IMG/VR virus record: IMGVR_UViG_3300017613_002557 | Coordinates: 1-64,000 of that record | Source of the DNA: a virus | Length of the DNA: 64,000 bases | Direction: 5' to 3' (one strand) | Shown here: in pieces, positions 1-64,000 of the stretch | Layout: every line of letters starts with the position of its first letter | Numbering within the stretch: position 1 is the stretch's first letter | Program-made: the position numbers and the translations under genes | The notes under the pieces: generated by a model | Seen by the model: only the letters and a program-made list of their open reading frames with translations | Databases searched by the model: none | What the model was told of the DNA's origin: nothing

Positions 1-1
1 G

Positions 2-82
2 TCACAGGACGCCAGCAGTATGCTGCTAAAGACTTCTTTAGAAATCCGTGTTCCCGTACGGGTTGACACGCGCTCTGCTTAG
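2..82 (+). CDS. 3' end of a gene entering from the left edge; possibly a family A DNA polymerase C-terminus
   Basis: Frame 2 is open to TAG at 80-82 and reads ...SMLLKTSLEIRVPVRVDTRSA*, resembling the L-x-VP-L-x-VD tail of PolA; only 26 residues are visible. Confidence 0.25.
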   Translation, partial: SQDASSMLLKTSLEIRVPVRVDTRSA

Positions 83-128
83 AACGGAAATTTCGAGGTT
101 TTGGGTTTTGTGAGTTGTGGAGGGGGGG

Positions 129-1121
129 GGTGAACGCACGTGAATTACTCAGATTTCTTTATGGGTAGTGCGGACATTTTGACTTGCAAGTATTTATGAA
201 ATAATGGATTGTAGGATCTCTCATGTACCAAAACAGGTTCCTGAAGATGGATTTTTGACCTCGGTACATGCAAGATTTAGGCAACTGATCGCGGGAAATA
301 TGCTGCTATGCTCAATTGTTGATGTCCTGACTTTTACGACTATACGGGCGTTTTCAGGAGTAGAAAAGTGCTGTTAAATCGCAAAAACTGACGCAGGTGA
401 ACGCACGTCAACCGTGGCGGACATTTCCGATCCTGGGATCCCCCACTATCAGGGGATCTAAAAAATCGAAGGTGAACGCACGTGAATTACTCAAATATGA
501 TGCGAAGAATGCTGTTTTTAGTGAAAAACCTGAAGTTGACTGCTATTAGGCGGTATAGCTGGAAATATGTGCATAGCCATGCACGTAATAAAAACGGTTT
601 AGGTGAACTAACGTGAACCGTGACGGACATTTTCGATCCTGGGATTGACTGCTATTAAGGGATCTAAAAAATCGAAGGTGAACGCACGTGAATTACATGA
701 GAAGTTAGGTGAACTAACGTGAACCGTGACGGACATTTTCGATCCTGGGATCCCCCACTATCAGGGGGTCGAAAAAATCGAAGGTGAACGCACGTGAACA
801 TTGATCTGAGGAGGAAGATGAGGAGGAGGAGGAGACGTGAACTTACATCGACTGTAAAAGGGGATTTTTAAGAGGATATTTGGGTGTTGAAAGATCGTGT
901 AAGCTACTAATCCACAGGAGGTTGCAAGGCAAAATGTCCGCACTCATCAAAGTGCTGAGTAATTCACGTTAGTTCACGGGGTGAACTAACGTGAACCGTA
1001 AACGCACTTTTTACGCGGGCATTTTAGAAGGGGAGAGATCATATAACTACTTACTTTACATGCACATGCAAGGCAAAATGTCCTACCTTGCTACAATCTG
1101 AGTAATTCACGTGCGTTCACC
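129..1121. repeat. Non-coding repeat element with terminal inverted repeats and internal ~95-bp direct repeats
   Basis: GGTGAACGCACGTGAATTACTCAGATT (129-155) is the exact reverse complement of 1095-1121; ~95-bp unit at about 396-492, 602-696 and 708-797; head-to-head copy TTCACGTTAGTTCAC-GGG-GTGAACTAACGTGAA at 963-995. Confidence 0.9.
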
Positions 1122-1156
1122 TGGTTGAAAAAAAATATGCTATACTCATTTTTTTC

Positions 1157-1185
1157 TTGACATCCCTCTGGAAATATGCAATTCT
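1157..1185 (+). promoter_or_regulatory. Sigma70-type promoter (T-tract-CTTGACA family)
   Basis: TTTTTTC-TTGACA-N14-TGC-AATTCT; same architecture recurs before other operons. Confidence 0.6.
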
Positions 1186-1192
1186 TAAAGAC

Positions 1193-1612
1193 ATGAAAAA
1201 AAACCCAGACAAAGCATCGTTCCATCGTGCTACAGATGCAGATATAGACAATGTGATGGCGTTTATGGATACCGTCACTACTGCATGTAACGAGAACAGT
1301 ACCGCCACGCTGAAAAGTTTGGGGATTCTTGTTACCGCAGTGCGCGAATCGTGGGACCGTGTTGTGTTCGGATATGCTGCCATTGCTGACGATATTCTTG
1401 ACAAAAATAAGATAGACTTGGATTATAAACCGTCTGTCAAAAAAGCCATGTCCGCATACAAGTACGCGCTGGAATTGGCGATTTGTCATTATGGAGCGAA
1501 CACACATTACAACCAAAAACTACTTTATGAATGGACACAGTCAAAGAGTAAGCATAACTTTGTGAAGTGGCTTGGACAGCGGATTTTAGAGATTAGCGCA
1601 GATCAGGAATAG
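1193..1612 (+). CDS. hypothetical protein
   Basis: Open frame; the track start at 1157 is the TTG of the -35 box, so ATG 1193 is preferred. Confidence 0.65.
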   Translation: MKKNPDKASFHRATDADIDNVMAFMDTVTTACNENSTATLKSLGILVTAVRESWDRVVFGYAAIADDILDKNKIDLDYKPSVKKAMSAYKYALELAICHYGANTHYNQKLLYEWTQSKSKHNFVKWLGQRILEISADQE

Positions 1613-1710
1613 TCGTCACTGGGGCAGTTTTTCGTGTGATGCAATGTCAGACATCCGTGTCAACTCGATGCGGTCTTGCCGGTTAGAGTCCGGTCACGTG
1701 CATTGTCCCT

Positions 1711-1932
1711 TTGGCGCATTTTGATGTGGGTGTCATACAGATCACAGCTTTGTCAGATGAATATACTCCATTATGTAGTAGTTGTGGCATCCAGGCGTCT
1801 TTTGACATCAGCAAGCAGGACTATGAGGGCGATAAAAAGTATTGGGATAATTGGCAGTGTGGTCTGTGCAGTAATGACTCAGTGATTGCACACAAGATTC
1901 TCATTGCCAAACGTCAAGGGAAACCATTATGA
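1711..1932 (+). CDS. small Cys-rich (zinc-ribbon-like) protein
   Basis: CSSC...CGLC pairs; stop overlaps next start (ATGA). Confidence 0.5.
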   Translation: MAHFDVGVIQITALSDEYTPLCSSCGIQASFDISKQDYEGDKKYWDNWQCGLCSNDSVIAHKILIAKRQGKPL

Positions 1933-2399
1933 AACTTGTTACATTAGCAGTTACGGCACGCCGAGTGCTGATTTGTATGATCATTGCAATTGCCGGATTA
2001 TTTGGGCATCTTGGAACATGCGCCCAGGCAGATGAAATCTTAATGATAGAGGTCATCGTCATGGCGACAGAGGAATCTCGTCTTGTTATGCAGGTGACAT
2101 TTCCAGAAGTGCCACTGATTTTTAGGGATGAAGTGGATTGCCCAGATATGGAAGTCGCAAAAGTACAGGCCAGTACTGAAATTGAAAGTATGCATCTCTG
2201 GGAAGGGATTAGAACGCTTAATAACAGGACAGTGTTGTATACGCAGGATGGCCGAGAATTTGATGATATTTCAGGGAATCTTCGGCTGCCAAAGGATCCG
2301 GTGGCATGGTTTTCACTCACCTTCCTTGAACTCTGTGCCCGGTTGCAAGACGGGATATTCTTGGTGTCAGATGGACAGCACTACACCGAATTTGAGTGA
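1929..2399 (+). CDS. hypothetical protein with hydrophobic N-terminus
   Basis: ATGA coupling to upstream ORF; signal-like segment VLICMIIAIAGLFG. Confidence 0.55.
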   Translation: MKLVTLAVTARRVLICMIIAIAGLFGHLGTCAQADEILMIEVIVMATEESRLVMQVTFPEVPLIFRDEVDCPDMEVAKVQASTEIESMHLWEGIRTLNNRTVLYTQDGREFDDISGNLRLPKDPVAWFSLTFLELCARLQDGIFLVSDGQHYTEFE

Positions 2400-2698
2400 T
2401 GGTGCTCGGCAAGAACAGATTTTGTACGTATCCCAGTTAGCCATAGTTCAAAGTCAACAATCCCTCCACATACCGGGCATCTGTAGATAGATTGATCGCC
2501 ACAATTGTTGAAGATCATCAACTGGTCTTTATGACATTCTTCACATTTCGGCGTTTCTATGGCGAGTGCAATGATCAGCTTACTCGCCATGGCGTGGCTG
2601 ATTTTTGTCTTGTATTTTCCGTATCCAGCCGCCTCAAGCCCGTCATTAAGTAGTTTTGTGGCAATATCCGCTGCATTGTCAATCTCGATAATTGTCAC
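2381..2698 (-). CDS. zinc-ribbon protein
   Basis: CEEC...CPVC; GGGGA RBS before GTG start. Confidence 0.6.
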   Translation of the reverse strand: MTIIEIDNAADIATKLLNDGLEAAGYGKYKTKISHAMASKLIIALAIETPKCEECHKDQLMIFNNCGDQSIYRCPVCGGIVDFELWLTGIRTKSVLAEHHHSNSV

Positions 2699-2744
2699 TG
2701 AGATTCCCCACTATTGAAACGCATTGTCACCCTTCCTTTATAGC

Positions 2745-2987
2745 TCATCTGATTGTGAATACCCAATCAGGTTTTTGAAGATCATCATAGATATGGGCAA
2801 TTATCTCATCTGCTGCTTTTATTAAATCATCAGGGATGCAATTTTCTCTTAATGCATATGTAAAAATTATTACATGCCCTACGAAATCAACCCCATGTCT
2901 AATATCTTCAATGATCCCTCGTGCAGACACTATTCTGACAAGACATTCTTTTCGCTTTTCAGTATTAAAGAATTCTAAGTTATGCAT
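2745..2987 (-). CDS. hypothetical protein
   Basis: 80-aa ORF packed in the minus-strand run. Confidence 0.55.
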   Translation of the reverse strand: MHNLEFFNTEKRKECLVRIVSARGIIEDIRHGVDFVGHVIIFTYALRENCIPDDLIKAADEIIAHIYDDLQKPDWVFTIR

Positions 2988-3005
2988 TGTATGGCATAGT
3001 TGTAA

Positions 3006-3692
3006 TCAATGTAGCCGATCATACACCGATTGAATTGTGTAGAGTCTGGGATTTTTTGAAAACTCCTTATAGGCCGCTCTACTTAGCGTCATCTCAACCC
3101 CAAAATAACGTATTTTAATGTAATTTAGCCCTGCATCTGCAATCTTTTTAAGCAGCCATTCAATCGACAACGGCTTAGTCCCTCTAAGATTAATCATTCC
3201 CGGTAATGGATCGTGCTCCAAAACCGTCAGAACATCATCATCAAATCGGCCAACTATGTCTTTAACAATGATGCTTTTAGTCTGTTTTGCCGTGATCGAT
3301 ATATTACACAGCACCTCAAATCCAGCGGCCTCAAGTATTTTTTTACACGATTTAATATTGCCGCCATTAACCGGATCGCAGTGGCTTGACGCACGTTCCA
3401 CAAGCTCAACTTCTTTTGTGGTCAGACGATCATAATGCAGACCCATCGCTCCATTTTTTCTTTTTTCAATTATGGCGATCCCAACACCTTTTTCCGCATA
3501 GATCAGCACTTTCCTCAAAACAACTCGATCATAGAGATCACAAATGGCTTGCTTAACACGGCGAGTCATTGTGGTTTTCTCATTCAAAAACCGAGAAACT
3601 TGGCTTTGATCGAGGTCAAGAAGTGTTGCAAGCTTTCCCTGTGTCCATCCCGTTTCTTGCTTAATTTGAATCAGTTTTTCTACGGTGCCCAT
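3006..3692 (-). CDS. XRE-family HTH DNA-binding protein
   Basis: LIQIKQETGWTQGKLATLLDLDQSQVSRFLNEK is a Cro/C1 HTH; track start 3764 falls on a TTGACA box, ATG 3692 preferred. Confidence 0.8.
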   Translation of the reverse strand: MGTVEKLIQIKQETGWTQGKLATLLDLDQSQVSRFLNEKTTMTRRVKQAICDLYDRVVLRKVLIYAEKGVGIAIIEKRKNGAMGLHYDRLTTKEVELVERASSHCDPVNGGNIKSCKKILEAAGFEVLCNISITAKQTKSIIVKDIVGRFDDDVLTVLEHDPLPGMINLRGTKPLSIEWLLKKIADAGLNYIKIRYFGVEMTLSRAAYKEFSKNPRLYTIQSVYDRLH

Positions 3693-3788
3693 ATAACTGC
3701 ACGACTCCAAAAGCAGGTTGATTGTTTGGTCAAGGACTATGGCATATATGGGCAGAGATGTCAAGAAAAAAATGCATGTAGCATATTT

Positions 3789-4382
3789 TCACCAGGGGTA
3801 GGGAGCTATTTTGTCAGGCGTGAGTATTGTGTCATCGGATAGACCCATTTCTTTTGAAAAGTGCTGTTTTATAGTGTTATACATATCCTTAAGGTCTTTT
3901 TTTGATTCTGGCTTGTATTGACATCTTGTAGCCCTCCAGGCGTGAGCGTTAAGATCCCAACACAGTATTTTATATGGTTTGTTATCAAGAAATTTTATTC
4001 TGAAATATAACCTGGCTCTATCTTGTGCTGACCATTCCTTCACTGAAAGTGCGATGCCGTTTTCAAGGGTAATTCTTTTTACACATACGTCAAGAAACGT
4101 ATGCATCTCACGTGGTTTATGAAGGTCTCCTTCAGAGTTTGTAATGTGAACCACGTGGGTTTTGTGCTGGTCTAAAAACGCAAGCATTTTTTCAGCCGCC
4201 CACCCGTCATCTTTTGGATAAATCTCTATTGACGAAAGACCGGCATTTCTCATTACTTTGTAGAACACTATGAACTGTTCTAGTTTGTTATAGCCATCAA
4301 CATCAAACCAAAACTCTGAGTTTTCACGACATCCTTTGCAGCGGTATCCCCATATAATCGGCTTGTCATTTTCTTGTGCCAT
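3789..4382 (-). CDS. hypothetical protein
   Basis: 197-aa ORF with N-terminal CxxC, packed behind the structural block. Confidence 0.65.
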   Translation of the reverse strand: MAQENDKPIIWGYRCKGCRENSEFWFDVDGYNKLEQFIVFYKVMRNAGLSSIEIYPKDDGWAAEKMLAFLDQHKTHVVHITNSEGDLHKPREMHTFLDVCVKRITLENGIALSVKEWSAQDRARLYFRIKFLDNKPYKILCWDLNAHAWRATRCQYKPESKKDLKDMYNTIKQHFSKEMGLSDDTILTPDKIAPYPW

Positions 4383-4391
4383 TGTTTTCTT

Positions 4392-5624
4392 TCAATACGA
4401 AAAGTACATGTTTACACGGACGTTCTGAACAGTGCCGCCAGCAACTTGCTGAATAAATGGCTGAAACGATTGTGTCGCTGTGACTTGAAGCATATCTTGC
4501 TCTGCCTGTAACATATCAGAATATTGCGGCACATAAATTGTGTCATCATATTCGAGTGTCGGCTTATCAACATCAGCATCAAACAGGTCTGTTCCGACTT
4601 GATCGTCTGTGTCGTATTGCACAATGTTGATAATTGTTGAACCGCTGGTTCCTAACACCTCGCCTACGATAGAGACACCAATAAGTGTGCAGATAAATCC
4701 AGGACCATTTACACGATCAAGCGGCTCATCTACAATGAGTGTCCCGTCATAGAGAAACGACAAAACAAAAATCGCCGGTTTCTGCTGAATGGCGATGGCC
4801 TGTGTAATCATGGCTTGTGTGATCGGTTGTACAACACTACTAATCACACGCGCCTTTATCGTAAACACACGTAGACCTGCAATTTCCGGTGGATCCGGAA
4901 CGTTGTCAGGTGAGGCTTGTTCAGTGCCTTGTGAAATCACCACATCGAGCGAATATGTTCCTGGTCCTGCACTGTATACAGGAGATAAATAAACGGCAAC
5001 ATTTTTGTATCCATCTGTCAGCGAAAAAGTAATCTCGGTGTCACCAGATGAAAAATCTATTGTTTCACCATCATAGGTTTGTCGGAGCGGGGGAATGTCG
5101 AGTTGAAAGTGTGATTCAGACAAGTACACATTCAAATCATCCCCTACAGTACCGTCAAATCGACCGCCGCTATAGGTGCTGCTCGAAAACGGAGCCAAGT
5201 GAATAAACTCTTCAAGCCGTTGGACATGATCATGTACTTCAGTAAACATCGGCGAGTCCATTGGTGTCGCATAACAGTCAAATGAGACTTTAATAAGTTC
5301 TCCGGCCAGCGAAGAATGAAATTGCACCCGTCCAGAGTTCACATAATGCGTATCTCTGCACTGAAGCGCAAACTGCGTTGCATTCGCCGGAGCCGCATCA
5401 ACGAGTGTGAGCACATCCCAATCCGGATCATTCCATACCCAGGCTTCGACATAACCTTGCGCCGTACTCACATCAACCCATAGGTTTAGCGCGCTGCTTG
5501 ACACTTGTGGCGTCCGCTCAAGCACAAACTCATATGGTGATGATTGCGGCACATAATGCTGCTCCTCATTTGTGTTCCCTGAAGTGGGAAGATCATATAG
5601 TGATTTAATGTCTGTAAATGTCAT
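4392..5624 (-). CDS. putative virion (tail/baseplate-associated) protein
   Basis: Acidic, beta-rich composition; C-terminal ~125 aa resembles the repeated domain of 35062-36825; coupled operon. Confidence 0.55.
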   Translation of the reverse strand: MTFTDIKSLYDLPTSGNTNEEQHYVPQSSPYEFVLERTPQVSSSALNLWVDVSTAQGYVEAWVWNDPDWDVLTLVDAAPANATQFALQCRDTHYVNSGRVQFHSSLAGELIKVSFDCYATPMDSPMFTEVHDHVQRLEEFIHLAPFSSSTYSGGRFDGTVGDDLNVYLSESHFQLDIPPLRQTYDGETIDFSSGDTEITFSLTDGYKNVAVYLSPVYSAGPGTYSLDVVISQGTEQASPDNVPDPPEIAGLRVFTIKARVISSVVQPITQAMITQAIAIQQKPAIFVLSFLYDGTLIVDEPLDRVNGPGFICTLIGVSIVGEVLGTSGSTIINIVQYDTDDQVGTDLFDADVDKPTLEYDDTIYVPQYSDMLQAEQDMLQVTATQSFQPFIQQVAGGTVQNVRVNMYFSY

Positions 5625-6055
5625 GTGTACACACCTTTTCGCGGACTCCCAACATTCAACTCAGTGCTTGACACCAAGCCGACCAATGAGAACACCTCAA
5701 AAACAGGCAACTGGATTGGCAGTACCATACCTTCTGTCATGCCAAGCCGACCAAAAAGAATTCTATCGCCAAGCTTAGAATCGTATATGTGGTATGCGAC
5801 TGTTTTGTACTTAGCATAGCCAACAACAACAGATGGTACGATCACAGTTAATGTGCCAACTTGATCCGTGAGAAAAGCCGAATCAGAACACGGAAAAGCA
5901 TATGGTGTTCCACTCAGGTCAAACGAAGCACTCAGCCCGATAATGTCGATTGTGCAATTTGCATCAATCTGCATTGTGACATTCTCAAAGACAGTTGTAT
6001 CGCCAGTGCCTATCAACAAAAACTTAAACTGTCCGGTATATTGTTGAAGTTTCAC
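5621..6055 (-). CDS. putative virion protein
   Basis: 4-bp overlaps with both neighbours; beta-rich. Confidence 0.5.
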   Translation of the reverse strand: MKLQQYTGQFKFLLIGTGDTTVFENVTMQIDANCTIDIIGLSASFDLSGTPYAFPCSDSAFLTDQVGTLTVIVPSVVVGYAKYKTVAYHIYDSKLGDRILFGRLGMTEGMVLPIQLPVFEVFSLVGLVSSTELNVGSPRKGVYT

Positions 6056-6300
6056 AGAACCGAAAACCCCTTATTTGAATGAATATATGCCCGTTGCCGT
6101 CCTTTAAAATTTAGCATTGTTCGCAAATCACCATCGCTAATGAGCGCCTGTGCAGTTCGGGAAACAGAAAATCGTGTCACCTGCTTATTTATTGTGGAGA
6201 GCTTAGTTGCCCTGATACTTGCAAGAAAACTCCTGTTTATCCTTTTCGCAGACAGCAACTTTGGAACTCTTCGCTGTCGTGCAAGTATGTATCGTTTCAT
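6052..6300 (-). CDS. small basic hypothetical protein
   Basis: R/K-rich 82 aa, translationally coupled. Confidence 0.55.
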   Translation of the reverse strand: MKRYILARQRRVPKLLSAKRINRSFLASIRATKLSTINKQVTRFSVSRTAQALISDGDLRTMLNFKGRQRAYIHSNKGFSVL

Positions 6301-8304
6301 TTATTTCGCCGTTATTGCTATCTCGTAGCCACTGATAGGCGACCATGCAACCACAAACCCAACTGCAGTACGATCTCTGAATGGATAGCCTGGAAATACA
6401 AAATCATCTTTATCAACACTATCATAGGTGATCGGCTCAAATTCGTTCATAAGCTTATGTTCTAGCATAAGCGATATTTCTTCAAAGTCAATTCTGTTCG
6501 CAGTCGGAATTGACACCTGTGTGCTTGTAATTGTCTGCTTTTCTCCGAAATTGCCAGTCTTTTTCTGGACACGTTGTTTCCTGAACGTTGTCGGTGATGC
6601 CGGAATGGTTTCACCAGGGATGCTGTTTCTCGTTTTTTGCACATCGAGTGTTCTGGTCTGTTGGTTGTACTCACCATGCTCCAGCATGGCATCAAACATG
6701 CCTGAACTAAGACGCCGGTATGATGTTTTGTTGTATGAAAAATCAGCAAGCGAATTGCTCACTGTGACATACGTAATAGTCGAAACGTCTTGCAACTGTA
6801 CTGCAATGTTTGACAGTACATCTTGAGGAGGCTGATCGATTGGGAACCACCCCAGATTACGAGTTCTGCTTGTGGTTATTTCGCCGTCAACCACAGATAT
6901 TCTTGCAAAGACTGAAGATCCATATTTCTGGATGTTCTCGCGGTCCTCAATAATAGATCCCTCGATGAGATAACGCGACATTGAGGCGGCTGATGGAGAA
7001 ATATAGGACATCTCATGTACGCTCGTTGCCAAAAGATCGGCATTGTAGAAACACGCGGAGAGAAAAATATCAGGCTTTGTGTCTAGTTCATCGTATTCTG
7101 TTGACGTAATAATGACCAGCGCATCTGTAAGAAAATACGAAACTCCAACTTGCGTGCTGTGATAGCCACTGTAGATCAAGTAGCCATATCCAGACGTTTC
7201 GGTTGTAGATTTTAAAAGTCTCGGAGCTTCATAGTAGAGCGATTGATCATTTTCATATGTATAGGTTGTTGTAGTTTCCTCAAACTGCATCTCTACCGTT
7301 GTTTCCGGATCTTCTCTTTTCGGTACCTCTGCGGTTACGAACTCTTCATATTTTTTGATACAGAACGGATCTCCAAATGGATCGAGTTGGGTTGTTTCAC
7401 GTGACTCGATAACAACCGATAGTCCACCTCTTGTGTCGTTTTCTTGATGCCATTCACCGATCTCTATTTGGTCAGGTGTTTGATAGGTAACACCATCAAG
7501 CCCATAATCTTCAAGAACAGGCCTGCCATCTGCCCCTGTAAAGTGTAGAGAGTCATACGCTGGGCGCATTTTTCGCTGAACTGAAAAGGCCCCTGATTCT
7601 CCTGAAAACTCAGGATACGATTCTGTTTGTTCAGGTGGAATGATAGTGCTGATAATACACGAGTCATCTGAGATAAAGAAGATGTGATCAAGGTTTGGGA
7701 GTAATAAATCTTCGATGAATTTCACATAGGGTGTTCCGGCAACATACACGACCGTTTTTTCAGAAACATGGCAGATCGGCATAGATACGATGTACTCTTT
7801 TCCGGCATAAGTGGAAATAATTTTGATGATTTCCTCGCGGGTAAATCCGTTCGTTGGGAAGTCATCCGATTCCTTAAAATGTGCCTCAATTTTATCAAAA
7901 TCAAGATCACGCTCAACCCTGTTGAATATCCACAACGGCATTGAATAGAAAAAAATATCCTGCCCGAATCCAGGATACACTTGCTCTACCATTGCTTGTG
8001 GCGTAAATTCGATTGTTTTTGAAAACCCGTCTGGAGAGACGGAGACAGATGCACTTGTGACGCTACACGTCCACGTCATATTAAAGATCGTGAACGTTAC
8101 ATCACCTGTGAGTTGATCTTCTATGTCTTTTGAACTATCCCAGGCGTGTTCTAGCGTATACGGGTTGAGTACGCCGCCTACTTGCGTTTCTAGCGGCGGC
8201 ATAACAATGGTGAAAATAGGGCAGAGCTGCCCTATTCCATAAGAGGCTGAAACGGAAGCATAGTTGAATGGGAAATTTGTTGTGATAACGTCATGATCCA
8301 TCAT
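6301..8304 (-). CDS. putative tail/baseplate hub-like structural protein
   Basis: 667 aa, acidic and S/T-rich, within the structural operon; family not identifiable by eye. Confidence 0.45.
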   Translation of the reverse strand: MMDHDVITTNFPFNYASVSASYGIGQLCPIFTIVMPPLETQVGGVLNPYTLEHAWDSSKDIEDQLTGDVTFTIFNMTWTCSVTSASVSVSPDGFSKTIEFTPQAMVEQVYPGFGQDIFFYSMPLWIFNRVERDLDFDKIEAHFKESDDFPTNGFTREEIIKIISTYAGKEYIVSMPICHVSEKTVVYVAGTPYVKFIEDLLLPNLDHIFFISDDSCIISTIIPPEQTESYPEFSGESGAFSVQRKMRPAYDSLHFTGADGRPVLEDYGLDGVTYQTPDQIEIGEWHQENDTRGGLSVVIESRETTQLDPFGDPFCIKKYEEFVTAEVPKREDPETTVEMQFEETTTTYTYENDQSLYYEAPRLLKSTTETSGYGYLIYSGYHSTQVGVSYFLTDALVIITSTEYDELDTKPDIFLSACFYNADLLATSVHEMSYISPSAASMSRYLIEGSIIEDRENIQKYGSSVFARISVVDGEITTSRTRNLGWFPIDQPPQDVLSNIAVQLQDVSTITYVTVSNSLADFSYNKTSYRRLSSGMFDAMLEHGEYNQQTRTLDVQKTRNSIPGETIPASPTTFRKQRVQKKTGNFGEKQTITSTQVSIPTANRIDFEEISLMLEHKLMNEFEPITYDSVDKDDFVFPGYPFRDRTAVGFVVAWSPISGYEIAITAK

Positions 8305-8654
8305 TCATCCTTCACTCGGAGAGCCCAATAAGACATGTCCGGATCGTGATCTTCGTCTAGCAGTGTGTATGTTTTGCCTACAAAGACGATTTTAGAGGAC
8401 AGCGTGATCGTGATTGACGGATCTGTATGAAGCAGCAGCCGAAAAGTTGAGACAAAGCGTGCGCCCGAGTCACTGGTTTCCCGGATCCGGGAACGAGAGC
8501 CCTTTATGCATGGCACATCTGCTGTTGTTGTGAACCCAGGAGATGCACCTAATTTTTCAGCTTCCGTTATTGAGCCAGGGACAACAGGGACCATTACAGT
8601 GCATGACGATTCTCCCTTATGTCTGGCGGCTGCGGCATAAACCTGTGCAATCAT
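8301..8654 (-). CDS. putative head-closure / head-tail adaptor
   Basis: 117 aa; C-terminal pattern FRLLL...KIVFVGKTYTLLDED..DMSYWAL typical of stopper proteins. Confidence 0.45.
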   Translation of the reverse strand: MIAQVYAAAARHKGESSCTVMVPVVPGSITEAEKLGASPGFTTTADVPCIKGSRSRIRETSDSGARFVSTFRLLLHTDPSITITLSSKIVFVGKTYTLLDEDHDPDMSYWALRVKDE

Positions 8655-9043
8655 AAAAACGATACCTCGCCATTATCAACAACTCCCTCACATGCCATTC
8701 TATTGGCTATTCCACACGATGTATTATAAATATCCTGTGTTACGGTGATCGATTTTCCGGTTTTTTCGACGTGTATAACAACCACGCTGGTTTCTTTGGC
8801 ATCTTTTAAAGGGAAATGCTTTGCCACATCAATAACATCACTGACAATGGTAATAATTCCGTGCTCGACCATATGCGCCAACGGCTCAAGAGAACCGTTG
8901 AGTTGCAACAACGTAGCCGAGTCGCTGATGTCAAAGGACTGACACTCAGGAAGCTCCTCGAATTCTTGACAAAATCCGTCTATTCCTTCATCATGCGTAG
9001 TGTTGGCTAATAAATACTCGTGTAAATCTGCCGTTTCTTCCAT
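8651..9043 (-). CDS. hypothetical protein
   Basis: 130-aa ORF coupled to the downstream gene. Confidence 0.6.
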   Translation of the reverse strand: MEETADLHEYLLANTTHDEGIDGFCQEFEELPECQSFDISDSATLLQLNGSLEPLAHMVEHGIITIVSDVIDVAKHFPLKDAKETSVVVIHVEKTGKSITVTQDIYNTSCGIANRMACEGVVDNGEVSFL

Positions 9044-9057
9044 ATAGGGGGTACAAC

Positions 9058-9612
9058 ATGGTCACAAATTCACATTTCAACCTGTGGATGTCTCTCTTTA
9101 AGTTCATCGAGTCTCAGTCATTCGACTTTGATGTCTTTATTCATGATAGCGTGTTGCTTTCTCCTGTATTGCAGCAACGGCTTGTAGGACTTGATCGATA
9201 CGGCTATGTGTATATCCGTATGTTATTTGCAAGTCCGGCGCAGGAAAGTATTGTGACCTTCCATGTCACCCACAAGAACATCAATGATGCTGGCACCCAT
9301 ATCTGGCTTAAAAAGTCAATGGAACAAGTTCATGATGCATTTCGCCTGAACAGAATTCCATTTATCAACGTCTCAGACACGATCAGCGAGTCAGAATGGG
9401 CAACCTTTATGTCGAGTGCAAGCATTGACGATATTGACACACAACTTGGTTTAGTACCATCTGCATTCTATACTCATAACGGCGAAGAAATCGAGTTTTT
9501 CCTGTCCGAGTTTGGCGAACTTGAGCCGGTTGAGTTAGACGGGAGCATAGGCCAAGTTACTCAAATTTCCCTCCAGCACTATGCCCCAGACAACCTTACG
9601 AATCCATCCTAA
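9058..9612 (+). CDS. hypothetical protein, possibly tail-completion-like, on the opposite strand
   Basis: 184-aa ORF exactly fills the gap between minus-strand genes; GGGGG RBS-like run. Confidence 0.6.
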   Translation: MVTNSHFNLWMSLFKFIESQSFDFDVFIHDSVLLSPVLQQRLVGLDRYGYVYIRMLFASPAQESIVTFHVTHKNINDAGTHIWLKKSMEQVHDAFRLNRIPFINVSDTISESEWATFMSSASIDDIDTQLGLVPSAFYTHNGEEIEFFLSEFGELEPVELDGSIGQVTQISLQHYAPDNLTNPS

Positions 9613-9614
9613 TT

Positions 9615-10613
9615 TTATGATGGCACTGTCACTGTTGCTGTAGCGATTGGGCTGTATCTTACCCGTTCTCCGGAATCAGTCATTGTTCGTGCCACGACAA
9701 CAATATAGAAAACACCATTGTCAATTGTCGTCAGCGCATTCGTGCTTTGGTCAAAATAGTCTGTTTCGTTTGAAACAGTATGTTTTGAACTTGCCGGAAC
9801 CGGATAGGTATTCTCAAGACTTGGGATAAAGTGTGGTTTTATGCCAGTTGGCGGACCACTCACACAAACACCCTGACCGTGTTTGAAAATATACACGTCA
9901 AAGCCACCAACCACATAGCCAGCACTTCGCAATTCTGTGTGCTGAGTCCATTCTATCGTATCGACTTGAGCAGTCGTGGCTGTCGTGGCGGTTAATCCGC
10001 TGACTGCAAGAGGCCGTTCATACGACGGCAATACACCAACACCGCCGTTATTTCCCAATGAAGATGGGAATGCTCTTATTGGCTGAACGAATGCACCTAG
10101 AGCAAGCGCTTTTCCAATTGCGCCAGCCGTTCCAAACCCAATAATCGGCACTGCTGTTTTTGGGGTTGTTCCATACACGTAGGCTGCACCAATTTCTACA
10201 CAGTCTACTATAACCTCGTCCTGATGGTGTTTGTAAATTGTCTCCGGAAGAGCCGAGACGATTAAAACCATCATACCAGCTTCAAACAGGGCATTTCCGT
10301 ATTCATCCGTATCTTCATCAACATTGATTGTTGTCGATGTATCAGCCACGGTCGCCGCAGCTAATTTGGTTTGCGCCCCCTCCAAGGCACCATGCGCCAC
10401 GTCCTTGTCGCCAAAAATACCGTTGTAATACAGGCCCATGTCATCCTGAACATGTTCAGCACTGGACTTGCCTTTTACAACAACAATGGCGGGAGCCTGT
10501 CTTTTCATGTGTTGATCAAGCCCAACGATTCCGGGGCTTGGCGCAACATAAGACGGAGTTGGCGTAGATGCCAACCTTTTGACTGTAGCTGTTTCCGCTT
10601 CTGTATATAACAT
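9615..10613 (-). CDS. putative virion protein with C-terminal FN3/Ig-like region
   Basis: AAGGAG RBS before ATG 10613; AVSGLTAT...IEW...YIVVVAR...YS pattern. Confidence 0.5.
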   Translation of the reverse strand: MLYTEAETATVKRLASTPTPSYVAPSPGIVGLDQHMKRQAPAIVVVKGKSSAEHVQDDMGLYYNGIFGDKDVAHGALEGAQTKLAAATVADTSTTINVDEDTDEYGNALFEAGMMVLIVSALPETIYKHHQDEVIVDCVEIGAAYVYGTTPKTAVPIIGFGTAGAIGKALALGAFVQPIRAFPSSLGNNGGVGVLPSYERPLAVSGLTATTATTAQVDTIEWTQHTELRSAGYVVGGFDVYIFKHGQGVCVSGPPTGIKPHFIPSLENTYPVPASSKHTVSNETDYFDQSTNALTTIDNGVFYIVVVARTMTDSGERVRYSPIATATVTVPS

Positions 10614-10690
10614 GTCTTTTTCTCCTTTATGTAAGTGTACCTGTAACCATGATTCGTTTGTGGCTACTATACACAGGACAAGGAAAAAAG

Positions 10691-11065
10691 TCAAATGTTA
10701 ATGCTGTGCTGGACAAACTGTTCAGCCGTTTCAAGATCGACCACATGATTTTCAGCAATTGGCTTTACCATTTTGCGGCTTTTTGAAAACAGTCCTGCCG
10801 ATGCCTTGTTTAAAAGATACCCTGCAAGCAGTAACTCTTCTGCCCCTTCAGAAACTCTCTTCGAGCCTTCTTTGATAATTCCGATGGCTGATTTTGCCGT
10901 CTCCATGGCTTCTTGAAACGCTTCTGGGTTTTCTTTTAACCGATTAATGGCCGTCATGACGGCCGATATGATCGGAGAGATAGATCCTACCATCTCCTTG
11001 ATACCGCGTGACTGCATAACGTTACTCCTTTGTTGTAGTTCGACAATACGTTCTTGAAGGCACAT
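10691..11065 (-). CDS. hypothetical helical protein (start may be ATG ~11017)
   Basis: Open frame downstream of HU; AAGGAG precedes the internal MQSRG start. Confidence 0.55.
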   Translation of the reverse strand: MCLQERIVELQQRSNVMQSRGIKEMVGSISPIISAVMTAINRLKENPEAFQEAMETAKSAIGIIKEGSKRVSEGAEELLLAGYLLNKASAGLFSKSRKMVKPIAENHVVDLETAEQFVQHSINI

Positions 11066-11279
11066 ATGCTATTCTTGATATTGTGCCTGTTTCACGTGTT
11101 GACGTTTTTTTTACAAACCTTCCAAACCTTCTTAGCCTTAGCACTTTTCCTTTCTTCAATACAGTATCTCGTATAAACGCAAAGATGTCAACAACCATGT
11201 CATCAATAAGTGTTTTTGTTAGACGTTGGTCATGTTTCTGATATAAATAATCGACAAGATCATGTCGTGTGAGTGACAT
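11022..11279 (-). CDS. HU/IHF-family DNA-binding protein
   Basis: MSLTRHDLVDYLY...LTKTLIDDMVVDIFAFIRDTV..GKVLRLRRFGRF; AGGAGG RBS. Confidence 0.8.
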   Translation of the reverse strand: MSLTRHDLVDYLYQKHDQRLTKTLIDDMVVDIFAFIRDTVLKKGKVLRLRRFGRFVKKTSTRETGTISRIAYVPSRTYCRTTTKE

Positions 11280-11290
11280 AGTGTAGCCTC

Positions 11291-12805
11291 CTAAAACATA
11301 GATTTTTGTGAATATTCCCAATGGTCATCATCTTTTGGCATTTCAGCAGGATGAGGCGGAGCATCACCATTGCCAACATGTGCGCGAGCAAAGTATTCTT
11401 CATCTGCCTGCATTGCAGGTGATGGCGGTATGTCCTTGTGTAAATTTCTGAATAACGTGTAGTCTTCAATAAATTCTGCCCAGCAACTTCCGACTGCTCC
11501 GTTTCTGGACTTACATGTGATAATTTCAGCCTGCCCTTTTCGAGATTCCAACAACCCATACCTCTCTGGTCTGTAGATCAAGTGGATAACATCTGCTGCA
11601 TCATCCAACGCGCCGCTTTCACGGAGGTGCTGCATTTCCGGTCTGCGTGATTTTGTTTGTTCGACAGCCCTTGACAATTGTGATAATCCGACTACGGTTA
11701 TATCGAGTTCTTTTGCCAATGCCTTGAGTCCGTACCCGATCTCAGTAAGTTTTGTTCGTTCTTTTTCGTCAGCACTTGTTCCTGTTTTCATGAGTTGCAT
11801 GTAATCAAAAAACGCAACCTTTATGCCATATTGAGAGACAAGAGCGATTGTTTTTGCTCTGGCTTGGTGTAAAAGCAAACCAGGGGTATCATCAATATAC
11901 AGAGGTAGTGTTCTGAGCATACGGTTTGCCTGTTCTTTGAGAGGTTCTGGATTGATTATGCCCCTTCTAACATCGAGCGCGTTAATTCTATTCTCCATAC
12001 ATATCATACGTATGGAGAGTTGTGTTTTTGACATCTCAGGCGTAAAGTAAGCCGCAGGAAATCCAGACTTAGTCTGTGACAATAACATGAGTAGTCCAAG
12101 CGCCGTTTTCCCCATTGACGGACGTGCGCCAACGATGACAAAGTCAGATGGTTGATACCCCCACACGAGTTCATCGACTTCACGAAGGCCAGCTGGTAGT
12201 CCTGTAATTTTCCCTTTTGACTCATAAAACTCATCAAGCGCCGCTTCTCCCAAATCAACAATTTCATTCGCATTAGAAACGACTGATGACTGCGTCCGGA
12301 ATTGGATCGTAATGAGCTTTTGTTGGAGTGCCGACATAACCGATTCCGGATCGCCATGAGACTCATCATAACACGCAAGCGCGGCTTCTGTTGACACATG
12401 CAGCACCTCACGCGATACCCATTTTTTCTTAACCAGCTTTATGTGGGATGTAATGTTTGCTGAGCTTGGAACGGCATCAATAAGTGTGCTCAGGTAAGCA
12501 GGACCGCCTATTTCATCGAGTTCTTTTGTGGCCTTTAGTCTGTCACCTACAGTGATAAGATCAGCAACATCTCCATTCTCGATAACATGCCGAATTGCGT
12601 TAAAAATCGTGGAGTGTTGTTTCATATAAAACATGTCGGCAACTTTTTCTTTAAGCACCTCATGCATTGCCCCATTATCTATGATGATCGCGCCAAGAAC
12701 ACACTGCTCCGCTTCAAACGAATGCGGATCGGTCTGCTCTAAACTTTTTTTGACTAGGTCTTTAGCGCCCTGTGGTTTTGGTGATTTTTGCTTTCTTGAC
12801 GGCAT
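11291..12805 (-). CDS. dnaB: replicative DNA helicase DnaB
   Basis: PHSFEAEQCVLGAII N-domain, GARPSMGKT Walker A, DYMQL, LSQLSR, LRESGAL, KSRNG. Confidence 0.97.
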   Translation of the reverse strand: MPSRKQKSPKPQGAKDLVKKSLEQTDPHSFEAEQCVLGAIIIDNGAMHEVLKEKVADMFYMKQHSTIFNAIRHVIENGDVADLITVGDRLKATKELDEIGGPAYLSTLIDAVPSSANITSHIKLVKKKWVSREVLHVSTEAALACYDESHGDPESVMSALQQKLITIQFRTQSSVVSNANEIVDLGEAALDEFYESKGKITGLPAGLREVDELVWGYQPSDFVIVGARPSMGKTALGLLMLLSQTKSGFPAAYFTPEMSKTQLSIRMICMENRINALDVRRGIINPEPLKEQANRMLRTLPLYIDDTPGLLLHQARAKTIALVSQYGIKVAFFDYMQLMKTGTSADEKERTKLTEIGYGLKALAKELDITVVGLSQLSRAVEQTKSRRPEMQHLRESGALDDAADVIHLIYRPERYGLLESRKGQAEIITCKSRNGAVGSCWAEFIEDYTLFRNLHKDIPPSPAMQADEEYFARAHVGNGDAPPHPAEMPKDDDHWEYSQKSMF

Positions 12806-13553
12806 GATCCCAGATCCCTTTCAAATTGAATAAATATTTAGTGTGATGTACCAGACTGTCAGAAAATTTATGTTCACGTTCAACAACGGCTTTATCGTCA
12901 TCAGAAATCGTCAGAAACCACTTAACAAGCTTAAAATCGTCAGGGTACTGACCTTGTGTGAACGTTCCGGTATCGTCAAATACAGACGATTTCTCGAACC
13001 ACTGTATAGGGTGCCGTATTCCATTCATTTTGCCGTGAAACACAGCAAAAAATAACTGTTTATGGGTCGTGTTGTATTTTTTAAGACAGTCCGTAAGCTG
13101 TGCCGATGAAACCCCAGAAAGGTCTGCACATATAGAAAGAATTCCGTCGTGTCCGTTTGTGTTGTTGGTACGCACGAATGCATCAAATGTAATGTCGGGT
13201 GAATGTGTAAGAACCTCTCCAGGAATGATCATGAGAATAACAGCGGTATACATTATTTCGATATAGCGTTCTTTTTTGCGCCCCCTATACTCAACGCGGA
13301 TAAGATGATTTTCTGAGAGGAGTTTTATGGCAGTTCTCTGCCGGTGTGGATTAAGAAATGTGTGTTTTTCTAGCAGCCACACAGGACATGTGATCATATC
13401 ATCAGCCCCGTTTTTACGGCTACATTCAATCAGAAACATTAAAACATTTCCGGCATCGTAGCCCACGTGTTTTATAAGGGTGGTGTGGACGGATCCACTC
13501 CATAAGTCTCTTGACAGAAATGTATGGCACAGCGTTTTAGTTTTAGGTGACAT
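12762..13553 (-). CDS. replication-initiator-like winged-helix protein
   Basis: LEKHTFLNPHRQRTAIKLLSENHLIRVEYRG wHTH pattern; directly upstream of dnaB as in initiator-helicase modules. Confidence 0.55.
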   Translation of the reverse strand: MSPKTKTLCHTFLSRDLWSGSVHTTLIKHVGYDAGNVLMFLIECSRKNGADDMITCPVWLLEKHTFLNPHRQRTAIKLLSENHLIRVEYRGRKKERYIEIMYTAVILMIIPGEVLTHSPDITFDAFVRTNNTNGHDGILSICADLSGVSSAQLTDCLKKYNTTHKQLFFAVFHGKMNGIRHPIQWFEKSSVFDDTGTFTQGQYPDDFKLVKWFLTISDDDKAVVEREHKFSDSLVHHTKYLFNLKGIWDHAVKKAKITKTTGR

Positions 13554-13566
13554 GGATATGCAGAAA

Positions 13567-13599
13567 TACCGCCGTATAGTCCGGACCATACGGCGGTAT
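13567..13599 (-). terminator. GC-rich hairpin between genes
   Basis: TACCGCCGTAT-AGTCCGGACC-ATACGGCGGTA inverted repeat. Confidence 0.5.
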
Positions 13600-13618
13600 C
13601 CACAGGAACTTGACGACT

Positions 13619-15274
13619 CTATGCCGAACTTTTGTCTATGAGTGTGTTTACTGCGAGTTCACGTTTATCCCGGAACGTTGCTCCAAACCACCCCAGAGAT
13701 TTAAACTCTTCGACCCCTGTAATATCAGCCGCAGTTTCGAGTGTTCCTCCGTTTTCTATAAACGTGGCAAGCATGTCCATCTCATCTGAAAAGTTTGCAT
13801 GGTGATCTTCTGGCAATTTAGAGGGCTTTGCATAGTCCTTGTCCAATAGAAGAATGTCTTTTATTGCTGTGCTTTTTGGCGGCAATAGCATAGATTTTTC
13901 ATTGATCTTCCAGAGGCTATCAAACAGCTTGTCAGCATCAGTGTCTCTCGTTTCAGCCTTATCGCCTGCCGGTTGTTTCCCCTTCCCATCTTCTTCTACA
14001 GGAGTCGCCGTCGTTTCAATGACATCCGTTTCTCCAATAACAAGCTTGTTCCATAATGCGCGTAATGCAGGTTGATCTTTCTTTGATGCCGCCGCAACAA
14101 ATGCGTCAAGTTCACCGGCATCCTTTGCAGCCTTTTTCAGCTTCACAAGATCCCCACCCTTGATCTCATCACCATTGCCTGTACTTTGTCTGCTGGCTGG
14201 CGGTTGCTCCGGTGGATGCAGTGTATATTCTTTTTCGGGGGCAGGGGTTACGATATTGTTTTGATGTCCTTCAGGCATTGAATATTCCCCTGCCTGTATT
14301 TGTCGCGGACCTTCAGAAGCGACAAATCGGCCCGCAGCAAGCTGAAGAATTGACTCGCCTGTGCCGAGTGCTTTTTGTCGAATCTCGGAAAAGGTCTTGT
14401 CGTATCTCAGAAACAAGACTGGTTGAGGTTTCTTGTCGCCATTGGGATCTGTAACGAGTGACCTTTTTACGTACAGTTCCATTCCAATAAAAGGCAACGT
14501 GAGTCCTATTTTACCCCATAACCATTGTGCTTTGTTCAGAAAATCAGACAGATTTCTAATTGAATCCCACCCATGCGGCCATAACTGAAGGTGCCCATCT
14601 GCCAATGGATACCAGTGTTCGATTGTGACATGGAGAATCCCGGTCATATTGCAGGAATAGTCATACGTGGGACTGCCATCTTTCCAGGTGTTTTGTTTGC
14701 CTGTCTTTTTGTTTACTGACAACTCACGTCCAAACGGACAGTCATGTGGATCTTCCGGACATGGCACAACAAACCGTTCACGTCCGATAGTTCTGTGTGC
14801 AACATGTCCGTGATGCCATTCTTTCGGCATTCCCGGACGTGTAATGATCGGAACGGTCGGTGTTTTTGTTTCTTGAATTAATCCAACATCGATCAATCGC
14901 GGATCATCTTCGTCGCCGCAGTCAACCGGGTTGTTATGAACACAATTGAACTTTTTAAATCCGCATGAACTCATCTTTTTGACCTGAAATGTCTGTTCCG
15001 GAGTGTTGTATAACATTCGGACAGGAATCATCTTTAGTTCTTCTGGATTTCCTCCGGCAAATTTCTCAATCGCCACTTTGGACACCCCTTCGTGTATCGG
15101 GGGCGATTGTCCGAACCGGAGGTCAGGAACGTACTGTTTGATGACAAAACGCGGGTTTTTCCGAAATGACTTATCTTGCACAAGTTTTCCCTGTTCGTTT
15201 TCTATTCTATCGCCCATGTGAACAATACACATAGGACTTGGTGCTTGTCCTAATCGCCCCATTAGTTTAATCAT
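13619..15274 (-). CDS. Gp3-like (recombination-directionality-factor-like) phage recombination protein
   Basis: VHMGDRIEN..K..K...FVI, FAGGNPEEL, Cys cluster CP..CP..C, GILHV, LQL..HGWDSIRNL recalled as typical of this family; AAGGAG RBS at ATG 15274. Confidence 0.55.
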   Translation of the reverse strand: MIKLMGRLGQAPSPMCIVHMGDRIENEQGKLVQDKSFRKNPRFVIKQYVPDLRFGQSPPIHEGVSKVAIEKFAGGNPEELKMIPVRMLYNTPEQTFQVKKMSSCGFKKFNCVHNNPVDCGDEDDPRLIDVGLIQETKTPTVPIITRPGMPKEWHHGHVAHRTIGRERFVVPCPEDPHDCPFGRELSVNKKTGKQNTWKDGSPTYDYSCNMTGILHVTIEHWYPLADGHLQLWPHGWDSIRNLSDFLNKAQWLWGKIGLTLPFIGMELYVKRSLVTDPNGDKKPQPVLFLRYDKTFSEIRQKALGTGESILQLAAGRFVASEGPRQIQAGEYSMPEGHQNNIVTPAPEKEYTLHPPEQPPASRQSTGNGDEIKGGDLVKLKKAAKDAGELDAFVAAASKKDQPALRALWNKLVIGETDVIETTATPVEEDGKGKQPAGDKAETRDTDADKLFDSLWKINEKSMLLPPKSTAIKDILLLDKDYAKPSKLPEDHHANFSDEMDMLATFIENGGTLETAADITGVEEFKSLGWFGATFRDKRELAVNTLIDKSSA

Positions 15275-15590
15275 AGTTCTCCTTATCCAATTCTGGTGTA
15301 ATGAATTTGATGGACTTACCGCCAGAAAAATGTACGATAAACTCATCATATGGAAAAATAGGTAATGATCCAACAGTAGATGTTCTGGTGCTGACCAGTT
15401 CTTCAGTTGTGTGCCCTTCTTCTGGACGTACAACTTCTGAATATGGTCGCGTCTGCTCACCTCTCTTCCAAAAGGTTATTGTCTCTGGCTTAAGATTATT
15501 CAACTTAGCCATACACATAACCGCATGGTGTATCTCAGCATGTGTTGACGTGTTCCATGCTAAGACAAATTTCGGTGTTGTTGAAGGCAT
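15267..15590 (-). CDS. hypothetical protein
   Basis: AGGAG RBS; fits between the recombinase-domain gene and the Gp3-like gene. Confidence 0.6.
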   Translation of the reverse strand: MPSTTPKFVLAWNTSTHAEIHHAVMCMAKLNNLKPETITFWKRGEQTRPYSEVVRPEEGHTTEELVSTRTSTVGSLPIFPYDEFIVHFSGGKSIKFITPELDKENYD

Positions 15591-16297
15591 TGCAGCTTTC
15601 TCCTGGTTAACTTCTCGGCAGAAAATGTGTATAATGTGCTTGCCAATTCATGTAGATCAAACCCCAAAGCGGACATATAGCTCACTTCTTGGTTTTCTGT
15701 TGTCCGCCAGATATTCAAAGCGACACCGGCATTTCTCAGGAAACTTACGTACTGTTCGTACACAAAGTCATTTTTAGCGCGTCTGAATGTTGGGTTTCTC
15801 TGTATGGGTTTTTGTTTGATTCTGAATGTTTCATGGCACAATTCAAACAACACGGTTGGCATAATTGACGGGCAGGTTCCTCTGAGTTTTTTCCTGTAGT
15901 GAATCTCTCCAATATATGTTCTTCGGTTTATAACAGCCCGAACATAGGCGGGGTCATGTTTTCTATTCGTCTCTCCAATGCTTCGCAGGTATGCCTTGTG
16001 AACGTCCTGGAGCGAGACCTTTCCGTATGTTTCATGTGGTCGGAGTCTGCTCTCAGCAAGGATAGCGAACATGGCAATTACAAATGGTGCCGTCGTGTCA
16101 TCTATCTTAATGGTGCCGTCTGATTTTTTTTCAAACCCAATAGGGATACGCATTGCATATACGCCATCCTGGACTCTTTTTAACCGGTTTGTGTCTCTGA
16201 GTTTATGCAAAGTTTGTCGATCTTGACCAAACTCTAACGCATCTCTTACTTGATCTTCGGTAACTTCCGCAGGGACGAGCACTGTAAATTTTTTCAT
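15560..16297 (-). CDS. stand-alone 'Recombinase' DNA-binding domain of large serine recombinases, lacking the catalytic domain
   Basis: G.YAMRIPIGF...IKIDDTTAPFVIAMF...VRAVINRRTYIG.I.Y....GTCPSIMPTVLFE; no YxRxS motif; AAGGAG RBS. Confidence 0.7.
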   Translation of the reverse strand: MKKFTVLVPAEVTEDQVRDALEFGQDRQTLHKLRDTNRLKRVQDGVYAMRIPIGFEKKSDGTIKIDDTTAPFVIAMFAILAESRLRPHETYGKVSLQDVHKAYLRSIGETNRKHDPAYVRAVINRRTYIGEIHYRKKLRGTCPSIMPTVLFELCHETFRIKQKPIQRNPTFRRAKNDFVYEQYVSFLRNAGVALNIWRTTENQEVSYMSALGFDLHELASTLYTFSAEKLTRRKLQCLQQHRNLS

Positions 16298-16324
16298 AAA
16301 GTAATATCTCCTTTCTAAATAGGG

Positions 16325-16476
16325 ATATTACCAGAGCGTGGAAAGTTTGTCAAGAAAAAAGTTTCCTAAAAATATTTTTTCCTTTTCCCCTTACATTATT
16401 ATATATATGCGTTTTTAAAAAAAACTTGAAAAAGAGGTACTTTTTTCTTGACAAACTTTTTTAGATATGCAATACT
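16325..16476. promoter_or_regulatory. Divergent promoter pair
   Basis: Minus strand TTGACA-N17-TAATAT (16353-16325); plus strand TTGACA-N17-AATACT (16448-16476); AT-rich spacer. Confidence 0.75.
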
Positions 16477-16531
16477 CCAAATCATCAGCAAAAACAAACA
16501 CTTTTATTAATTAAACAATGAGGTTGCACGA

Positions 16532-17404
16532 ATGATACAAGGTCGGTTAGTTAAAAAGAATGCACCAAAAAAACCAACACTGAAAAAATTGGTTGCTGGG
16601 CTCTGTGACGCAAGCACATTTGAAGCAGCAAAAACCAGCATCGTGAAATATCTGGATGCAGCCGGGGAACGTGTCATTCCTGAGTTTATCAAAGTCATCA
16701 CAGATGAACTTGCACAGAAAGAGCACGTTGCGGATGAAAAGAAAGAGCTTAACGCGTCAGCAAAACTTCACGATCAGACCGTGAAGGTCTTAAAAGATGA
16801 AATCCTGCTCAACTATGTACTCACTCATGGCGAAGCCGGAGCAGGAACGTCCAGGTTTTTGCGTTGCGGTGAAGCGCTCGTTATGGTGAGTGCAAGAGCA
16901 GGCACAAAAGACGGCAAGCTTGAGATATTCAACCAAAAGCCACAGGATTATGAGATGGATGGAATCCGTGTAACAAACCTCAAGCCGCAGACCCCGGATC
17001 TGTACAAACGGGTGGTCGCGCAGGTGACATTTCCTGCTGTTCAGATCGATGAAGAGGTTAAACACTTCATCGAATACGCAAAAAAACGGCAAAGCGCAAC
17101 TGTCGGGTTTCGGGTGGAAGGAATCGAGATCAACACTACAAAGGATTCCGAATCTGCCGCATTACGAAGCTTACTTGACGGAAAAACAACCTATGGGTAT
17201 ATTGAGATCACAGAGGATCTTGCTACCAATGACATGACTATTCCAGCAGGCGGCATTTATAAAATTGTCGGTAGCTCAAATGGGAATACTGGAATACGAA
17301 TCAATGACATGTTGATAACTGTTCCGGCAGCATCATGCACACCCGTTGAGTGGTGCAGGCTTACGTATCCGAAACAGATCAGTTTCAAAGAAAACAAAGA
17401 GTAA
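16532..17404 (+). CDS. hypothetical protein; coiled-coil N-half reminiscent of Gp157/Gam-like proteins
   Basis: GAGGT RBS; helical segment ELAQKEHVADEKKELNASAKLHDQTVKVLKDEIL; family call weak. Confidence 0.55.
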   Translation: MIQGRLVKKNAPKKPTLKKLVAGLCDASTFEAAKTSIVKYLDAAGERVIPEFIKVITDELAQKEHVADEKKELNASAKLHDQTVKVLKDEILLNYVLTHGEAGAGTSRFLRCGEALVMVSARAGTKDGKLEIFNQKPQDYEMDGIRVTNLKPQTPDLYKRVVAQVTFPAVQIDEEVKHFIEYAKKRQSATVGFRVEGIEINTTKDSESAALRSLLDGKTTYGYIEITEDLATNDMTIPAGGIYKIVGSSNGNTGIRINDMLITVPAASCTPVEWCRLTYPKQISFKENKE

Positions 17405-17428
17405 TTTCGTCAACCCTCATAGGAATAC

Positions 17429-17731
17429 ATGTTTACCACACTGGAAGAAATTTATGAAATTTGTGAGCGCCGCTTGCAAATAGACAGGGACCGTATACGG
17501 TTCCTGCGAATAGGAAAGTGGGTCCACGTATCAATTGATAACGGACCTCCTGTTTGTGGCAACAAAGTGAAAGAAGGGGCATGTAAATTTTCTGTGATCA
17601 GTCAAATCCGCACTGCATGTTTATGTCGGCACTGCATGGAAATGTGTGGTGCTATTTTACAAAACATGAACATGCAAGACGATATTAGACAAGTCACAAT
17701 CTATGACATGCTAAATCAACACCATGAATGA
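17429..17731 (+). CDS. Cys-rich hypothetical protein
   Basis: AGGA RBS; CLCRHC. Confidence 0.55.
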   Translation: MFTTLEEIYEICERRLQIDRDRIRFLRIGKWVHVSIDNGPPVCGNKVKEGACKFSVISQIRTACLCRHCMEMCGAILQNMNMQDDIRQVTIYDMLNQHHE

Positions 17732-18011
17732 AGAAAATGCATCTGGCAGTGTCGTATCCGTAACGGGCAATGAAAAAGGTGATGTGGATAAGGTTTTGGA
17801 GATGGTTATTGCTCAGGCTGAAGAGCTTGTCCCGAAAATCATTGAGAACATTGCGCGTACCATGAACAAATCATCTTTTGGAATCCGGGTGGAGGCTGGG
17901 TATAACAAAGAGGATGAACTGGTTGTGAAGGTGTCCGGGGCCGCGAACCTCCCAACAGAAAGCACTGAGATGGCGGGCGAGATCCTGGAAGGGAGATTGC
18001 GTTTGTGGTGA
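17724..18011 (+). CDS. hypothetical acidic protein
   Basis: Overlaps the upstream stop. Confidence 0.6.
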   Translation: MNEENASGSVVSVTGNEKGDVDKVLEMVIAQAEELVPKIIENIARTMNKSSFGIRVEAGYNKEDELVVKVSGAANLPTESTEMAGEILEGRLRLW

Positions 18012-18154
18012 GATAGTATCGTCACGAACATAACACGAATTAAGAGGACGCGAACATGAAAACACGAATTGTACGAGCCATGTTTTGGATCGCATCTGTC
18101 ATCACATTAATTGTAATAATGACAGGCTGCACACTGTATTATTAATGACTGTCT

Positions 18155-18189
18155 GCCGGTGGTGGGAGGCATACCCCACCACCGGCAGT
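18155..18189 (+). terminator. Strong hairpin (14-bp stem)
   Basis: CTGCCGGTGGTGGG-AGGCATAC-CCCACCACCGGCAG. Confidence 0.55.
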
Positions 18190-18200
18190 ATACCGGCATT

Positions 18201-18665
18201 ATGAAACATTTTATTACATACCCAGGCAAGGTACTTTACGAAAGAAACCAAATAGAACCGGGAATGCTTGTGTACGGACTGGTCAAGAAAGACTGGTTTA
18301 AAATGAAGGTTTTACGCATAAGCACCAACACGGCGCTTTGTAGAGATGTCTGTACAGGACAAGGCAGACGCCCAAACTTAAACTGTCATACTCGCGTTGT
18401 ACGTCGTGATCTTGTGGACACTGACAACGTTAAACTGCTTTGGGTTCTCTGGATGCGGTATGGTAATAATAGCCCAAAACGTAATGACAACGCCCACCAT
18501 TTAATCCAGCATATCCTCGAACAAAAAGAAACTGACTTGCAGCAGGAATACAGAACTTATGCCAAGCAGATGGCAGAAGAAAGCCTTAACCGTCTTGGCG
18601 AGGTGTTAAATGTCGTCTGGATTAGGGGCGTGTTGTTACAATCAACAGATGAGGTATCCATATGA
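18201..18665 (+). CDS. hypothetical protein
   Basis: ATG after the hairpin; ATGA overlap with next gene. Confidence 0.6.
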   Translation: MKHFITYPGKVLYERNQIEPGMLVYGLVKKDWFKMKVLRISTNTALCRDVCTGQGRRPNLNCHTRVVRRDLVDTDNVKLLWVLWMRYGNNSPKRNDNAHHLIQHILEQKETDLQQEYRTYAKQMAEESLNRLGEVLNVVWIRGVLLQSTDEVSI

Positions 18666-20203
18666 TTATTTTAGATATGCGTTACATAGCTCATAAAAAG
18701 GAATATGAGCGCAACCATCACGGCGACAACAACCCCCTTGGCATATTTTTTGGCATCAACAAAAAACTTAAGAGGGATGAAGAAACAATGGAGCATGGTG
18801 TGTGTGTGTTTTACTCACTCGATGCCATTACAGCACGGTTTCCCGATATAGATATTTCGGCACATGAGTTTGAATTGGACGAAGAATTAGAGACGATGAG
18901 CGCCGATGTTGAAAATGATGTCTATGATAGTGATGGGCTGCTCGATATATTCCATTCAAATGAGTATGTGTTTGGCGATATTGCCGCATCACTTATTGCC
19001 GCACATCCGGAAGAAAACCATGTTCTCGTAACCTCAAAAATAAGGGCGTTGCAACTCCTTTCTGACAAGGTATTCCTGTTTACGAATGGGAAGTTTTACG
19101 GTATAAACGACGCACACAACGAATATGGCATCACTGAGTTTCGTGATTTCCGCGTCATGACTGGGGATCGAAAATTTCTTCCTGGCATCAAAGGAATTGG
19201 GGAGAAAGGAGCCATCACATTGCTCCAACAGTACAAATCTCTTTATGGAATCTGTGCGAACGTTGCAAAACTTCCAGCCCGGTATGCGAAAATATTTGCG
19301 GATTTGATGCCAGCTACTTTTCATCAAATAATCTTTGACGGCAACTACCATATAGATGTGCCACTTGTCGAAGACACCACAACTGAGCTTGAAAAAACTG
19401 CTGAGATATTCAGGAATGCTATTGATCTTGGGGCTGGCGAGTCTGTGCTGTCCTTTGATCTTGAAACCACAGGGGCAGATATTGCGAAAGACAGAATCGT
19501 CCAACTACATGCCGTACTGATCTACCCAGACCGTACCGAGTCAATCGAGTATCTGATCAACCCAGACATTCCAATAGCCGCAAGAGCTACGGATGTACAC
19601 GGCATTACAGATGATATGGTGTCAGATGCTCCGACATTTCCAGATGTTGCACTTGAGGTTTTGGAGTTTTTTGAACGCGGCACCTATTGGATGGGATACA
19701 ATTCTAATTCGTTTGATATTCAGATCCTCATGAGAGAGCTTGATCAGGCAAAAAAATGGGGCGCATTCAACAACACAGAAAAAAACTACCAGGACGTTGT
19801 TGAGCAGGCAAAACTTATCGACGTAATCAGGCTAGAGCGGCATATCAACTCCCATAAACTCGAATGTGTCTACAAACGCTATTATGGTCGCCCGCTTGAT
19901 GATGCTCACGATGCTGGTGCAGACAATCTCGGAACAATCAAGGTGCTTGCGGCACAAGTAAAGTCGTCACAGCTTCTTTCAAGCGCACTCAGCGAGCTTT
20001 CTGAATTATCACGAGGTAATTCTGTGGATGTTGCCGGAAAGCTGGAACTAGATCCGTTTTCAAATGAAATCGTGTTTGCGTTTGGTCCCAAAAGAGGTGA
20101 GCCGGTCAAAGATTATCCAGGACTTGTCAAGTGGATGGAAGAAAAGGGGTTTCCACGTGATACGGTACGCATTGCAAAAGAATGTTGTAAGGGAAGAACG
20201 TAA
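18662..20203 (+). CDS. fusion of a PolI-type 5'-3' exonuclease-like (H3TH) domain and a DEDDh 3'-5' exonuclease (DnaQ-like)
   Basis: MTGD..LPGIKGIGEKGAITLLQQYKSL (H3TH); FDLETTG, GYNSNSFD, HDAGAD (DEDDh). Confidence 0.85.
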   Translation: MIILDMRYIAHKKEYERNHHGDNNPLGIFFGINKKLKRDEETMEHGVCVFYSLDAITARFPDIDISAHEFELDEELETMSADVENDVYDSDGLLDIFHSNEYVFGDIAASLIAAHPEENHVLVTSKIRALQLLSDKVFLFTNGKFYGINDAHNEYGITEFRDFRVMTGDRKFLPGIKGIGEKGAITLLQQYKSLYGICANVAKLPARYAKIFADLMPATFHQIIFDGNYHIDVPLVEDTTTELEKTAEIFRNAIDLGAGESVLSFDLETTGADIAKDRIVQLHAVLIYPDRTESIEYLINPDIPIAARATDVHGITDDMVSDAPTFPDVALEVLEFFERGTYWMGYNSNSFDIQILMRELDQAKKWGAFNNTEKNYQDVVEQAKLIDVIRLERHINSHKLECVYKRYYGRPLDDAHDAGADNLGTIKVLAAQVKSSQLLSSALSELSELSRGNSVDVAGKLELDPFSNEIVFAFGPKRGEPVKDYPGLVKWMEEKGFPRDTVRIAKECCKGRT

Positions 20204-20205
20204 TA

Positions 20206-20244
20206 TTTTATCACAACTCACTTGTGACAATAATATTGTTATGC
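20206..20244 (+). mobile_element. attI-like recombination site, copy 1
   Basis: TTTTATCACAACTCACTTGTGACAATAATATT-GTTATGC; 32/39 identical to 31220-31258; ends in a GTT core at the head of an attC-containing array. Confidence 0.6.
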
Positions 20245-20397
20245 GTCTACTCCTAAGCGTGTAAACGGTGACTCAGCCAGAGCATGAGCAGGACGAGTGA
20301 AGGCGATACCCGCAGAGCCACAACGCTGCAAGGAACTGTGCCGAAATCGACACCGTGACAAGCCGGGAGAGACCGGCCTTAGAAGTAGACGCATAAC
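20238..20397 (+). ncRNA. structured RNA unit, C4-antisense-RNA-like, closed by a 20-bp stem
   Basis: GTTATGCGTCTACTCCTAAG (20238-20257) pairs with CTTAGAAGTAGACGCATAAC (20378-20397), one mismatch; 3' GTGACA-AGCCGG-GAGAGA-CCGGC hairpin recalled as the C4 RNA 3' signature. Confidence 0.55.
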
Positions 20398-20406
20398 TGA
20401 AGTGAT

Positions 20407-20589
20407 ATGACAGAGAAAGAATATATTTCAGCCGCAAACCGAGTAAAGGTTTCAGCAGCATTAAAAATCTTATGTGATGTTTTGCCAGGTGACGAATACG
20501 GTATTTCTGATATAGAATTATCTGAAATCACAAGCAGGTTGGCGGTAGCGGAAGACAAGCTCTTTCAGTCTTATGAATGCACCGCATAA
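20407..20589 (+). CDS. small cassette-borne hypothetical protein
   Basis: Stop TAA lies inside the attC R'' box (GCA-TAA-C), as is typical of integron cassettes. Confidence 0.7.
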   Translation: MTEKEYISAANRVKVSAALKILCDVLPGDEYGISDIELSEITSRLAVAEDKLFQSYECTA

Positions 20590-20713
20590 CAATCCATTGC
20601 ACAATGAGCGAAACCGCAGTCTGTAGTTTCGACATTGTGCTTTCGCGAACGGCATGGCGGTTCATCCGGGTTCGTTGCCCGTTCTGTTTCGCCATGTGAA
20701 TGGGGCGTTATGA
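20584..20713 (+). mobile_element. attC site (130 bp)
   Basis: R'' GCATAAC ... R' GTTATGA; CCATT(G)CACA pairs with TGTGAATGG and ATG(A)GCGAAAC with GTTTCGCCAT, giving the expected unpaired bases. Confidence 0.9.
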
Positions 20714-20740
20714 GGCTTTAGTAAATACAAAGGAGTGGCC

Positions 20741-20938
20741 ATGAAGGAATATATATTTTCAGCAGAAGTTACGGTGTCAGCCATTACACGAGTTATGGCA
20801 AATAGTGAAGAAGAGGGACGTGAAATCGTTGAAGGTCGTAATGTTGAAATCGGCGGTTGGGGTTCTGGTGCTAGTGACAAAGAATCATGAGTTATTAAAG
20901 ACGCTGATGGCGAAGCTCAACACATTCATTGTTGCTGA
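20741..20938 (+). pseudogene. small cassette gene interrupted by an in-frame TGA at 20888-20890
   Basis: AAGGAG RBS, MKEYIFSAEVTVSA...SDKES*VIKDADGEAQHIHCC*; the second stop abuts the recA RBS. Confidence 0.5.
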
Positions 20939-20951
20939 GAGGAGGAAGAGT

Positions 20952-21971
20952 TTGAGCGAGAATACTACCGAACTTCGTAATGAACACACAACAAGAAAAG
21001 AACTAGCAACTGAACTTATACGCCGATTCGGACCGTCCGGATGCGTCCACATGAACGGCGTACCACACCCAGTCATTTCAACTGGCTCACACGTGCTGGA
21101 TCAGATGACGGGGATTTACGGAATCCCGGGCGGAAGAATCACGGAGATTTCCGGTGATTTTTCAACCGGCAAGTCAACAATGGCACTTCAGATTATCCGA
21201 TCGGCGCAAGCATCCGGAGGTGCAACCGCGCTGATCAATGCTGAGTATTGTTTTAGTGAACGATACGCAGCACAACTAGGCGTCAACACAAAAGATCTGG
21301 TTTTGCTTGAACCGGAGACGTTTGAGCAGGCGTTTGACATGGCTTATAAACTTATCGCATCTGGTGGGCTTAGTGTGCTGGTTGTTGATTCATTTCCTGC
21401 TCTTCTGCCAAAAGAAGAACAGATTGGCGATATGGGAGATACTGTTAGTATTCATGGAACACTGGCGAGACAAGGCATCTGTAAAATTCTGGCAGCCGCA
21501 AGTAAGAACATGTGCGCTGTGGTGATCGTCAATCAACTCCGATATAGAAATATCGCCAGATGGAATGAAGAACCAAACTGGGTAGAAATTACGCCGGGAG
21601 GAAACGTACTCAAGTTCTTTACCTCTCTAAAAATTAGTCTTAAAACAATACACCAGTCAGATGAAAAACAAGTAATTAGAGCGGCTGTGACAAAAAACAA
21701 TCTCGGTCGGCCGACTGGCGTAGTGATGACGCAGCTAAATTACGGGCATGGCTTTACGAACGGCGATATATTTATTTGTGATCTATGCAGGCAGCACTAT
21801 CTGCCAAGAAGAACCAGGTCACTATTTTCAGGATACTGTAAATGTGGATCTTGCGGAGAATGGTCTGGCGGACATTCGTATTCAAAAGATTTTCTTTCAG
21901 AAACCAAATTAATATTGAGGGAACAGCTTGACATCCTCCCAGGGCTAAAGCACCTGGGATTCCCGATTTAA
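20952..21971 (+). CDS. recA: RecA-family recombinase (divergent) with C-terminal Cys cluster
   Basis: ISTGS..LD...GIPGGRITEISGDFSTGKST, NAE, VVDS, NQLR, TPGGNVLKFF; GAGGAGG RBS with TTG at 20952. Confidence 0.92.
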   Translation: MSENTTELRNEHTTRKELATELIRRFGPSGCVHMNGVPHPVISTGSHVLDQMTGIYGIPGGRITEISGDFSTGKSTMALQIIRSAQASGGATALINAEYCFSERYAAQLGVNTKDLVLLEPETFEQAFDMAYKLIASGGLSVLVVDSFPALLPKEEQIGDMGDTVSIHGTLARQGICKILAAASKNMCAVVIVNQLRYRNIARWNEEPNWVEITPGGNVLKFFTSLKISLKTIHQSDEKQVIRAAVTKNNLGRPTGVVMTQLNYGHGFTNGDIFICDLCRQHYLPRRTRSLFSGYCKCGSCGEWSGGHSYSKDFLSETKLILREQLDILPGLKHLGFPI

Positions 21972-22050
21972 CGGGTGGTTACTACGCAAGAGGCTGCTCC
22001 CGCAGAATCGAAATTCTTTGGAAGTCTGACGCCTTGACCGTAGATTGACG

Positions 22051-22172
22051 CGGTGTGTCTTCTTCTAATGGCAGGATGCTTTCACTGAGCCATCCAGTGC
22101 TCTGTTAAAATATGGGGCGCTGTGGTGCTGGAGTGGGTAATGTGTGCTTCGATACACACAGACACACAGCCA
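22051..22172 (+). ncRNA. tRNA-like RNA with an oversized anticodon arm
   Basis: Acceptor GTGTGTCT/AGACACAC, D arm TTCT-AATGGC-AGGA, T arm GTGTG-CTTCGATA-CACAC, 3' CCA at 22170-22172; ~60-nt hairpin replaces the anticodon arm. Confidence 0.5.
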
Positions 22173-22180
22173 TTGAAACT

Positions 22181-22774
22181 ATGCAAAATTTAATTCCGAT
22201 CACACTGGGCGAAATAATGGAGTTGTGTGATGATGACCCATATCAATTTGACACAACAGAAATGCTTGATGATCGTGGCTATAAGGTCATCACTACATAC
22301 GCAGAGTATATGAGGAATCCAGAGACACTGTGTAACAGCCTCGTCTATGTAACACCTGACACACTTACATGCCTTAGATGTCCAGAGGAACATCAGGCAG
22401 AAACACCTGACACTCACATTGTCCGTATTGAAACGACGTTTCTCGATGAGGATGAGGCTGTCGTCAAAGACAACAAACTTACCATAGCAGCAACAAAATA
22501 TCTTACGCTTGTGCCGATGATACCGTATATGCTTGCAACTGGTGTGTCCATTTCGTATGACGACGACTTGACCGGAATTGCAGTACCAGCAGAAACACTG
22601 GGATTAGAAGATATGGTTATTCTTCGGGCTGATATTCCGAACCATATTGGTCCGATTCGTTTGATCATGATGAATGTGTCAGACAAAACTGTTGTCATTC
22701 CTACAGACACACCGCTTGTGAATATTATTTTTTTGGCTACTTATGAGGTGAAATTTGAACAAGACCATCTTTAG
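22181..22774 (+). CDS. degenerate dUTPase/dCTP-deaminase-fold protein
   Basis: C-terminal IPNHIGPIRLIMMNVSDKTVVIPTDTPLVNIIF matches the trimeric dUTPase pattern; RSG and GxIDxDY motifs absent. Confidence 0.5.
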   Translation: MQNLIPITLGEIMELCDDDPYQFDTTEMLDDRGYKVITTYAEYMRNPETLCNSLVYVTPDTLTCLRCPEEHQAETPDTHIVRIETTFLDEDEAVVKDNKLTIAATKYLTLVPMIPYMLATGVSISYDDDLTGIAVPAETLGLEDMVILRADIPNHIGPIRLIMMNVSDKTVVIPTDTPLVNIIFLATYEVKFEQDHL

Positions 22775-23021
22775 TAAACGAAATTTTATATTTGGCGCAG
22801 TTCTCGGAATTGCCGTGATGTTTGGGGTAGACGTTGGGATTACCGGGTTTTTAATCGGGGCTGTTATGGCAGTCCTTTCGTTATTGGTCGTCAACATACT
22901 GGACATCATGAATTCAATGCTTGCCGTGATACGTGAGCATTCGCAACTACTGGAAGATTTTGCGAACATCATAAGGACGGCGTCTTCTGTTGACACCGAG
23001 GAGGAAAAACCTGATGATTAA
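22755..23021 (+). CDS. small membrane protein (two TM segments)
   Basis: FIFGAVLGIAVMFGV...FLIGAVMAVLSLLVV; GAGGTG RBS. Confidence 0.65.
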   Translation: MNKTIFSKRNFIFGAVLGIAVMFGVDVGITGFLIGAVMAVLSLLVVNILDIMNSMLAVIREHSQLLEDFANIIRTASSVDTEEEKPDD

Positions 23022-23167
23022 GCCATTTTTCTCAACAAAGTTTGGACATATTTATCACGGCGATTGTAGGAAAATCGTGTGTGATCTGCTCTTTCCTGAA
23101 TTCGATCAGTACCACATCATCATGTTAGTTGAAAACATCACAGTATCAGGTCTATACGAGGAATAGA

Positions 23168-23701
23168 ATGGAGAATATTAAAGAACGTGTTCGAGAGATG
23201 TTGAAACAACGGATTGCCGTGTTGGATGTTGAAACGACCGGGCTGAATGCTCGTTATCATAAAATTGTGGAGATTTCGATCATTGGGAAAGGGAAAGTCT
23301 CTCTTCTGTCCACACTTGTCAACCCCTGTGTGCATATATCTGATGATGTTTCTAAGATTCATGGTATCCGTGATCATATGGTCAGGGATGCCCCTAAAAT
23401 GCACGATCTTCTTCCCAAAATACACGAAATCTTAAAGGAAATTGATATTGTATTCGCATACAACGTGCATTTTGACAAAGGGTTTATAGCTGCGGCTGGT
23501 GTGGATACTGATCTTTGCAAGTGGCAATGTGCGAAGAAACTGTTTCAAGAATATCGGCGTGTATTTATGTGGAGAAAGGGCAATATTTCTCTAGGTAATG
23601 CCTGTAGAGAAACAGGCATTACCTTAACAGTGGCACATCGCGCAGAGAATGATACGGCTGTAACCCTGGAACTTCTTGAGTACATGGCGCAAGACCATTA
23701 G
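23168..23701 (+). CDS. DEDDh 3'-5' exonuclease
   Basis: VLDVETTGL, AYNVHFD, AHRAEND. Confidence 0.92.
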   Translation: MENIKERVREMLKQRIAVLDVETTGLNARYHKIVEISIIGKGKVSLLSTLVNPCVHISDDVSKIHGIRDHMVRDAPKMHDLLPKIHEILKEIDIVFAYNVHFDKGFIAAAGVDTDLCKWQCAKKLFQEYRRVFMWRKGNISLGNACRETGITLTVAHRAENDTAVTLELLEYMAQDH

Positions 23702-25473
23702 TTTTTTCTGTGATCAGACAGAACAATCACATCGGCCCCCGTTTCAGGCGGTGCAATAAGGTCCAGCAGAGATTGTTTTGTCTTGTCTGATGCCGCCCCA
23801 CTGTTACGTAAACGGCTTACGGCACTCCTATTAATCTTAGCTCTCCTGGCTAATTCGTTGCCAGTGATACCACCAGTTTGAAGATACTGCTCAACAAGTT
23901 GCTGAAGTTCAGCTTCTTTGCCGAGTGAAACGTCTGGAACGGGCATAATAGCAGGCGTTTCATGTTGCAACGTTTCTTGCAACACTTCTGGAACGGACGT
24001 GCTGTTCCTACTGTCGTTTCGTGGCGTTTCAGTGTTGCATGATGCTGTTTTTGCAACGGCGTTATATGCGGTTTTTAACACTGTGTTGCACGTTAGTGTT
24101 GGTCCGTTTGCCTGTTTCAACGTTTCTGCGGTCGCCAAAATATCATGTTCTGTAATAAGCGGCATCGACACCTTAGACGGATCCATGTCACACGATGTTG
24201 CCAGTAACGCATCTCCAGGGTTTTTAAGTTCCTTAATAAGTTTTCTTTCGGATGCTGACGCATTTTCCATAAGAAAATCTGCCTGTGATGGTTTAGACTT
24301 ATGCACGAGATATGATTGGATGGACTGCCGGAAAGCCGCACTGTTTTTAAAAAATTTTGCCTGCCATTTATGGCATCCGAAAAAGGCAACAACATTGGCT
24401 TTTCGAGTCTCTTCAGTACAGCGTTCCGCGAACGGGACAACGTAGTCTGAAAATGAGGCTGACTTTCCAATCCTGTTCATCTCATCGAACAGAACAAACA
24501 CGAGTGGCTCAGATGGTATGAGCCCAGATAATCGCGCATCTAGAACCGCATTAAGGGCACGCATTAAATGCGGTAAGTCAAACGGATTGATAATCATCAA
24601 ACGCCCCGTTGCTTCCAGGGGTTTCAAGATGTAACCAAGACCTTCATGGTGATTTTTATGTGGATCAACTACGTAGCCAACACTATCAGGATATTGCAGG
24701 AGCAAGGACGATGCAATATACGCGAACGATAATGTTTTGCCACTTCCCTGCCATCCGGCTATAGCCATTGATTTAAGGTCATTAACACTACGATACTGTG
24801 GCTCATTCTTCGAGTATCCAAAACAGAGTGGGTGTCCAGGTGAAATAACTCCAGATTGCACAAGCTCTGAAAACGGTGGTGTGGCGTGTTCGATGTCAAT
24901 AACACCTTCTGTGATGGCCTCAAGATTGTCGTGTCTGATGTGATTCAATTCACGAATGCGCCCAGTGGATAAGGCACGAAGCTGCTGGACACTGTTTTCA
25001 GCTACGAGGCTATAAATTTCCATAGCTTTCTCCGGAGATTTCGCCTCAATCTTTGCGGCAATCGCCATGTCTTTTGCACTTCCTGGCGAGACGTTTTCCA
25101 GATCCTTATAGCGGACGGGAATTTCTGCTTCTGCAAACTTGAAGATGAACACAGAAAGCCGCCGACTGTAGGAAAACCCGATAGATAGGGCAACAATTGA
25201 TCCAGACACAAAAAGAAGGCTGTAGCACGTATATTTGATCGTTCGCCATATCGGAATACTGTGCTCCTTGTCTTCTATGACGGCGATTTCATAGCGGTAC
25301 TTTGCAGCATCGCGTTCTTCACGCAATTGATCGCTGATGGTAAGTTTTCCTGCCGCCCCAAGTGACGGAAAATCAATAGATTTGATTCCAGAAACTATGA
25401 GAACTATGAAGACAGTCAGAAAAAAACCAATAAAAGTGAATGCTCTTTTGTGAGATGTTTTGTCAGGTGTCAT
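23698..25473 (-). CDS. membrane-anchored FtsK/HerA-superfamily ATPase with C-terminal HTH
   Basis: Two N-terminal TM segments, IAGWQGSGKT Walker A, VVDPH, VLFDEMN Walker B, ITGNELARRAKINRSAVSRLR HTH. Confidence 0.8.
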   Translation of the reverse strand: MTPDKTSHKRAFTFIGFFLTVFIVLIVSGIKSIDFPSLGAAGKLTISDQLREERDAAKYRYEIAVIEDKEHSIPIWRTIKYTCYSLLFVSGSIVALSIGFSYSRRLSVFIFKFAEAEIPVRYKDLENVSPGSAKDMAIAAKIEAKSPEKAMEIYSLVAENSVQQLRALSTGRIRELNHIRHDNLEAITEGVIDIEHATPPFSELVQSGVISPGHPLCFGYSKNEPQYRSVNDLKSMAIAGWQGSGKTLSFAYIASSLLLQYPDSVGYVVDPHKNHHEGLGYILKPLEATGRLMIINPFDLPHLMRALNAVLDARLSGLIPSEPLVFVLFDEMNRIGKSASFSDYVVPFAERCTEETRKANVVAFFGCHKWQAKFFKNSAAFRQSIQSYLVHKSKPSQADFLMENASASERKLIKELKNPGDALLATSCDMDPSKVSMPLITEHDILATAETLKQANGPTLTCNTVLKTAYNAVAKTASCNTETPRNDSRNSTSVPEVLQETLQHETPAIMPVPDVSLGKEAELQQLVEQYLQTGGITGNELARRAKINRSAVSRLRNSGAASDKTKQSLLDLIAPPETGADVIVLSDHRKN

Positions 25474-25521
25474 AAATATTTTATGCTTTTACATAGTTGT
25501 TATAGGTGAATTATAAAGTTA

Positions 25522-25713
25522 TTATAATTCTGACACGTTTTTTGCTATATCACCTTGAAGATCAGCATACAATTTTATAACTGCTGCGCTGGCGATCTCT
25601 TTAAGCTTTTTCCCTTTAAAGTCTGTTGCAAACTGAAGTGCTTTAAGTTTTTCGTGTGCCTCTTCGGAAATTGAGATTCCTGGGCGTCTTTTTGCATCAT
25701 CATCTGTTGTCAT
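25522..25713 (-). CDS. small ribbon-helix-helix-like regulator
   Basis: RPGISISEEAHEKLKAL...LKEIASAAV; GGAG RBS. Confidence 0.55.
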   Translation of the reverse strand: MTTDDDAKRRPGISISEEAHEKLKALQFATDFKGKKLKEIASAAVIKLYADLQGDIAKNVSEL

Positions 25714-25830
25714 ATTTTTCTCCATTTTGTAAACTGGTGAATAAAAAGCGAATAATATTTTAATAAAAACCATAATAAACTAAAATTGCAAAGTCTGTCA
25801 ATAAAAAAATGAGTTTTTATAAAAAAACTC

Positions 25831-25859
25831 TTGACATCCTTTTGAAAATATGCAATGAT
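25831..25859 (+). promoter_or_regulatory. Sigma70-type promoter
   Basis: TTGACA-N14-TGC-AATGAT; closely resembles the promoter at 1157. Confidence 0.7.
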
Positions 25860-25916
25860 CATATTATCGTCGAAAGTGTGTAATTGAGTAAATGCTATCC
25901 AAAAAAAGGAGCTATC

Positions 25917-26669
25917 ATGGATTCAGAATGTTTGCATGAAAACATTGGCGTTATACGTCAATGCGGAACACGTGTTCGAGGAGTTCCCTACATCTGCTGC
26001 GGCAAGTCAATTTATGGCCGCCCGATCAGTTACTTTATTAAATGCCCGCCAATAAAAATTCCCTTTAGCTTCAAAAAGCGCGGAATGCTGCTGTTTACAA
26101 AGAAAGATCCCAACACCGGCGAAGACATATATCACATCCTTGATCATGTTGGTATGCAATATCAGGTTGCTGATATGATCGAGGAGGTGAGGGCGCATGG
26201 GTTGTCTCGGAAAACCCATGAAAACTTTCCGTTTGATAAGCTGGATCCGTTCAAAAGCAAAATCTGGCTGTGTCACTCACAAGCGTGGATTCGTAGAATG
26301 ACAGACACATTTGAGACGTGGGAGTGTCAAAAAAAACTTGTGGCCCATATGCCGGATTACATGCGAGAAAATACTCCGGAACTGTGCTGTAGTGGCGGCT
26401 GGTATCAAAACATCCGCGATGCTGTGCCTTATGTGAAAACAGATGTTATCGATCTGTTCCCGCGTCCTGTTGAACGAACATTAGAAGGAGGACATACATA
26501 CATTGGATCAGCATCTCCAGAAGACTGTGAACTTGAGTATAACGAAGCGGTTTTTTTGGTGCTGCCGATTACCAATATTTCGGTCCCTGAATATGGGGCC
26601 GAATCAAGACGGGTTGTTCAAAAAATCAGAGAAAAGTCTGATATTCCAGTTCTCGAAACGGAGGCATAG
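25917..26669 (+). CDS. hypothetical protein (Cys/His-containing)
   Basis: CCAAAAAAAGGAG RBS; 250 aa. Confidence 0.7.
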   Translation: MDSECLHENIGVIRQCGTRVRGVPYICCGKSIYGRPISYFIKCPPIKIPFSFKKRGMLLFTKKDPNTGEDIYHILDHVGMQYQVADMIEEVRAHGLSRKTHENFPFDKLDPFKSKIWLCHSQAWIRRMTDTFETWECQKKLVAHMPDYMRENTPELCCSGGWYQNIRDAVPYVKTDVIDLFPRPVERTLEGGHTYIGSASPEDCELEYNEAVFLVLPITNISVPEYGAESRRVVQKIREKSDIPVLETEA

Positions 26670-26670
26670 T

Positions 26671-26901
26671 ATGTACCAAAACAACACGTTTAAAAGTGAC
26701 TGCATCTATAGCAGACATGCGTCTGTCAATAAATACGGCGAAATAGATCCAACCACTAGAAGAAAAGGATTTTTTATGGAGTGGCATCAATCAAACAACA
26801 GAGTTCGTGCAATTGTGGTTGACGCCGAAACGCAAGCACCTGTTATGGTTGGTTTACGTCAAATTAAGTTCGTGCCTGAAATTAATAACACAGAATCATG
26901 A
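26671..26901 (+). CDS. hypothetical protein
   Basis: GGAGG RBS. Confidence 0.55.
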   Translation: MYQNNTFKSDCIYSRHASVNKYGEIDPTTRRKGFFMEWHQSNNRVRAIVVDAETQAPVMVGLRQIKFVPEINNTES

Positions 26902-26944
26902 AAGTATGTATGTGTTGCATGCACATATATACGATCAATAGATT

Positions 26945-28267
26945 ATGCAAGAAACACCAAATCACAAAATACACGCATTGATTAAAGAAACGTTCGGGGA
27001 CCATCCGGTTTTTCTCAAAACCGGTGATTTTTACACCACCTATAACGCCGATGCACACACAGTAAGCGGCATTATTGGTGTCAAAATACAGAAAATTGAC
27101 AATGATACCGGGACATACGAGATGCTGGAAATTCCGCCAGACAGCAATGGACACTTCGACAGCATCAAACACTTGCGCCCGGTCATGGTCAATGATACAA
27201 AAGATCCATTCAATACTTTCCGCTATTACGGCGAAGACAAGCCAAAGCAAACTGAACTCTGGGAATTGCCTGATCAACCGATAATACGGCCAAAACGGCG
27301 AATACTTCTGCTCGACCAATTTGAGCCAAATGATAAATTCCATCGGTTGCCACCAACTGAAGATTTTGTCACAAGCATGCGATACGTTTTGATCAATGAC
27401 ATTGCGGTCGCTGAACCAGACGAAGATGGTGAATTTTTCAAAGTCGCTGCTGGTCAAGGGCGCATATGGTCTGCAAGAATCCTGAACGAACGACTCGGAG
27501 AAGAATCACCATATTGGGGCGGTATCAGATCAAATGTGTGGCCGAAAAACACACCACTTGATTGGATTCGACTCATTGAGAATAAAATCCGTGAAGAGAA
27601 CGTTCTAAGCGACTTATTCGCTTATAAGAACCTTCTTCAATCCGGCAGAACGGTTGCTGAAGTCTCCAGAATGGTCGGGAAAAAGCAGAGCGCTGTTAAA
27701 CGGACTCTGTCACTCGATGCGCTGGTTCCGGAATTGCGTCAACGGCTTATGACCGGCGATATGTCAGCAACTACGGCATTACATGTGGCCCGTAAAAAGT
27801 GGAGTGAGAAAACACAGCAGGCGTTTACTAAAGACTGCAAAACACGCAACGTATCGGACAGGATTATTGGGAAAGATGTGATGGAATTCCTGAAGGTTCA
27901 CGAGGGCAGGCAAGAGTTTTTTGATTCAATTAATGATGACACCAGGTCGCTTGAAGAACTCAAGGAAGAGAATATCAAAGAGACGACTAAACAGAATCCT
28001 GGTGAATACACGTGCCACGATTGTGGCGGTACTGGCTTGTACCCGACCGGAAAAGGTGTTGCTGGGGTAACATCTGCGATTGTCAAAAAAAACGCCTACA
28101 ACGCTGCTGATGAATCAGAAGAACCATGTTACCATGATGAGGTGACAATTGTCTTTTCATTTCAGTCGCCACTGAATTCAAAAGCTCCATTGAGTATGAC
28201 GATCTATGCTCAGGACGGGCAAAAGTACGCCAAAGAAAATTTTCACATTGACGCTGAGGTCAAGTAG
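26945..28267 (+). CDS. MutS domain I-like / ParB-like fusion with HTH
   Basis: KETFGDHPVFLKTGDFYTTYNADAHTVSGIIGV (MutS-I); FKVAAGQGRIWSA, LIENKIRE, TVAEVSRMVGKKQSAVKRTLSL (ParB N-domain and HTH). Confidence 0.75.
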   Translation: MQETPNHKIHALIKETFGDHPVFLKTGDFYTTYNADAHTVSGIIGVKIQKIDNDTGTYEMLEIPPDSNGHFDSIKHLRPVMVNDTKDPFNTFRYYGEDKPKQTELWELPDQPIIRPKRRILLLDQFEPNDKFHRLPPTEDFVTSMRYVLINDIAVAEPDEDGEFFKVAAGQGRIWSARILNERLGEESPYWGGIRSNVWPKNTPLDWIRLIENKIREENVLSDLFAYKNLLQSGRTVAEVSRMVGKKQSAVKRTLSLDALVPELRQRLMTGDMSATTALHVARKKWSEKTQQAFTKDCKTRNVSDRIIGKDVMEFLKVHEGRQEFFDSINDDTRSLEELKEENIKETTKQNPGEYTCHDCGGTGLYPTGKGVAGVTSAIVKKNAYNAADESEEPCYHDEVTIVFSFQSPLNSKAPLSMTIYAQDGQKYAKENFHIDAEVK

Positions 28268-28329
28268 GTTTAGAATTGGTCAAATACTGAGGCTGGGATC
28301 CCCGCCTCAACATAGCATTGGAGAATAGT

Positions 28330-28971
28330 ATGAAACCCTACATCAGACAAAAAGTAAAGAGGGCACGAGAGGTGTTTTTGAGTCGGTTCGACATCGAGCT
28401 TTCAATGAAGATGCACAATCAATTGGTCGGGCAGATTACGAATGGAAACGCTGAACTTGTGGCACATAAAGATAGAAACACCGCCCTGTATAGAATGACG
28501 ATACGTGGGCAAAAGATGGTCGTTGTCTATCATAAAAAGGATCAGTACATTGTGACGGCTCTGTTTGATAAAGAGCAAACCCATACATTAGCCTGGGAAT
28601 GCGGGTTTAAATGCGGACTTGCTCGTCAACAGACGAAAAACCCGCACCCAGAAGACACACAGGAATACTGGGAATTTGAACACGGCAGAATTGCCGGTAG
28701 AAACCGGAGTATTGAGAGCGCGAACATGCCGTCTGCAAAAGAGTACAAAGAAACTCATGGGAAAATCCCGTACGGCACAATTCTTTTGCTGTGTGACGAT
28801 ACCTACATTTTTTCTGAGCGTTCTAATGGGTTTGTAGTTACTGGCAGGACGTCAGGAAATAGTGACAAGGGCATCGACTTGCGTCAAAGAGGTGCGCGGG
28901 TTGCAGGAAGATGTTCAGACATAAATACGTGGCTTCGATATGGCTCAATTTTTCCGCTTGAGGAGGTATAG
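28330..28971 (+). CDS. hypothetical protein
   Basis: GGAG RBS; 213 aa. Confidence 0.65.
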   Translation: MKPYIRQKVKRAREVFLSRFDIELSMKMHNQLVGQITNGNAELVAHKDRNTALYRMTIRGQKMVVVYHKKDQYIVTALFDKEQTHTLAWECGFKCGLARQQTKNPHPEDTQEYWEFEHGRIAGRNRSIESANMPSAKEYKETHGKIPYGTILLLCDDTYIFSERSNGFVVTGRTSGNSDKGIDLRQRGARVAGRCSDINTWLRYGSIFPLEEV

Positions 28972-28972
28972 T

Positions 28973-30733
28973 TTGACTCACAAACGTATTCCTGATACGG
29001 TGCTTACTGAAATCAGACAACAAGCTGACATTGTCGAAGTGATTTCAGAATACGTCGCATTGACGAAGTCCGGGAAAAACTATAAGGGACTGTGCCCATT
29101 CCATCAGGAAAAAACGCCGTCCTTTGTGGTCAGTCCTGAAAAGAAAATTTTTCACTGTTATGGCTGCGGTGTCGGTGGAAATATCTTCTCTTTTCTTGTA
29201 AAGCATGAAAAGTGCTCGTTTCCTGAATCTGTCGGTATGTTGGCAAAACGCGCCGGTATCAACATGTCGGACAATACTGACACACAAGGCACACAAGGCA
29301 CACAGCAGATTGAACACAAAGATCAACTGTATCGGCTACACAAGGATGTTAGCGAGTATTTCACAACACAACTTGTCAGCAATCATAACGCTACTGAGCG
29401 CCTTCGGCAACGAGAGGTCTGCGCGGCAGCGGCACAGTCATTTTCACTAGGATATGCACTCCCGTCATGGGAGAATATACAGAAACACTTTGCCAGCAAA
29501 TACCCGATCGATCTGCTTCTTGAAAGCGGCTTGCTAATACAGCGTAAAAATGGCAATGGATACTATGACCGGTTTCGTGATCGGATCATAATTCCAATCA
29601 CAGATGATCGCGGCCGGGTGATCGCGTTTGGCGGGAGAGCAGTCAATGATGACCTAAAATATGTAAACTCGTCAGAATCACCGATCTTTCAGAAAAACCG
29701 GGTACTGTTTGGACTCAGTCATGCAAAACAAGCCATTCACCAGCATGGGTATGTCGTAATTGTCGAAGGTTATTTTGACATGATTGTGCCCTTTAGTCTG
29801 GGTGTGCAAAATATCGTTGCCACAATGGGAACGGCATTAACACAGCAGCACTTACGTGTACTTCAGCGGTATACCCGCAATGTTGTTCTGATGTTTGATG
29901 GCGATCACGCCGGAATCACTGCTGTGCAGCGTTCTCTCGATCTGTTTCTTGAGTCTGGGTTTACTGTGACGGCTGCTGTTCTACCAAAAGATATTGACCC
30001 AGATAAGATGATTCGAGAAATGGGAGTAGACCAATTTAAGCAATGTATCACACAGGCGCACCCACTGCTCGATTTTATCCGTGGTCATATCATGGCACAA
30101 TACGATCTTTCGCGTACCGATCAACGTGTCGCCTGCGCGAATAAAATCTTGGCGACAATTGTCAAAATTCAAAATATTCCAGAACGCAATACCCAGATCA
30201 GTAAAACTGCCGGGTTGCTCCAAATAACGGATGCGGACAAAGCTCTTCTGGATGAATTTCGTAAAGGGACACGTACCGGCAAGCCACGTGTGACAATTCC
30301 GGTAAAGACAGAGATCGCACTTCCTCCTCTGGAGCGCTTTCTAGTGAAAGCCCTGTTGAAAGACAAACAGCTTATTAAATATGTCAAACATGTTGGGCCA
30401 GCTACTTTTTCGCACACAATCACACGTAAAGTAATTGAGGTGTTGCTGTTTAACGAAACATCTGAGTGCGAGTCACGTGTTTTAGACCACTTTCACACAG
30501 CAGACTACCAATCATACCTCACAGAACTGTTTCTGCAAGTAGATGAGGTTGTGGACCCAGAGACGACAGTCAGAGATTGTTTGAACAGACTACAACAACA
30601 GACAGCCAGGAAACGTGCATGTAAGGACACATTGCGGCTGCAAGAACTACAAGAGCAAACAGACAGTGTCGAATTCGCTGCGCTTATCCAGCGCAAAAAT
30701 AAACAACTTCAGGAAAAGCGACATCAAAAATAG
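28973..30733 (+). CDS. dnaG: DNA primase DnaG (full-length, cellular type)
   Basis: CPFHQEKTPSF..FHCYGC zinc finger, DRFRDRII, FGGR, KYVNS, VEGYFD, FDGD.AG, DPD; GAGGAGG with TTG 28973. Confidence 0.97.
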   Translation: MTHKRIPDTVLTEIRQQADIVEVISEYVALTKSGKNYKGLCPFHQEKTPSFVVSPEKKIFHCYGCGVGGNIFSFLVKHEKCSFPESVGMLAKRAGINMSDNTDTQGTQGTQQIEHKDQLYRLHKDVSEYFTTQLVSNHNATERLRQREVCAAAAQSFSLGYALPSWENIQKHFASKYPIDLLLESGLLIQRKNGNGYYDRFRDRIIIPITDDRGRVIAFGGRAVNDDLKYVNSSESPIFQKNRVLFGLSHAKQAIHQHGYVVIVEGYFDMIVPFSLGVQNIVATMGTALTQQHLRVLQRYTRNVVLMFDGDHAGITAVQRSLDLFLESGFTVTAAVLPKDIDPDKMIREMGVDQFKQCITQAHPLLDFIRGHIMAQYDLSRTDQRVACANKILATIVKIQNIPERNTQISKTAGLLQITDADKALLDEFRKGTRTGKPRVTIPVKTEIALPPLERFLVKALLKDKQLIKYVKHVGPATFSHTITRKVIEVLLFNETSECESRVLDHFHTADYQSYLTELFLQVDEVVDPETTVRDCLNRLQQQTARKRACKDTLRLQELQEQTDSVEFAALIQRKNKQLQEKRHQK

Positions 30734-30745
30734 GAGCGTACGCCG

Positions 30746-30943
30746 ATGTTATCAAACGAGCAAGTTACCAAAATTCAGGCTGCTATTCAGGCTATTGAGA
30801 CAGCAGAAGAAGTTAGTATTTGTCATACTTTTCTGACCGATGCAAAAATACTGTTACAAGAAGTGCTTGGCGAAGATCAGTCTGATCAATATCTTGACAT
30901 TGAGGCTAAAATATTCGATGAAAGCGATTTTGACGAGGGCTAA
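30746..30943 (+). CDS. small acidic protein
   Basis: AGGAG RBS. Confidence 0.6.
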   Translation: MLSNEQVTKIQAAIQAIETAEEVSICHTFLTDAKILLQEVLGEDQSDQYLDIEAKIFDESDFDEG

Positions 30944-30947
30944 ATAT

Positions 30948-31184
30948 ATGACAAACGAACAAAAGTTACACCTTGCTCTTGCAACTTTACGAGGTATCGT
31001 AGACTATGAAAGATCGCTAAAAGACACTCCAGGATTCGATGGTGCTGTATGGGTAATGTCATATACAGGACTAAACATGTGTGGATATTTGGACAAAGAT
31101 TTTGGCGATCTTCATGCATACCCAACAGAGAAAGAGAACCCTCAAAGGTGGGTAGCAGAAAGACAACAATGTCATGCAAAATAG
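30948..31184 (+). CDS. hypothetical protein
   Basis: GAGG RBS, ATG 30948. Confidence 0.55.
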   Translation: MTNEQKLHLALATLRGIVDYERSLKDTPGFDGAVWVMSYTGLNMCGYLDKDFGDLHAYPTEKENPQRWVAERQQCHAK

Positions 31185-31219
31185 CACTGCCGGTATTTAA
31201 ATGGCACACAAGACGTGAT

Positions 31220-31258
31220 TTTTATCACGAGTAAGTCGTGACAATTATATTGTTATAC
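31220..31258 (+). mobile_element. attI-like recombination site, copy 2
   Basis: TTTTATCACGAGTAAGTCGTGACAATTATATT-GTTATAC; GTTATACGCC matches the far cassette end GGCGCATAAC (31891-31900). Confidence 0.6.
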
Positions 31259-31452
31259 GCCTTGCGGCAGCGCAGTTCCTTGAAAAAAAAGTTTCTCCTT
31301 GTTTTCCTGTTATACAGGCGAAATCAGACACGGGGCAAAAATGTTTCATTTATTTTGTTTAATCTACTTGACAAATTAAACAAAAAGACTTATTGTGTAT
31401 ATTACAAGACGGAAACAAGGTAAAACAAACAATCAAAACAAGGAGAAAAATC

Positions 31453-31683
31453 ATGAGAGATTACACACAAGAAGAAGCTGACCGGAAAGAATTAGTTGCA
31501 ATGAATCAGGCTATTGAAGACGCCTCGCAAGGTATGAGCTACGAAGAAATGATGAAAGATCCAAAGGTTGTGGTATTAATCCAAAAACGTGATGACTTCA
31601 AAGAACAAATCGAGGCGATGGCACAGGAAGAACTCGACGAATACAAAAAAGAAAATCCTTTTTTCAGTGAGTTATTAGCATGA
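31453..31683 (+). CDS. small acidic protein, gene 1 of a promoter-bearing cassette
   Basis: TTGACA at 31368 and AAGGAG RBS upstream; ATGA overlap with gene 2. Confidence 0.7.
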   Translation: MRDYTQEEADRKELVAMNQAIEDASQGMSYEEMMKDPKVVVLIQKRDDFKEQIEAMAQEELDEYKKENPFFSELLA

Positions 31684-31889
31684 AGAAAGAAACGAGAGGT
31701 GGCGCAGGCAGGAATCAAGGCTTGCGCCCCGGAACCTATAAAAACGCACAGAAGCCGCCGGAATTTAAGCATAGTATCAAAAAGCAAGTAAGCTACACGC
31801 CGGAACAGTGGCAGCGTGTAGAGGCAAAAATGAAAGAATACGGCATAAAGAAATTTAGCGATTATGCCAGAATGTTAACTTTATCATAG
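31680..31889 (+). CDS. small DNA-binding protein (RGG..GR N-terminus, RHH-like C-terminus)
   Basis: RGGAGRNQGLRP...KKQVSYTPEQWQRVEAKMKEYGIKKFSDYAR. Confidence 0.7.
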   Translation: MKKETRGGAGRNQGLRPGTYKNAQKPPEFKHSIKKQVSYTPEQWQRVEAKMKEYGIKKFSDYARMLTLS

Positions 31890-31893
31890 CGGC

Positions 31894-31955
31894 GCATAAC
31901 AAAAAATTGTACGCGACCGGAAAAAGCGCCCGGCGCGTAAATTTCGCCGTTATGC
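31894..31955 (+). mobile_element. attC site (62 bp)
   Basis: GCATAAC...GTTATGC; AAATT(G)TACGCG(A)CCGG pairs with CCGGCGCGTAAATTT with two extrahelical bases. Confidence 0.93.
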
Positions 31956-31977
31956 AACTTATGTTTGGAGGTAACGC

Positions 31978-32718
31978 ATGAAAATAGAACAACATATTTT
32001 AGATATAATCGAAGAAGGCAAAACAGACGGGAATTTATTTTTTCTGCCAAATCGTCAGCTTGACCGCAAGGTTTACCAGGATGTAAACAAGGTTCTTGGG
32101 TGTCTCGGAGGAAAGTGGAATCGGAAATTTAAGGCCCATGTGTTTGAGTCTGATATTTCAGGCGCTATTGATGATGTACTTTTAACCGGCGAAGTTATTA
32201 GCAAGAAACAAGAGTTTCAGTTTTTTGAAACGCCGGAACCTATTGTCAACCAACTTATCGAATTAGCAGAAATTGAAGTAGGGCATAAATGTCTTGAACC
32301 TTCTGCCGGTCATGGGAATATCGCTGAAGCATTGCGCGAAATTGTTGGCGATAACGTGACGTGTGTTGAAATGATGCCGGAAAATGTTGCTGTCCTTGTA
32401 AGCAAAGGTTTTCAGGTGCATGAAGGTGACTTTTTGCAGTATCTTTCCGGCGTAGGTTATGACAGAATTATCATGAATCCTCCATTCACACGACAACAGG
32501 ACATCGCCCATGTCGAAAAAGCTTTAATGCATCTGAAGGATGGCAGTATTCTTGTTTCTGTGATGTCTGTCGGCGTAACGTTTCGACATGACAAAAAGAC
32601 AACTGACTTTTGGTATAAACTTAGTGGATACGATTATGAGATTATTGAGTTGCCAATAGGAGCGTTTAAGGTTTCCGGTACTATGGTCAATGCAATAATC
32701 TTGAAGGTCGTTGCATAA
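31978..32718 (+). CDS. cassette-borne amino (N6-adenine-type) DNA methyltransferase-like protein
   Basis: FFETP, LEPSAGHG (motif I), IMNPPF (motif IV), AFKVSGT.V; stop inside attC R''. Confidence 0.9.
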   Translation: MKIEQHILDIIEEGKTDGNLFFLPNRQLDRKVYQDVNKVLGCLGGKWNRKFKAHVFESDISGAIDDVLLTGEVISKKQEFQFFETPEPIVNQLIELAEIEVGHKCLEPSAGHGNIAEALREIVGDNVTCVEMMPENVAVLVSKGFQVHEGDFLQYLSGVGYDRIIMNPPFTRQQDIAHVEKALMHLKDGSILVSVMSVGVTFRHDKKTTDFWYKLSGYDYEIIELPIGAFKVSGTMVNAIILKVVA

Positions 32719-32821
32719 CAACCGCTTGCAGCCAGATTTGACCGCGTGGGTTCAAATCTGGCTGCTAAATTACAAGCTTCGGTGGCGCGTGGGTTCAAAC
32801 TGCTGAAGCGGAACGTTAGTA
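32713..32821 (+). mobile_element. attC site (109 bp)
   Basis: GCATAAC...GTTAGTA; CCGCTT(G)CAGC(C)AG(A)TTTGA pairs with TCAAACTGCTGAAGCGG. Confidence 0.88.
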
Positions 32822-32843
32822 GTGCTTGAGAGGGATAATAATT

Positions 32844-33134
32844 ATGGACGGGAAAGAGATGTGTGCATTATTGAAACAGGAGGCACAAAAAGGAAATATT
32901 TGTTTTTTCGCTACACCTGATGAACTTGTAAAAGTGAACCTTGATGAGTTTATCAGGCAACCAGCAGAAGGTATGCTGTATGATTTGAATAGAAACAAAA
33001 TCACCGTATTACATTTCATCACTCAAGGGAACATGAAATGGGTGAATAATTATGCAGTGGCATTAGTGATAGAAAAATTAAGAGAGGTTGTTGGCCGTAC
33101 TGCTAACAAAACATTGGAAACGACACAGGGCTGA
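32844..33134 (+). CDS. cassette-borne hypothetical protein
   Basis: GAGAGGG RBS; cassette start GTTAGTAGTGC matches end GTACTGCTAAC (33097-33107) at 9 of 11 positions. Confidence 0.7.
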   Translation: MDGKEMCALLKQEAQKGNICFFATPDELVKVNLDEFIRQPAEGMLYDLNRNKITVLHFITQGNMKWVNNYAVALVIEKLREVVGRTANKTLETTQG

Positions 33135-33135
33135 G
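33101..33135 (+). mobile_element. left half of an attC site; right arm not found
   Basis: TGCTAAC-AAAACATTGGAAACGAC fits R''/L'' but no complementary arm within 150 bp. Confidence 0.5.
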
Positions 33136-33455
33136 CGGTGAACTTGCGGAAGCATTTAAAAATTAGATCCTCTGTTGAGCCGCCTTTTAAAATATGAAAT
33201 ATTTTTCTGATGATGAAATGTTGAAGAAAAGTCAGTTTTTTGCTTTTGCCTGCATTGGTGGGATGAAAGAAGGTTTTGACTATTCAGAGACGAAGGCGCT
33301 TTGTAAATATTGGGGCGAACAACGGCGAAAAAATCACTATCATGGTGGGTTTTTTAAGGAAGTTTCAGGTCAGCAGGCGTTGCGTCTACAGCGCCAGACT
33401 AGCAAAAGTTAGCAAATGACTGCTGTGACGCGCATCGCTTGAGAGGTGAAATAGC

Positions 33456-33839
33456 ATGAATTGGAATACACATTTTTACTTGTATGCAAAAGGCCACTAT
33501 CAGAAAACTGACCTGATTGAGGATCTCAAGAAGGTTTTTGCAAAACGTTCAGCGGTTCCATTAGAGTGTTGTCAGCCAAGGGATGTGGCAATAGCATTGC
33601 TTGAATTAGCATGGAAGCACATTGCTGAAAGTGGGAATCCTGAATATCAATTTATTGAATTTATCAGCAGGCTCAGCCCCGTTGATATATTTGGACAAGA
33701 GCGTTGGTCTGGGGGTGATGGTTTCTGGAAAGTTTTGTTGAATGATTGCCTGCCTGTGCTACGGAATACGAAAGTGGCAGGTTTGGATTTAGGGGAAGCT
33801 GATCCGAAAGTGCTGCCGTTAAGATCGCCAAAGCATTAA
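33456..33839 (+). CDS. hypothetical protein
   Basis: GAGGTG RBS; preceded by GTTAGCA at 33408. Confidence 0.7.
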   Translation: MNWNTHFYLYAKGHYQKTDLIEDLKKVFAKRSAVPLECCQPRDVAIALLELAWKHIAESGNPEYQFIEFISRLSPVDIFGQERWSGGDGFWKVLLNDCLPVLRNTKVAGLDLGEADPKVLPLRSPKH

Positions 33840-33948
33840 GAAAGGATATTGATATGTCAAAACATAGAGCACTTGACGTATAGACGAAAAAAGCCTCGAC
33901 GTTTTTATGGGCAAGTCAAACGGGAGATTCTGCGCATAGCACAAAACA

Positions 33949-34371
33949 ATGCACAAAACACGTATTTCAATCAATGATACCCCACCAATAGCAATGCTGC
34001 GAAGCTGTCTTGCCGTTGCGTATGATCGGGTCATCCCCTCTGATTACATCGGTGATGCAGAACGAGAAGAGGGCTATTTTGAAGGTCGTTTTGTTGCTAT
34101 TGCGGCCCTGCCTATTTCACATCGTTTGTGCTTCCTCGTGCGTCTCGCCGGCGAACGCTACGCTCAGATTTATACCAACTGTAACGCGCCAAAAATCTTT
34201 AAGACAAAATACTATTGTGTGGACGAGTGGCACGATGGAATTGGGAAGATTGATGCATCCAGGGCATTTTCGACCAAGAAAACCGCCCTGGAATATGGGC
34301 ATGAGGTGCTTAAAGGGACTGAAATCTTAAATGATCTCGAACATTACGAGATCACCATTCTTTTTTCATGA
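33949..34371 (+). CDS. hypothetical protein (start uncertain)
   Basis: Open frame converging on the structural block. Confidence 0.5.
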   Translation: MHKTRISINDTPPIAMLRSCLAVAYDRVIPSDYIGDAEREEGYFEGRFVAIAALPISHRLCFLVRLAGERYAQIYTNCNAPKIFKTKYYCVDEWHDGIGKIDASRAFSTKKTALEYGHEVLKGTEILNDLEHYEITILFS

Positions 34372-34372
34372 T

Positions 34373-35050
34373 TTACACCGGAGGTTCTGCTTTTGCAAAG
34401 CCACTATTGTTAATCACCATCCAGCCTGTCGTTGAACCGGCTGGAACCAACTCACAATATTGATAGTCTGTGCCACTACTCTCAATATCATCAGTGTCCG
34501 TGTCACTCCCCAATGTGATATTGTCGCTTCCACTGGCCTCTATTGTGACTTCAGCACTATTACGAGCCCAAACTGTGATTCTTCCGGTTTCACCTGCTGA
34601 AAACCCGGAAAGTGCAGGCAATGTAATCGTCGTTGATCCATACACTTCAATAATAATCCCGGCCTTGATCTCATCGACCGTAACCGACTTTGTGCTATTC
34701 GTTTCAACATATTCATTGGCAGCACCACTTCCAACTTCATACGAAGTAGATCCGCCATCGTTTGTAAACGTCCACACACCACCAACGACCGAAATCAGGT
34801 TTTGATCGTCAGATGACTCAAGCTCGTCTAGTTGAATTGTCTGAACACCGGCTGCATCAGAGACAGTTCCGGGAATGAGAAGATCCCGCATGACAGCCGA
34901 TGTGCTGCCATCAGAGACAAGAACATTGGTAACTCGCGATCTTGGCTGATCCCCTTCAGGAAGTGAACGAAGAAGCGGCCACCCTTCATAACATCCGGAT
35001 AGAATAATTATACACACCAAACATATTGCTATATGCCCTAATTTTTTCAT
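34373..35050 (-). CDS. lipoprotein with tail-fibre-like C-terminal domain
   Basis: MKKLGHIAICLVCIIILSGC lipobox; TITLPA...G...ITV...VTIEASGSDNI motif common in phage fibre proteins; GAGGGG RBS. Confidence 0.65.
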   Translation of the reverse strand: MKKLGHIAICLVCIIILSGCYEGWPLLRSLPEGDQPRSRVTNVLVSDGSTSAVMRDLLIPGTVSDAAGVQTIQLDELESSDDQNLISVVGGVWTFTNDGGSTSYEVGSGAANEYVETNSTKSVTVDEIKAGIIIEVYGSTTITLPALSGFSAGETGRITVWARNSAEVTIEASGSDNITLGSDTDTDDIESSGTDYQYCELVPAGSTTGWMVINNSGFAKAEPPV

Positions 35051-35061
35051 AATCCCCTCTC

Positions 35062-36825
35062 TTATGGTCCACCACCAAAACAATCATCAGTGCCATCAAC
35101 GGTGCTGTCAACACCAGCGCCGTCACACAAACATAGGTGATCGTCTGTGTCATTATAAAAAATCGTACCCTCTGTCAATGTGCCACACGGATCTGCTGTA
35201 TATTTAGACAATTCTACGACAAAAATATCCAGCGTGGCAGTTCCGTCACTTTCTGTAATCGACACCTCATCATCATCAAAGACAATCGCAACTGTGTTTG
35301 ATGATGTTGTTGTGCCATTGGACACCGAGAGATCCCAGACGGGCGTCGTTTCAAACAGGATCTCAACGACAAGATCGGCTGATGCAGTCGGGGCGGACTC
35401 AACCTCCATCTGCAGAACACTGGGCTCAAGCACAATCGTATCAACAAGATCCGTGCTCGTGTCCGTCTGGTTTGTCCCACTGTTCGCCGTAATTGTGGGT
35501 TTTGTTCCGCCAGCCGCGTATAAGCTTGTTCCGTCACGTAAAAGATCAACCACGAGATTTGATCCGCCCGTTCCGGTATCCTCCAGGACGGCAGATACGT
35601 TGACAATGTTTCCAGGAATATACGTTTTACGAGGCAGGTCGAGCGTTCCGGTCGTTACGCTTCCGGAAACCTTCCAGACTGCTTTTGAATACGTGCGCTG
35701 CTCCTCATGTTCGACTAATAAGGTGACACTTAAGTCCTCAGCACCCGTAGGGACAGACTCAATTTCCATCGACACAAGATTTGTTGACGAAATTGCGGTG
35801 GTGTCAAAATCAGACGTGCTGTCGCTTTGTCTGGATCCTGAATTTGCAGTGATCGAAAGCTTTGTCCCACCAGCACCTACAAAACTCGTGCCGCTTTCAT
35901 TATTGATGTCAACCACAAGATTCGATCCGCCCGTTCCGGTATCCTCCAGGACGGCAGTTGCATATTGAATGGTAGAGGTAAGTCCTGGAAAACGAAATAA
36001 GTCAAGAACCGTTCCGGTTGTCAAGTTCCCGGATACCGTCCATGTGTAGGCTGTCAACGCTTGAGTTTGATAAACCCTGATCAATGCCTCAACAACAAGA
36101 TTTTCTGAGCCTGTCGGATAGGTTTCTATCTCAGCCGTTAGCAAGTCACTCGCTGTGATTAACGGATCATCAAACGACAGTACAAGTGATGATTCTGTTG
36201 AACTGCCAGCACTCACAGACGGTTTCGTCGCCGTTCCGATCATGCTGGATCCGTCATTAAGAATGTCAATGACCAGATCATTCCCGGAATCGCCGGTATC
36301 ATCAAGATACGCACTGAGCGCAACAAGCTGAGACTTAACGCCAGGAAATCGAGGTAAGTCAAATTCTCCGGTCGCCGCCAGCGGCCCTGAAATAGTCCAG
36401 GTATAGTACACATACACTCCGGATGATCCAATTCCGCTTGACTCACCCCCGGATGACCCGGACGCCCCCCCAATATTCAGCCATGTTTCTCCGGCATTTT
36501 TGTACTGAACCACGCCTGAATAGTTCCTAAACTGGATATTTCTTGCTGGATTTGAATACTCGACTGTAAGCGTTTCCTCAAGCGTGTCTACGGACACTTC
36601 CGCTGTGCCACCGGCTACATCAAAGTTCTGTGTATCAAATTCCCTGATGATGTTTCCAGATGTATCGGCTAAAACAGAACGACGCGCCGTTACATCACCT
36701 TCAATATCTATAATAACGGGTGCAGTCCGGATGTCTTCTATTTGCCGCGAAAGGTAGACATGATCAGCAGCTATACCGACAATCAGGGCGATGCCTATAA
36801 CAATCGTAATGATCGCACGTTTCAT
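35062..36825 (-). CDS. signal/TM-anchored virion-like protein with three ~125-aa repeats
   Basis: MKRAIITIVIGIALIVGIAA; repeats begin YTWTISG, YTWTVSG, AVWKVSG and share L-[DE]-DTG..G..LV.D. Confidence 0.7.
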   Translation of the reverse strand: MKRAIITIVIGIALIVGIAADHVYLSRQIEDIRTAPVIIDIEGDVTARRSVLADTSGNIIREFDTQNFDVAGGTAEVSVDTLEETLTVEYSNPARNIQFRNYSGVVQYKNAGETWLNIGGASGSSGGESSGIGSSGVYVYYTWTISGPLAATGEFDLPRFPGVKSQLVALSAYLDDTGDSGNDLVIDILNDGSSMIGTATKPSVSAGSSTESSLVLSFDDPLITASDLLTAEIETYPTGSENLVVEALIRVYQTQALTAYTWTVSGNLTTGTVLDLFRFPGLTSTIQYATAVLEDTGTGGSNLVVDINNESGTSFVGAGGTKLSITANSGSRQSDSTSDFDTTAISSTNLVSMEIESVPTGAEDLSVTLLVEHEEQRTYSKAVWKVSGSVTTGTLDLPRKTYIPGNIVNVSAVLEDTGTGGSNLVVDLLRDGTSLYAAGGTKPTITANSGTNQTDTSTDLVDTIVLEPSVLQMEVESAPTASADLVVEILFETTPVWDLSVSNGTTTSSNTVAIVFDDDEVSITESDGTATLDIFVVELSKYTADPCGTLTEGTIFYNDTDDHLCLCDGAGVDSTVDGTDDCFGGGP

Positions 36826-36827
36826 TG

Positions 36828-37250
36828 TTATCCCTCACTTGCAGCGACAACTTCAGCTTTGAATTCATTAAACGTCCTGTCTGCTCTATACGTCGGATTC
36901 GCTTTGATGATTTCAGCCGCTATCGGTAATAAATCGGCTGCTTCCATGTCAGCATACATGGCTCGCTGTGCCGCTGTCATTGGAATATCGTTCATCAGGT
37001 ATTGGTAAAGCGTGGTTCTCCATGTTGATTGCGGAATAGTTGGCGTCTCAAGAACAAGACTGAGTCCTTTGGCTTCGAGTGCAAGTGCGACACGTTTAAC
37101 AAGACGCGAGTATACTGGCTTATATCCATACATTATGAACACAATGAGGATATTTCCCCACTGCTCGATCAGCTTTGCAAAATTGTCCATTAAGTTAGCT
37201 TTTGTGACGACAATCGGTGTCGAAATTATTGGCTTTGTAAAAAGTCCCAT
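36828..37250 (-). CDS. hypothetical protein
   Basis: GAGGA RBS. Confidence 0.65.
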   Translation of the reverse strand: MGLFTKPIISTPIVVTKANLMDNFAKLIEQWGNILIVFIMYGYKPVYSRLVKRVALALEAKGLSLVLETPTIPQSTWRTTLYQYLMNDIPMTAAQRAMYADMEAADLLPIAAEIIKANPTYRADRTFNEFKAEVVAASEG

Positions 37251-37264
37251 GTTGTTTTCCTCTC

Positions 37265-37759
37265 TTATCTTAAAACGTACTCAAATTCATCAATCTGACC
37301 GGCAGTCGCGCCAGCAGTTCCAGCCTGTACGTATAAAGCGATTGCCGGAGTAGATCCGTCAAGATCAACCTCAAGAATATAGGTGTCGTCCGCATCAACA
37401 TCAAGTTCAAAATAGGACTCGGCTGTCGCATCGAGTGTCGAAAGACGAAGCCTAATCTTATTCGGATCAAAATACCCCTCAAGCCCACCAACCTCACTTA
37501 ATGCCGATACACGGATCCTGACATTTTCAGCGTCGTTAATATCAACCACAATCCAACCCTTAAACGACATCCTATCAATCGTGAGGATGTCTGACCCTAA
37601 TTGTACCCAGGATGCTGTAATATCCTGGGCCGCAGCGATCAACGGGACCGGGCTGGCTGATAATAGAAAGGCTTCATTTAGCTGGTTTGTCTCAAGACCT
37701 GTATCTTCTGCCGAGAGTGATGAACTCCCAGTACTTCGTCTTGGTGTTACATTTATCAT
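37265..37759 (-). CDS. putative virion protein (beta-sandwich-like)
   Basis: Acidic, beta-rich; ATGA coupling. Confidence 0.55.
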   Translation of the reverse strand: MINVTPRRSTGSSSLSAEDTGLETNQLNEAFLLSASPVPLIAAAQDITASWVQLGSDILTIDRMSFKGWIVVDINDAENVRIRVSALSEVGGLEGYFDPNKIRLRLSTLDATAESYFELDVDADDTYILEVDLDGSTPAIALYVQAGTAGATAGQIDEFEYVLR

Positions 37760-38178
37760 GGCGTTACCTCGTCGATTTTAATTCCGATCACACCACTGTT
37801 TGTGGCGTCCGTCGCGGTAATTTTTAAAGCAATGCGCAATCCGGCAACATCCTCACAGATTGTTATGTTGTGGTATGGCGCTGTAATAGACTGTAGTTCA
37901 TCATCATCATCCAGCGCATCATCACCAAAAATCAGATCGCTTCCGGTAATCCAATCACCATAGTCAGTAAGTGCGCTGTCAGGAAGAATTGTTACCAATG
38001 CGTCTAGCGTACATCCAGCTACTAGAAACGGTTCAACAACAAGCGCGCCGGTCACATCTGGCAGCACAACATAGTGTGCCTCAACCGCAATATCTTCAAA
38101 TGACAACAAATAGACCCTACGGAATCCAATTTGCAGGTCGTTAAGTTCTGAGATTTTTACAAGATCATCCGCATCCAT
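37756..38178 (-). CDS. putative virion protein
   Basis: GAGGTG RBS; acidic, beta-rich. Confidence 0.55.
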   Translation of the reverse strand: MDADDLVKISELNDLQIGFRRVYLLSFEDIAVEAHYVVLPDVTGALVVEPFLVAGCTLDALVTILPDSALTDYGDWITGSDLIFGDDALDDDDELQSITAPYHNITICEDVAGLRIALKITATDATNSGVIGIKIDEVTP

Positions 38179-38219
38179 AGCTTCACCTCTATCTTTTGTA
38201 CCAAGTTTGTATTAAAAAA

Positions 38220-39986
38220 TCAAGTCTGTGCCAATGACACATCAGTGATAATATCCCCATCAACATGTTCATGTGACGGAGGCAACATACCGTGTATCTC
38301 AATCAATAAATCACGAGCACGCAGCAGATAGCCAAGCGCGTGAAGATAATCGTCATTTCTGCCGGATCGTTTCTTCCATGTATATGAGGTTGTTTCCACA
38401 CTTCCATCAATGGTCTGTACAACCGGGATCTTAACGTTGGATGTCATGTGAGCAATAAATTCTTTGTTGTGTCGCGCCGATTCCGGAAACCGGACGTCTC
38501 CGTTACGCAGCGCATTAAAAATATCATCCAACAACAAATCTCGCGTGCAGTGAAGAACTCTTTTTGAACGAAACACGCGCTCTGCTCTTTTATAAAACGC
38601 AGACCACAACAAAGGATATAGCCGCTCATCATTGGAAAGCTGTTCTCTAATAATGCGGCCACCCATGCCTTGAGCATCAAGTAGAGCAAGCCTGACTGCG
38701 AACGCCCCAAATGCAGTTTTTTTAAACTTCACCGTATCAACTTCTTTGCCAAGATACAGCACAGTAATGGAATAATCATTTTCAAGGCGTCCAACCATAA
38801 AATGCCACCACTGTGTTTTAATATCGCCACCAACCAGACACACGGCTCGTGACGATGTTGTGGCAGCATAAGAATCAATGCATGAGTACACAAGATCCGT
38901 CGTAATGGAATCTGTGTCGCCTGCTTCGTATCCAATTCCAAGATTCGACCGATAAAACGCCTGCATTTTCTTTGGATTCTTTACAGCCTGTCCAAAAAAC
39001 TCACGCTCCATTTCACGTATGATGGTACGGCCAGGAAGACTTACCATCATACGTGAGATTTGGTAACTTTCTACGTCACGTCCCGGCTCCTTAGCAACCC
39101 ACTCAGCCATAGGAGTCAAACGATCCATTGTGCCTGAGCACTGCTCACATACATAGGGGATGTCCTCATGTTCCGGAATGGTTGCATGATCAACAACGCT
39201 TTCGTATGTTATCCGATCAACCTTTCTCACAAATCCCGTAAACCAATTAAGTTGTTGCCAGTGATTGCAGCGATGACACTTCACCATCCATACCCGCTGA
39301 TCTCCAAGATGATACTCCCCATCGATCATCACATCAGCCGCATAGGGGTTCCCAAGTTTCGTGACATCGGGAGCATCAGCCCCCTTTTCACGGTCCTCAG
39401 CCTGGGCGACAATGTCTTCACCATTTTGCCGAATTAACGTGTCATACTCATCATAGATTAGCACGTCCATAGGAAACCCTTCGACGTATGTTTCTTGACT
39501 GGCACCAACAAACATAGCAGTTCCGCTACCAAACGTTTTCATGATGGTGTTCGAGATTTGTGTCTCTGAGCTTGTCACAAGATGCCGGTAAAAAGGAGTG
39601 CGACCAAGCAGCTTATCAACACGTTCTCGAACAAAAAGACGTGCGATGCTCAACGATGGTAGCATATATAGCACATTTCGACCCTCAGAGCACGGCACAA
39701 GCACTTTCTTGATCAAGAATGTCTCTGTTTGAAGCACTTGAACGGCCTTCATAATTACGACACGTGGTGCGGTCGTATCGTAAATAGCATACAAAAAAGG
39801 ATTGTTTGATAACGACAGGCGGCGATAGTTGCCGGTACGTTTATTTTTGCGGTGGGTAGAATGATGCCCAATTGCAAGACGACTGTGCGGCGAAAACCGA
39901 TCAATCGCATCCAGACCGTATTGTGTTGCTAAGATGAGATTATTGCGACTTGACAAATTTTTACTCTTTATGGATTCTTGAACCAT
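38220..39986 (-). CDS. terL: terminase large subunit, lambda gpA-type
   Basis: RVVIMKAVQV.QTE, LYMLPS, IYDEYD, GDQRVWMVKCHRCNHWQ and CEQC zinc sites, YQISRM, FY...LG..Y, NDDYLHA; ATG 39986 preferred to avoid the long overlap. Confidence 0.88.
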   Translation of the reverse strand: MVQESIKSKNLSSRNNLILATQYGLDAIDRFSPHSRLAIGHHSTHRKNKRTGNYRRLSLSNNPFLYAIYDTTAPRVVIMKAVQVLQTETFLIKKVLVPCSEGRNVLYMLPSLSIARLFVRERVDKLLGRTPFYRHLVTSSETQISNTIMKTFGSGTAMFVGASQETYVEGFPMDVLIYDEYDTLIRQNGEDIVAQAEDREKGADAPDVTKLGNPYAADVMIDGEYHLGDQRVWMVKCHRCNHWQQLNWFTGFVRKVDRITYESVVDHATIPEHEDIPYVCEQCSGTMDRLTPMAEWVAKEPGRDVESYQISRMMVSLPGRTIIREMEREFFGQAVKNPKKMQAFYRSNLGIGYEAGDTDSITTDLVYSCIDSYAATTSSRAVCLVGGDIKTQWWHFMVGRLENDYSITVLYLGKEVDTVKFKKTAFGAFAVRLALLDAQGMGGRIIREQLSNDERLYPLLWSAFYKRAERVFRSKRVLHCTRDLLLDDIFNALRNGDVRFPESARHNKEFIAHMTSNVKIPVVQTIDGSVETTSYTWKKRSGRNDDYLHALGYLLRARDLLIEIHGMLPPSHEHVDGDIITDVSLAQT

Positions 39987-40034
39987 ACGTGTAGTTATAC
40001 CGATATTGGAAGAAAAGTCAAGAAGAGGAGTGCC

Positions 40035-40823
40035 ATGGCGCAATTTGTTAGAATACCAAAAGACGAGGATCTTAACACCCAGGAAGTCCTGTGGAGAGAT
40101 GAACACGATCCGGAACATAAGCTGAATCTGAATCAAGTCCAGTTCAGAACGAAACAACACGCCAAGTTTATGTTACAAGCCGAGGAACGCAAAGAACGCG
40201 AGTTGGCACTTAAAGAAAAAGCGCATGATCTTGTCATGAAAAAACAGGAAGCTAAGGAAGATGCAGTTTTGAGAAGAGATGAGTTCAAACAAAACGAACT
40301 GTTACGAGATCGCATTGAGCGCATTCAGCATGAATTACACGAAGAACGTACAAAAAATTCGCAAAAACCAACAAGCGTGTCGGTTGAGGAATTTATGGCG
40401 TCTGCCAGGGATCTCTCAGAAAAAGCTACCGTAGATGATCTTATGCAAGTGCTCCAGGCCCGAATGATTATGGCCTCACAGCACATGGAATTACGACCGC
40501 AAGATTATATCGCCTCGGTAAAAATGCTCCGCGAACTCACACGAGAAGAAAACCCGGTAGAAGTACAAGACCCATACGAGCTGACAATACTCGATGATGA
40601 AGAACTCTGCGAAGTTTTTATTGAGACTCTTTTGGTCCACTTTAGGCATTGGGAATCACAGCAGCAGCCTGAAGTGCGCCTCCATTGGATCCCAACGTTC
40701 ATACGTGAACTTATTTTGACGATTGTGTTGAATCGCGAGTGCCCGGAATTGTTAAAAGATGTCTCTATGTGTGTCAACGTATCTGTAGCCGCAAGAAGTG
40801 GAAAGCAAGACACAGAAATTTGA
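40035..40823 (+). CDS. coiled-coil protein divergent from terL; candidate terminase small subunit
   Basis: GAGGAG RBS; long helical region, DYIASVKMLRELT; call based mostly on position. Confidence 0.45.
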   Translation: MAQFVRIPKDEDLNTQEVLWRDEHDPEHKLNLNQVQFRTKQHAKFMLQAEERKERELALKEKAHDLVMKKQEAKEDAVLRRDEFKQNELLRDRIERIQHELHEERTKNSQKPTSVSVEEFMASARDLSEKATVDDLMQVLQARMIMASQHMELRPQDYIASVKMLRELTREENPVEVQDPYELTILDDEELCEVFIETLLVHFRHWESQQQPEVRLHWIPTFIRELILTIVLNRECPELLKDVSMCVNVSVAARSGKQDTEI

Positions 40824-40898
40824 CTTTTTTTCCATGTCTGCCTATACTTTTGTCAGAATAGCACAATATACACATATTTCTATACAGGGGGATACACC

Positions 40899-42356
40899 AT
40901 GAAAGAAAATATCCATCGATTGATTTTTCAATCATTAGGTCAAAAGAAACGCCATGAGCCACAAATTGTGACTGCCTTTCTTGCTGACTTATCATCTCGT
41001 GGAATCACAGAGAACCTTGAGGAGATTAAATGCGCTTTTGTTGAAGCATTGGCATCTTTCGATGCTCTCGGTTTCGAGGCATCTGTTGAAGAGACAGATA
41101 ATGACAAAATGGATCCGGTTTCAAAGATCAAGGCGGCGGTCGTGGCATACCTCGCTGCAAAAAAAACACCGGCAGCATCCATCTTACCGCCAATTGAGTT
41201 CCCTGCTTTGATGGACACAGAGGCGTTAAATGCGGTAGTTGATACGCTGAAAGAAAAAATACATGCATCAGACGAGTATGTCACAGCATTAAAAACCGCT
41301 ATTGAGAATCTTGACACGTTTACGGTCAAAGAACTCGATGCGATCTGTTTTACCCCGAAGGCACTTTTGACGCACATCTCAACAAGTGAGATTATCAATC
41401 TGTCGGAAAACCATGAGGGGATTGCTGAAGACGTACTTCTGCACGCATTAGAACCGCTGTTTGAAAAAACAATCGCAGCGTATGTAAGTGCTGGATTTGA
41501 AGTACAGGACGGAAAAATCAGGAAAACAGGCGGTGACGTGGATGAATGGATCGTTCCAACTGTTCTCACCGACACACAGGAGAAGAATACCGATACCGAA
41601 GAAGTCACGTTGTCACATGACGCTTGGATCTTTTTTGATAAAACGTTTCTCTCAGAGGCCATGCGTGTTGAGGTGATCGAAGGGCTTGCGGCATACAATA
41701 CGATACATCCGGACGCCAGAATCTCAGAGGGCACTGTCGTTCAGACGATCAAAGCAGTCCTGTCAAAAGTGCCGATCATGAAAGTCAAACAGTTGGACAG
41801 CGCGGTCTGCACAAAAGTGTCGTCATTCAACGCGATTGATGCCGATCTGTTCGCAGGATCTCTGTCAGCACTTGCCGAATACACACAGAAACAGGTGGCC
41901 CTGTTGTTAGAGCAGTGCGTTCAGGATGCGGTCAACCTCAGTGTGCTGATTGCACAACAAGCAGGCTTAACTTACGACACAACAACCGGCACGTTTTTGA
42001 AGGATGATGAGGTACAAGAGCCACAAACCTCAATGTCACTGACATTTCTGAGCCGACCACAGAAATACATCAGTGAAATGCACCTGATGTATCTCAAGGA
42101 CGTTGCCCTGGAAATGGTGTGGAACGCACTTGGAGAGCAATGGAAAGAACATCTCCAGCAAGGTGAAGCCGAAGAGATGATGTTTTCGCTCGATCAAATG
42201 CTGCTCGATGCATACGCCACCTTACTTGAGACAACAGGGATCGTTTCAAGAAAGGATCTTCATAAAAGCATCGACGTACATTTAGACGCACTGAGCAAGA
42301 AACTGCCAGAAGGATCCCATAAAAAGATGTTCGCACTCATTACATCGGTGCTGTAG
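40899..42356 (+). CDS. acidic helical hypothetical protein
   Basis: 485 aa, AGGGGG RBS, followed by a hairpin. Confidence 0.75.
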   Translation: MKENIHRLIFQSLGQKKRHEPQIVTAFLADLSSRGITENLEEIKCAFVEALASFDALGFEASVEETDNDKMDPVSKIKAAVVAYLAAKKTPAASILPPIEFPALMDTEALNAVVDTLKEKIHASDEYVTALKTAIENLDTFTVKELDAICFTPKALLTHISTSEIINLSENHEGIAEDVLLHALEPLFEKTIAAYVSAGFEVQDGKIRKTGGDVDEWIVPTVLTDTQEKNTDTEEVTLSHDAWIFFDKTFLSEAMRVEVIEGLAAYNTIHPDARISEGTVVQTIKAVLSKVPIMKVKQLDSAVCTKVSSFNAIDADLFAGSLSALAEYTQKQVALLLEQCVQDAVNLSVLIAQQAGLTYDTTTGTFLKDDEVQEPQTSMSLTFLSRPQKYISEMHLMYLKDVALEMVWNALGEQWKEHLQQGEAEEMMFSLDQMLLDAYATLLETTGIVSRKDLHKSIDVHLDALSKKLPEGSHKKMFALITSVL

Positions 42357-42369
42357 TCTTTTCTGTCTG

Positions 42370-42394
42370 TGGCGCACGACAGTGTCGTGCGCCA
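42370..42394 (+). terminator. Hairpin, probable intrinsic terminator
   Basis: TGGCGCACGACA-G-TGTCGTGCGCCA followed by pyrimidine-rich sequence. Confidence 0.6.
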
Positions 42395-42478
42395 TCCTCG
42401 TCCATTTTCGTCTTTTATTCTCCCTATCTACCGCTATATCTATATTTTTATCTTTTTAAGAAAAAATGTACTTTTTTC

Positions 42479-42507
42479 TTGACAAAGCCTTTTTTCTTTG
42501 CTAGACT
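42479..42507 (+). promoter_or_regulatory. Sigma70-type promoter with extended -10
   Basis: TTGACA-N14-TGC-TAGACT. Confidence 0.75.
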
Positions 42508-42576
42508 CTCCTTGTTAGCAAAGAATAATAAGGGTAAATTTGTTTTCTAGCAAACCCAAAAAAGGAGGATGCAAAT

Positions 42577-43137
42577 ATGATCGAGCTTATGAGAACTCCG
42601 CAACCATTACAGCAAATTCGAGAAAAAAAGCAGCGTAGACTCTCCGAGGATGCAAAGACGGTTTCTCTCTGTAGACCGCTTGTAAATACTTCTGTTGGAG
42701 GAAGAACAATCAGCGCAAACGATGTTGTGGCAGTAGAACGTGACGGAACCGGGGACCAGACGTTTTTTCTGCTGGAATCCTCTGAGCTTCGGCTACAAAA
42801 CGATGGGCTACTTTATTATATCACTTCAAACTGGTCATACAGAGAGGCTGAGCCTTGCCTTGAACGCTGCTATTGGGAACTGTCTACAATTGACGACTTT
42901 GCGGTGGATCAGGACGAAATGGATGATCAATGTGTCGTTGTGATTCAACACACGCTTGAAGATCCACTGAAAGAAGAGGCCCCATATTTGAAACTTGAAT
43001 ACGCACAAAGAGATATTGAACCAATCGTCTTTTCATGTGCCCATGATGCCGAAGAGTGGATCCAAGAATACTTACATGACTACGGACGCATTCGTGGAGA
43101 ACACAGCGATCCAAGATGCGCGGTGTGGCCAGTGTAA
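42577..43137 (+). CDS. hypothetical protein
   Basis: AAGGAGG RBS. Confidence 0.7.
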   Translation: MIELMRTPQPLQQIREKKQRRLSEDAKTVSLCRPLVNTSVGGRTISANDVVAVERDGTGDQTFFLLESSELRLQNDGLLYYITSNWSYREAEPCLERCYWELSTIDDFAVDQDEMDDQCVVVIQHTLEDPLKEEAPYLKLEYAQRDIEPIVFSCAHDAEEWIQEYLHDYGRIRGEHSDPRCAVWPV

Positions 43138-43519
43138 CTCTCAGGAAAGAGAAAAACAACAATGTCAAAAGGAATAAGGAACGATGAAGAACGCAGGATG
43201 TGAGTACTAAACGATGAGTACCTGTACAACATGTTCTGTGCATCGAAACATACAAGTGAAATGGCGTTTGTGCGAAACAACAGAAAGCTCATCGACAATT
43301 ATATTGATGGCGTGCTTACTCGATAGGTTGCGCCGGAACACACCCAAAAGGAAACATTATGAAAAAACAATTCAGTAGAAGAAAGACGACACGCAAACAA
43401 AAAACCATCCTCAATGAATTCGGCGCCGATAAGAAGAAAAAGGGACGTCGCAAGGGGGCATCACAGACGACAGAGAAATTGCTCAAAACTGTCGAACAAC
43501 AGACGACGTAAAGGAGTTT

Positions 43520-44128
43520 ATGGATACCTATTTACTTGAGCTGTTTTGCGCCAATACGAGAGTCCAGCATACGACAACAGCACTTGAAGGCGTATATGCC
43601 GTAGGAGACAGCAAGTTTTTTCGGGAGTTTAGCGGGAAAACACGCGGGGCCTGTTACGATCTGGCTGAGGCGAACAAGTGGAAGATCAGCCGACTGTTCA
43701 AAATCGGGGTGTGCCCCGTGTGCAGATCACATGGAATATATCCCTATACCATCGTCATACAGCGCATCCTCGGAATCGTTGATGTTATGACGAGCATCGT
43801 CTTTACATCGCCAACCACACAGACGTCCAGAAAACCACATCTTATAACGGATGAACAGGAGATTATGCGGTATCTGCTTTCTCAGGATGAACTGACAATT
43901 CCTGTGGTCCTTTGCCTGCCAGATCACACTTCGGCCCAGTCTATAACAGCTATCCTGCTGATGGCCGATTCTGACACGGCGGTCAAAAGCGATAGAATGA
44001 TCGGCACGACAGGGCTGTGCTTCCAGTGCGAAGTCGAACGATCACAAGTTGCACAGTTCGCACATGTTCTGTGCAAAATGAACGGTGGGATCTATGTGGA
44101 CAACCTGCACCACGTGAACTATTTTTAA
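43520..44128 (+). CDS. hypothetical protein
   Basis: AAGGAG RBS; CPVC. Confidence 0.7.
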   Translation: MDTYLLELFCANTRVQHTTTALEGVYAVGDSKFFREFSGKTRGACYDLAEANKWKISRLFKIGVCPVCRSHGIYPYTIVIQRILGIVDVMTSIVFTSPTTQTSRKPHLITDEQEIMRYLLSQDELTIPVVLCLPDHTSAQSITAILLMADSDTAVKSDRMIGTTGLCFQCEVERSQVAQFAHVLCKMNGGIYVDNLHHVNYF

Positions 44129-44140
44129 GAGGAGAATACT

Positions 44141-44737
44141 ATGATAACACACGGATTTTTCATCTGCCGAAATGACGATCCAAGCGTCGTGATCGACGGA
44201 CCATATAAATTTGCCAGTGCAGCGGCAAATGTGATCGCCGCACAATATAGTGGTACAGTTTATGGAACTGCATCACGGTACGGACTCCGCGCACCATATC
44301 CGTTGACAGAAGTTGGCGATGACAAGCTTAAACAGGTACTCGCACAGAACTTAGGCGTAATTGTCACGGATAAATTCAATCATCCAAACTATTTTGGCGT
44401 GCCGAATATGGCAAGTCGATATAGCATGTTGGGACTCTATAACATCGGGCTGTATCTCGGTATAGAACAAGACCTTCTGAAAACTATCGTGGATCAGGAC
44501 GCAATTGATGAAATGAAACGTACCGCAAACCCTGTGACATTCGACATGTTTTTCGCCCTCTGCGTACCACCGGATGATGCACATGAAACACGGAATATCT
44601 ATGGTGCTGATAAAGAATGCACGTGTATCAGCACGTTACAGACACTTCACACAAACATTTTGTCAGTGGCCTATGCCAGTCTAAATGAACAGACACTCTT
44701 CTGGACACTGCACAGATCATGGGAGAATTTAGCATGA
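44141..44737 (+). CDS. hypothetical protein
   Basis: GAGGAG RBS. Confidence 0.7.
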   Translation: MITHGFFICRNDDPSVVIDGPYKFASAAANVIAAQYSGTVYGTASRYGLRAPYPLTEVGDDKLKQVLAQNLGVIVTDKFNHPNYFGVPNMASRYSMLGLYNIGLYLGIEQDLLKTIVDQDAIDEMKRTANPVTFDMFFALCVPPDDAHETRNIYGADKECTCISTLQTLHTNILSVAYASLNEQTLFWTLHRSWENLA

Positions 44738-45207
44738 AGGTACTCAGTGTTAATCAACCGTATGCCTGGCTGCTGTTTTACCCGCTAGATCGATGTAAAA
44801 CCGTCGAAAACCGGCCTTGGAACACGGACTATCGAGGCCCGCTGTTGATTCATGCCGGAAAGGTGCCGAATGTCGATTTTTCAACAGATCGATGTACAAT
44901 AGATCTTGCGCGGCTCGAACAATACCTGTCAACCAAACAGATCAGCGTGCAGGAGCTTGAACGATGGGTGGTCGCTCACGGACGCGCAAGCGTGCAGGAT
45001 ATTTTTCTGTACGGCGGCATCATCGGGATTGTGACATTGCGCGATGTCGGACACGATCCGAAAAACGTCTGGGCGCTCCCGAATCTCCTGCAATGGCAAC
45101 TTAGAAATCCGGTCCCGCTGCCATTCACACGATGCAGCGGACGATACGGACTCTTTGATGTCACGCTGCCACGGCGCGTGATGGATATTATCAACACATA
45201 TAGGTGA
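44734..45207 (+). CDS. ASCH-domain protein
   Basis: MKVLSVNQPYAWLL...KTVENRPWNTDYRGPLLIHAGK...GGIIG.V.L. Confidence 0.92.
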   Translation: MKVLSVNQPYAWLLFYPLDRCKTVENRPWNTDYRGPLLIHAGKVPNVDFSTDRCTIDLARLEQYLSTKQISVQELERWVVAHGRASVQDIFLYGGIIGIVTLRDVGHDPKNVWALPNLLQWQLRNPVPLPFTRCSGRYGLFDVTLPRRVMDIINTYR

Positions 45208-45567
45208 ATTTATGGAAACACGCCATTTTAACGTATATCTTGGGACATCTCATAAAGACGACATTACCAGCGCTATACACACAATTGCCGATCACTGGGC
45301 AATGCTCGGAATGAAAAAAATCAGACTCTTTCCATGCTGTCAGCGAATGCGGCTCTTTCTGGTAATTACTGCGAACGGATGGGGTCGCCTGGATATTCTG
45401 GATCTTGAGAATATCTTTACTACCGGGTGCATGCGGCAAAAAAGACAATATACGTATCCGAATCCGCAAAAACGCTATACCGGAGAGTGGTACACATACA
45501 CCACACCACAAACACTGCGACATACCACCTGCTTTGAGGATACACCACGACATAAAAGTAAAGCAAT

Positions 45568-46533
45568 ATGGAGCAAATAAGTACCATCTTAATAGTCGAT
45601 GATGACACCAACACCCGCAGCGCGATGGGCGCATTGTTAGCTCATGAAGGCTACCGTTTAGTGTTTGCGAAGAGTGGTCAGGAAGCGTTGAAAAAAGCAG
45701 CAGAGATACAAATAGATGTGGTATTACTAGACATTATGATGCCGGATATGAACGGATATGAGGTCTGCCGACAGTTACGAGCCTCCCCTTTTTCGGCAGA
45801 AGTCCCGGTAATTATGGTGACAGCTTTGGATAATCGGGATGCTCGCTTACAAGGTATCGAGGCCGGAGCAGATGAGTTTGTGTCGAAACCGTTTGACCGT
45901 GTGGAATTACGTATGCGTATCCGCACCATCGTGCGACTCAACCGCTACCGTCAGTTGCTCAATGAACGTGCCGATCTGGAAAAAGCCTATGACGATACCT
46001 TAAAAGGCTGGTCATTAGCCCTGGAATTACGCGATAATGAGACGCAAGGCCATAGTCAGCGGGTCACACAGATGACGCTCACCCTGGCACGTATGATGGG
46101 AATTCCGGAAATTGAATTTCCGCATGTGTATCGTGGCGCACTCTTGCATGATATTGGAAAGATGGGCATTCCCGATAGCATTTTGCATAAACCCGGACCA
46201 TTAACCGATGAAGAATGGACGATTATGCGGAAACACCCGGTATATGCCTATGAGTTACTGTCATCGATTGCTTATCTCCGACCGGCACTGGACATCCCCT
46301 ATTGCCATCACGAGCATTGGGACGGTTCGGGATACCCGCGTGGATTACACGCCGAAAACATCCCGCAATCAGCCCGTATCTTTGCCATCGTGGACGTGTG
46401 GGACGCCTTGCGTTCAGATCGTCCGTATCGCAAAGCATGGTCAGAAGAACGTGTCAGGGACCATCTGCAAGAACAATGCGAAATCCTATTTGATCCGCAG
46501 GTGGTTGCCATGTTTCTGACAATAGAGGTGTGA
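45568..46533 (+). CDS. response regulator REC plus HD-GYP cyclic-dinucleotide phosphodiesterase (RpfG-like)
   Basis: ILIVDDD, LLDIMMP, VTA, SKP (REC); ETQGHSQRV, LHDIGK, HHEHWDGSGYP, DVWDALRSDRPYRKAW. Confidence 0.96.
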   Translation: MEQISTILIVDDDTNTRSAMGALLAHEGYRLVFAKSGQEALKKAAEIQIDVVLLDIMMPDMNGYEVCRQLRASPFSAEVPVIMVTALDNRDARLQGIEAGADEFVSKPFDRVELRMRIRTIVRLNRYRQLLNERADLEKAYDDTLKGWSLALELRDNETQGHSQRVTQMTLTLARMMGIPEIEFPHVYRGALLHDIGKMGIPDSILHKPGPLTDEEWTIMRKHPVYAYELLSSIAYLRPALDIPYCHHEHWDGSGYPRGLHAENIPQSARIFAIVDVWDALRSDRPYRKAWSEERVRDHLQEQCEILFDPQVVAMFLTIEV

Positions 46534-46730
46534 CTTTGAAAGTACATACATGCCCACATTGTAGCAGTCAGGACGTGATCGTTCGACAGGAGACGCTGTT
46601 TTGTAAAACGTGCCGGAAACATTCAGCGGTCACAAAGCCGGAAGAGATTATCTATAGTCGTGCGTTTTATCTTGCTGCCAAGGTGCCTGCAGCACAGATT
46701 ACGTCACTGAAGAACAGGAAAAACGGCTGA
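46530..46730 (+). CDS. small zinc-ribbon protein
   Basis: CPHC...CKTC; GTGA overlap. Confidence 0.6.
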   Translation: MTLKVHTCPHCSSQDVIVRQETLFCKTCRKHSAVTKPEEIIYSRAFYLAAKVPAAQITSLKNRKNG

Positions 46731-46830
46731 AATATGAGACACTTCTGCGTGCATGACACGTTGCCTCTTTTTTGGCGCACATGCGTCGTTTTTGCCGGGC
46801 AGACACATGTGTGCAGAGGTGCTTTTTATT

Positions 46831-47820
46831 ATGAAAGATGCTGAGTTTACATTCGGCTCTGTGTTCGCCGGAGCCGGTGGTTTCGATCTTGGGCTGGAGC
46901 GTGCCGGGATGACGTGTAAATGGCAGATTGAGAAAGATCGGTTTTGTCTCGATGTGCTCTCAACGCATTGGCCCGATGTGCCAAAATATCACGATGTTAT
47001 CGACTGCGGAAACCACAACCTCTCACCAGTTAGCCTTATTTGCGGGGGATTTCCATGCACAGACATTTCATGTGGAGGAAGCCGCGAGGGATTGGCTGGA
47101 AAATCCTCACAGCTTTGGTTCCCGATGCTCCGAATTTTTGAAGAATTGCGTTCAGCATGGGTACTTATTGAAAACGTACAAAATTTACTGTATTCCAATG
47201 GAGGGGCTGACTTTGCCGCCATCATTTCAGGGCTGGTTGAATGCGGGTATCGCGTGGCATGGAGGTGCTTTGACTCTCAGAACTTCGGACTCGCCCAACA
47301 ACGCAAGCGCCTCTATATTGTCGGACATCTTGGAGACGGATGCGCCGCGCAAATACTTTTTGAGCCCGACTGCCTGTCGCGGTATTCTGAGACGCGCACA
47401 GCGCAGAGGAGTGAAAATCCCCTTGGCGTTGAAGCGTCACTTGATGATCATTGCGAACGAGCAGACTACACCCCAGCAACCCTGACCCATTCGCATGGAC
47501 GCAATAGACCGGATGAAACCTTTGTGTCATACGGATTCGGAAAATACAAGAAGTCCGATGTCATCCATACGATTCGTGCGTCCGGGGGTGATAGTGGACG
47601 TGGCAGCGAGGCATTATATGTGGTGCCGCAACGTGGTATCCGAAAACTCATGCCACTCGAACACGAACGCTTGCAAGGATTCCCGGATCATTGGGCGGCG
47701 ATGTGTTCCGATACACAACGTTACCGCATGATGGGAAATGCCGTGTCCATCCCCGTTGTCGAATGGATCGGGCGCCGTATCTATGCGCTAAAAGATTATG
47801 AATTACAAACAATGTCCTAA
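46831..47820 (+). CDS. C5 cytosine DNA methyltransferase
   Basis: FAGAGG (I), GGFPC (IV), ENV (VI), QQRKR (VIII), ERLQGFPD (IX), MGNAV (X). Confidence 0.95.
   Translation: MKDAEFTFGSVFAGAGGFDLGLERAGMTCKWQIEKDRFCLDVLSTHWPDVPKYHDVIDCGNHNLSPVSLICGGFPCTDISCGGSREGLAGKSSQLWFPMLRIFEELRSAWVLIENVQNLLYSNGGADFAAIISGLVECGYRVAWRCFDSQNFGLAQQRKRLYIVGHLGDGCAAQILFEPDCLSRYSETRTAQRSENPLGVEASLDDHCERADYTPATLTHSHGRNRPDETFVSYGFGKYKKSDVIHTIRASGGDSGRGSEALYVVPQRGIRKLMPLEHERLQGFPDHWAAMCSDTQRYRMMGNAVSIPVVEWIGRRIYALKDYELQTMS
47198..47485 (+). CDS. overprinted alternative-frame polypeptide, M.EcoHK31I beta-subunit-like
   Basis: +1 frame reads SP..ASASILSDILETDAPRKYFLSPTACRGILRRAQRRGVKIP.AL, the pattern recalled for this family. 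Confidence 0.7.
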   Translation: MEGLTLPPSFQGWLNAGIAWHGGALTLRTSDSPNNASASILSDILETDAPRKYFLSPTACRGILRRAQRRGVKIPLALKRHLMIIANEQTTPQQP

Positions 47821-48475
47821 AATCAGCGCGGCACTCTGGAAAGCCGGGATTCACACAAAAGGAATCGACGCGGTCATTCACGCCTGCTGCGCGTTGCTCA
47901 CGGAAGGTTATTCGCTCAGACATGTCGCGAACATCTGTCAGATTCACAAGAACACGCTCGCGCACCATCTTCGCGATGAAGACTTACCCGCATCGTATCC
48001 CGGAGAATGGCATCGATTTCCGTTTATCCGCGAGGCCATGCACGCGCAGTATGTGTTCGTACGCACGCCGGATGATATGGATATGTGGTGTGCGTTGGAA
48101 CATCGTGGCGGGTATTCGTGCAACCGCTTGGCAGATGTGATCGGAATCACGTCTGGCACTGTGCGGCAGCATGTGAAACGCGGGAAAACCCTGCTGATTA
48201 CACACGCCCCTCCGGCATTACCTCCACTTCCGTATCATATTACCGTGCCGATCCCAAAATTGGACCCTGGCACACTGGTAAAGGTCGCGCACCCGCGCTA
48301 TTGTCTGATGGGTACGTTTCTGCGCTGGAGCGTGACCAAACACCATACGCGCATTAATGTGGAGGTCAACGGCCATCCGGTGGCTGTAAATCAAAAACGA
48401 ATCGAGTTGTATTCAACCACACCGGCACAAGCGGTCGAACCGGTCACAGACGATGATTTTATAAAATTCACTTGA
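47798..48475 (+). CDS. double-HTH DNA-binding protein (sigma region 4-like C-terminal HTH)
   Basis: GYSLRHVANICQIHKNTL and GYSCNRLADVIGITSGTVRQHVKRG. Confidence 0.7.
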   Translation: MNYKQCPKISAALWKAGIHTKGIDAVIHACCALLTEGYSLRHVANICQIHKNTLAHHLRDEDLPASYPGEWHRFPFIREAMHAQYVFVRTPDDMDMWCALEHRGGYSCNRLADVIGITSGTVRQHVKRGKTLLITHAPPALPPLPYHITVPIPKLDPGTLVKVAHPRYCLMGTFLRWSVTKHHTRINVEVNGHPVAVNQKRIELYSTTPAQAVEPVTDDDFIKFT

Positions 48476-48512
48476 CGGAAAATTGCGCCACCGGTAGGGT
48501 ATGTACGCAGAC

Positions 48513-48542
48513 ACACCGAGGGTTTCGTGAAACCCTCGGTGT
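48513..48542. promoter_or_regulatory. Near-perfect palindrome upstream of the Rep-like gene
   Basis: ACACCGAGGGTTTC-GT-GAAACCCTCGGTGT. Confidence 0.55.
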
Positions 48543-48683
48543 ATTGGTTATGCATGTATCCCGGACAAGTTACTCAGAAGAGGCACACAGAGTGCCAGAA
48601 CGGACGGTATGGGAAGTCTCTGTGATTCGTGAGGTTTTGTCAAGAACTTTTTTCACAAGCTCACGAACATACCGCAAAAAATC

Positions 48684-50792
48684 ATGCCATCACTCAAAAT
48701 TTCAGACCTGCCAGCAACTATTCAGCAGGATAAACAATTAACCGTGTCGATGAAGCGGATCTGTCTACGAATCCTGTATCAAACACTCCATTATGGGGCC
48801 TGTTACGATGCCAATAAAGAGTTCGTTACACTGTTAAAACGCGGACACAGACCGGCACAAGTCAGCACACGATCAGTGCGGCGCTGGATGATCATGCTTC
48901 AAGAGAAACAGATCGTGATTGTGACCTCAGAACCCCACGCCGTGCGGCGCTGTCTGATCATGAATCCTGACTTAACAATGCAGGTGAAAACCGATCAATA
49001 TCCGGAAATTCAGCGGTACACACAAGTCTGTCGAAAAATCCTGGAAATGACCGGGACTACGTCGTTTTCAGAGTTGCTAAGGATTGACACAAGTCGAATT
49101 GACATACTTTTGGGTATTCACATTGAGACACTGCCGAGACATGCGGATAAGTCTCGTGAAAACAAACTGTTAGAACGGTTTGTGTCCGCGCTTTTGAATG
49201 ATGAGCGCGGCGTTACAAACGTTAGCCAAGGAGCGTCAGAAGGGGTGGGCGAGAAAGAGGTTGGAATCCCTCTGAGAGAAGCAAAAGTCAGGACAAAATC
49301 AGAGGATGGAAAACAGGGCAATGTCCGTCCAGAAGATCCTGGAAGTAGTAACAAAGATAATGAGTTACAAGGTGAAATGTCCGCGCAGAAGTTTTGGAAT
49401 GTTGCTGCGCCAGGGTACGGTGTCCGTCCAGAAGATCCTGGAAGTAGTAACAAAGATAATGAGTTACAAGGTGAAATGTCCGCGCAGAAAAACGACAATG
49501 TCCGTCCAGAAGATCCTGGAAGTAGTAACAAAGATAATGAGTTACAAGGTGAAATGTCCGACCGAGAGATCGATGACCCAAAGGCGGACATTTCGGACAA
49601 TGTTCGCCTGAGAGATCCTGGAAGTAGTAACAAAGATAATGAGTTACAAGGTGAAATGTCCGCGCAGGACATCGACCGGGTAGGTTTTGGGCAATTTTCT
49701 GGTGTCCGTTCAAGAGATCCCGAAAGTGGTAATGGCAATAATGACTTACAAGGTGAAATGTCCGCCGAGAGATCGGAAAACGGTGCTACAATGTGGGGGC
49801 GGACATTCCGCGGACATTCCGCGGACACAAACTTTTGTAAATCCGTCGCTGGAAACGCCCGCCAGCAGGGCGAAGACAACCCCTCCTCGCGCGCGCATTC
49901 CGGATCTCGGATCTCGGTAAAAGAAAGAGTCGGATCTGGGATCTTGAAAGAGGATCGCGAGGCCCTATCAAACTTTTCCGCTCCGCTTTTCTTTTCTTTT
50001 TTTCAAGAGCAGGAACACAGCAACCCCTCGGCGCTCTTCGGACTTGCGTCGGTAAATCTGCTGTTCGGCCCGATTTACGGGCCTATAGACCCCACAACCC
50101 ATGCTGCGTTTTTCGCCACTTTTGCGGAGTATAACCCCCCCCAACCCGTCCTGCAACCCGCAACTATCACGGTGTTTAGCGCCTGGATCGCTCAACAATA
50201 TTCGCATTTTACGGACACAGGAGAATTGACGTTTCAACCAACCAACGGGTATGCGGTGATTCAACAGTTTTTGGCAGATGCCCATACCACGGCGTACCCA
50301 CAGTTTCCAGAGACAAACGACGCACTCGATATGTTTCGGTTATGCTTCGCCGTCTCCCTGTCGGTACAGCAGCAACGTCTGATTATGGCCACTGTCAGGA
50401 ATCTTGAACTGTGGCAACACACGCTGTCGGAATGGGCCGATCAACCAGGACGGTCAGGCCAAGGATGGAATCCGGCGAATGTCCCCGGACTTCTAGACCG
50501 CTACCGGAGAAAATGCCGCGCTGTCGATGTGCTGTTTCACGAACACCAACCCACAGGCTTAACGGTGATCGAACTCCCCACAGAGGAACGGGTCGCCTAT
50601 TGGCTGAAACTGGAAATCAGCGAAACGCAACGAAAGTTTTTGGAACACGCTGTCAACAATCCGGAATTTCCCGCTATCACCAGCCTGGAAACCGTGTTTC
50701 AACACCCGGAACTTCTCCCCGAAACAGACGCATGTCGGGATATTCTGGCAAACTTTACGCAACATGGTGAAAATATCGAAAAAAGTGCTTGA
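48684..50792 (+). CDS. replication-initiator-like protein with internal iteron-like repeats
   Basis: N-terminal wHTH (VSTRSVRRWMIMLQEKQIV), repetitive linker, C-terminal WNPANVPGLLDRY helical domain. Confidence 0.65.
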   Translation: MPSLKISDLPATIQQDKQLTVSMKRICLRILYQTLHYGACYDANKEFVTLLKRGHRPAQVSTRSVRRWMIMLQEKQIVIVTSEPHAVRRCLIMNPDLTMQVKTDQYPEIQRYTQVCRKILEMTGTTSFSELLRIDTSRIDILLGIHIETLPRHADKSRENKLLERFVSALLNDERGVTNVSQGASEGVGEKEVGIPLREAKVRTKSEDGKQGNVRPEDPGSSNKDNELQGEMSAQKFWNVAAPGYGVRPEDPGSSNKDNELQGEMSAQKNDNVRPEDPGSSNKDNELQGEMSDREIDDPKADISDNVRLRDPGSSNKDNELQGEMSAQDIDRVGFGQFSGVRSRDPESGNGNNDLQGEMSAERSENGATMWGRTFRGHSADTNFCKSVAGNARQQGEDNPSSRAHSGSRISVKERVGSGILKEDREALSNFSAPLFFSFFQEQEHSNPSALFGLASVNLLFGPIYGPIDPTTHAAFFATFAEYNPPQPVLQPATITVFSAWIAQQYSHFTDTGELTFQPTNGYAVIQQFLADAHTTAYPQFPETNDALDMFRLCFAVSLSVQQQRLIMATVRNLELWQHTLSEWADQPGRSGQGWNPANVPGLLDRYRRKCRAVDVLFHEHQPTGLTVIELPTEERVAYWLKLEISETQRKFLEHAVNNPEFPAITSLETVFQHPELLPETDACRDILANFTQHGENIEKSA
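49322..49828 (+). repeat. In-frame iteron-like repeats (four identical 48-bp cores, one degenerate copy, then inverted GCGGACA triplet)
   Basis: AGATCCTGGAAGTAGTAACAAAGATAATGAGTTACAAGGTGAAATGTCCG at about 49334, 49433, 49511, 49613; degenerate copy at about 49715; GCGGACATTCC tandem at 49799-49828. Confidence 0.92.
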
Positions 50793-51223
50793 CAAAATCA
50801 CGTTCCACCAGTAAGCTTTTCTGCAATACAGACCGTGAAATCCGTGGATCCTCCATAATGACGGGGAATACACGCTGATTTTATGCAATGGAGACACCCA
50901 CAAAACATAATTTGGCGCCCGCCATGAGATATAACGTCCTGGCCTGGATGGGGATTACCCCCTGAGCCTTCCGAGGTTGCTCTGCACTTGTCGAATTAAT
51001 ATAAACGAATACGAAGCTACTACTCTGAGATTTTGTCGCATCCTGGGGCAAATTTGGAAGCTATTTGAACACCCACAATCCCATACCACCACCCACACTC
51101 CCCATAATGTGAACAATAACCGTACCACGTTGTGGCAGTGTCCGATTTCCGACATATCTACTGTCTAATTTACGACCCCCCCCTATGCCTGGCTAACATA
51201 TTCCCGCCCACCCTATCCCCACC

Positions 51224-51383
51224 GTTGCAAAATGCAACACCCCCCACACCATACCATTTCATATTGAAACACCCAACCCCAATCCAGCCAGTATATACTC
51301 AACCCCACTAGCCACTATACCCCATATTACTGTTTCAATATGAAACACTGTTGCATTCTGCAACAGTGTTGCATTCTGCAACA
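51224..51383. repeat. Array of five palindromic parS-like sites TGTTKCA-N3-TGMAACA
   Basis: Copies at 51224-51238, 51256-51270, and three back-to-back at 51331-51347, 51349-51365, 51367-51383. Confidence 0.8.
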
Positions 51384-51417
51384 CCCCCTCCGTAAATCCC
51401 CCATAAACACACCCATA

Positions 51418-51537
51418 CTAACTTAAAATAACTTAAAATAACTTAAACTGACTTATGCCCACTCAACACTTACTCAACACTTACCCATAAACTATCCAAC
51501 ACCTGCTCAATACTTGACCATAATTTGACCATAATTG
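51418..51537. repeat. Cluster of short AT-rich tandem repeats
   Basis: TAACTTAAAA x3, ACTCAACACTT x2, TTGACCATAAT x2. Confidence 0.85.
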
Positions 51538-52226
51538 AAACAAATTACAGGTAGGTTTTGGAGCAAAATTGGGAGTATGCTAGCTTTTTCCTGGGATTTG
51601 TTAGGACATTCGTGATCCTGGGTTCGCCTTCTATCAGGGCGATAAAAGGGGGGTGAAGGATTTATTACTTTCTTTTCTTTGTGCTTTTTCTGCGTTTTTT
51701 CTGCGGTTCGATAATTTTTACGAAATCGGTGAGAAATTGTTGGGCAACTTTTGAGTAACTTTTGATATTATTGGGGTAGTGCGGCAAAAATTCGCAGTTG
51801 GCAGATATGATGCTACAATGTGGTATGATGACTGTCACATTGTAGCATGGTGTTTTTAAGAGGAGAAATATACTTTCCTATTTTTTGATATTTCGTTTAT
51901 GGGAAAAAGTGCCTTGTTTTTGATGGTGCATGCATCTTTTTCGTTGACATGTGCTGGTTAATTTGGCAGGGTTTAGGAATGCGAACATTTTTTATTACTA
52001 TGGACAGCAACATTTACGCACGAAGGCCATATCATGTAATGGCCTCGAATGGCTGCTGTGTTGGCAAGAAGAGGACACTTGCGGCGGCGCGTGTATGTAA
52101 GACCAGTCGCGAGAAAGAGGAGTTTCGGAAGGTGGTGCGGGATATATACCGGGCAAGGTGGGGCAAACAGAGACAGAACGAGCGGTATTGAAAAGGTGTC
52201 CACTTGTATTTATGTCACCTGATCAG

Positions 52227-55200
52227 TCAGGATCTCGCAATCTTTCTGACGATTTCCTGTGGCGATGCCATATTCACCCTATTTGTGGTATTGGTTGTGA
52301 CATGGCACTTTAGGCCATGCGTGATATTCAGGTGAATCGCGGTTGTTTCGGCGAGTGCTTCACCTGCCGACATGCCAGGACGTTTCTGAATGTTCGCATG
52401 GTTATAGTCTGGGTACGTCACGACAAGAATAATTTCCATCGTATTATCCTCCAGTTTTCTGGTTTAGACGCGGTTACGCGGGTTTTTCTGGGCGTTTCGA
52501 TAGTGTCGATCAGCTTCACGCAGTCCCATTTCGTAAAAATATTCCCGGTTACTGGTAGCTGCGCGCCCGCGTAGTGACTTCTCTCGTTTTGTTCCGGCGC
52601 TAGAAATGAACCTTCCATTTAGACGTACAGTATAGTGGTATGCGTCGTATTCTATGGTATACCCTGCTTTTCTAAGGGTGTCAACATTTATTCCGGGGAT
52701 ATTCATGGTTTTCTCCTGGTTTTAGAAGGGGTTCGCGTTCTTTTTGGTCGAAGATCATGATGTAGGCGTGTTCGTCGTTACCGAGGGGGACGAAAAATGG
52801 GCTGGCTTTTGCTCTAATGAGCAGCGAATTCCAGGCTTCTTCGTCGTTTTTTGGGGTAGCTGGATGTGGGTTGTCATGTGAGGGGTGGTCGCAGAATCCG
52901 GCTATATATTGGCACTTATCGAAGATATTGAGTTCTACTTGTTTTTTATGGCTGCATACGGTAGCTACTCCGGCGTATGCATGGATGATAAACCCGTGTT
53001 TTTCGTAGTCTTTCATGAGTTTTTCCCAGTCTATTCTACGTTGTTCCTTGTTATTCATAGTTACCTCACTTGTATTTGTGGGGCATATTCAGTCTACCTG
53101 TATTTGTCCCGCTGATTCAGTCAGTATAATTGGGTTGTCTAGTCTCTTTTCTCTGCCACCTTATTGCACTTGTTGAAACGCCGACGTATTCTTGGCGCGT
53201 ATACACGGCTGTCAATATAGTAGGGTTCCCCACGTTTCCATTCTCTTTCAGCGGCAGATGCTATCCACGGGCAATCGTGAGTGTGGCGCAGTTCGTACAG
53301 GACAGCTTTTTGTTCATCTGTGTGTGTTTTTTTCATTGTTATTTTCCTTAAATGTCCTATGAGAGATTCTGTAAACGGTGTAATTACAATAGTTTGCAAG
53401 GCAATTTGTCCGTTGAGAGTTAGTATAGAGGGCCATATTGCGCGAGTTCTCTTTTGCTTACTGGACCTGGCATATCGCGTTCATAGTGTGTGGCGCAGTA
53501 GGTTCCGCATGTCGGTTCATCGTCGCAGGTTAGGAAGACTCTTTCTCCGACGTAGATTACTTGTCCGCACCAGGCACAGTGGCATTCTTCGCTGTGATGG
53601 TCTACGATATAGAAATTTCTCATAATGGCTCACCTCCTTGTTGTTGCTCTGTCAGGGTTTTGTGGTGTTGACGCCATTTTTTCTCTTTATGTTTTGTCAG
53701 GACGGTAACTGCCATAGACCTGATTGTATTGCGACTTGTGATAAAGAGGTGGCGTATGATTGTGTGTTCTTTTCCCAGGAGTCCACCGGTTGTGAGGTGG
53801 TCCACAAGGTACGGTTTATTCTTCATTGGGTTCTGCATTTTTTTACGTCGCACGATCAGCAGATTCTTTGTGCCTTTATGCGTGATTGTGACGGCATATT
53901 CAATCGTATCATCATTGGGCGGATCTTCTGGAAGTTGTCGTTCTACTTCTTTGCGGATTTGTGTGTTGGTCATCATAGTAATGTTTCCTTTCGTTGTTCT
54001 GGCGTACAATTCTGTTAATTTTGGTTTAATGCATTATTCATTGTTTCCACAAATGGGCATTATGTTTAAGATACAAGGGCAAGCTGAAAATTTTGAACTT
54101 GTTCTTCAGTAAGTTCAAAAGGATAATCAACTACCCCGAACTTGAATTTAGGGTGTTCTCTATTGCTTTGAATAATCCATCCATCGGGCACCTGTGCTTT
54201 GGCAAGCGGTCTGTATTTCAATCCGTATGACCAGCGTCTCCCCGTATAAGTATCATTGAAAATAGCCTTCATTTCACTCACTCCTTTTTCTGTTCAGCAA
54301 GAGTCCCTGACAGGGTTTTATGGCGTTCAATCCATCCCAAAGCGTCTTGTTTGCTGATGAGTTCGTACCCATCGCTGAGAAGCGTATTTTGTCTTGTAAG
54401 CTGAAAGTATTTCAGTATAAGTCTATTTTTACCGCTTACTGGTTGTTTTGACAGCTTTTCAATGTGGATTGTATCACATCCTGTCTTGTGAATCCGTTTA
54501 AAGCTGGCAAAGATGAGGCGTTCTTCGCCATTGACCCTGATAATTACAGGGTATTGTGTATGTGTGGCTCGTATTGAGCTGAGCTGATCTTCTATTTGGT
54601 GTCTAATCTCAACGTACATTGTCGTACCTCCATTCCTGGTGTGATAAATACTTGGAGTGTATTTTCGCGTCGAAACAGCACGAGACCTCCAAAGATTTCA
54701 TCGTAGTGCTGTATAAGATGCAAAACCATGCCCCTTGTGTATTGAACGTCATAGGTGAACGTTTTTCTATTCAGCTTTGTGATCGTGCCGGAGACACAGC
54801 CGCGAATACCGTCGCGTGGACTATAGATATAATCGCCCACTTCGAGATGCTGTTTTATTTCTTCTGGTGTCGTGATCTGAATATCGTTACCGTATGTGAA
54901 CCTGTCTAATAGTTGTGGTCTGGTGAATTGTTTCATAGTGTTTCCTCCCTTTCAATGTGTGTGATTTCGTGTGTTGTTAGTCCATCACGGAGAGCGGCAG
55001 TTTTCATGTCGTGAATCCAGGCATTCACACGTTGTATGTTTGGGTCATCGACAAGGCAGCGTACTCCATGTACGGTTCTTGGTGGCAGTGTTGGTCTATT
55101 ATGAGATGTTTCCATGATATTGACAGCGTATCCTGTTTTCTTTTTTGCGGCGACAAGGAGTCGTCTTATAAAAAGAATAATGTTGTCGTATTCTTGTTTT

Positions 55201-55586
55201 GTGAATTGTTTCATGGTATATGTCCACTTGTATTTGTGGGAGCTATTCAGAAAGAATAATTCTCACAAACTCGGAAGTGTAAATGTTGCGGCGATGTATT
55301 GGTCCGGATGTTGTTCTTGATAGGCTTTACGAATTGCCGTGATTGATATTCCTAACCTAAAAGCAAAATCTGCCATGACCTTTTCTGTGCTTGCATTGAA
55401 CTCACTACACCGTTTTTGCCACTCACGTCTACTGTAGACACCGGCACGAGCCAAACTGCTAAAGTGATTAATTGCGTGAATGGCGGCTGCATATATTTCT
55501 GGTTTTGTGCATGGGGTGTTTGCAGTGAGTGCAATAATAATGTAAGAGCGGTCCTTTCGAGTTTCTGTTCTGATTGTGTGTCGCAT
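52227..55586 (-). other. Block of small, tightly coupled early-type hypothetical genes (52227-52439, 52464-52706, 52681-53058, 53139-53399, 53420-53623, 53620-54009, 54278-54619, 54592-54936, 54933-55214, 55263-55586)
   Basis: Co-oriented short ORFs with RBS or ATGA overlaps. Confidence 0.7.
54066..54281 (-). CDS. DarA C-terminal-domain-like small protein
   Basis: YGLKYRP....VPDGW......FGVVDYPFELTEEQVQNFQL matches the recalled Y....RP...P.G...G...Y...Lt.ee...yeL pattern. Confidence 0.6.
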   Translation of the reverse strand: MSEMKAIFNDTYTGRRWSYGLKYRPLAKAQVPDGWIIQSNREHPKFKFGVVDYPFELTEEQVQNFQLALVS

Positions 55587-55658
55587 GTGTTCACCTGTAT
55601 GTGTGTGAGGGATTCAGAAGGGATCCCCCCATTTAGTTGATTTTGATATGTTGCCGCC

Positions 55659-56489
55659 TCAATTTGGCAGATGTCCTCTGATTGATTTGTACTGGATTGC
55701 TTCAGCGACATGTTCCGGTTTTATGGTGGTCATATCATCCATCTGAGCAATTGTACGTGCTATATTAATAATGGTACTGAATTCTTGAGTGGCCTGGAGT
55801 GTATCGTTACAGATGATTGTTACGATTCCATCAATGTTCAGATGTTGTTTTGCCAGCATGAGGAGCCGGTGACAACTGTCAATATCTAGGACAGTGAACA
55901 GATCAGGTGAGCGGTAGTCCAGACTGATCGCGTCTGTAAAGTCTTTCCAGGCAGCTTGTCGTTCAGGGAAGTATTCTGAGAACGGCAGGATTTCGGTAGT
56001 GATGTCTGCATTTCTGCACATCCAGGGTTGTATATCTTTCTCGGTGGTAAGCCAGACTCGTGCATCTGGTCCGAGGAGTTCTTTGGCGAATGTGACAATA
56101 ATTCCTCGTTCTTCTTCTGTAGTGTCCGGATGTGCAACAAATAGGATGGAGTACTCACCGTTTTTTGCAATGCTGAGTGCTCGGTCGATGTGTGCGTTGT
56201 TGTTATATGACATGAATCGACGTTGCAGTGGCGTAATTGGTGTTTTGATTAGCGGCGTAATTGGTGTTGTCTCAAGTTCTTTTGCATATTCGTGAATCCC
56301 GTTTGCACGGCAGAGAATCTTTCCGCTTGCGAAGCGGACACTGAACGGAGTCAGACTTTTGTGTTTGCCGCAAGACCCCTCTATATGTCTGATGTCGTCT
56401 TGTCGGACAATTTTGCTCAATGATTGATAGACTGGTTTTGAGATGCTTTGATCTCTGAGTAATAGGTCAAGTATTTGTTGTGTTGTCAT
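55659..56489 (-). CDS. degenerate ComM/YifB (Mg-chelatase-family) derivative
   Basis: HIDRALSIAKNGEYSILFVAHP (Walker A lost) and IINIARTIAQMDDMTTIKPEHVAEAIQYK C-terminal motif. Confidence 0.6.
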   Translation of the reverse strand: MTTQQILDLLLRDQSISKPVYQSLSKIVRQDDIRHIEGSCGKHKSLTPFSVRFASGKILCRANGIHEYAKELETTPITPLIKTPITPLQRRFMSYNNNAHIDRALSIAKNGEYSILFVAHPDTTEEERGIIVTFAKELLGPDARVWLTTEKDIQPWMCRNADITTEILPFSEYFPERQAAWKDFTDAISLDYRSPDLFTVLDIDSCHRLLMLAKQHLNIDGIVTIICNDTLQATQEFSTIINIARTIAQMDDMTTIKPEHVAEAIQYKSIRGHLPN

Positions 56490-57193
56490 GATAATGGCCC
56501 TCCATTGATAAACGTGGTTGCTTGCTTGATGCCTTCTTCGATATATGATCTGGCGTATGTTGTTTGTTTGCATGAAAATGATCCGTTACTTCCTACGATG
56601 ATGTGATCGAGAAAATCAATTCCTACCAGTTTTGTTGCACAGGCGAGTCGTTTTGTTAGCTGAAGATCCTCTTGACTGGGTTCCGGATCTCCTGATGGGT
56701 GGTTGTGTGCCATGATCGTTGCGGACCCCTGTTTTTCAATCAGGTATCGCAATATAACTCTTGCATCACAGAGACAGGCACCAAGACCGCCAGTAAACAA
56801 CACCTTGTGTGCGATAATGGTGCTTTTAATATCGAGTGCTGCGAACACAATCACCTCACGTTCTTCTTGCCGCAAAAATGAGAAATACTGCATGGCGTCA
56901 AATTCATTTCTGATGATGACACGATCTTTGTGTTCTGAGAAGTAGGATCTTCCCATGTTGATGGCTGACATGATTTTTGCTTCATCCTCAAACGTGATTC
57001 CTGACATTCCGTGAAGCTGTCCGAGTGCTGCGCCAGCATAGATGTCACGCAAACTGTTGTTATACTTTCTGATGATTGTATGTGCTTTCTTTTGAGAACC
57101 GAGGACCATGCCGAGAAAATCAACGGTTGTCGGGTCTTGTATTTTTTGTTCCTTGACGACCATCGCCAGTTCTTGTCGTTCCTGATAGTTCAT
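56486..57193 (-). CDS. radC: RadC-family JAB-domain protein
   Basis: EREVI, LFTGGL, AHNHPSGDPEPSQEDL, FLDHIIVG; AAGGAG RBS at ATG 57193. Confidence 0.92.
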   Translation of the reverse strand: MNYQERQELAMVVKEQKIQDPTTVDFLGMVLGSQKKAHTIIRKYNNSLRDIYAGAALGQLHGMSGITFEDEAKIMSAINMGRSYFSEHKDRVIIRNEFDAMQYFSFLRQEEREVIVFAALDIKSTIIAHKVLFTGGLGACLCDARVILRYLIEKQGSATIMAHNHPSGDPEPSQEDLQLTKRLACATKLVGIDFLDHIIVGSNGSFSCKQTTYARSYIEEGIKQATTFINGGPLS

Positions 57194-57226
57194 AGTGTGC
57201 TCCTTTTTTTGGATGTCTGCCATTGG

Positions 57227-57409
57227 TTAGTGATGTTTTTTGTTAATCCAGCGACTTGTTTTGAAATTATCTGGAACAAATCGGACGCGCCAATATTCTG
57301 TGTCAGTATCCTGCTTGAGTCGTTCGATCAAAAATGCCGTTCCTTCCGGTTTTGTACATGTGATCGGATCCTGGTAAATCGTGACTTGTTCTCCTGATGT
57401 AAGTGTCAT
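57227..57409 (-). CDS. small hypothetical protein
   Basis: GAGGA RBS; VTIYQDPITCTKPEGTAFL. Confidence 0.6.
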   Translation of the reverse strand: MTLTSGEQVTIYQDPITCTKPEGTAFLIERLKQDTDTEYWRVRFVPDNFKTSRWINKKHH

Positions 57410-57803
57410 ACTGTTTATTCCTCTGTGTATCCGTCAAACCAGTTGTCGTGTTTGTTGGATGTTTTTGGATCGTTACAATGTGTCTGAGCTTCTGCCAGTG
57501 TCAGTCCACGTTTCATAACTTTTGCTTTTTCCCCGTATTTCTTGAAGTGCCTGACAATTTTGTATGTCGTCATAATGTTATATAGTTGGTGGCATGGAAG
57601 ATTTCACCGCGTGAAAAAATCCATGCCACGTAGGGGTTATTTGTCGATTCCGAAGTTGACGCTGATAAACGCCACATATATTGTCATATCCCATCCGTTT
57701 ACATTGTATGATGTAAACGAAATCCAAAGCGGCACGATAGACAGTCCGATATGGATATATGCACGTTTAAAGAGAATATTTACATAGTTTCGTGTATGTG
57801 ATT

Positions 57804-59657
57804 TCATAATGCACCATCCATTTGAATGAAATGAAGTTCATTGATCGCTCGTAAACACGCCACTGCATACAACAAATTCCATTCCTGTGTAACAAGTTCA
57901 GGTGTTGTGACCATTGGATGTGGGAACATTTCACGCTGGTCAACATTGGTTAGTGTAAATACGCGATTCCACTCCAGACCTTTTGCCTTGTGTGCTGAGG
58001 ACAAGGTAATAATTGCGTGCCGCGTCCCGTTCACAAGGTCGCTAAACATTCCATTGACCGTGTCGAGGATTTCGTTGAGTGTCATTCCTGGCTGGACGCC
58101 TTCACAGATTGCGCGGATTGTTTCTGCTTGATCCTGAACGAAGATCCGGTTTGTTGACGAGCCAGAGCAATATTTTTCTTCCCACGTGTGTGAGGCGGAA
58201 ATGAATTCCCATGCTGTTTGACAGTCATATGTTGCGGCGAGATTCTTGAACAGACCAGTGATATTTTCCGCAACTTCACGCCCTTTGATAATGGCACCTT
58301 TTCCAAGCCTGAGTAGCTCAAAGTAGATTTTGACGGTTGGTGCGTTCGTTCGACTGAGCACAGCGTCACCTGGCTGCAGCGATCTGATAATTGCATTGAA
58401 CTCTTCAGGTCCATGTTGCTGAACTGGCAGACCATGAAATGCGTCAGGATGTGCTTTTAATTGTGGAATGTAGCGGTCTCTGACATATTCGATAACGTGC
58501 AGGTTTTTTGTTCTCAGGTTTACTGTGAGTGGCAAAGAAATTAACTTTCCACGGTCAATTGCTTTGGCACCTTCATCCATTGCGTCTGTGAGCGCTCCAG
58601 TAAACCCCATAATGGCTTGAAATGTGTCACCAACGATAATCATATGGACCATTAAGTCTGCCAGTTGTTTTGTGATCCACACTCTCAGAGGGTTCTGGTC
58701 CTGATATTCGTCGATACAGACAAGACGAATCCAGGATGGCAGTGTAATCTCTATGTCGTAGTACCAAAGGAAATACAGCATGTCGCTGTAATCACACTGG
58801 CTGGTGTCGTTAACAGATTCCAAAAATAAGCGGTTACAATCATCCAGAAAGGTTGTGTCATCGTGTGGAAGTGAAACGTCAAAGAATGCGGCAACTTGAC
58901 TGGCTTTTGCAAAGAACTCATCCCCTGGACGGATGCACAGGTTTTTCATTTTGTCGATAAGCTTCCACATCATTGCCATTCTAAATGACTCTTTTTTATA
59001 CTCCTTCGAGCCATACTCAAGCGCTCGAATATCAGTAAAAATCTCATTATACATGTACTGGATTTTTTTCGGAACGGCTGTTTTTCTGGTGTCACGCCCG
59101 AAATGTTGTTTTACGAGTTGGAATCCAAAACGATGGATTGTTGATGACGTGGCAATGAGTGGAGAAATCCGTGTTGTCGCTTCATTCGCATTATCCGCAT
59201 TAAATACAAGGTATTGTGCGAATGGCTTGTCATTTGGGAATATCTTTGCCAGTGTGAGTGTATTCATGGTGAGTTCTAGCACTGATGTTTTCCCGGTTCC
59301 TGCCAATGCTTTGATCACCAGACTTAACGGACTCATCTGGTCAGAAGTTGTGCCAAATAGATCGTCATCGACATGTTGATCTTCATACTTTTTGATGTAC
59401 TCAACTGCCGTATCAGTGATTGTGTGTTGTTCGTCGGTCGGTGTCCAGTCCGGAAGTTTTCCGACTGCCGTTGTTTCTTGTGGAACGCAGTCATAATGAA
59501 TGACACGTTTCTCGCCAGTGGTGAAGTCGAATTTTGCCCACTGGTTCTTTGAGATAATGTTTCCACAGATCCAGCAGGGGGTTTTGCCTGTAAATCTGGC
59601 TTCAAACACGCCATGCGGCATATTTGGATCTCGTTGTTTGCGCCGTTTACTTCTCAT
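57804..59657 (-). CDS. UvrD/Rep superfamily 1 helicase
   Basis: ALAGTGKT, LVFN, TIH, IDEYQD, VGDTFQAIMGF, L..N.R, LSRTN, HKAKGLEW, NLLY. Confidence 0.92.
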   Translation of the reverse strand: MRSKRRKQRDPNMPHGVFEARFTGKTPCWICGNIISKNQWAKFDFTTGEKRVIHYDCVPQETTAVGKLPDWTPTDEQHTITDTAVEYIKKYEDQHVDDDLFGTTSDQMSPLSLVIKALAGTGKTSVLELTMNTLTLAKIFPNDKPFAQYLVFNADNANEATTRISPLIATSSTIHRFGFQLVKQHFGRDTRKTAVPKKIQYMYNEIFTDIRALEYGSKEYKKESFRMAMMWKLIDKMKNLCIRPGDEFFAKASQVAAFFDVSLPHDDTTFLDDCNRLFLESVNDTSQCDYSDMLYFLWYYDIEITLPSWIRLVCIDEYQDQNPLRVWITKQLADLMVHMIIVGDTFQAIMGFTGALTDAMDEGAKAIDRGKLISLPLTVNLRTKNLHVIEYVRDRYIPQLKAHPDAFHGLPVQQHGPEEFNAIIRSLQPGDAVLSRTNAPTVKIYFELLRLGKGAIIKGREVAENITGLFKNLAATYDCQTAWEFISASHTWEEKYCSGSSTNRIFVQDQAETIRAICEGVQPGMTLNEILDTVNGMFSDLVNGTRHAIITLSSAHKAKGLEWNRVFTLTNVDQREMFPHPMVTTPELVTQEWNLLYAVACLRAINELHFIQMDGAL

Positions 59658-59724
59658 AATTTCTCCTTTTTTTGGATGTGGCGACGCTGAAATGTCCGCG
59701 TGAACATTTCAGCGCCATGTGGAA

Positions 59725-60165
59725 TTATTTTGCGAATTGCAGGTTAATGATTTCTACGCCAGGATACTTTTCTAAAATTGCGGCATGAACTTCACTTGTG
59801 AACCTGCGATTGATCGGGCGGTATGTTTCTTTTTTATCACCCGGCAGACGGATCAATGTTTTTGTGCGGCAGAGACGTTTGAACTTTCTTTCAACTTTAA
59901 GATCATCAACCAGTTCGCTGATAAGAAAAACAATACAATACTCAATACCATTGCTAGACCATTCTGACTCACGAGGTGGCTGATTACTGCACCATTCCTC
60001 AATTTCTTTGTGTGCGTGACGATTTATTATGTCAACACTACCTTCGCCACTATTTCTATCTTCTGAGTAGCAAAACGCACGTTTTCCGCGCAGATATACT
60101 GAGCATTGATCCATCCCCATAAACGTTTTTAGTCCTTTGATTGTGACTTCTTGTTTGTCTTTCAT
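59725..60165 (-). CDS. hypothetical protein
   Basis: AAGGAGG RBS. Confidence 0.7.
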   Translation of the reverse strand: MKDKQEVTIKGLKTFMGMDQCSVYLRGKRAFCYSEDRNSGEGSVDIINRHAHKEIEEWCSNQPPRESEWSSNGIEYCIVFLISELVDDLKVERKFKRLCRTKTLIRLPGDKKETYRPINRRFTSEVHAAILEKYPGVEIINLQFAK

Positions 60166-60198
60166 GATGTGCCTCCTTTTTTTGGTTAATGATTGTGA

Positions 60199-60588
60199 TT
60201 ATTCTGCGAGTGTACTGAGAATTGTACGTGCCCCATCTGTGAGTCCGTACAACGTGGCTTCGTGACTACTAACCATTGACAAGCATAACTTTTTCGTTGT
60301 GTATGGACGGGTAAAAATCTTTACACGGACACAGATAACGCCATCATTATATGCTTGTGTGTTGATCTGAATTGACGAGACGGTGTAATAAACACCTCTG
60401 TCTTTCAGGATGACTTCTTTTTCCGGCAGGTAGTTGAGTCTGCTATTGATTTCATCCATATTTAACGTTTTGGCGTGAAGGTGTTTGACTGAAATGTCAT
60501 ACACACTAACCGCATGAACGGGAGTATATTCGTAGTGGTTGCCAGAAATGACGTGTTGTGTGGCGAGAACTGTGTTATGTTGTGACAT
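60199..60588 (-). CDS. hypothetical protein, first gene of the leftward operon
   Basis: AAGGAGG RBS at ATG 60588; promoter upstream. Confidence 0.7.
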   Translation of the reverse strand: MSQHNTVLATQHVISGNHYEYTPVHAVSVYDISVKHLHAKTLNMDEINSRLNYLPEKEVILKDRGVYYTVSSIQINTQAYNDGVICVRVKIFTRPYTTKKLCLSMVSSHEATLYGLTDGARTILSTLAE

Positions 60589-60655
60589 GGTGTAAACCTC
60601 CTTATAGTAGGAAAAGCGGTTAGTGTTGTGGAAATGGTTTTCTAAATCCAAAAAG

Positions 60656-60684
60656 ATTCTAGCAAAAAAATTCATGGATGTCAA
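60656..60684 (-). promoter_or_regulatory. Sigma70-type promoter
   Basis: TTGACA-N14-TGC-TAGAAT on the minus strand. Confidence 0.75.
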
Positions 60685-60945
60685 GAAAAAAATGTAAAAA
60701 GGTACTTTTTTCTCAAGATCCACAAATGTGAGATATATTATATTATATAGTGTATATTTCCAGTAATGTCCAGAAAAAAGAGGTTAAAAAAGTGCTTTTC
60801 ATTAGACAAAGGGGGGAAGTAAGGACAAGGAGAGAGAGGGGTACTTGCCACTTCAAAACGCCACAAACGTTCGTTTGGCGCATGATCTGATCTGTCGGAT
60901 AACAAATGTGTGTTTTCGATTTGTGCTGTCAAGTGCATGTGCTGC

Positions 60946-61068
60946 CTAATGAACGTGTGCCCATTGTTTGACGTGTCACATGAAGCATACTAACTAATGA
61001 ACGTGTGGACATTATTTGACGTGTCACATGGTAACGACACATCAATAAACGTGTGGACACTATCTGAC
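60946..61068. repeat. 37-bp direct repeat (two copies plus a partial third, ~48-bp period)
   Basis: CTAATGAACGTGTGSMCATTRTTTGACGTGTCACATG at 60946 and 60994; partial at 61043. Confidence 0.8.
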
Positions 61069-61609
61069 TGGATAAAGGAAGTGACACGGTAAACATCTGT
61101 CACCATATCCCCACAAGTACAGATGGTGACTGCTTGTAATGTCCCAGGTTCCCCTTATTAGCAGTTAATCCCAGATTTTGACCTGGATTCTGTGTCATGT
61201 TGTCATGACATATTTTCGGGGAAAGTGACACTTTTTGTCCGTTTGTCAAAAAGTGTCACCTGGGGGAACTAAATTTTGTCACCCTTCCCAGGTTCCCCCT
61301 GGTAGCAGTCAATTTCAGGTCTATAAATCTTTCAAATCTTGCTGAAATTGCGAAATATTGACGTTTTTCGCAAGGGTGCTTGACAAAAAGTGTCGCTTTT
61401 CGGGTGGTGTAACCATTGTTGACACCCTTCAAAACTCCTCTTAAAATCTTTTTTTGAAAAAATAATTCTCCTGGTAGCAGTCATTTCCAGGTTTTTCGGG
61501 GGAAAAATAAAAAAATATCCCAAAAAACGTCAATGTTGGTATGGGTACTGCATTATATATGGTGTAAGCAACAAGATAAACCAACATTAACTAAACGGGA
61601 GAAAAAAAC

Positions 61610-61978
61610 ATGGAAAAGCGCATCATAGCAGGAATCGAAATAGACGAAGAAAAAAACGCTCAGGACGTCGCAGAATTGGAAGCAGTCGTCAATATGCAGA
61701 GTCTTACAGAAAAAGCTGCTATGATGCGTTTACGACGTAACAGAGGGGATAGGAAGAGCAAATGTAACCAAGTACGCAAGATTGAAAAGAAAGCTACCCC
61801 AGAAGTAGAGTTGAGTCTGTATGATGCAGAAACCGGAACATGGAAACTCAACGTTGACGGGTGCATTGACAGCGAAAAACGTCAACAGGATGCACAGGAA
61901 ATTACAGAGAGCGATTCTTTTTCTGCTCTCCTGAGTCAAGCAGGACAGATGAAAAGCAGAAGAAGCGCAAGAGCATAA
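61610..61978 (+). CDS. hypothetical protein
   Basis: GGGAG RBS. Confidence 0.65.
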   Translation: MEKRIIAGIEIDEEKNAQDVAELEAVVNMQSLTEKAAMMRLRRNRGDRKSKCNQVRKIEKKATPEVELSLYDAETGTWKLNVDGCIDSEKRQQDAQEITESDSFSALLSQAGQMKSRRSARA

Positions 61979-61990
61979 GGAGAAACACAC

Positions 61991-62218
61991 ATGATATTAA
62001 CTACCCATCAAAAAAAAGTGAGAATCAATAATCTCTGGGATTGTGAGATTGACGTCATGAACAGAGATATAACAAAACATCTGTTCGTGTTGGTTGACGA
62101 CAAGAATAATATTGTCAAGACAAAGTACATGCTGAAACATGTTGCATGTGGACTCAATGCAGCGATACGAAAAACGTGTAATACGCTGTCGTGGGAGCAA
62201 GTCATATTGTCAGGTTGA
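61991..62218 (+). CDS. hypothetical protein
   Basis: AAGGAG RBS. Confidence 0.6.
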   Translation: MILTTHQKKVRINNLWDCEIDVMNRDITKHLFVLVDDKNNIVKTKYMLKHVACGLNAAIRKTCNTLSWEQVILSG

Positions 62219-62516
62219 AAAAAAATGACTTTTGTCAAAAATAAAACTTGACAAAAGTAACAAGGTGAATCAATATAATAAGTATAGTCAGTAAGTTCTT
62301 TTGATAGTCAGAAAGATAGACCGGGAAATGAAAGGGACTAACGGTCAAGCGGAACATGTAAGCGTATATGTTCAACGTACAGAAAATTAAAAATTCTGGT
62401 ACGAACAAACAGAACATAGCTTTTAAAATCTGTGAGATTTGAGAAACCTTATAAACTCCCAAATTGTAGACAAATTAAATCACTAACAACGTTTCAAAAA
62501 AAGCGAGGAAAACATC

Positions 62517-63017
62517 ATGGAAAAGGTAGCAAAACAAATCGATGCAAAAATGTCGGGAAGTAATGGGACCATGTCGATTGAGATGATCAAGGGGTACGCA
62601 AAATCTTTCAAGGATTTCAAAAACCGTGAAGAAGTTGACGAGTTCTGGAATGAAACCCTTGTACTCGTGGAGCAAGCAGTATATCGCGTGTTCACCTTGA
62701 TCAAGTCCAATCTGTTCGAGTATTCTGAACTGCTCCCGGACGATCAGCAAAAAGCAAAGGATTCCTTGCGTGATCGGTTTTACGATCTTGCTGCATGGGT
62801 GCGCTTCGCAGAAAATACTCAACGGACCTATGTGGTGTACCGTGACAAGGATTCTGGTCAAGATACTTTTGCAGTCGTTCCCCAGGAAGAGCGTTTTGTC
62901 ATGCCGGACAGCAAGAAAAAACAGATCAATGATGCTGTCAGGTTGCTTGACAGCATCCTGAACTATACTCCGGATAAACCGAAACCTCAGAAGAATCATG
63001 AGCGGTTAACCTTCTGA
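62517..63017 (+). CDS. hypothetical protein
   Basis: GAGGA RBS; upstream promoter at 62248 and long leader. Confidence 0.7.
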   Translation: MEKVAKQIDAKMSGSNGTMSIEMIKGYAKSFKDFKNREEVDEFWNETLVLVEQAVYRVFTLIKSNLFEYSELLPDDQQKAKDSLRDRFYDLAAWVRFAENTQRTYVVYRDKDSGQDTFAVVPQEERFVMPDSKKKQINDAVRLLDSILNYTPDKPKPQKNHERLTF

Positions 63018-63033
63018 CAGATCCAGGTGTCAT

Positions 63034-63076
63034 CTTTCCCCCTGCACGAAATATGCGGGGGGAAGGGATTTTTTTG
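63034..63076 (+). terminator. Intrinsic terminator
   Basis: TTCCCCCTGCA...TGCGGGGGGAA stem followed by a T run. Confidence 0.7.
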
Positions 63077-63114
63077 AGCCCTGCTATGTTCTCTTCCCCC
63101 CCACAATCTCGGCA

Positions 63115-63300
63115 GGGTTTTAGGTTTCATAGGAAAGAAGTCTATTTCAGTTCAGGATTTTGTATTTCATGGGAAAGAGGTTTAAGGGTTTAGGTTTCAC
63201 AGGAAAGAAGTTTACTTTGGTACTGGGTTTTAGGTTTCATGAGGAAGAAGTCTCGCCGAGGTTTTGTGTTTCATGAGGAAAAGGTCTATTTCAGTTCAGG
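63115..63300. repeat. Five degenerate ~25-40-bp direct repeats
   Basis: TTTAGGTTTCATAGGAAAGAAG-like motif x5; GTCTATTTCAGTTCAGG twice. Confidence 0.75.
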
Positions 63301-63334
63301 TGTAATCTACTATATTTACATGGAGGTATTTAAG

Positions 63335-63880
63335 ATGCGAGAGTACACGGAAGTGCAGGAGTTGGAGTGTGGGGAAATTCGTCGATATGATGAGTGGTTG
63401 GATGCGGCGCAGGAGTTGGGATATGGGACAGTAGTGGAGGCGTTGGTGGGGGAGTATGAGGCGTCATTTCGGCGGGAGGTAGGGGAGTGTGTACGTGGGT
63501 ATCGGTATGTGGCGGCGCGGTTTGTGGGGGCGGGTCACAGTGAGGCGTTATACACGTTAGTGGGTCGATATTTACGGAAGTTTGCTCCGGGTGTGGTACG
63601 TGGTCGTGGTGGGGCGCATAATGTACGTGGTGGGGTGGTGAAGCATCGGTATGGGGATCGGTCATTGAAGGCGGTATGTCGAGAGATCGTGGGAGAGGGA
63701 GGTAGTGAGCGGGAGGTAGAGACGTTATACATGCGGATATTGGTCAGGGTAAAGTCAGGGTGGAGTATAGAGCGTGCGGTAAGTGAGCCGGTGGTATTGC
63801 CTGGGGATCGGAATCGTGGCAAGGGGTATCGTCAGCGGCGTCGGTTAGCGCGGAAGCTGAGGGGTGGTGTAGAGGGATGA
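63335..63880 (+). CDS. DNA-binding protein with a phage 'R...GWS.E.A...P' helical domain
   Basis: GGAGG RBS; SLKAVCRE...ILVRVKSGWSIERAVSEPV. Confidence 0.6.
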   Translation: MREYTEVQELECGEIRRYDEWLDAAQELGYGTVVEALVGEYEASFRREVGECVRGYRYVAARFVGAGHSEALYTLVGRYLRKFAPGVVRGRGGAHNVRGGVVKHRYGDRSLKAVCREIVGEGGSEREVETLYMRILVRVKSGWSIERAVSEPVVLPGDRNRGKGYRQRRRLARKLRGGVEG

Positions 63881-64000
63881 GGGAGCGTAAGGGCAAGCGG
63901 TGTACGAAGTGTGGGCGGTGGTATTCATGGTCTGGGTTTTACAGGAACCGTTCACGTCCGGATGGTCGTGGGTCGCAGTGCATAGTGTGTGTAAAGGAGT
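63877..64000 (+). CDS. 5' part of a zinc-finger (HNH/endonuclease VII-associated type) gene, runs off the window
   Basis: MRERKGKRCTKCGRWYSWSGFYRNRSRPDGRGSQCIVCVKE. Confidence 0.65.
   Translation, partial: MRERKGKRCTKCGRWYSWSGFYRNRSRPDGRGSQCIVCVKE

Follow-up and report, generated by a model that had tools for sequence, protein, structure and literature searches.

Probable integron gene cassettes in two integrase-less arrays of an uncultured, very divergent phage

Two kinds of attC-bearing locus are recognized where no integron integrase lies nearby, namely CALINs, which contain at least two attC sites close together, and SALINs, which contain only one. CALINs have been described in phages of both the temperate and the virulent type, and methyltransferase cassettes were present in five of these; the cassette-carrying phages amounted to 21 of 10,705 genomes, and recombination of a phage CALIN by IntI1 has been published in the same work (Qi et al. 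2023, Front Microbiol, PMC9892861). SALINs arise from the insertion of cassettes at GWT sites in genomes (Loot et al., bioRxiv 10.1101/2022.09.11.507474). The initial annotation of the locus described here put its novelty too high, because integrase-less phage CALINs had already been reported by Qi et al.

The window, i.e. the whole stretch of 64,000 nucleotides that was analysed, belongs to a 90-kb record of an uncultured and very divergent phage with a full genome of ~130 kb; the record is ~70% complete. In total, four small cassettes were identified on the + strand in two arrays located 11 kb apart. Array 1, between the exonuclease and RecA genes, is one lone cassette with S1 as its sole attC site, and array 2, located 3' of the primase gene, contains two complete cassettes and a decayed third. 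S2 and S3 of array 2 are spaced by 0.8 kb, S1 lies 11 kb upstream and no intI gene is present. As the 90-kb record contains no tyrosine recombinase, the single-attC cassette and the small attC cluster were classified as a SALIN plus a CALIN. On the strength of these sequence features, it is probable that integron gene cassettes are present in this phage although an integron is not, in the form of a SALIN and a CALIN whose cassettes are presumably moved by IntI. The sole unusual point, compared with known phage CALINs, is that one and the same ~40-base sequence stands at the start of each array.

Like the phage CALINs of Qi et al. (PMC9892861), the locus consists of co-oriented, attC-bounded cassettes in a phage without intI, includes an orphan DNA methyltransferase in its cargo, and has an array placed right after a hairpin with a GTT core. 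It differs in residing in an uncultured, very divergent phage of ~130 kb, and in having two arrays 11 kb apart with the same 40-nt head; moreover, IntI1 recombination was shown for the CALINs of Qi et al., whereas the sites described here are known from sequence alone. Array 1 resembles the SALIN/attG insertions of Loot et al. (bioRxiv 10.1101/2022.09.11.507474), being a single-attC cassette at a G/TT in otherwise ordinary DNA, such as IntI-mediated attC x attG insertion yields, but those SALINs reside in bacterial chromosomes. Moreover, a GWT with short motifs on its flanks suffices for attG, whereas the same 40-nt element is used twice in this phage. The attC architecture, cassette organization, G/TT junctions and start–end complementarity are those of class 1 and Vibrio chromosomal integrons, and each array may grow from a fixed promoter-proximal site as in classical integrons. 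Unlike classical integrons, however, the locus has no intI, only a candidate attI and Pc, and just 1 + 3 cassettes, which lie within phage replication operons. In T4-type phages, PeSL (promoter-early stem-loop) regulatory cassettes bound the plastic regions, with many copies per genome and exchange by homologous recombination. The heads of the two arrays are similar to these in that a short repeated hairpin with a promoter-like element edges modules of accessory genes, but they number only two, and attC sites accompany the genes that follow them.

The three attC hairpins proposed in the initial annotation were borne out, with an integron attC layout on the + strand, by folding, geometry and a covariance model: S1 (20584..20713, 130 nt), S2 (31894..31955, 62 nt) and S3 (32713..32821, 109 nt) end cassettes 1, 2 and 3, respectively. 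They share one layout, consisting of GCATAAC, 5 nt, 3 paired nt, an unpaired G, a stem, a variable centre, a stem, 3 paired nt, 5–6 nt and GTTRNNN, and in all three a second extrahelical base, an unpaired A, is located ~6 bp further in. The GCATAAC R'' box is partnered by GTTATGA, GTTATGC or GTTAGTA, and the in-array R''/R' pairing is 6/7 in S1, 7/7 in S2 and 4/7 in S3. In S2, the R and L boxes are both paired at 7/7 positions, and the unpaired G and A are 6 bp apart. In S1, the crossover G/TT is at 20707/20708; one terminator-like stem was also seen inside this site. Within the full 90-kb record, a scan with strict geometric criteria yielded S1 and S2 as the sole matches (against 0.03 matches per shuffled genome); the one feature that excluded S3 was its in-array R''/R' pairing of 4/7. 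Folding also revealed a competing perfect 14-bp local hairpin in S3. A matching layout was found in attC sites adjoining IntI genes in one genome each of Vibrio, Methyloversatilis and Accumulibacter, in which the first unpaired coding-strand base is T, C or G.

The sites are also scored by an attC covariance model, R1, which was built for this analysis solely from 12 attC sites of these three genomes, all adjoining IntI genes, and is distinct from the curated IntegronFinder and HattCI models; its E-values are rough. S2 (26.7 bits, E = 1.6e-5), S1 (21.0 bits, E = 0.001) and S3 (12.6 bits) are the top three matches in the window, each at full length and at exactly the coordinates given above. 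In the positive control, class 1 integrons outside the training set scored 15.9–31.6 bits, with the matches lying after aadA25, qacL and dfrA25 as expected, and in 88 kb of viral DNA unrelated to the phage, which served as the negative control, the maximum was 17.7 bits. Taken alone, the S3 score falls within the noise range of R1; the attC homologous to S3 in metagenome contig L018 scored 23.4 bits. No additional attC was found by R1 in the 63.9–90 kb portion of the record.

Cassette 1 begins with a structured non-coding element of 160 nt (20238..20397, + strand) having a 20-bp closing stem, the outer 7 bp of which are GTTATGC/GCATAAC. This inverted repeat is 95% complementary, and the RNA fold of the element has z scores of -5.4 on the + strand and -6.6 on the - strand. 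The element had initially been regarded as a separate RNA cassette with a C4-like identity, but this is not supported, no Rfam family being matched even at E up to 10. As no attC follows it, the element belongs to cassette 1. The remainder of this cassette is a 60-aa ORF from the ORF list (20407..20589, + strand), for which neither a Pfam nor a PHROG match was obtained. Cassette 2 (31253..31949, + strand) has an AT-rich leader of ~200 nt, containing an internal promoter-like site (TTGACA-17-TATTGT at 31368), followed by two overlapping + strand ORFs of 76 aa (31453-31683) and 69 aa (31680-31889), the latter with a weak NikA-like match. Cassette 3 carries the gene for the orphan DNA methyltransferase (31978..32718, + strand, 246 aa), with matches to PF05175 and to PHROGs of DNA methyltransferases. 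Cassette 4, the last unit, has its start at a G/TT (32815/32816) and contains a 96-aa ORF (32844..33134, + strand) with no relatives in IMG/VR. It has no complete attC, as R1 gave no match in 33050-33300. An R''/L'' half-site at 33098..33120 on the + strand (TGCTAAC, 5 nt, ATT-G-...) is complementary to the start of cassette 4 and has no L'/R' partner, and thus the array ends in a decayed attC.

Stop codons lie in or near the R'' boxes, as was initially annotated, being inside the box for the 60-aa ORF and the methyltransferase gene and 5 nt before it for the 69-aa ORF. The complementarity of the cassette ends is likewise upheld: core pairing between the start of a cassette and its own R'' is 7/7, 6/7, 7/7 and 6/7 for cassettes 1–4, respectively, and extended pairing is 8/8, 9/10, 10/10 and 9/11. 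S3 pairs at 7/7 positions with its own cassette start versus 4/7 with the following in-array R', which is the pattern expected of integron arrays. Pairing of each start with its own R'' is required in the excised circle. The G+C content of the cassettes equals that of the phage, indicating that they have not been acquired recently from a genome of different composition.

The methyltransferase of cassette 3 has 5099 homologues. In two metagenome contigs, L018 (83% amino acid identity) and L023 (72%), it is also a cassette between attC sites. DNA homology between these contigs and the window starts at CGTTAT and stops at the next CGTTA, with unrelated flanks; in the comparison of breakpoints suggested by the initial annotation, the relatives break exactly at the GTT cores, an outcome that, like the R1 scores, favours that annotation. 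The cassette ends show compensatory changes, being GTTATGCAAC/GTTGCATAAC in the window and L018 and GTTATACAAT/ATTGTATAAC in L023. About 28 other close homologues (63–74% identity) are without such attC flanks. Judged from these sequences, the methyltransferase cassette, shared by three loci with differing surroundings, is a discrete mobile unit.

The absence of an integrase, first noticed in the window, extends to the whole 90-kb record, ~70% of the genome: no tyrosine recombinase was detected there as a PF00589 or TIGR02249 match or by tblastn with three IntI proteins. The record does encode, at 74576-75142, a protein with a MerR-type HTH and a resolvase domain (a small serine recombinase). 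Most likely, the cassettes are moved by IntI supplied in trans.

The shared site at the two array starts, given as 39 bp in the initial annotation, is real, with 35 of 43 positions identical between copy 1 (20206..20248) and copy 2 (31220..31262), both on the + strand. Copy 1, which starts 3 nt past the exonuclease stop codon, consists of a 9-bp inverted repeat (TTATCACAA / TTGTGACAA) with a 5-nt spacer, an AT-rich stretch and the G/TT at 20238-20240 where cassette 1 begins; its hairpin fold has a z score of -2.8. Copy 2 has the inverted repeat TTATCACGA / TCGTGACAA, in which one base pair differs from copy 1 by a compensatory change, and its G/TT is at 31252-31254. Exactly two copies are present in the 90-kb record, the next best match having at least 16 mismatches. 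The element is not itself an attC, since R1 gave at most 5.6 bits at copy 1 and copy 2 likewise contains no attC. It has no relatives in IMG/VR, no upstream GTTR repeats of the IntI-binding type and none of the known signatures of attI, a site that lacks conservation from one integron class to another. Copy 2 was flagged both as promoter-like (TTATCA-18-TATATT, weakly sigma-70-like) and as terminator-like, with promoter-like scores no better than in shuffled sequences. A role as an attI-like docking site is a plausible proposal, and the element would also fit a weak terminator or promoter–operator used as a secondary site.

In the reading that we prefer, each cassette comprises one or two small genes followed by an attC, the bottom strand of which, when single-stranded, folds into a hairpin with R box, unpaired spacer, L box and extrahelical bases, the form bound by integron integrases. 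Host-made IntI would have inserted the cassettes and could remove or exchange them; a less likely source is an IntI gene of the phage itself, in the 30% of its genome that was not recovered. Two insertions may have occurred at the G/TT ending the phage-specific 40-nt hairpin element, which would have served as a target of the attI-like or attG type. Transcripts of the cassettes would be shared with the neighbouring replication genes on the + strand, start at a promoter within the twin element or, for cassette 2, come from its own promoter, and the cargo of the cassettes, an orphan methyltransferase against restriction and small regulators, may be of use to the phage. Counted against this explanation are the failure to find an integrase, a host or a related phage, the ~70% completeness of the record, the S3 score within noise, the last unit without a complete attC, the phage-like G+C content of the cassettes and the home-made R1 model with its rough E-values.

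What the twin element represents can be read in several ways. It may be a dedicated attI-like docking site, maintained by the phage in two copies, at which host IntI loads and shuffles cassettes, so that the whole would be an integrase-less integron platform. The two copies, each exactly at an array start in 90 kb, have unrelated flanks, keep their inverted-repeat pairing through the compensatory change, and cease to be similar at the G/TT junction except for R-box bases common to all cassette starts; the arrays also carry different cassettes, as independent loading would give. However, two copies provide no statistics, the element has neither relatives in IMG/VR nor the upstream GTTR repeats, the right flanks of the arrays share nothing, and IntI inserts cassettes at almost any GWT (bioRxiv 10.1101/2022.09.11.507474), so that a special site is not needed; we regard this reading as possible but tentative. 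In an extended form, attI-like elements with operator-like hairpins would be kept by the phage to borrow the SOS-induced IntI of the host for loading, exchanging and expressing beneficial cassettes in its replication operons, which seems rather unlikely. The element may instead be an ordinary phage regulatory unit, i.e. a hairpin terminator and/or a promoter plus operator, comparable to the promoter–stem-loop units of T4-type phages. It would then abut the arrays because a hairpin with GTT is a secondary hotspot of the attG type, or because phage recombination duplicated the unit as a whole. The promoter-like and terminator-like character of copy 2, the position of copy 1 just past the exonuclease gene, and the phage CALIN seen by Qi et al. 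just downstream of a terminator hairpin with GTTRRRY motifs (PMC9892861) are consistent with this. Its promoter-like scores are no better than those of shuffled sequence, though, and 90 kb should contain more than two copies of a promoter or terminator in general use by the phage; this explanation, too, is conceivable without being one that we would assume.

The remaining alternatives concern the arrays themselves. They could be dead relics of a bacterial integron array, captured by illegitimate or homologous recombination and kept only for their genes, as the missing integrase, the decayed last attC, the competing hairpin in S3 and the fully phage-like composition might suggest. Nonetheless, in three attC sites neither the R and L boxes nor the unpaired bases have been lost, the cassette starts still pair with their own R'' boxes, and random capture would not cause both arrays to begin at the same element precisely at a G/TT, which makes a relic unlikely. 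It is very unlikely that a recombinase other than IntI is responsible, be it an enzyme of the Xer type that works on folded DNA, one encoded by the phage in the 30% of its genome that is missing, or the small serine recombinase at 74.6 kb. The R box (GCATAAC/GTTATGC) resembles half of a dif-type site, and the MerR–resolvase protein is encoded on the record. Yet neither geometry nor model score sets the sites apart from IntI-adjacent attC sites, the search of the 90 kb yielded no tyrosine recombinase of any type, and no serine recombinase is known to act on hairpins of this sort. Finally, the hairpins would be mere transcription terminators or intergenic RNA structures with no role in recombination. 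attC sites can work as weak terminators (PMC9892861), and S1 contains a terminator-like stem, but termination has no need of conserved unpaired bases and AAC/GTT cores, and this reading, already contradicted by the G/TT homology breakpoints in three contexts, the covarying cassette ends and the R1 scores, is extremely improbable.

The locus is a clean, well-delimited addition to the short list of cassette-carrying phages, and the methyltransferase cassette provides direct comparative evidence that a methyltransferase of the anti-restriction type travels among environmental elements as an integron cassette. If the 40-nt head element is a true recombination target, phages would own entry sites for cassettes and exploit host integrases in trans, which would widen the reach of integron-mediated gene exchange and suggest how uncultured phages might be connected with hosts that carry integrons. 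A phage docking platform, if real, would mean that attI function has evolved and been kept by a virus, as opposed to the passive carriage of a bacterial array.

The three attC sites proposed in the initial annotation, S1 (20584-20713), S2 (31894-31955) and S3 (32713-32821), all on the plus strand, were found in the sequence at exactly these positions. In all three predicted folds, GCATAAC on the first arm is followed by a spacer of 5 nt, by 3 paired nucleotides and a single unpaired G, and then by the stem; on the second arm, the stem leads through 3 paired nucleotides and a spacer of 5-6 nt to GTT(A)NNN. A second unpaired base, an A, is located ~6 bp further in. A strict scan for this geometry on both strands of the entire 90-kb record returned S1 and S2 only (0.03 matches per shuffled genome). 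A loose geometric scan yielded 18 matches versus 15.6 in shuffles, i.e. at chance level, and is uninformative; discrimination is achieved only by the strict scan and by the covariance model described below. As remarked earlier, S3 contains a near-perfect local hairpin (32725-32762; CAGCCAGATTTGA.../...TCAAATCTGGCTG), which prevails in the predicted fold of both strands, in competition with pairing of the L boxes.

Reference IntI genes of a Vibrio, a Methyloversatilis and an Accumulibacter were located using NCBIfam TIGR02249, and attC arrays were taken from the DNA on the cassette side of these genes; five further genomes searched for integron arrays provided no usable attC sites. The IntI-adjacent attC sites of the three genomes have the same layout as the phage sites. 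At the first unpaired position of the coding strand, the Vibrio sites have T or C, the Methyloversatilis sites C, C and G, and those of Accumulibacter C; an unpaired G, as in the phage sites, is therefore within the natural range of bona fide attC sites. One of the tests put forward in the initial annotation was the scoring of the three sites by attC covariance models. A model trained on twelve of the IntI-adjacent sites (R1), with which the window was searched with filters off, ranked S2 (26.7 bits, E = 1.6e-5), S1 (21.0 bits, E = 0.001) and S3 (12.6 bits, E = 0.43) as the top three matches, all full-length, on the plus strand and at the positions given above. Applied to two clinical class 1 integrons that were left out of the training (positive control), R1 scored the attC sites after aadA25, qacL, dfrA25 and others at 15.9-31.6 bits, and the maximum in 88 kb of unrelated viral contigs (negative control) was 17.7 bits. 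In the 26 kb of the record beyond the window, no R1 match exceeded 9.4 bits. Therefore, S1 and S2 pass the attC test, and S3 is weak on score alone. The low score of S3 arises because the R' that follows it is that of the next cassette (4/7 pairs); with the first bases of the cassette that it closes, S3 pairs at 7/7 positions (10/10 when extended), and the homologous site in L018, a metagenome locus encoding a relative of the methyltransferase described below, scored 23.4 bits with R1.

The fourth-ranked R1 match (24051-24091, minus strand; 12.0 bits, 41 nt), which lies inside a gene for a 591-aa AAA/HTH protein, was rejected as an attC site because it is too short and its score is within the noise range. 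A candidate fourth attC site at 33098 was also rejected, being a half-site only. Four identical weak matches to the attC model were given by a 73-nt unit present in five tandem copies (49311-49764), spaced 78-102 nt apart (multiples of 3), within a 702-aa ORF (48684-50792); what is repeated here is a module of the protein rather than a DNA element.

The sites define two arrays, namely one SALIN (a single attC without intI) and one small CALIN (an attC cluster without intI) in published terms. Array 1 comprises a copy of the twin element, the site that heads both arrays (20206-20240, with G/TT at 20238), and one cassette (20239-20707), followed by the phage backbone. This cassette consists of a structured, non-coding element of 160 nt, followed by a 60-aa ORF and attC S1. 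The 160-nt element folds far better than shuffled sequences on both strands, and its 20-bp closing stem takes in the first bases of the cassette. It is not a separate cassette because no attC follows it. No Rfam family was detected in the whole window at gathering thresholds or in 20150-20800 at E up to 10, and the separate, C4-like RNA cassette suggested previously was accordingly abandoned. Array 2 comprises the second twin copy (31220-31254) and three units: cassette 2 (31253-31949), with an AT-rich leader, a promoter-like site at 31368, two coupled ORFs (76 and 69 aa) and attC S2; cassette 3 (31950-32815), with the methyltransferase gene and attC S3; and a last unit with a 96-aa ORF, whose product has no relative in IMG/VR, and an R''/L'' half-site only (33098-33120). 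The composition of the cassettes shows no signature of import, and the right flanks of the two arrays share no similarity.

Homologues of the cassette 3 methyltransferase are numerous (5099). Among 80 metagenome loci with genes for relatives, ~28 close homologues (63-74% identity) reside without hairpins in ordinary phage-like contexts, and the gene is flanked by attC sites in L018 (83% identity) and in a second locus, L023 (72%). In a three-way DNA alignment of the window, L018 and L023, homology extends from the upstream CGTTAT to the next CGTTA, and the sequences outside are unrelated; breakpoints away from the GTT cores, which had been named as a possible refutation, were thus not observed for this cassette, and the comparison favours the initial reading. 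Covariation links the two ends of the cassette, which read GTTATGCAAC...GTTGCATAAC in both the window and L018 and GTTATACAAT...ATTGTATAAC in L023; the two changes are compensatory, and the R box of the excised circle stays paired. As judged from these alignments, the cassettes appear to be discrete and mobile, mobility being comparatively proven for one of them, the methyltransferase cassette.

In L018 (contig Ga0136651_10116939), the attC sites on the two sides of the methyltransferase cassette have 3' halves (1-43 and 836-878) that are identical over 43 nt and diverge directly past GTTATGC, suggesting that the array in L018 may be homogeneous, as in a sedentary chromosomal integron. A third L018 hairpin (about 1118-1240) possesses the L box and the unpaired G and A, and its R'' box lacks AAC. 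Canonical attC-type sites (52-84 nt) were also found at most a few kilobases away from methyltransferase homologues in six further metagenome contigs (L037:273-330 and 1335-1392; L040:1901-2739; L044:5086-5142; L035:4934-4985; L024:2888-2945; and L056:8311-8693, minus strand). No IntI-like gene was present in the stretches of these six contigs examined, and their sites may represent further phage CALINs.

The start of both arrays at one common site was borne out: the two 43-nt twin copies (20206-20248 and 31220-31262) are identical at 35 of 43 positions, and no other copy exists in the record. Each copy ends in the G/TT at which the first cassette of its array begins; past this point, the copies share only the bases common to all cassette starts. 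An inverted repeat (9 bp, spacer of 5 nt) is present in each, and its pairing is kept through one compensatory change. The element was rejected as a small attC (R1 ≤5.6 bits). Searches of IMG/VR with a long pattern of the site gave no match, and those with a short pattern gave ten, all of them coding look-alikes without the inverted repeat. The simplest reading is that the twin element served as a recombination target on two occasions. It may be a maintained attI-like docking site or, just as plausibly, a regulatory hairpin used as an attG-type secondary hotspot: the element can be read as a weak promoter plus operator or as a weak terminator, with scores at chance level, IntI inserts at GWT almost anywhere (Loot et al., bioRxiv 10.1101/2022.09.11.507474), and a phage CALIN lying directly behind a terminator hairpin with GTT cores has been described (Qi et al., PMC9892861).

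As regards the catalyst, the absence of an integrase noted for the window extends to the whole 90-kb record (~70% complete), in which neither PF00589 nor TIGR02249 was matched and tblastn with three IntI proteins gave no match. The sole recombinase-like gene of the record, located outside the window (74576-75142; L181:1339-1905 in the locus containing this region), encodes a protein of 188 aa that combines a MerR/HTH_17 domain at the N terminus with a resolvase catalytic domain. This architecture fits an IS607-type transposase/serine recombinase, an enzyme not expected to act on attC hairpins. A 347-aa ORF downstream, overlapping the 188-aa gene, has no Pfam match. The phage attC sites are most likely processed by a host IntI in trans; an intI gene of the phage itself, in the missing 30% of the genome, is less likely.

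The linear, 90,004-bp IMG/VR record (CheckV completeness ~70%), of which the window is the first 64 kb, is that of a phage: a large terminase is encoded at 38220-40160, and two helicases, one of them of the DnaB type, are also present. The plus strand around the arrays carries replication and recombination genes, encoding a fusion of 5'-3' exonuclease and RNase T (18662-20203), RecA (about 20952-21971), a dUTPase-like protein, an exonuclease, a MutS-I/ParB-HTH protein and a DnaG primase (28940-30733). The RecA start is ambiguous (20741-20952); the public call (376 aa, start near 20841) overlaps a 49-aa ORF (20741-20890) located after S1. Megablast of the phage against phages gave no match, RecA has no relative in IMG/VR and a best identity of ≤39% across 5.8 billion proteins, and the primase and exonuclease have relatives only at 27-39% identity. 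By sequence comparison, the phage is thus without a close relative in any collection searched.

In summary, the initial interpretation stands for the attC cassettes (R1 and G/TT breakpoints) and the lack of an integrase (record searches) but not for the RNA cassette (no Rfam match), and the docking-site platform is a proposal only. Of 10,705 phage genomes screened by Qi et al. (2023, PMC9892861), 21 had integron components, among them 17 CALINs from both temperate and virulent phages, with methyltransferase cassettes in five cases; of six phage attC sites, five were recombined by IntI1. Phage CALINs with methyltransferase cassettes are therefore already known (PMC9892861). Particular to the present phage are the two arrays with one shared head element, the canonical gene-then-attC orientation within replication operons, and the comparative proof of mobility for one cassette.

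What the first reader, a model, noticed from the sequence alone, without database searches (positions are those of the whole stretch)
20238..20397. Gene-less RNA cassette: C4-like RNA whose closing stem is built from the recombination cores
The first unit after attI-like copy 1 has no credible ORF. It is enclosed by a 20-bp inverted repeat whose outer 7 bp are GTTATGC and GCATAAC, and it ends in GTGACA-AGCCGG-GAGAGA-CCGGC, which I recall as the 3' hairpin of phage C4 antisense RNAs (antirepressor control in P1/P7). Inference: a regulatory RNA is being moved as a cassette. No attC body follows its GCATAAC, so it may now be fused to the next gene.
Basis: partly seen in the sequence, partly recalled or inferred. 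Interest (0 to 1): 0.72.

Follow-up and report, generated by a model that had tools for sequence, protein, structure and literature searches.

The report
Gene-less cassette-like insert, not C4
A 160-base gene-less stretch in an uncultured phage is closed by a real 20-base inverted repeat, but it is not a C4-type regulatory RNA; it looks most like a gene-less unit in an integron-like cassette region, and any RNA role is unproven.

Summary
The sequence features are real. Arms 20238-20257 and 20378-20397 pair at 19 of 20 positions. They enclose 120 bases with no credible ORF and 60% G+C, in a 44.5% G+C phage. The quoted 3' hairpin is present.

The C4 reading fails. Rfam 15 gives no C4 or c4-a1b1 match even at E=10, while the same settings find both in phage P1. 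No loop-to-target complementarity exists, and the downstream genes are a 60-aa ORF and recA, not icd/ant.

The inner 120 nt fold no better than shuffled sequence, so only the closing stem is significant. No homologue was found in phage, plasmid, viral, metagenome or genome collections. Five other phages carry the downstream 60-aa gene without this element.

The outer heptamers GTTATGC and GCATAAC are the same ones that close three attC-like hairpins in this phage. They lie in cassette polarity, and neighbouring gene-bearing units show the same end-to-end complementarity on a smaller scale.

Best reading (about 0.4): a gene-less, foreign-composition, cassette-like DNA unit. It is transcribed passively inside the rightward operon, where its stem would be an RNase III-type substrate.

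This scan reached similar conclusions on other phage DNA (e1-3409547, e1-3446537, e1-3411831).

The parts
20206..20244 (.). 39-bp hairpin motif directly after the exonuclease stop codon (TAA 20201-20203), ending in GTTATGC. A second copy lies at 31220-31258.
   Evidence: Two copies found against 0 expected; alignment. The hairpin is TCACAA-N5-TTGTGA, with a compensatory A-T to G-C change in copy 2. It is 9 bp with one G.T/G.U on the minus strand.
20238..20257 (.). Left arm of the 20-bp inverted repeat. The first 10 nt (GTTATGCGTC) are still shared with copy 2 of the hairpin motif (GTTATACGCC).
20258..20377 (.). Inner 120 bp: ORF-less, 60% G+C, only 10% T on the + strand. Its fold is not better than shuffled sequence.
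   Evidence: ORF tests
20362..20377 (+). Hairpin GCCGG-GAGAGA-CCGGC, which stacks directly on the closing stem.
   Evidence: C4 consensus for comparison
20378..20397 (.). Right arm of the inverted repeat, ending in GCATAAC. It is followed at once by the translation start region of ORF60, with no attC-like body.
20407..20589 (+). ORF60, a small conserved phage gene. Its stop codon lies inside the next GCATAAC (20584-20590). CGCATAAC at 20583-20590 also complements the element's first 8 nt.
   Evidence: Homologues at 37-77% identity; 8-nt match
20584..20717 (.). attC-like hairpin: GCATAAC ... GTTATGA base (6 of 7 pairs), a short unpaired spacer, a 5-bp second box, then two inner hairpins.
   Evidence: ssDNA fold z -4.0; listed
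31894..31955 (.). attC-like hairpin of the second array: GCATAAC ... GTTATGC, an internal loop, then a second stem with one bulged base.
32713..32821 (.). Third hairpin of the same family (GCATAACAA-N-TTG ...

Best explanation
The 160-bp stretch is a gene-less DNA unit of foreign composition. It sits in the position of a cassette body within an integron-like part of the phage's replication and recombination module, where genes are separated by attC-like hairpins.

Its 'closing stem' is the unit's two ends. The left end is the GTTATGC core that terminates the preceding hairpin motif, plus 13 nt. The right end is the complement of those 13 nt plus a GCATAAC core. Gene-bearing units in the same phage show the same self-complementarity of ends, 3 to 4 bp beyond the core. 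When such a unit is single-stranded or circularised, its ends would pair and lengthen the recombination hairpin.

This unit has lost, or never had, an attC-like body on its right side, and is now fused to the ORF60 unit. The recombinase is not in the 90 kb available.

Because all neighbouring genes read rightwards, the unit is transcribed as an untranslated intercistronic segment. There its 19/20-bp helix would form a double-stranded RNA long enough for RNase III, which would separate the exonuclease message from the ORF60-recA message.

Shown: the repeat, the lack of an ORF, the composition, the shared cores and their polarity, and the absence of the element from other phages carrying ORF60. 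Inferred: mobility, the recombination mechanism, transcription, and RNase III cleavage.
For: - The repeat is 19/20 and single-copy in the 90,004-bp record.
- Inner G+C is 0.60, against 0.445 for the window, 0.39 for ORF60 and 0.44 for the exonuclease gene.
- The outer heptamers equal the cores of attC-like hairpins at 20584-20717 and 31894-31955. As ssDNA these fold into a 7-8 bp base, a short unpaired spacer, and a second stem with a bulge or branches.
- The arms lie in the order GTTATGC...GCATAAC, which is the polarity of a cassette body, not of an attC.
- Units 31252/31894 and 31949/32713 extend the core complementarity by 3 bp, unit 32815/33101 by 2 bp, and this element by 7 bp exact (12 of 13 in all).
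- GTTATRC/GYATAAC heptamers cluster at gene boundaries at 20.2-20.7 kb and 31.2-32.7 kb.
- ORF60 homologues in five other phages (37-68% identity) sit directly behind another ORF with no such element and no shared neighbours. The element is therefore a lineage-specific insert and ORF60 is itself a travelling gene.
- Clusters of attC sites without an integrase, including methyltransferase cassettes, are published for phages (PMC9892861). ORF-less integron cassettes are known (PMC6557892).
- Genes from 16532 to 23701 all read on the + strand.
Against: - No attC-like body or GTT core follows the right arm, so it is not an intact cassette.
- No tyrosine recombinase is found in the record, which is about 70% complete.
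- GTTATGC does not fit GTTRRRY strictly.
- Against a relaxed background (any GTTANNN...NNNTAAC pair), extensions of 3 bp or more number 4 where about 1.9 are expected. The pattern is significant only for the narrower class, which was chosen after looking.
- No second copy, empty site or relative shows mobility.
- No attC covariance model could be run here.
- A 13-bp outward extension is far longer than in the other units.
- High G+C in an AT-rich genome is also what a selected structured RNA would show.
Confidence: 0.4

Rival explanations
1. It is a dedicated structured RNA. It could be a cis-acting intercistronic or leader element (a processing or stability site, or an antitermination-type leader for ORF60-recA). 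It could also be a roughly 125-150-nt stable RNA released from the operon transcript by cleavage of the closing stem. The shared heptamers would then be incidental or secondary.
For: - It forms the G+C peak of the 5.5-kb neighbourhood.
- It is ORF-less and lies in a co-directional operon.
- The closing stem has pair probability 0.99, with a hairpin stacked on it.
- The + strand is purine-rich and U-poor, like a sense strand.
- A weak sigma-70-like TTATCA-17-TAATAT lies just upstream (my own reading).
Against: - The inner 120 nt fold no better than shuffles (z -1.7 and -1.4).
- There is no Rfam family at E<=10.
- The single-sequence covariance model found nothing in 99 related loci.
- The element is absent upstream of ORF60 in five other phages.
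- No terminator follows it.
- The upstream motif is unlike the phage's strong promoter class ttttttcTTGACA-17-TAnnnT.
- The one mismatch in the stem is C.A on + and G.U on -, so the sense strand is not favoured.
Confidence: 0.25
2. It is a C4-type antisense RNA. Loops of a stem-enclosed RNA would pair with target sites in the downstream message and repress translation of an antirepressor-type operon.
For: Only the topology (a long closing stem around internal hairpins), a small ORF downstream in the same transcript, and a GCCGG/CCGGC stem.
Against: - No C4 or c4-a1b1 match at E<=10 on 701-nt and 186-nt stretches. The same search on P1 gives 68.8 and 51 bits.
- The element is 160 nt, against a model length of 87.
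- No complementarity of 7 nt or more to the start regions of ORF60, ORF49 or recA, and no outstanding target genome-wide.
- ORF60 is unrelated to Icd, and the downstream genes are recA and a weakly dUTPase-like ORF.
Confidence: 0.02
3. It is a miniature inverted-repeat transposable element (MITE), or another transposase-mobilised element with 20-bp terminal inverted repeats.
For: Its size, terminal inverted repeats, lack of an ORF and foreign G+C.
Against: - It is single-copy in the phage.
- The repeat-pair pattern is absent from one genome of each of 185,579 species, and there is no blastn match in plasmids or phages.
- No target-site duplication is seen.
- The outer 10 nt of the left repeat belong to a motif repeated at 31220-31261 with different sequence downstream.
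Confidence: 0.05
4. It is an invertible DNA switch: a 120-bp segment flipped between the 20-bp inverted repeats by a site-specific recombinase.
For: The repeat length and spacing resemble short invertons. A small serine recombinase gene lies at about 74.7 kb.
Against: There is no promoter-like site inside the segment. The arms resemble nothing near the recombinase gene or elsewhere in the genome. No reads could be obtained to look for the flipped form.
Confidence: 0.05
5. It is a relic without present function, such as a recombination scar or the decayed end of a gene that once preceded ORF60. In other phages the upstream ORF overlaps the ORF60 start by ATGA, and here the 37-aa + frame does so too.
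For: The ATGA overlap of the + frame with ORF60, the same arrangement in L099, L100 and L102, and the inner fold not being significant.
Against: A 19/20 repeat is very unlikely by chance and would decay without selection or recent origin. No protein similarity was found for any frame.
Confidence: 0.15

Closest known systems
ORF-less integron gene cassettes, and clusters of attC sites lacking an integrase (CALINs) in phages (PMC6557892; PMC9892861)
   Same: It is a gene-less unit among single-gene units of one orientation, separated by imperfect hairpins whose bases are GTT.../...AAC heptamers. Each unit's 5' end complements the core at its own 3' end. No integrase lies nearby.
   Different: It has no attC body of its own. 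The end complementarity is 20 bp rather than about 7. The core GTTATGC deviates from GTTRRRY. No attC model, recombination assay or integrase is available. The units lie inside a core replication and recombination module, next to recA.
C4 antisense RNA of P1/P7 (Rfam RF01695) and its a1b1 target element (RF03163)
   Same: A long closing stem encloses internal hairpins, a small ORF follows on the same strand, and a GCCGG stem is present.
   Different: No model match; twice the length; no loop-target complementarity; no icd/ant operon. The P1 control scores 68.8 and 51 bits under the same settings.
PeSL promoter-early / stem-loop cassettes of T4-type phages (PMC2839356, PMC4122927)
   Same: The 39-bp motif upstream begins at a stop codon in AT-rich sequence and carries a stem-loop between weak -35-like and -10-like hexamers. 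It is repeated at a second plastic locus, so repeats of this type could mediate modular shuffling.
   Different: There are only two copies. The hexamers match sigma-70 poorly (8 of 12) and differ from this phage's own strong promoter class. The motif is followed by a 160-bp ORF-less unit rather than a Shine-Dalgarno site and a gene.
RNase III processing stems in phage polycistronic messages (T7 early sites, lambda sib) and rRNA precursor stems; cited from general knowledge
   Same: It is an untranslated intercistronic helix of about two turns, formed by sequences that flank a structured insert, 35 nt after a stop codon.
   Different: Cleavage is untested. The known phage sites are 50-60-nt hairpins, not a 20-bp stem around 120 nt.

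Membership tests
C4 antisense RNA (Rfam RF01695 / clan CL00128) | Match to the family covariance model | tested here: not met
   No match at gathering score over the window. No match at E<=10 on 701 nt or 186 nt. The P1 positive control scores 68.8 bits against a gathering score of 45.
C4 antisense RNA (Rfam RF01695 / clan CL00128) | Loop sequences complementary to target sites over the ribosome-binding region of the downstream gene (a2/b2), with a1/b1 copies upstream | tested here: not met
   No complementarity of 7 nt or more to the ORF60, ORF49 or recA start regions. No c4-a1b1 match. No outstanding site genome-wide.
C4 antisense RNA (Rfam RF01695 / clan CL00128) | Location upstream of an icd-ant type antirepressor operon | tested here: not met
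   The downstream genes are ORF60 (no similarity to P1 Icd), ORF49, RecA and a weakly dUTPase-like ORF.
C4 antisense RNA (Rfam RF01695 / clan CL00128) | Discrete roughly 77-nt RNA processed from a longer transcript | not testable with these tools
   No sequencing run was listed.
Integron gene cassette / attC (59-base element) | The unit begins at G|TTRRRY and ends with its own attC (RYYYAAC, second box, variable loop, second box, GTTRRRY) | tested here: not met
   It begins at GTTATGC, but after GCATAAC (20391-20397) the ORF60 start region follows directly. An attC-like hairpin appears only after ORF60, at 20584-20717.
Integron gene cassette / attC (59-base element) | The 5' end of the unit is complementary to the inverse core at its own 3' end | tested here: met
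   19 of 20 with 20378-20397 and 8 of 8 with 20583-20590. Units at 31252/31894, 31949/32713 and 32815/33101 do the same.
Integron gene cassette / attC (59-base element) | Neighbouring sites fold as single strands into a core stem, an unpaired spacer, and a second stem with extrahelical bases | tested here: met
   ssDNA folds of 31888-31961 and 20580-20721 show this geometry (z -2.6 and -4.0). This tests geometry only, not a trained attC model.
Integron gene cassette / attC (59-base element) | Recognition by an attC covariance model (IntegronFinder / HattCI) | not testable with these tools
   No attC model is in Rfam or among the tools.
Integron gene cassette / attC (59-base element) | An IntI-type tyrosine recombinase next to the array | tested here: not met
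   No PF00589 match at E<=1 in the 90,004-bp record, which is about 70% complete. If it is integron-type at all, this would make it a CALIN.
MITE | Multiple copies sharing terminal inverted repeats, plus a target-site duplication | tested here: not met
   Single copy. Repeat pattern absent from genome contigs. No blastn match in plasmids or phages. No duplication at the flanks.
Retron msr-msd RNA | An adjacent reverse transcriptase gene | tested here: not met
   No RVT_1 match at E<=1 in the record.
PeSL (promoter-early stem-loop) motif; applies to the upstream 39-bp motif | A strong sigma-70 promoter combined with a stem-loop, repeated many times in plastic regions | tested here: inconclusive
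   The stem-loop and stop-codon context are present in 2 copies. The hexamers match only 8 of 12 and differ from the phage's strong promoters.

The most novel reading that the evidence does not exclude
The element is a gene-less cassette whose cargo is a structured RNA. It would be carried and shuffled by an integron-like system without a nearby integrase that operates inside a phage replication module and also moves ORF60 and perhaps recA. The cassette's own self-pairing ends would double as the RNase III stem that releases a roughly 125-nt stable RNA from the operon transcript.
Probability: 0.1. Interest if true: 0.65.

Novelty: new member of a known kind. Interest (0 to 1): 0.33.

Why it matters
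If the cassette reading holds, this phage adds a gene-less unit to the small set of integron-like cassette regions known in phages. It also places such units next to core recombination genes, which bears on how phages exchange small genes. It is a useful caution as well: a long 'closing stem' around an ORF-less G+C-rich core can be the two ends of a DNA unit rather than a sign of a regulatory RNA. As an RNA finding it is weak, because there is no family, no homologue, no covariation and no transcript evidence.

Tried and rejected
**Rejected readings**
- C4 family membership: rejected by Rfam, with a P1 positive control.
- tRNA or tmRNA: none found.
- Retron: no reverse transcriptase.
- MITE: repeat-pair pattern absent from genome contigs; no blastn match in plasmids or phages.
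- Antisense targets: blastn-short and RNAduplex over the 90 kb gave nothing above background. A 10+5-nt match to 31265-31282, just after copy 2 of the hairpin motif, did not rank among the best duplexes. No match to downstream start regions.
- Coding alternatives: Pfam, exact look-up (my + strand coordinates in that call were wrong, so only the two minus ORFs were validly tested), a word-index search of the + frame, and a full HMMER search of the 51-aa minus frame, which gave one repetitive 1335-aa hit judged spurious.

**Searches for relatives**
- Exonuclease protein in viral contigs and metagenome contigs gave only relatives at 39% identity or less.
- RecA gave none in viral contigs, and its nearest database relatives are 34-42% identical.
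- Four DNA patterns from the element or the motif gave nothing in viral contigs. A fifth gave two chance hits in AT-rich DNA.
- The ORF60 alignment found nothing in genome contigs.
- The single-sequence covariance model R1 found nothing in 99 loci.

- The look-up of sequencing runs: none was listed, and no RNA holder was listed.

**Side check**

Full report
**What is there**

The window is the first 64 kb of a 90,004-bp IMG/VR virus record, estimated about 70% complete.

Positions 20238-20397 lie between two genes:
- Upstream is a 513-aa gene with 5'-3' exonuclease and RNase_T/DnaQ exonuclease domains (18662-20203).
- Downstream is a 60-aa ORF (20407-20589), followed by a structured intergenic region, a 49-aa ORF and recA.

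All genes from 16532 to 23701 read on the + strand.

The inverted repeat is exactly as described. The arms 20238-20257 and 20378-20397 pair at 19 of 20 positions and lie 120 nt apart. By my own estimate such a repeat is expected less than once in a thousand windows of this size.

The quoted string GTGACAAGCCGGGAGAGACCGGC is at 20354-20377.

The inner 120 bp have 60% G+C, against 44.5% for the window. They form the G+C peak of the neighbourhood. On the + strand only 10% of these bases are T.

**No gene**

The open frames are:
- 37 aa on the + strand. It has a GTG start, a poor ribosome-binding site, and a stop that overlaps the ORF60 start as ATGA.
- 51 and 62 aa on the - strand, neither with a ribosome-binding site.

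None has a Pfam family. The + frame has no homologue among 5.8 billion clustered proteins. The 51-aa - frame gives one repetitive, low-complexity hit among 1.84 billion representatives, which I regard as spurious. The two - frames are not among the proteins called on the source record. ARAGORN finds no tRNA or tmRNA.

**Is it a C4 RNA?**

No.
- Rfam 15 gives no match at gathering thresholds anywhere in the window.
- With permissive filters and E up to 10, it gives no C4 or c4-a1b1 match on a 701-nt stretch or a 186-nt stretch.
- As a control I fetched the P1 immI region and ran the same search on a stretch of equal length. C4 scored 68.8 bits (E 3e-13) and c4-a1b1 scored 51 bits.

The C4 consensus does contain a GCCGG/CCGGU stem. 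There it is the second internal hairpin and is followed by UUGCCAACCCC. Here the hairpin is preceded by GUGACAA. The recalled likeness is therefore a shared five-base stem and nothing more.

The features that define how C4 works are also missing:
- No loop is complementary to the start regions of ORF60, ORF49 or recA.
- No target stands out in the 90 kb.
- ORF60 is unrelated to Icd.
- No antirepressor follows.

**Is it a structured RNA at all?**

The whole element folds far better than shuffles on both strands (z -5.4 on +, z -6.6 on -). This comes from the closing stem alone. The inner 120 nt give z -1.7 and -1.4.

The single mismatch in the stem is C.A on the + strand and G.U on the - strand, so the sense strand of the operon is not favoured.

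No terminator follows the element. The sequence just upstream can be read as a weak TTATCA-17-TAATAT promoter. It is quite unlike this phage's evident strong promoters, ttttttcTTGACA-17-TAnnnT.

High G+C in an AT-rich genome is what a selected structured RNA would show. It is equally what imported DNA would show.

**Comparative evidence**

The phage is an orphan.
- Its exonuclease has no relative above 39% identity in viral or metagenome contigs.
- Its RecA has none above 42% identity.
- The element has no blastn match in phage or plasmid collections.
- Its sequence blocks occur in no viral contig.
- A covariance model built from the single sequence found nothing in 99 fetched loci.

ORF60 was the one useful handle. 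It also has relatives at 37-68% identity in five viral contigs with G+C from 34 to 64%.

In all five contigs the gene sits directly behind another ORF, often overlapping it, with no 160-nt element. No other neighbour is shared with this phage.

So the element is not a conserved leader of this gene family, and ORF60 is itself a gene that travels between phages.

**The ends and their context**

The left arm begins inside a 39-bp motif (20206-20244) that starts right after the exonuclease stop codon. The motif recurs at 31220-31258, right after another stop codon. There are two copies where none is expected by chance.

The motif holds a hairpin with a compensatory A-T to G-C change between the copies. 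The hairpin is 9 bp long on the minus strand, with one G.T pair. Similarity between the copies continues through GTTATRCGYC and then stops. The outer 10 nt of the 'closing stem' therefore belong to this repeated motif, which argues against a transposon-type insertion.

The heptamers GCATAAC and GTTATGC also form the bases of intergenic hairpins at 20584-20717 and 31894-31955. A third hairpin of the same family lies at 32713-32821. As single strands the two folded here (20584-20717 and 31894-31955) give a 7-8-bp base, a short unpaired spacer, and a second stem with a bulged base or branches. This is the geometry of integron attC sites.

In an attC the order is ...AAC then GTT.... In the element the order is GTT... 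then ...AAC, which is the polarity of what lies between two such sites, that is, a cassette body.

Gene-bearing units in the second array show the integron hallmark that a unit's 5' end complements the core at its own 3' end, here prolonged beyond the core:
- GTTATAC-GCC with GGC-GCATAAC.
- GTTATGC-AAC with GTT-GCATAAC.
- GTTAGTA-GTGC with GTAC-TGCTAAC.

The element does the same over 13 more bases. Its first 8 nt also complement CGCATAAC at the end of ORF60.

Statistically this is suggestive rather than overwhelming. Among all 119 relaxed GTTANNN...NNNTAAC pairs in the genome, four extend by 3 bp or more where about two are expected. The case rests on the narrower class that sits at gene boundaries.

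No tyrosine recombinase is present in the 90 kb. One small serine recombinase lies at 74.7 kb.

**Reading**

The most economical account is that the 160 bp are a gene-less unit of foreign composition, sitting where a cassette would sit. Its 'closing stem' is its two self-complementary ends. It lacks an attC-like body of its own and is now joined to the ORF60 unit.

Published precedents exist:
- Clusters of attC sites without an integrase, some with methyltransferase cassettes, in virulent and temperate phages (PMC9892861).
- ORF-less cassettes in integrons, some acting as promoters or encoding small RNAs (PMC6557892).
- PeSL promoter/stem-loop motifs that mediate modular shuffling and mini-circle formation in T4-type phages. 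These resemble the 39-bp motif in layout but not in promoter strength or copy number (PMC2839356).

Earlier notes of this scan on other phages reached the same kind of conclusion for 'rod-closed RNA' candidates and arm-bracketed genes. I treated these as leads. They agree with what I had found, but they are not independent evidence.

Because the unit lies untranslated inside a rightward operon, it will be transcribed. A 19/20-bp helix is a plausible RNase III substrate. This is an inferred consequence of the structure, not evidence of a dedicated RNA function.

I put about 0.4 on the cassette-like reading, 0.25 on a dedicated RNA element, 0.15 on a functionless relic, 0.05 each on a MITE and an invertible switch, and 0.02 on C4.

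**Limits**

No relative, no reads and no transcript data could be obtained. No attC model was available. The recombinase is unknown. The decisive data are the two unread contigs with the closest ORF60 relatives, and the reads of the source metagenome.

Noticed in passing
window 129-1123: A cluster of direct and inverted copies of AGGTGAACGCACGTGAATTACTCAGATT (up to 27 nt exact), with a second set of GTGAACTAACGTGAA repeats. It looks like an iteron-type array for a replication origin or partition site.
   Followed up: no
window 16342-16459; also 1147-1164/3757-3774, 42479, 60684 and genome 66156: A conserved strong promoter class, ttttttcTTGACA-17-TAnnnT. At 16342-16459 two copies face each other as a perfect 21-bp inverted repeat 76 nt apart. 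This is probably the divergent promoter pair that starts the rightward replication operon.
   Followed up: partly
window 21966-22110: The intergenic region after recA is bounded by ATTTAAC ... GTTAAAA (6 of 7 complementary), with the recA stop codon inside the first heptamer. It may be another hairpin of the attC-like kind. As an RNA it is unremarkable: fold z -0.64, no tRNA, no Rfam match of note.
   Followed up: partly
   Followed up: no
window 20407-20589 and loci L098-L102: ORF60 belongs to a small phage protein family (MTExEYI.A.NRVKVS.AL.IL.DVL) with no Pfam or PHROG model. It occurs in phages of 34-64% G+C with unrelated neighbours.
   Followed up: partly
window 18662-20203 and 23129-23701: There are two DnaQ-like exonuclease genes (both phrog_192). 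The first is fused to a 5'-3' exonuclease SAM-fold domain.
   Followed up: no
G000 74576-75142 (outside the window): A small serine recombinase (Resolvase domain, 25.6 bits). It is the only site-specific recombinase found among the two families searched (Pfam Phage_integrase and Resolvase).
   Followed up: no
window 20297-20410: The 37-aa + frame inside the element ends in TGA overlapping the ORF60 ATG (ATGA). Real upstream ORFs show the same coupling layout in L099, L100 and L102. It may be a trace of an older gene junction.
   Followed up: partly

Follow-up and report, generated by a model that had tools for sequence, protein, structure and literature searches.

Where attC sites cluster in the absence of an integrase, decay of an integron or stray insertion at secondary sites is the usual explanation. 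Such clusters lacking an integron integrase, termed CALINs, were described in phage genomes (Qi et al. 2023, PMC9892861), among them clusters with methyltransferase cassettes and with a short GTT-containing palindrome at one boundary (PMC9892861). The attG hotspots, which are used as secondary targets, need only 9+9 nt around the central cut and have mutually unrelated sequences (Loot et al., bioRxiv 10.1101/2022.09.11.507474); they can be nearly as efficient as attI and were proposed as the origin of attI sites (bioRxiv 10.1101/2022.09.11.507474). Beyond integrons, the PeSL (promoter-early stem-loop) elements of T4-type phages are represented by strong promoters present in many copies in hyperplastic regions, combined with effective terminators and acting by homologous recombination (Arbiol et al. 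2010, PMC2839356).

The phage contig analyzed here resembles the phage CALINs in the presence of attC-bounded cassettes, including a cassette with an orphan DNA methyltransferase, in the absence of an integrase and in the presence of a short palindrome with GTT at the boundary of a cluster. It differs from them in that the same ~40 bp are found at the head of every array, one of which is located on unrelated DNA, whereas no conserved head site repeated in separate arrays is reported in PMC9892861. Phage attC clusters as such are already published (2023). This site of roughly 40 bp is probably a docking point for cassette capture.

The window, 64 kb in length, is the first part of a 90,004-bp IMG/VR phage contig, which is estimated to represent ~70% of the genome. 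Genes for the replication and recombination proteins DnaB, DnaG primase, a RecA-like protein and two RNase_T-type exonucleases were found in the window, together with genes for a ParB-HTH protein, a gpA-type terminase and a capsid protein. Homologues of the exonuclease, primase and DnaB with more than 47% identity were not found in IMG/VR, GenBank phages or a set of 5.8 billion proteins; an identical exonuclease and DnaB are encoded by one second contig. For a putative 613-aa protein, there were zero phage matches. Named relatives of DnaB are scattered among Nitrospirota, Tectomicrobia and Thermodesulfobacteriota, with 36–40% identity, and no host is assignable. Relatives with an empty or otherwise filled site were not found; the distant loci are without synteny.

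The two sites of the contig, S1 and S2 (Table 1), are located on the plus strand, each just downstream of a plus-strand backbone gene. Analysis of the letters without database searches (the sequence-only reading) had described them as twins with 32 of 39 positions identical, and this was confirmed; the degenerate motif had 0 matches in 100 shuffles. The search across the phage that had been proposed in the same reading, performed with a pattern and with an nhmmer profile built from all known copies (next match E = 2), found only S1 and S2 in the 90,004 bp, both at array heads. Each site carries two dyads, TCACRA-N5-TYGTGA (dyad A) followed by ACAAT-N3-ATTGT (dyad B), the right arm of the latter overlapping the GT of the GTT core. 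Dyad A is present as it had been described, including the double change of A-T to G-C (TCACAA/TTGTGA versus TCACGA/TCGTGA). The GTTATRC end of both sites coincides with the first base of an attC-bounded cassette array. Two other descriptions hold in part. The flanks are unrelated over most of their length, but a weak leftward extension of 8–12 nt (AAGAACGTAATA versus AAGACGTGAT) is shared; in S1, it contains the stop codon of the exonuclease gene and an AAC able to pair with the core GTT. Strong identity does stop at the core, at GTTAT, but a weaker pattern, GTTATRYGYC, runs to +10, as is expected from the extended R' box of this attC family.

Table 1. Positions of the sites, their parts, the neighboring backbone genes and the cassettes in the window
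Feature	Position	Strand	Description
513-aa exonuclease	18662..20203	+	5'-3' exonuclease SAM fold and RNase_T domain; backbone gene upstream of S1
Left extension of S1	20196..20205	+	AACGTAATA region; weakly conserved
S1, 39 bp	20206..20244	+	TTTTATCACAACTCACTTGTGACAATAATATTGTTATGC; begins 3 nt past the exonuclease stop codon
Dyad A of S1	20211..20227	+	TCACAA-N5-TTGTGA
Dyad B of S1	20227..20239	+	ACAATAATATTGT; invariant except centre; right arm overlaps GT of the crossover GTT
Core of S1	20238..20244	+	GTTATGC; putative crossover between G20238 and T20239
Array 1, one cassette	20239..20707	+	160-nt structured element (20238-20397), 60-aa ORF (20407-20589), attC (20584-20713)
attC 1.1, 130 nt	20584..20713	+	GCATAAC...GTTATGA; extra G on left arm
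DnaG primase gene	28940-30733		Upstream of the 114-aa ORF
114-aa ORF	30840..31184	+	Backbone gene upstream of S2 and downstream of DnaG primase; no family match
Left extension of S2	31209..31219	+	AAGACGTGAT; weakly conserved
S2, 39 bp	31220..31258	+	TTTTATCACGAGTAAGTCGTGACAATTATATTGTTATAC; begins 36 nt past the stop codon of the 114-aa ORF
Dyad A of S2	31225..31241	+	TCACGA-N5-TCGTGA
Dyad B of S2	31241..31253	+	ACAATTATATTGT
Core of S2	31252..31258	+	GTTATAC; putative crossover between G31252 and T31253
Cassette 2.1 of array 2	31253..31949	+	Two overlapping small ORFs (31453-31683, 31680-31889); attC 31894-31955 at end
attC 2.1, 62 nt	31894..31955	+	GCATAAC...GTTATGC; extra G and A on left arm
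Cassette 2.2	31950..32815	+	Orphan DNA methyltransferase (31978-32718); attC 2.2, 109 nt, 32713-32821
Cassette 2.3	32816..33107	+	96-aa ORF (32844-33134); only an R''-type half-site (33097-33107) left, no foldable attC after it

A pattern fixing only 22 positions of the site, and including nothing on attC, was run over 241 million metagenome records (JGI contigs). One match was found, namely, an unrelated 1,054-bp contig, L023, with a third copy of the site (S3, TTTTATCACGAATAGATAGTGACAATAATATTGTTATGT) at positions 12–50. Every pair among the three copies is 32/39 identical, and S3 matches S1 or S2 at 12 of the 17 positions left free by the pattern. Two attC cassettes, with attC sites of 128 and 96 nt, follow S3 directly, and neither of them resembles anything in the phage contig. 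The site accordingly heads three arrays with unrelated contents, and in all three the first cassette is joined at the same base, G|TT, of the cores GTTATGC, GTTATAC and GTTATGT. The contig L023 begins 11 bp ahead of the site, as would be the case if the assembly had broken at a repeat. The first ORF, with its start 24 nt past the site, has its own ribosome-binding site and no visible promoter; an HNH-like histidine/cysteine motif, but no Pfam match, was found in the 158-aa protein of the second cassette.

Common occurrence of the motif without downstream attC cassettes had been named beforehand as the observation that would speak against a dedicated site. Zero cassette-free copies were found in IMG/VR, JGI metagenome contigs, PLSDB plasmids, GenBank phages and the genomes of 185,579 bacterial and archaeal species, each represented by one genome. 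The blastn search of the site against 72,556 plasmids, mobile integrons included, and 50,697 phage records returned short chance matches only. Matches in IMG/VR to GTGACAATWATATTGTTAT, to TTTTATCAC-N9-GTGACAAT and to the gapped pattern, as well as matches of the gapped pattern in GTDB genomes, are located inside genes and were rejected as chance.

Array 2 includes at least three cassettes, the last attC being truncated to its left core; accordingly, its right boundary did not arise from a clean site-specific event. The attC sites of the phage and of L023 have AAC/GTT cores and form imperfect hairpins of 62–130 nt, with the genes oriented towards attC. In the phage, the cores are represented by GCATAAC ... 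GTTATGM or GTTAGTA, and the gene ahead of each attC extends into its left core. Every attC of both contigs has additional bases on the left (L'') arm (G, or G and A), a canonical attC trait, and the polarity of the sites is canonical. The set of features by which gene cassettes and CALINs are defined, namely, at least two attC sites, AAC...GTT cores, imperfect hairpins within 57–141 nt, extra L'' bases and no integrase nearby, was found as a whole. When the 90 kb were scanned on both strands for hairpins closed by TAAC...GTTA, only attC 1.1, 2.1 and 2.2 were well above background; all three are located in site-headed arrays, which counts in favor of an attI-like role of the site. The 5' end of a cassette is complementary to its own R'' flank at 10 of 10 positions in cassette 2.2 and in the second cassette of L023; complementarity to the left-core flank is 9/11 for cassette 2.3 and 8–9 of 9–10 for the first cassettes. 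Cassettes that circularise and then re-insert through exchange at G|TT would be expected to show such complementarity, and the crossover was placed there on this basis. Homologues of the methyltransferase of cassette 2.2, 43–47% identical, are present in two other viral contigs, in neither case inside attC cassettes.

Several additional elements were observed in the arrays. Within window positions 31368–31889, cassette 2.1 contains its own good sigma-70-like promoter (TTGACA-17-TATTGT, 10/12), and its overlapping ORFs encode 76 aa and 69 aa, the second with a weak NikA/RHH-like match; judged from these features, the layout is that of a putative toxin–antitoxin-type cassette. The 160-nt gene-less element located directly behind S1 is closed by a stem of ~20 bp, the outer 7 bp of which are the cassette-type cores GTTATGC and GCATAAC; folded as RNA, it has −63.5 kcal/mol and z = −5.07. 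Rfam has nothing at gathering scores in the window and nothing at E <= 5 around S1, and chance-level matches only around array 2; a C4-like reading of the element was not backed, as it has no Rfam match even at E <= 5. The half-sites GCATAAC (20391–20397) and TGCTAAC (33101–33107) are represented by the left core only, with no foldable attC behind them, and each is followed by a small ORF (20407–20589 and 33194–33412, respectively). GTTAGCA at 33410–33416 is the exact complement of 33101–33107, ~300 nt upstream. Deletions, or ORFs nested within a disrupted attC, may explain these half-sites. The RecA gene was considered as a cassette and rejected: the hairpin after it (21966–22110) does not exceed background in energy, and its ends lack complementarity to the cassette-type 5' end. 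The window positions 60504–60625 contain a perfect 10-bp inverted repeat, CACTAACCGC / GCGGTTAGTG, around 102 nt that hold a minus-strand ribosome-binding site and start codon; it has TAAC/GTTA cores but weak inner pairing and was not counted as attC.

The double change in dyad A had been read as a compensatory change in a covarying inverted repeat. This covariation is represented by one base pair in two sequences, and in the third copy the same pair is broken (G:A), so that the variable pair is AU in one copy, GC in one and unpaired in one; 174 of 500 column shuffles reach the observed score. The hairpin of the site is weak (−2 to −5 kcal/mol as DNA) and is not the preferred fold of S3. Selection for a hairpin via covariation is, on the three aligned copies, not supported. 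Nine columns vary across the copies, six of them within the 9-bp centre of dyad A (P = 0.0017 for that window, ~0.05 after scanning all windows). With the variation clustered in this centre, the flanking blocks look constrained: the invariant parts are TTTTATCAC and GTGACAAT-W-ATATTGTTAT, separated by the variable 9 bp, and the outer arms of dyad A, TTATCAC/GTGACAA, are the same in 3 of 3 copies. The two invariant blocks are putative binding sites of a recombinase or an accessory protein, and do not appear to be the arms of a selected hairpin. The sequence-only reading that the site is a selected landing pad and not an attG-type target is supported by the three unrelated arrays headed by it and by the lack of cassette-free copies in the collections searched; the covariation argument is not supported.

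The site resembles attI in its position at the head of the array, in the joining of cassettes at G|TT of a GTT-type core, in the single orientation of all cassettes and in the conservation of tens of base pairs on the side away from the cassettes; like attI, it would be used in the double-stranded form. It differs from attI in several respects. No intI gene is present beside S1 or S2, the upstream genes being those for the exonuclease and the 114-aa ORF on the same strand, and the site occurs twice in one genome, inside the block of phage replication genes. The core is GTTATRY versus GTTRRRY of attI, a departure at one RRR position; an inverted copy of the GTTAT core (L box) is absent 5–8 bp left of GTT, and the site shows no sequence similarity to any attI borne by the 72,556 plasmids searched. 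In attI, the integrase is bound by an R box at the crossover, an inverted L box a few base pairs leftward and accessory repeats beyond it, and the neighboring intI gene is usually divergent and accompanied by a cassette promoter. With attG, the site shares the location on double-stranded DNA outside an integron and G-W-T at the cut, but all of its conservation is on the left side of the crossover, over 32 bp or more in all three copies. One-sided conservation of at least 32 bp, versus the 9+9 nt of attG hotspots, fits the layout of attI. The PeSL element is the nearest non-integron analogue: it is likewise a short repeated motif with promoter-like and stem-loop parts that borders accessory phage genes where genes come and go. 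Unlike it, the site is present only twice in the 90 kb, is joined precisely at G|TT to cassettes with attC hairpins, and has a weak promoter match (9/12, in S2 only) and a stem of 6 bp that is A/T-rich, weak and unconserved.

Four observations, namely, that the site is found at array heads only, that the junction is fixed, that all six attC sites have one orientation relative to it and that its conservation is one-sided, suggest, with a confidence evenly divided between acceptance and doubt, that the ~40-bp element (~50 bp with the left extension) is the conserved array-proximal arm of an attI-like primary double-stranded recombination site, the enzyme for which would be supplied in trans. The enzyme would be a tyrosine recombinase of the integron type, with its gene either in the host or in the ~30% of the phage that is not sequenced, and it would insert circular attC-bearing cassettes at the G|TT of GTTAT. 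The recombinase would pair the folded bottom strand of the attC of the circular cassette with the double-stranded site, and strand exchange at ATATTG|TT would put the cassette directly behind the conserved arm. Transcription of the cassettes may also be aided by the site, given its orientation towards them and its weak sigma-70-like match. Strict membership among attI sites is unproven, since an integrase is absent from the available sequence. Mobility at the site is what we infer from three copies, related phages with an empty or differently filled site being absent from the collections. A further suggestion, which is tentative, is that the phage keeps several private attI-type sites in its replication gene block without an integrase, and that a recombinase acting in trans could insert and exchange cassettes, anti-restriction methyltransferases for example, at positions that are defined and safe for expression.

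Tyrosine recombinase genes (PF00589, E <= 1, six frames) were not detected in the 90-kb contig, i.e., in ~70% of the genome, while the control genomes all matched; the integrase would therefore be that of the host or be encoded in the missing 30% of the phage. Genes for rve and Y1 transposases are also absent from the 90 kb. The sole recombinase of the contig is a 188-aa protein (G000 74576-75142) with an N-terminal MerR-type HTH (MerR/HTH_17) followed by a Resolvase catalytic domain. This gene corresponds to L029:10576-11142, and its domain order is as in IS607-type serine transposases; a 347-aa ORF without a Pfam match overlaps it downstream.

Instead of being an attI-like arm, the site with 8–12 nt of its left flank could be a short attC-like hairpin of 49–52 nt, located where a resident phage gene ends (3'); it would recombine in the form of a folded single strand, and the arrays would have grown behind it by attC x attC insertion. 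In S1, positions 20193–20244 do fold into a 52-nt structure of AAC/GTT, AATATT/AATATT and TCACAA/TTGTGA with a 2-nt bulge on the left arm (z = −2.4, top strand; z = −3.7, bottom strand). In all three copies, AAC or GAC is found at a similar leftward distance; the exonuclease stop codon lies just past the AAC, as stop codons do in cassettes; and one phage attC cluster described previously is bordered by a short GTT-containing palindrome (Qi et al. 2023, PMC9892861). Such an origin is nevertheless unlikely: the left arm is poorly conserved and the right arm invariant, unlike homologous hairpins, S2 prefers other folds, the fold of S3 is no better than shuffled sequence (z −0.6 and −1.3), the single varying stem pair does not stay paired, and a left core of the RYYYAAC type is absent. 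Two invariant blocks separated by a free spacer, as here, are typically seen with a dimeric DNA-binding protein, and it can be supposed that the site is primarily a promoter or operator, with dyads for a helix-turn-helix dimer, whose A/T-rich GTT serves as a secondary attG-type target; insertions would survive there because cassettes need a promoter. A sigma-70-like match (TTATCA-17/18-TAATAT/TATATT, 9/12) is directed into the cassettes, the first ORF of L023, which has no visible promoter, lies close behind the site, and attG hotspots can reach attI-like frequencies, with inserted cassettes expressed only near promoters (bioRxiv 10.1101/2022.09.11.507474). However, the match is mediocre and present in S2 only, S1 not being called on the plus strand; both copies in the 90 kb are occupied by arrays, while ordinary genes would be expected to carry this class of element too; and three independent fillings of a rare sequence with no empty copy go beyond what the hotspot model predicts. 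We regard this origin as distinctly unlikely.

It is improbable that the site is a passenger, i.e., the right part of the attI of a bacterial integron, captured together with its array in an illegitimate or homologous recombination event. Pieces of chromosomal integrons do occur in phages (PMC9892861), stretches of ~20 nt to the left of the conserved block differ among the copies, and the right end of array 2 is ragged. Random capture would not be expected to leave a left limit of homology common to three copies within a few bases, though, and neither an integrase remnant beside any copy nor the motif itself in the plasmids or the 185,579 species genomes was detected. As for the small serine recombinase of the phage, its presence as the one recombinase in the contig and the inverted 7-bp arms of dyad A would allow the site to be its target, or that of another DNA-binding protein, with the position at array heads incidental. 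This is highly improbable, given that the gene is located 43 kb away with no site-like sequence near it, that the centre of the dyad is variable and of odd length, and that GTT-core junctions with attC hairpins are the signature of integron-type tyrosine recombination. A nut- or put-like antitermination site, a terminator, DnaA, LexA and CRP boxes, and IHF and Xer/dif-like sites were also considered and dropped, as the loop and stem are not conserved and no match to their consensus sequences was seen by eye.

If the attI-like interpretation is true, a recurrent head site in front of independent arrays would mean that cassette capture in phages is targeted and selected, and that a site of the attI type can function and persist at a great distance from integrase genes. 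On the tentative suggestion made above, the phage would carry a distributed integron platform without an integrase, which would tie the cassette pools of hosts directly to phage genomes. This raises the questions of which integrase serves phage-borne arrays and whether phages draw on host cassette pools; the sequence of the site is a handle for finding further platforms of this type.

Two genes are located between the arrays. At window positions 20741–21971, the RecA-like ORF of 388 aa has no ATG start before the RecA domain, the first start being GTG at 20805. A strong ribosome-binding site and an ATG at 20741 open a frame of 49 aa only, which ends at 20890 and is out of frame with the RecA-like ORF; a frameshift, a leader ORF or an error of sequencing could account for this. 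The sole minus-strand gene between both arrays (window positions 23698–25473) encodes a 591-aa protein with weak matches to AAA_22 and a C-terminal HTH, and the HTH part also matches a PHROG annotated as 'DNA transposition protein'.
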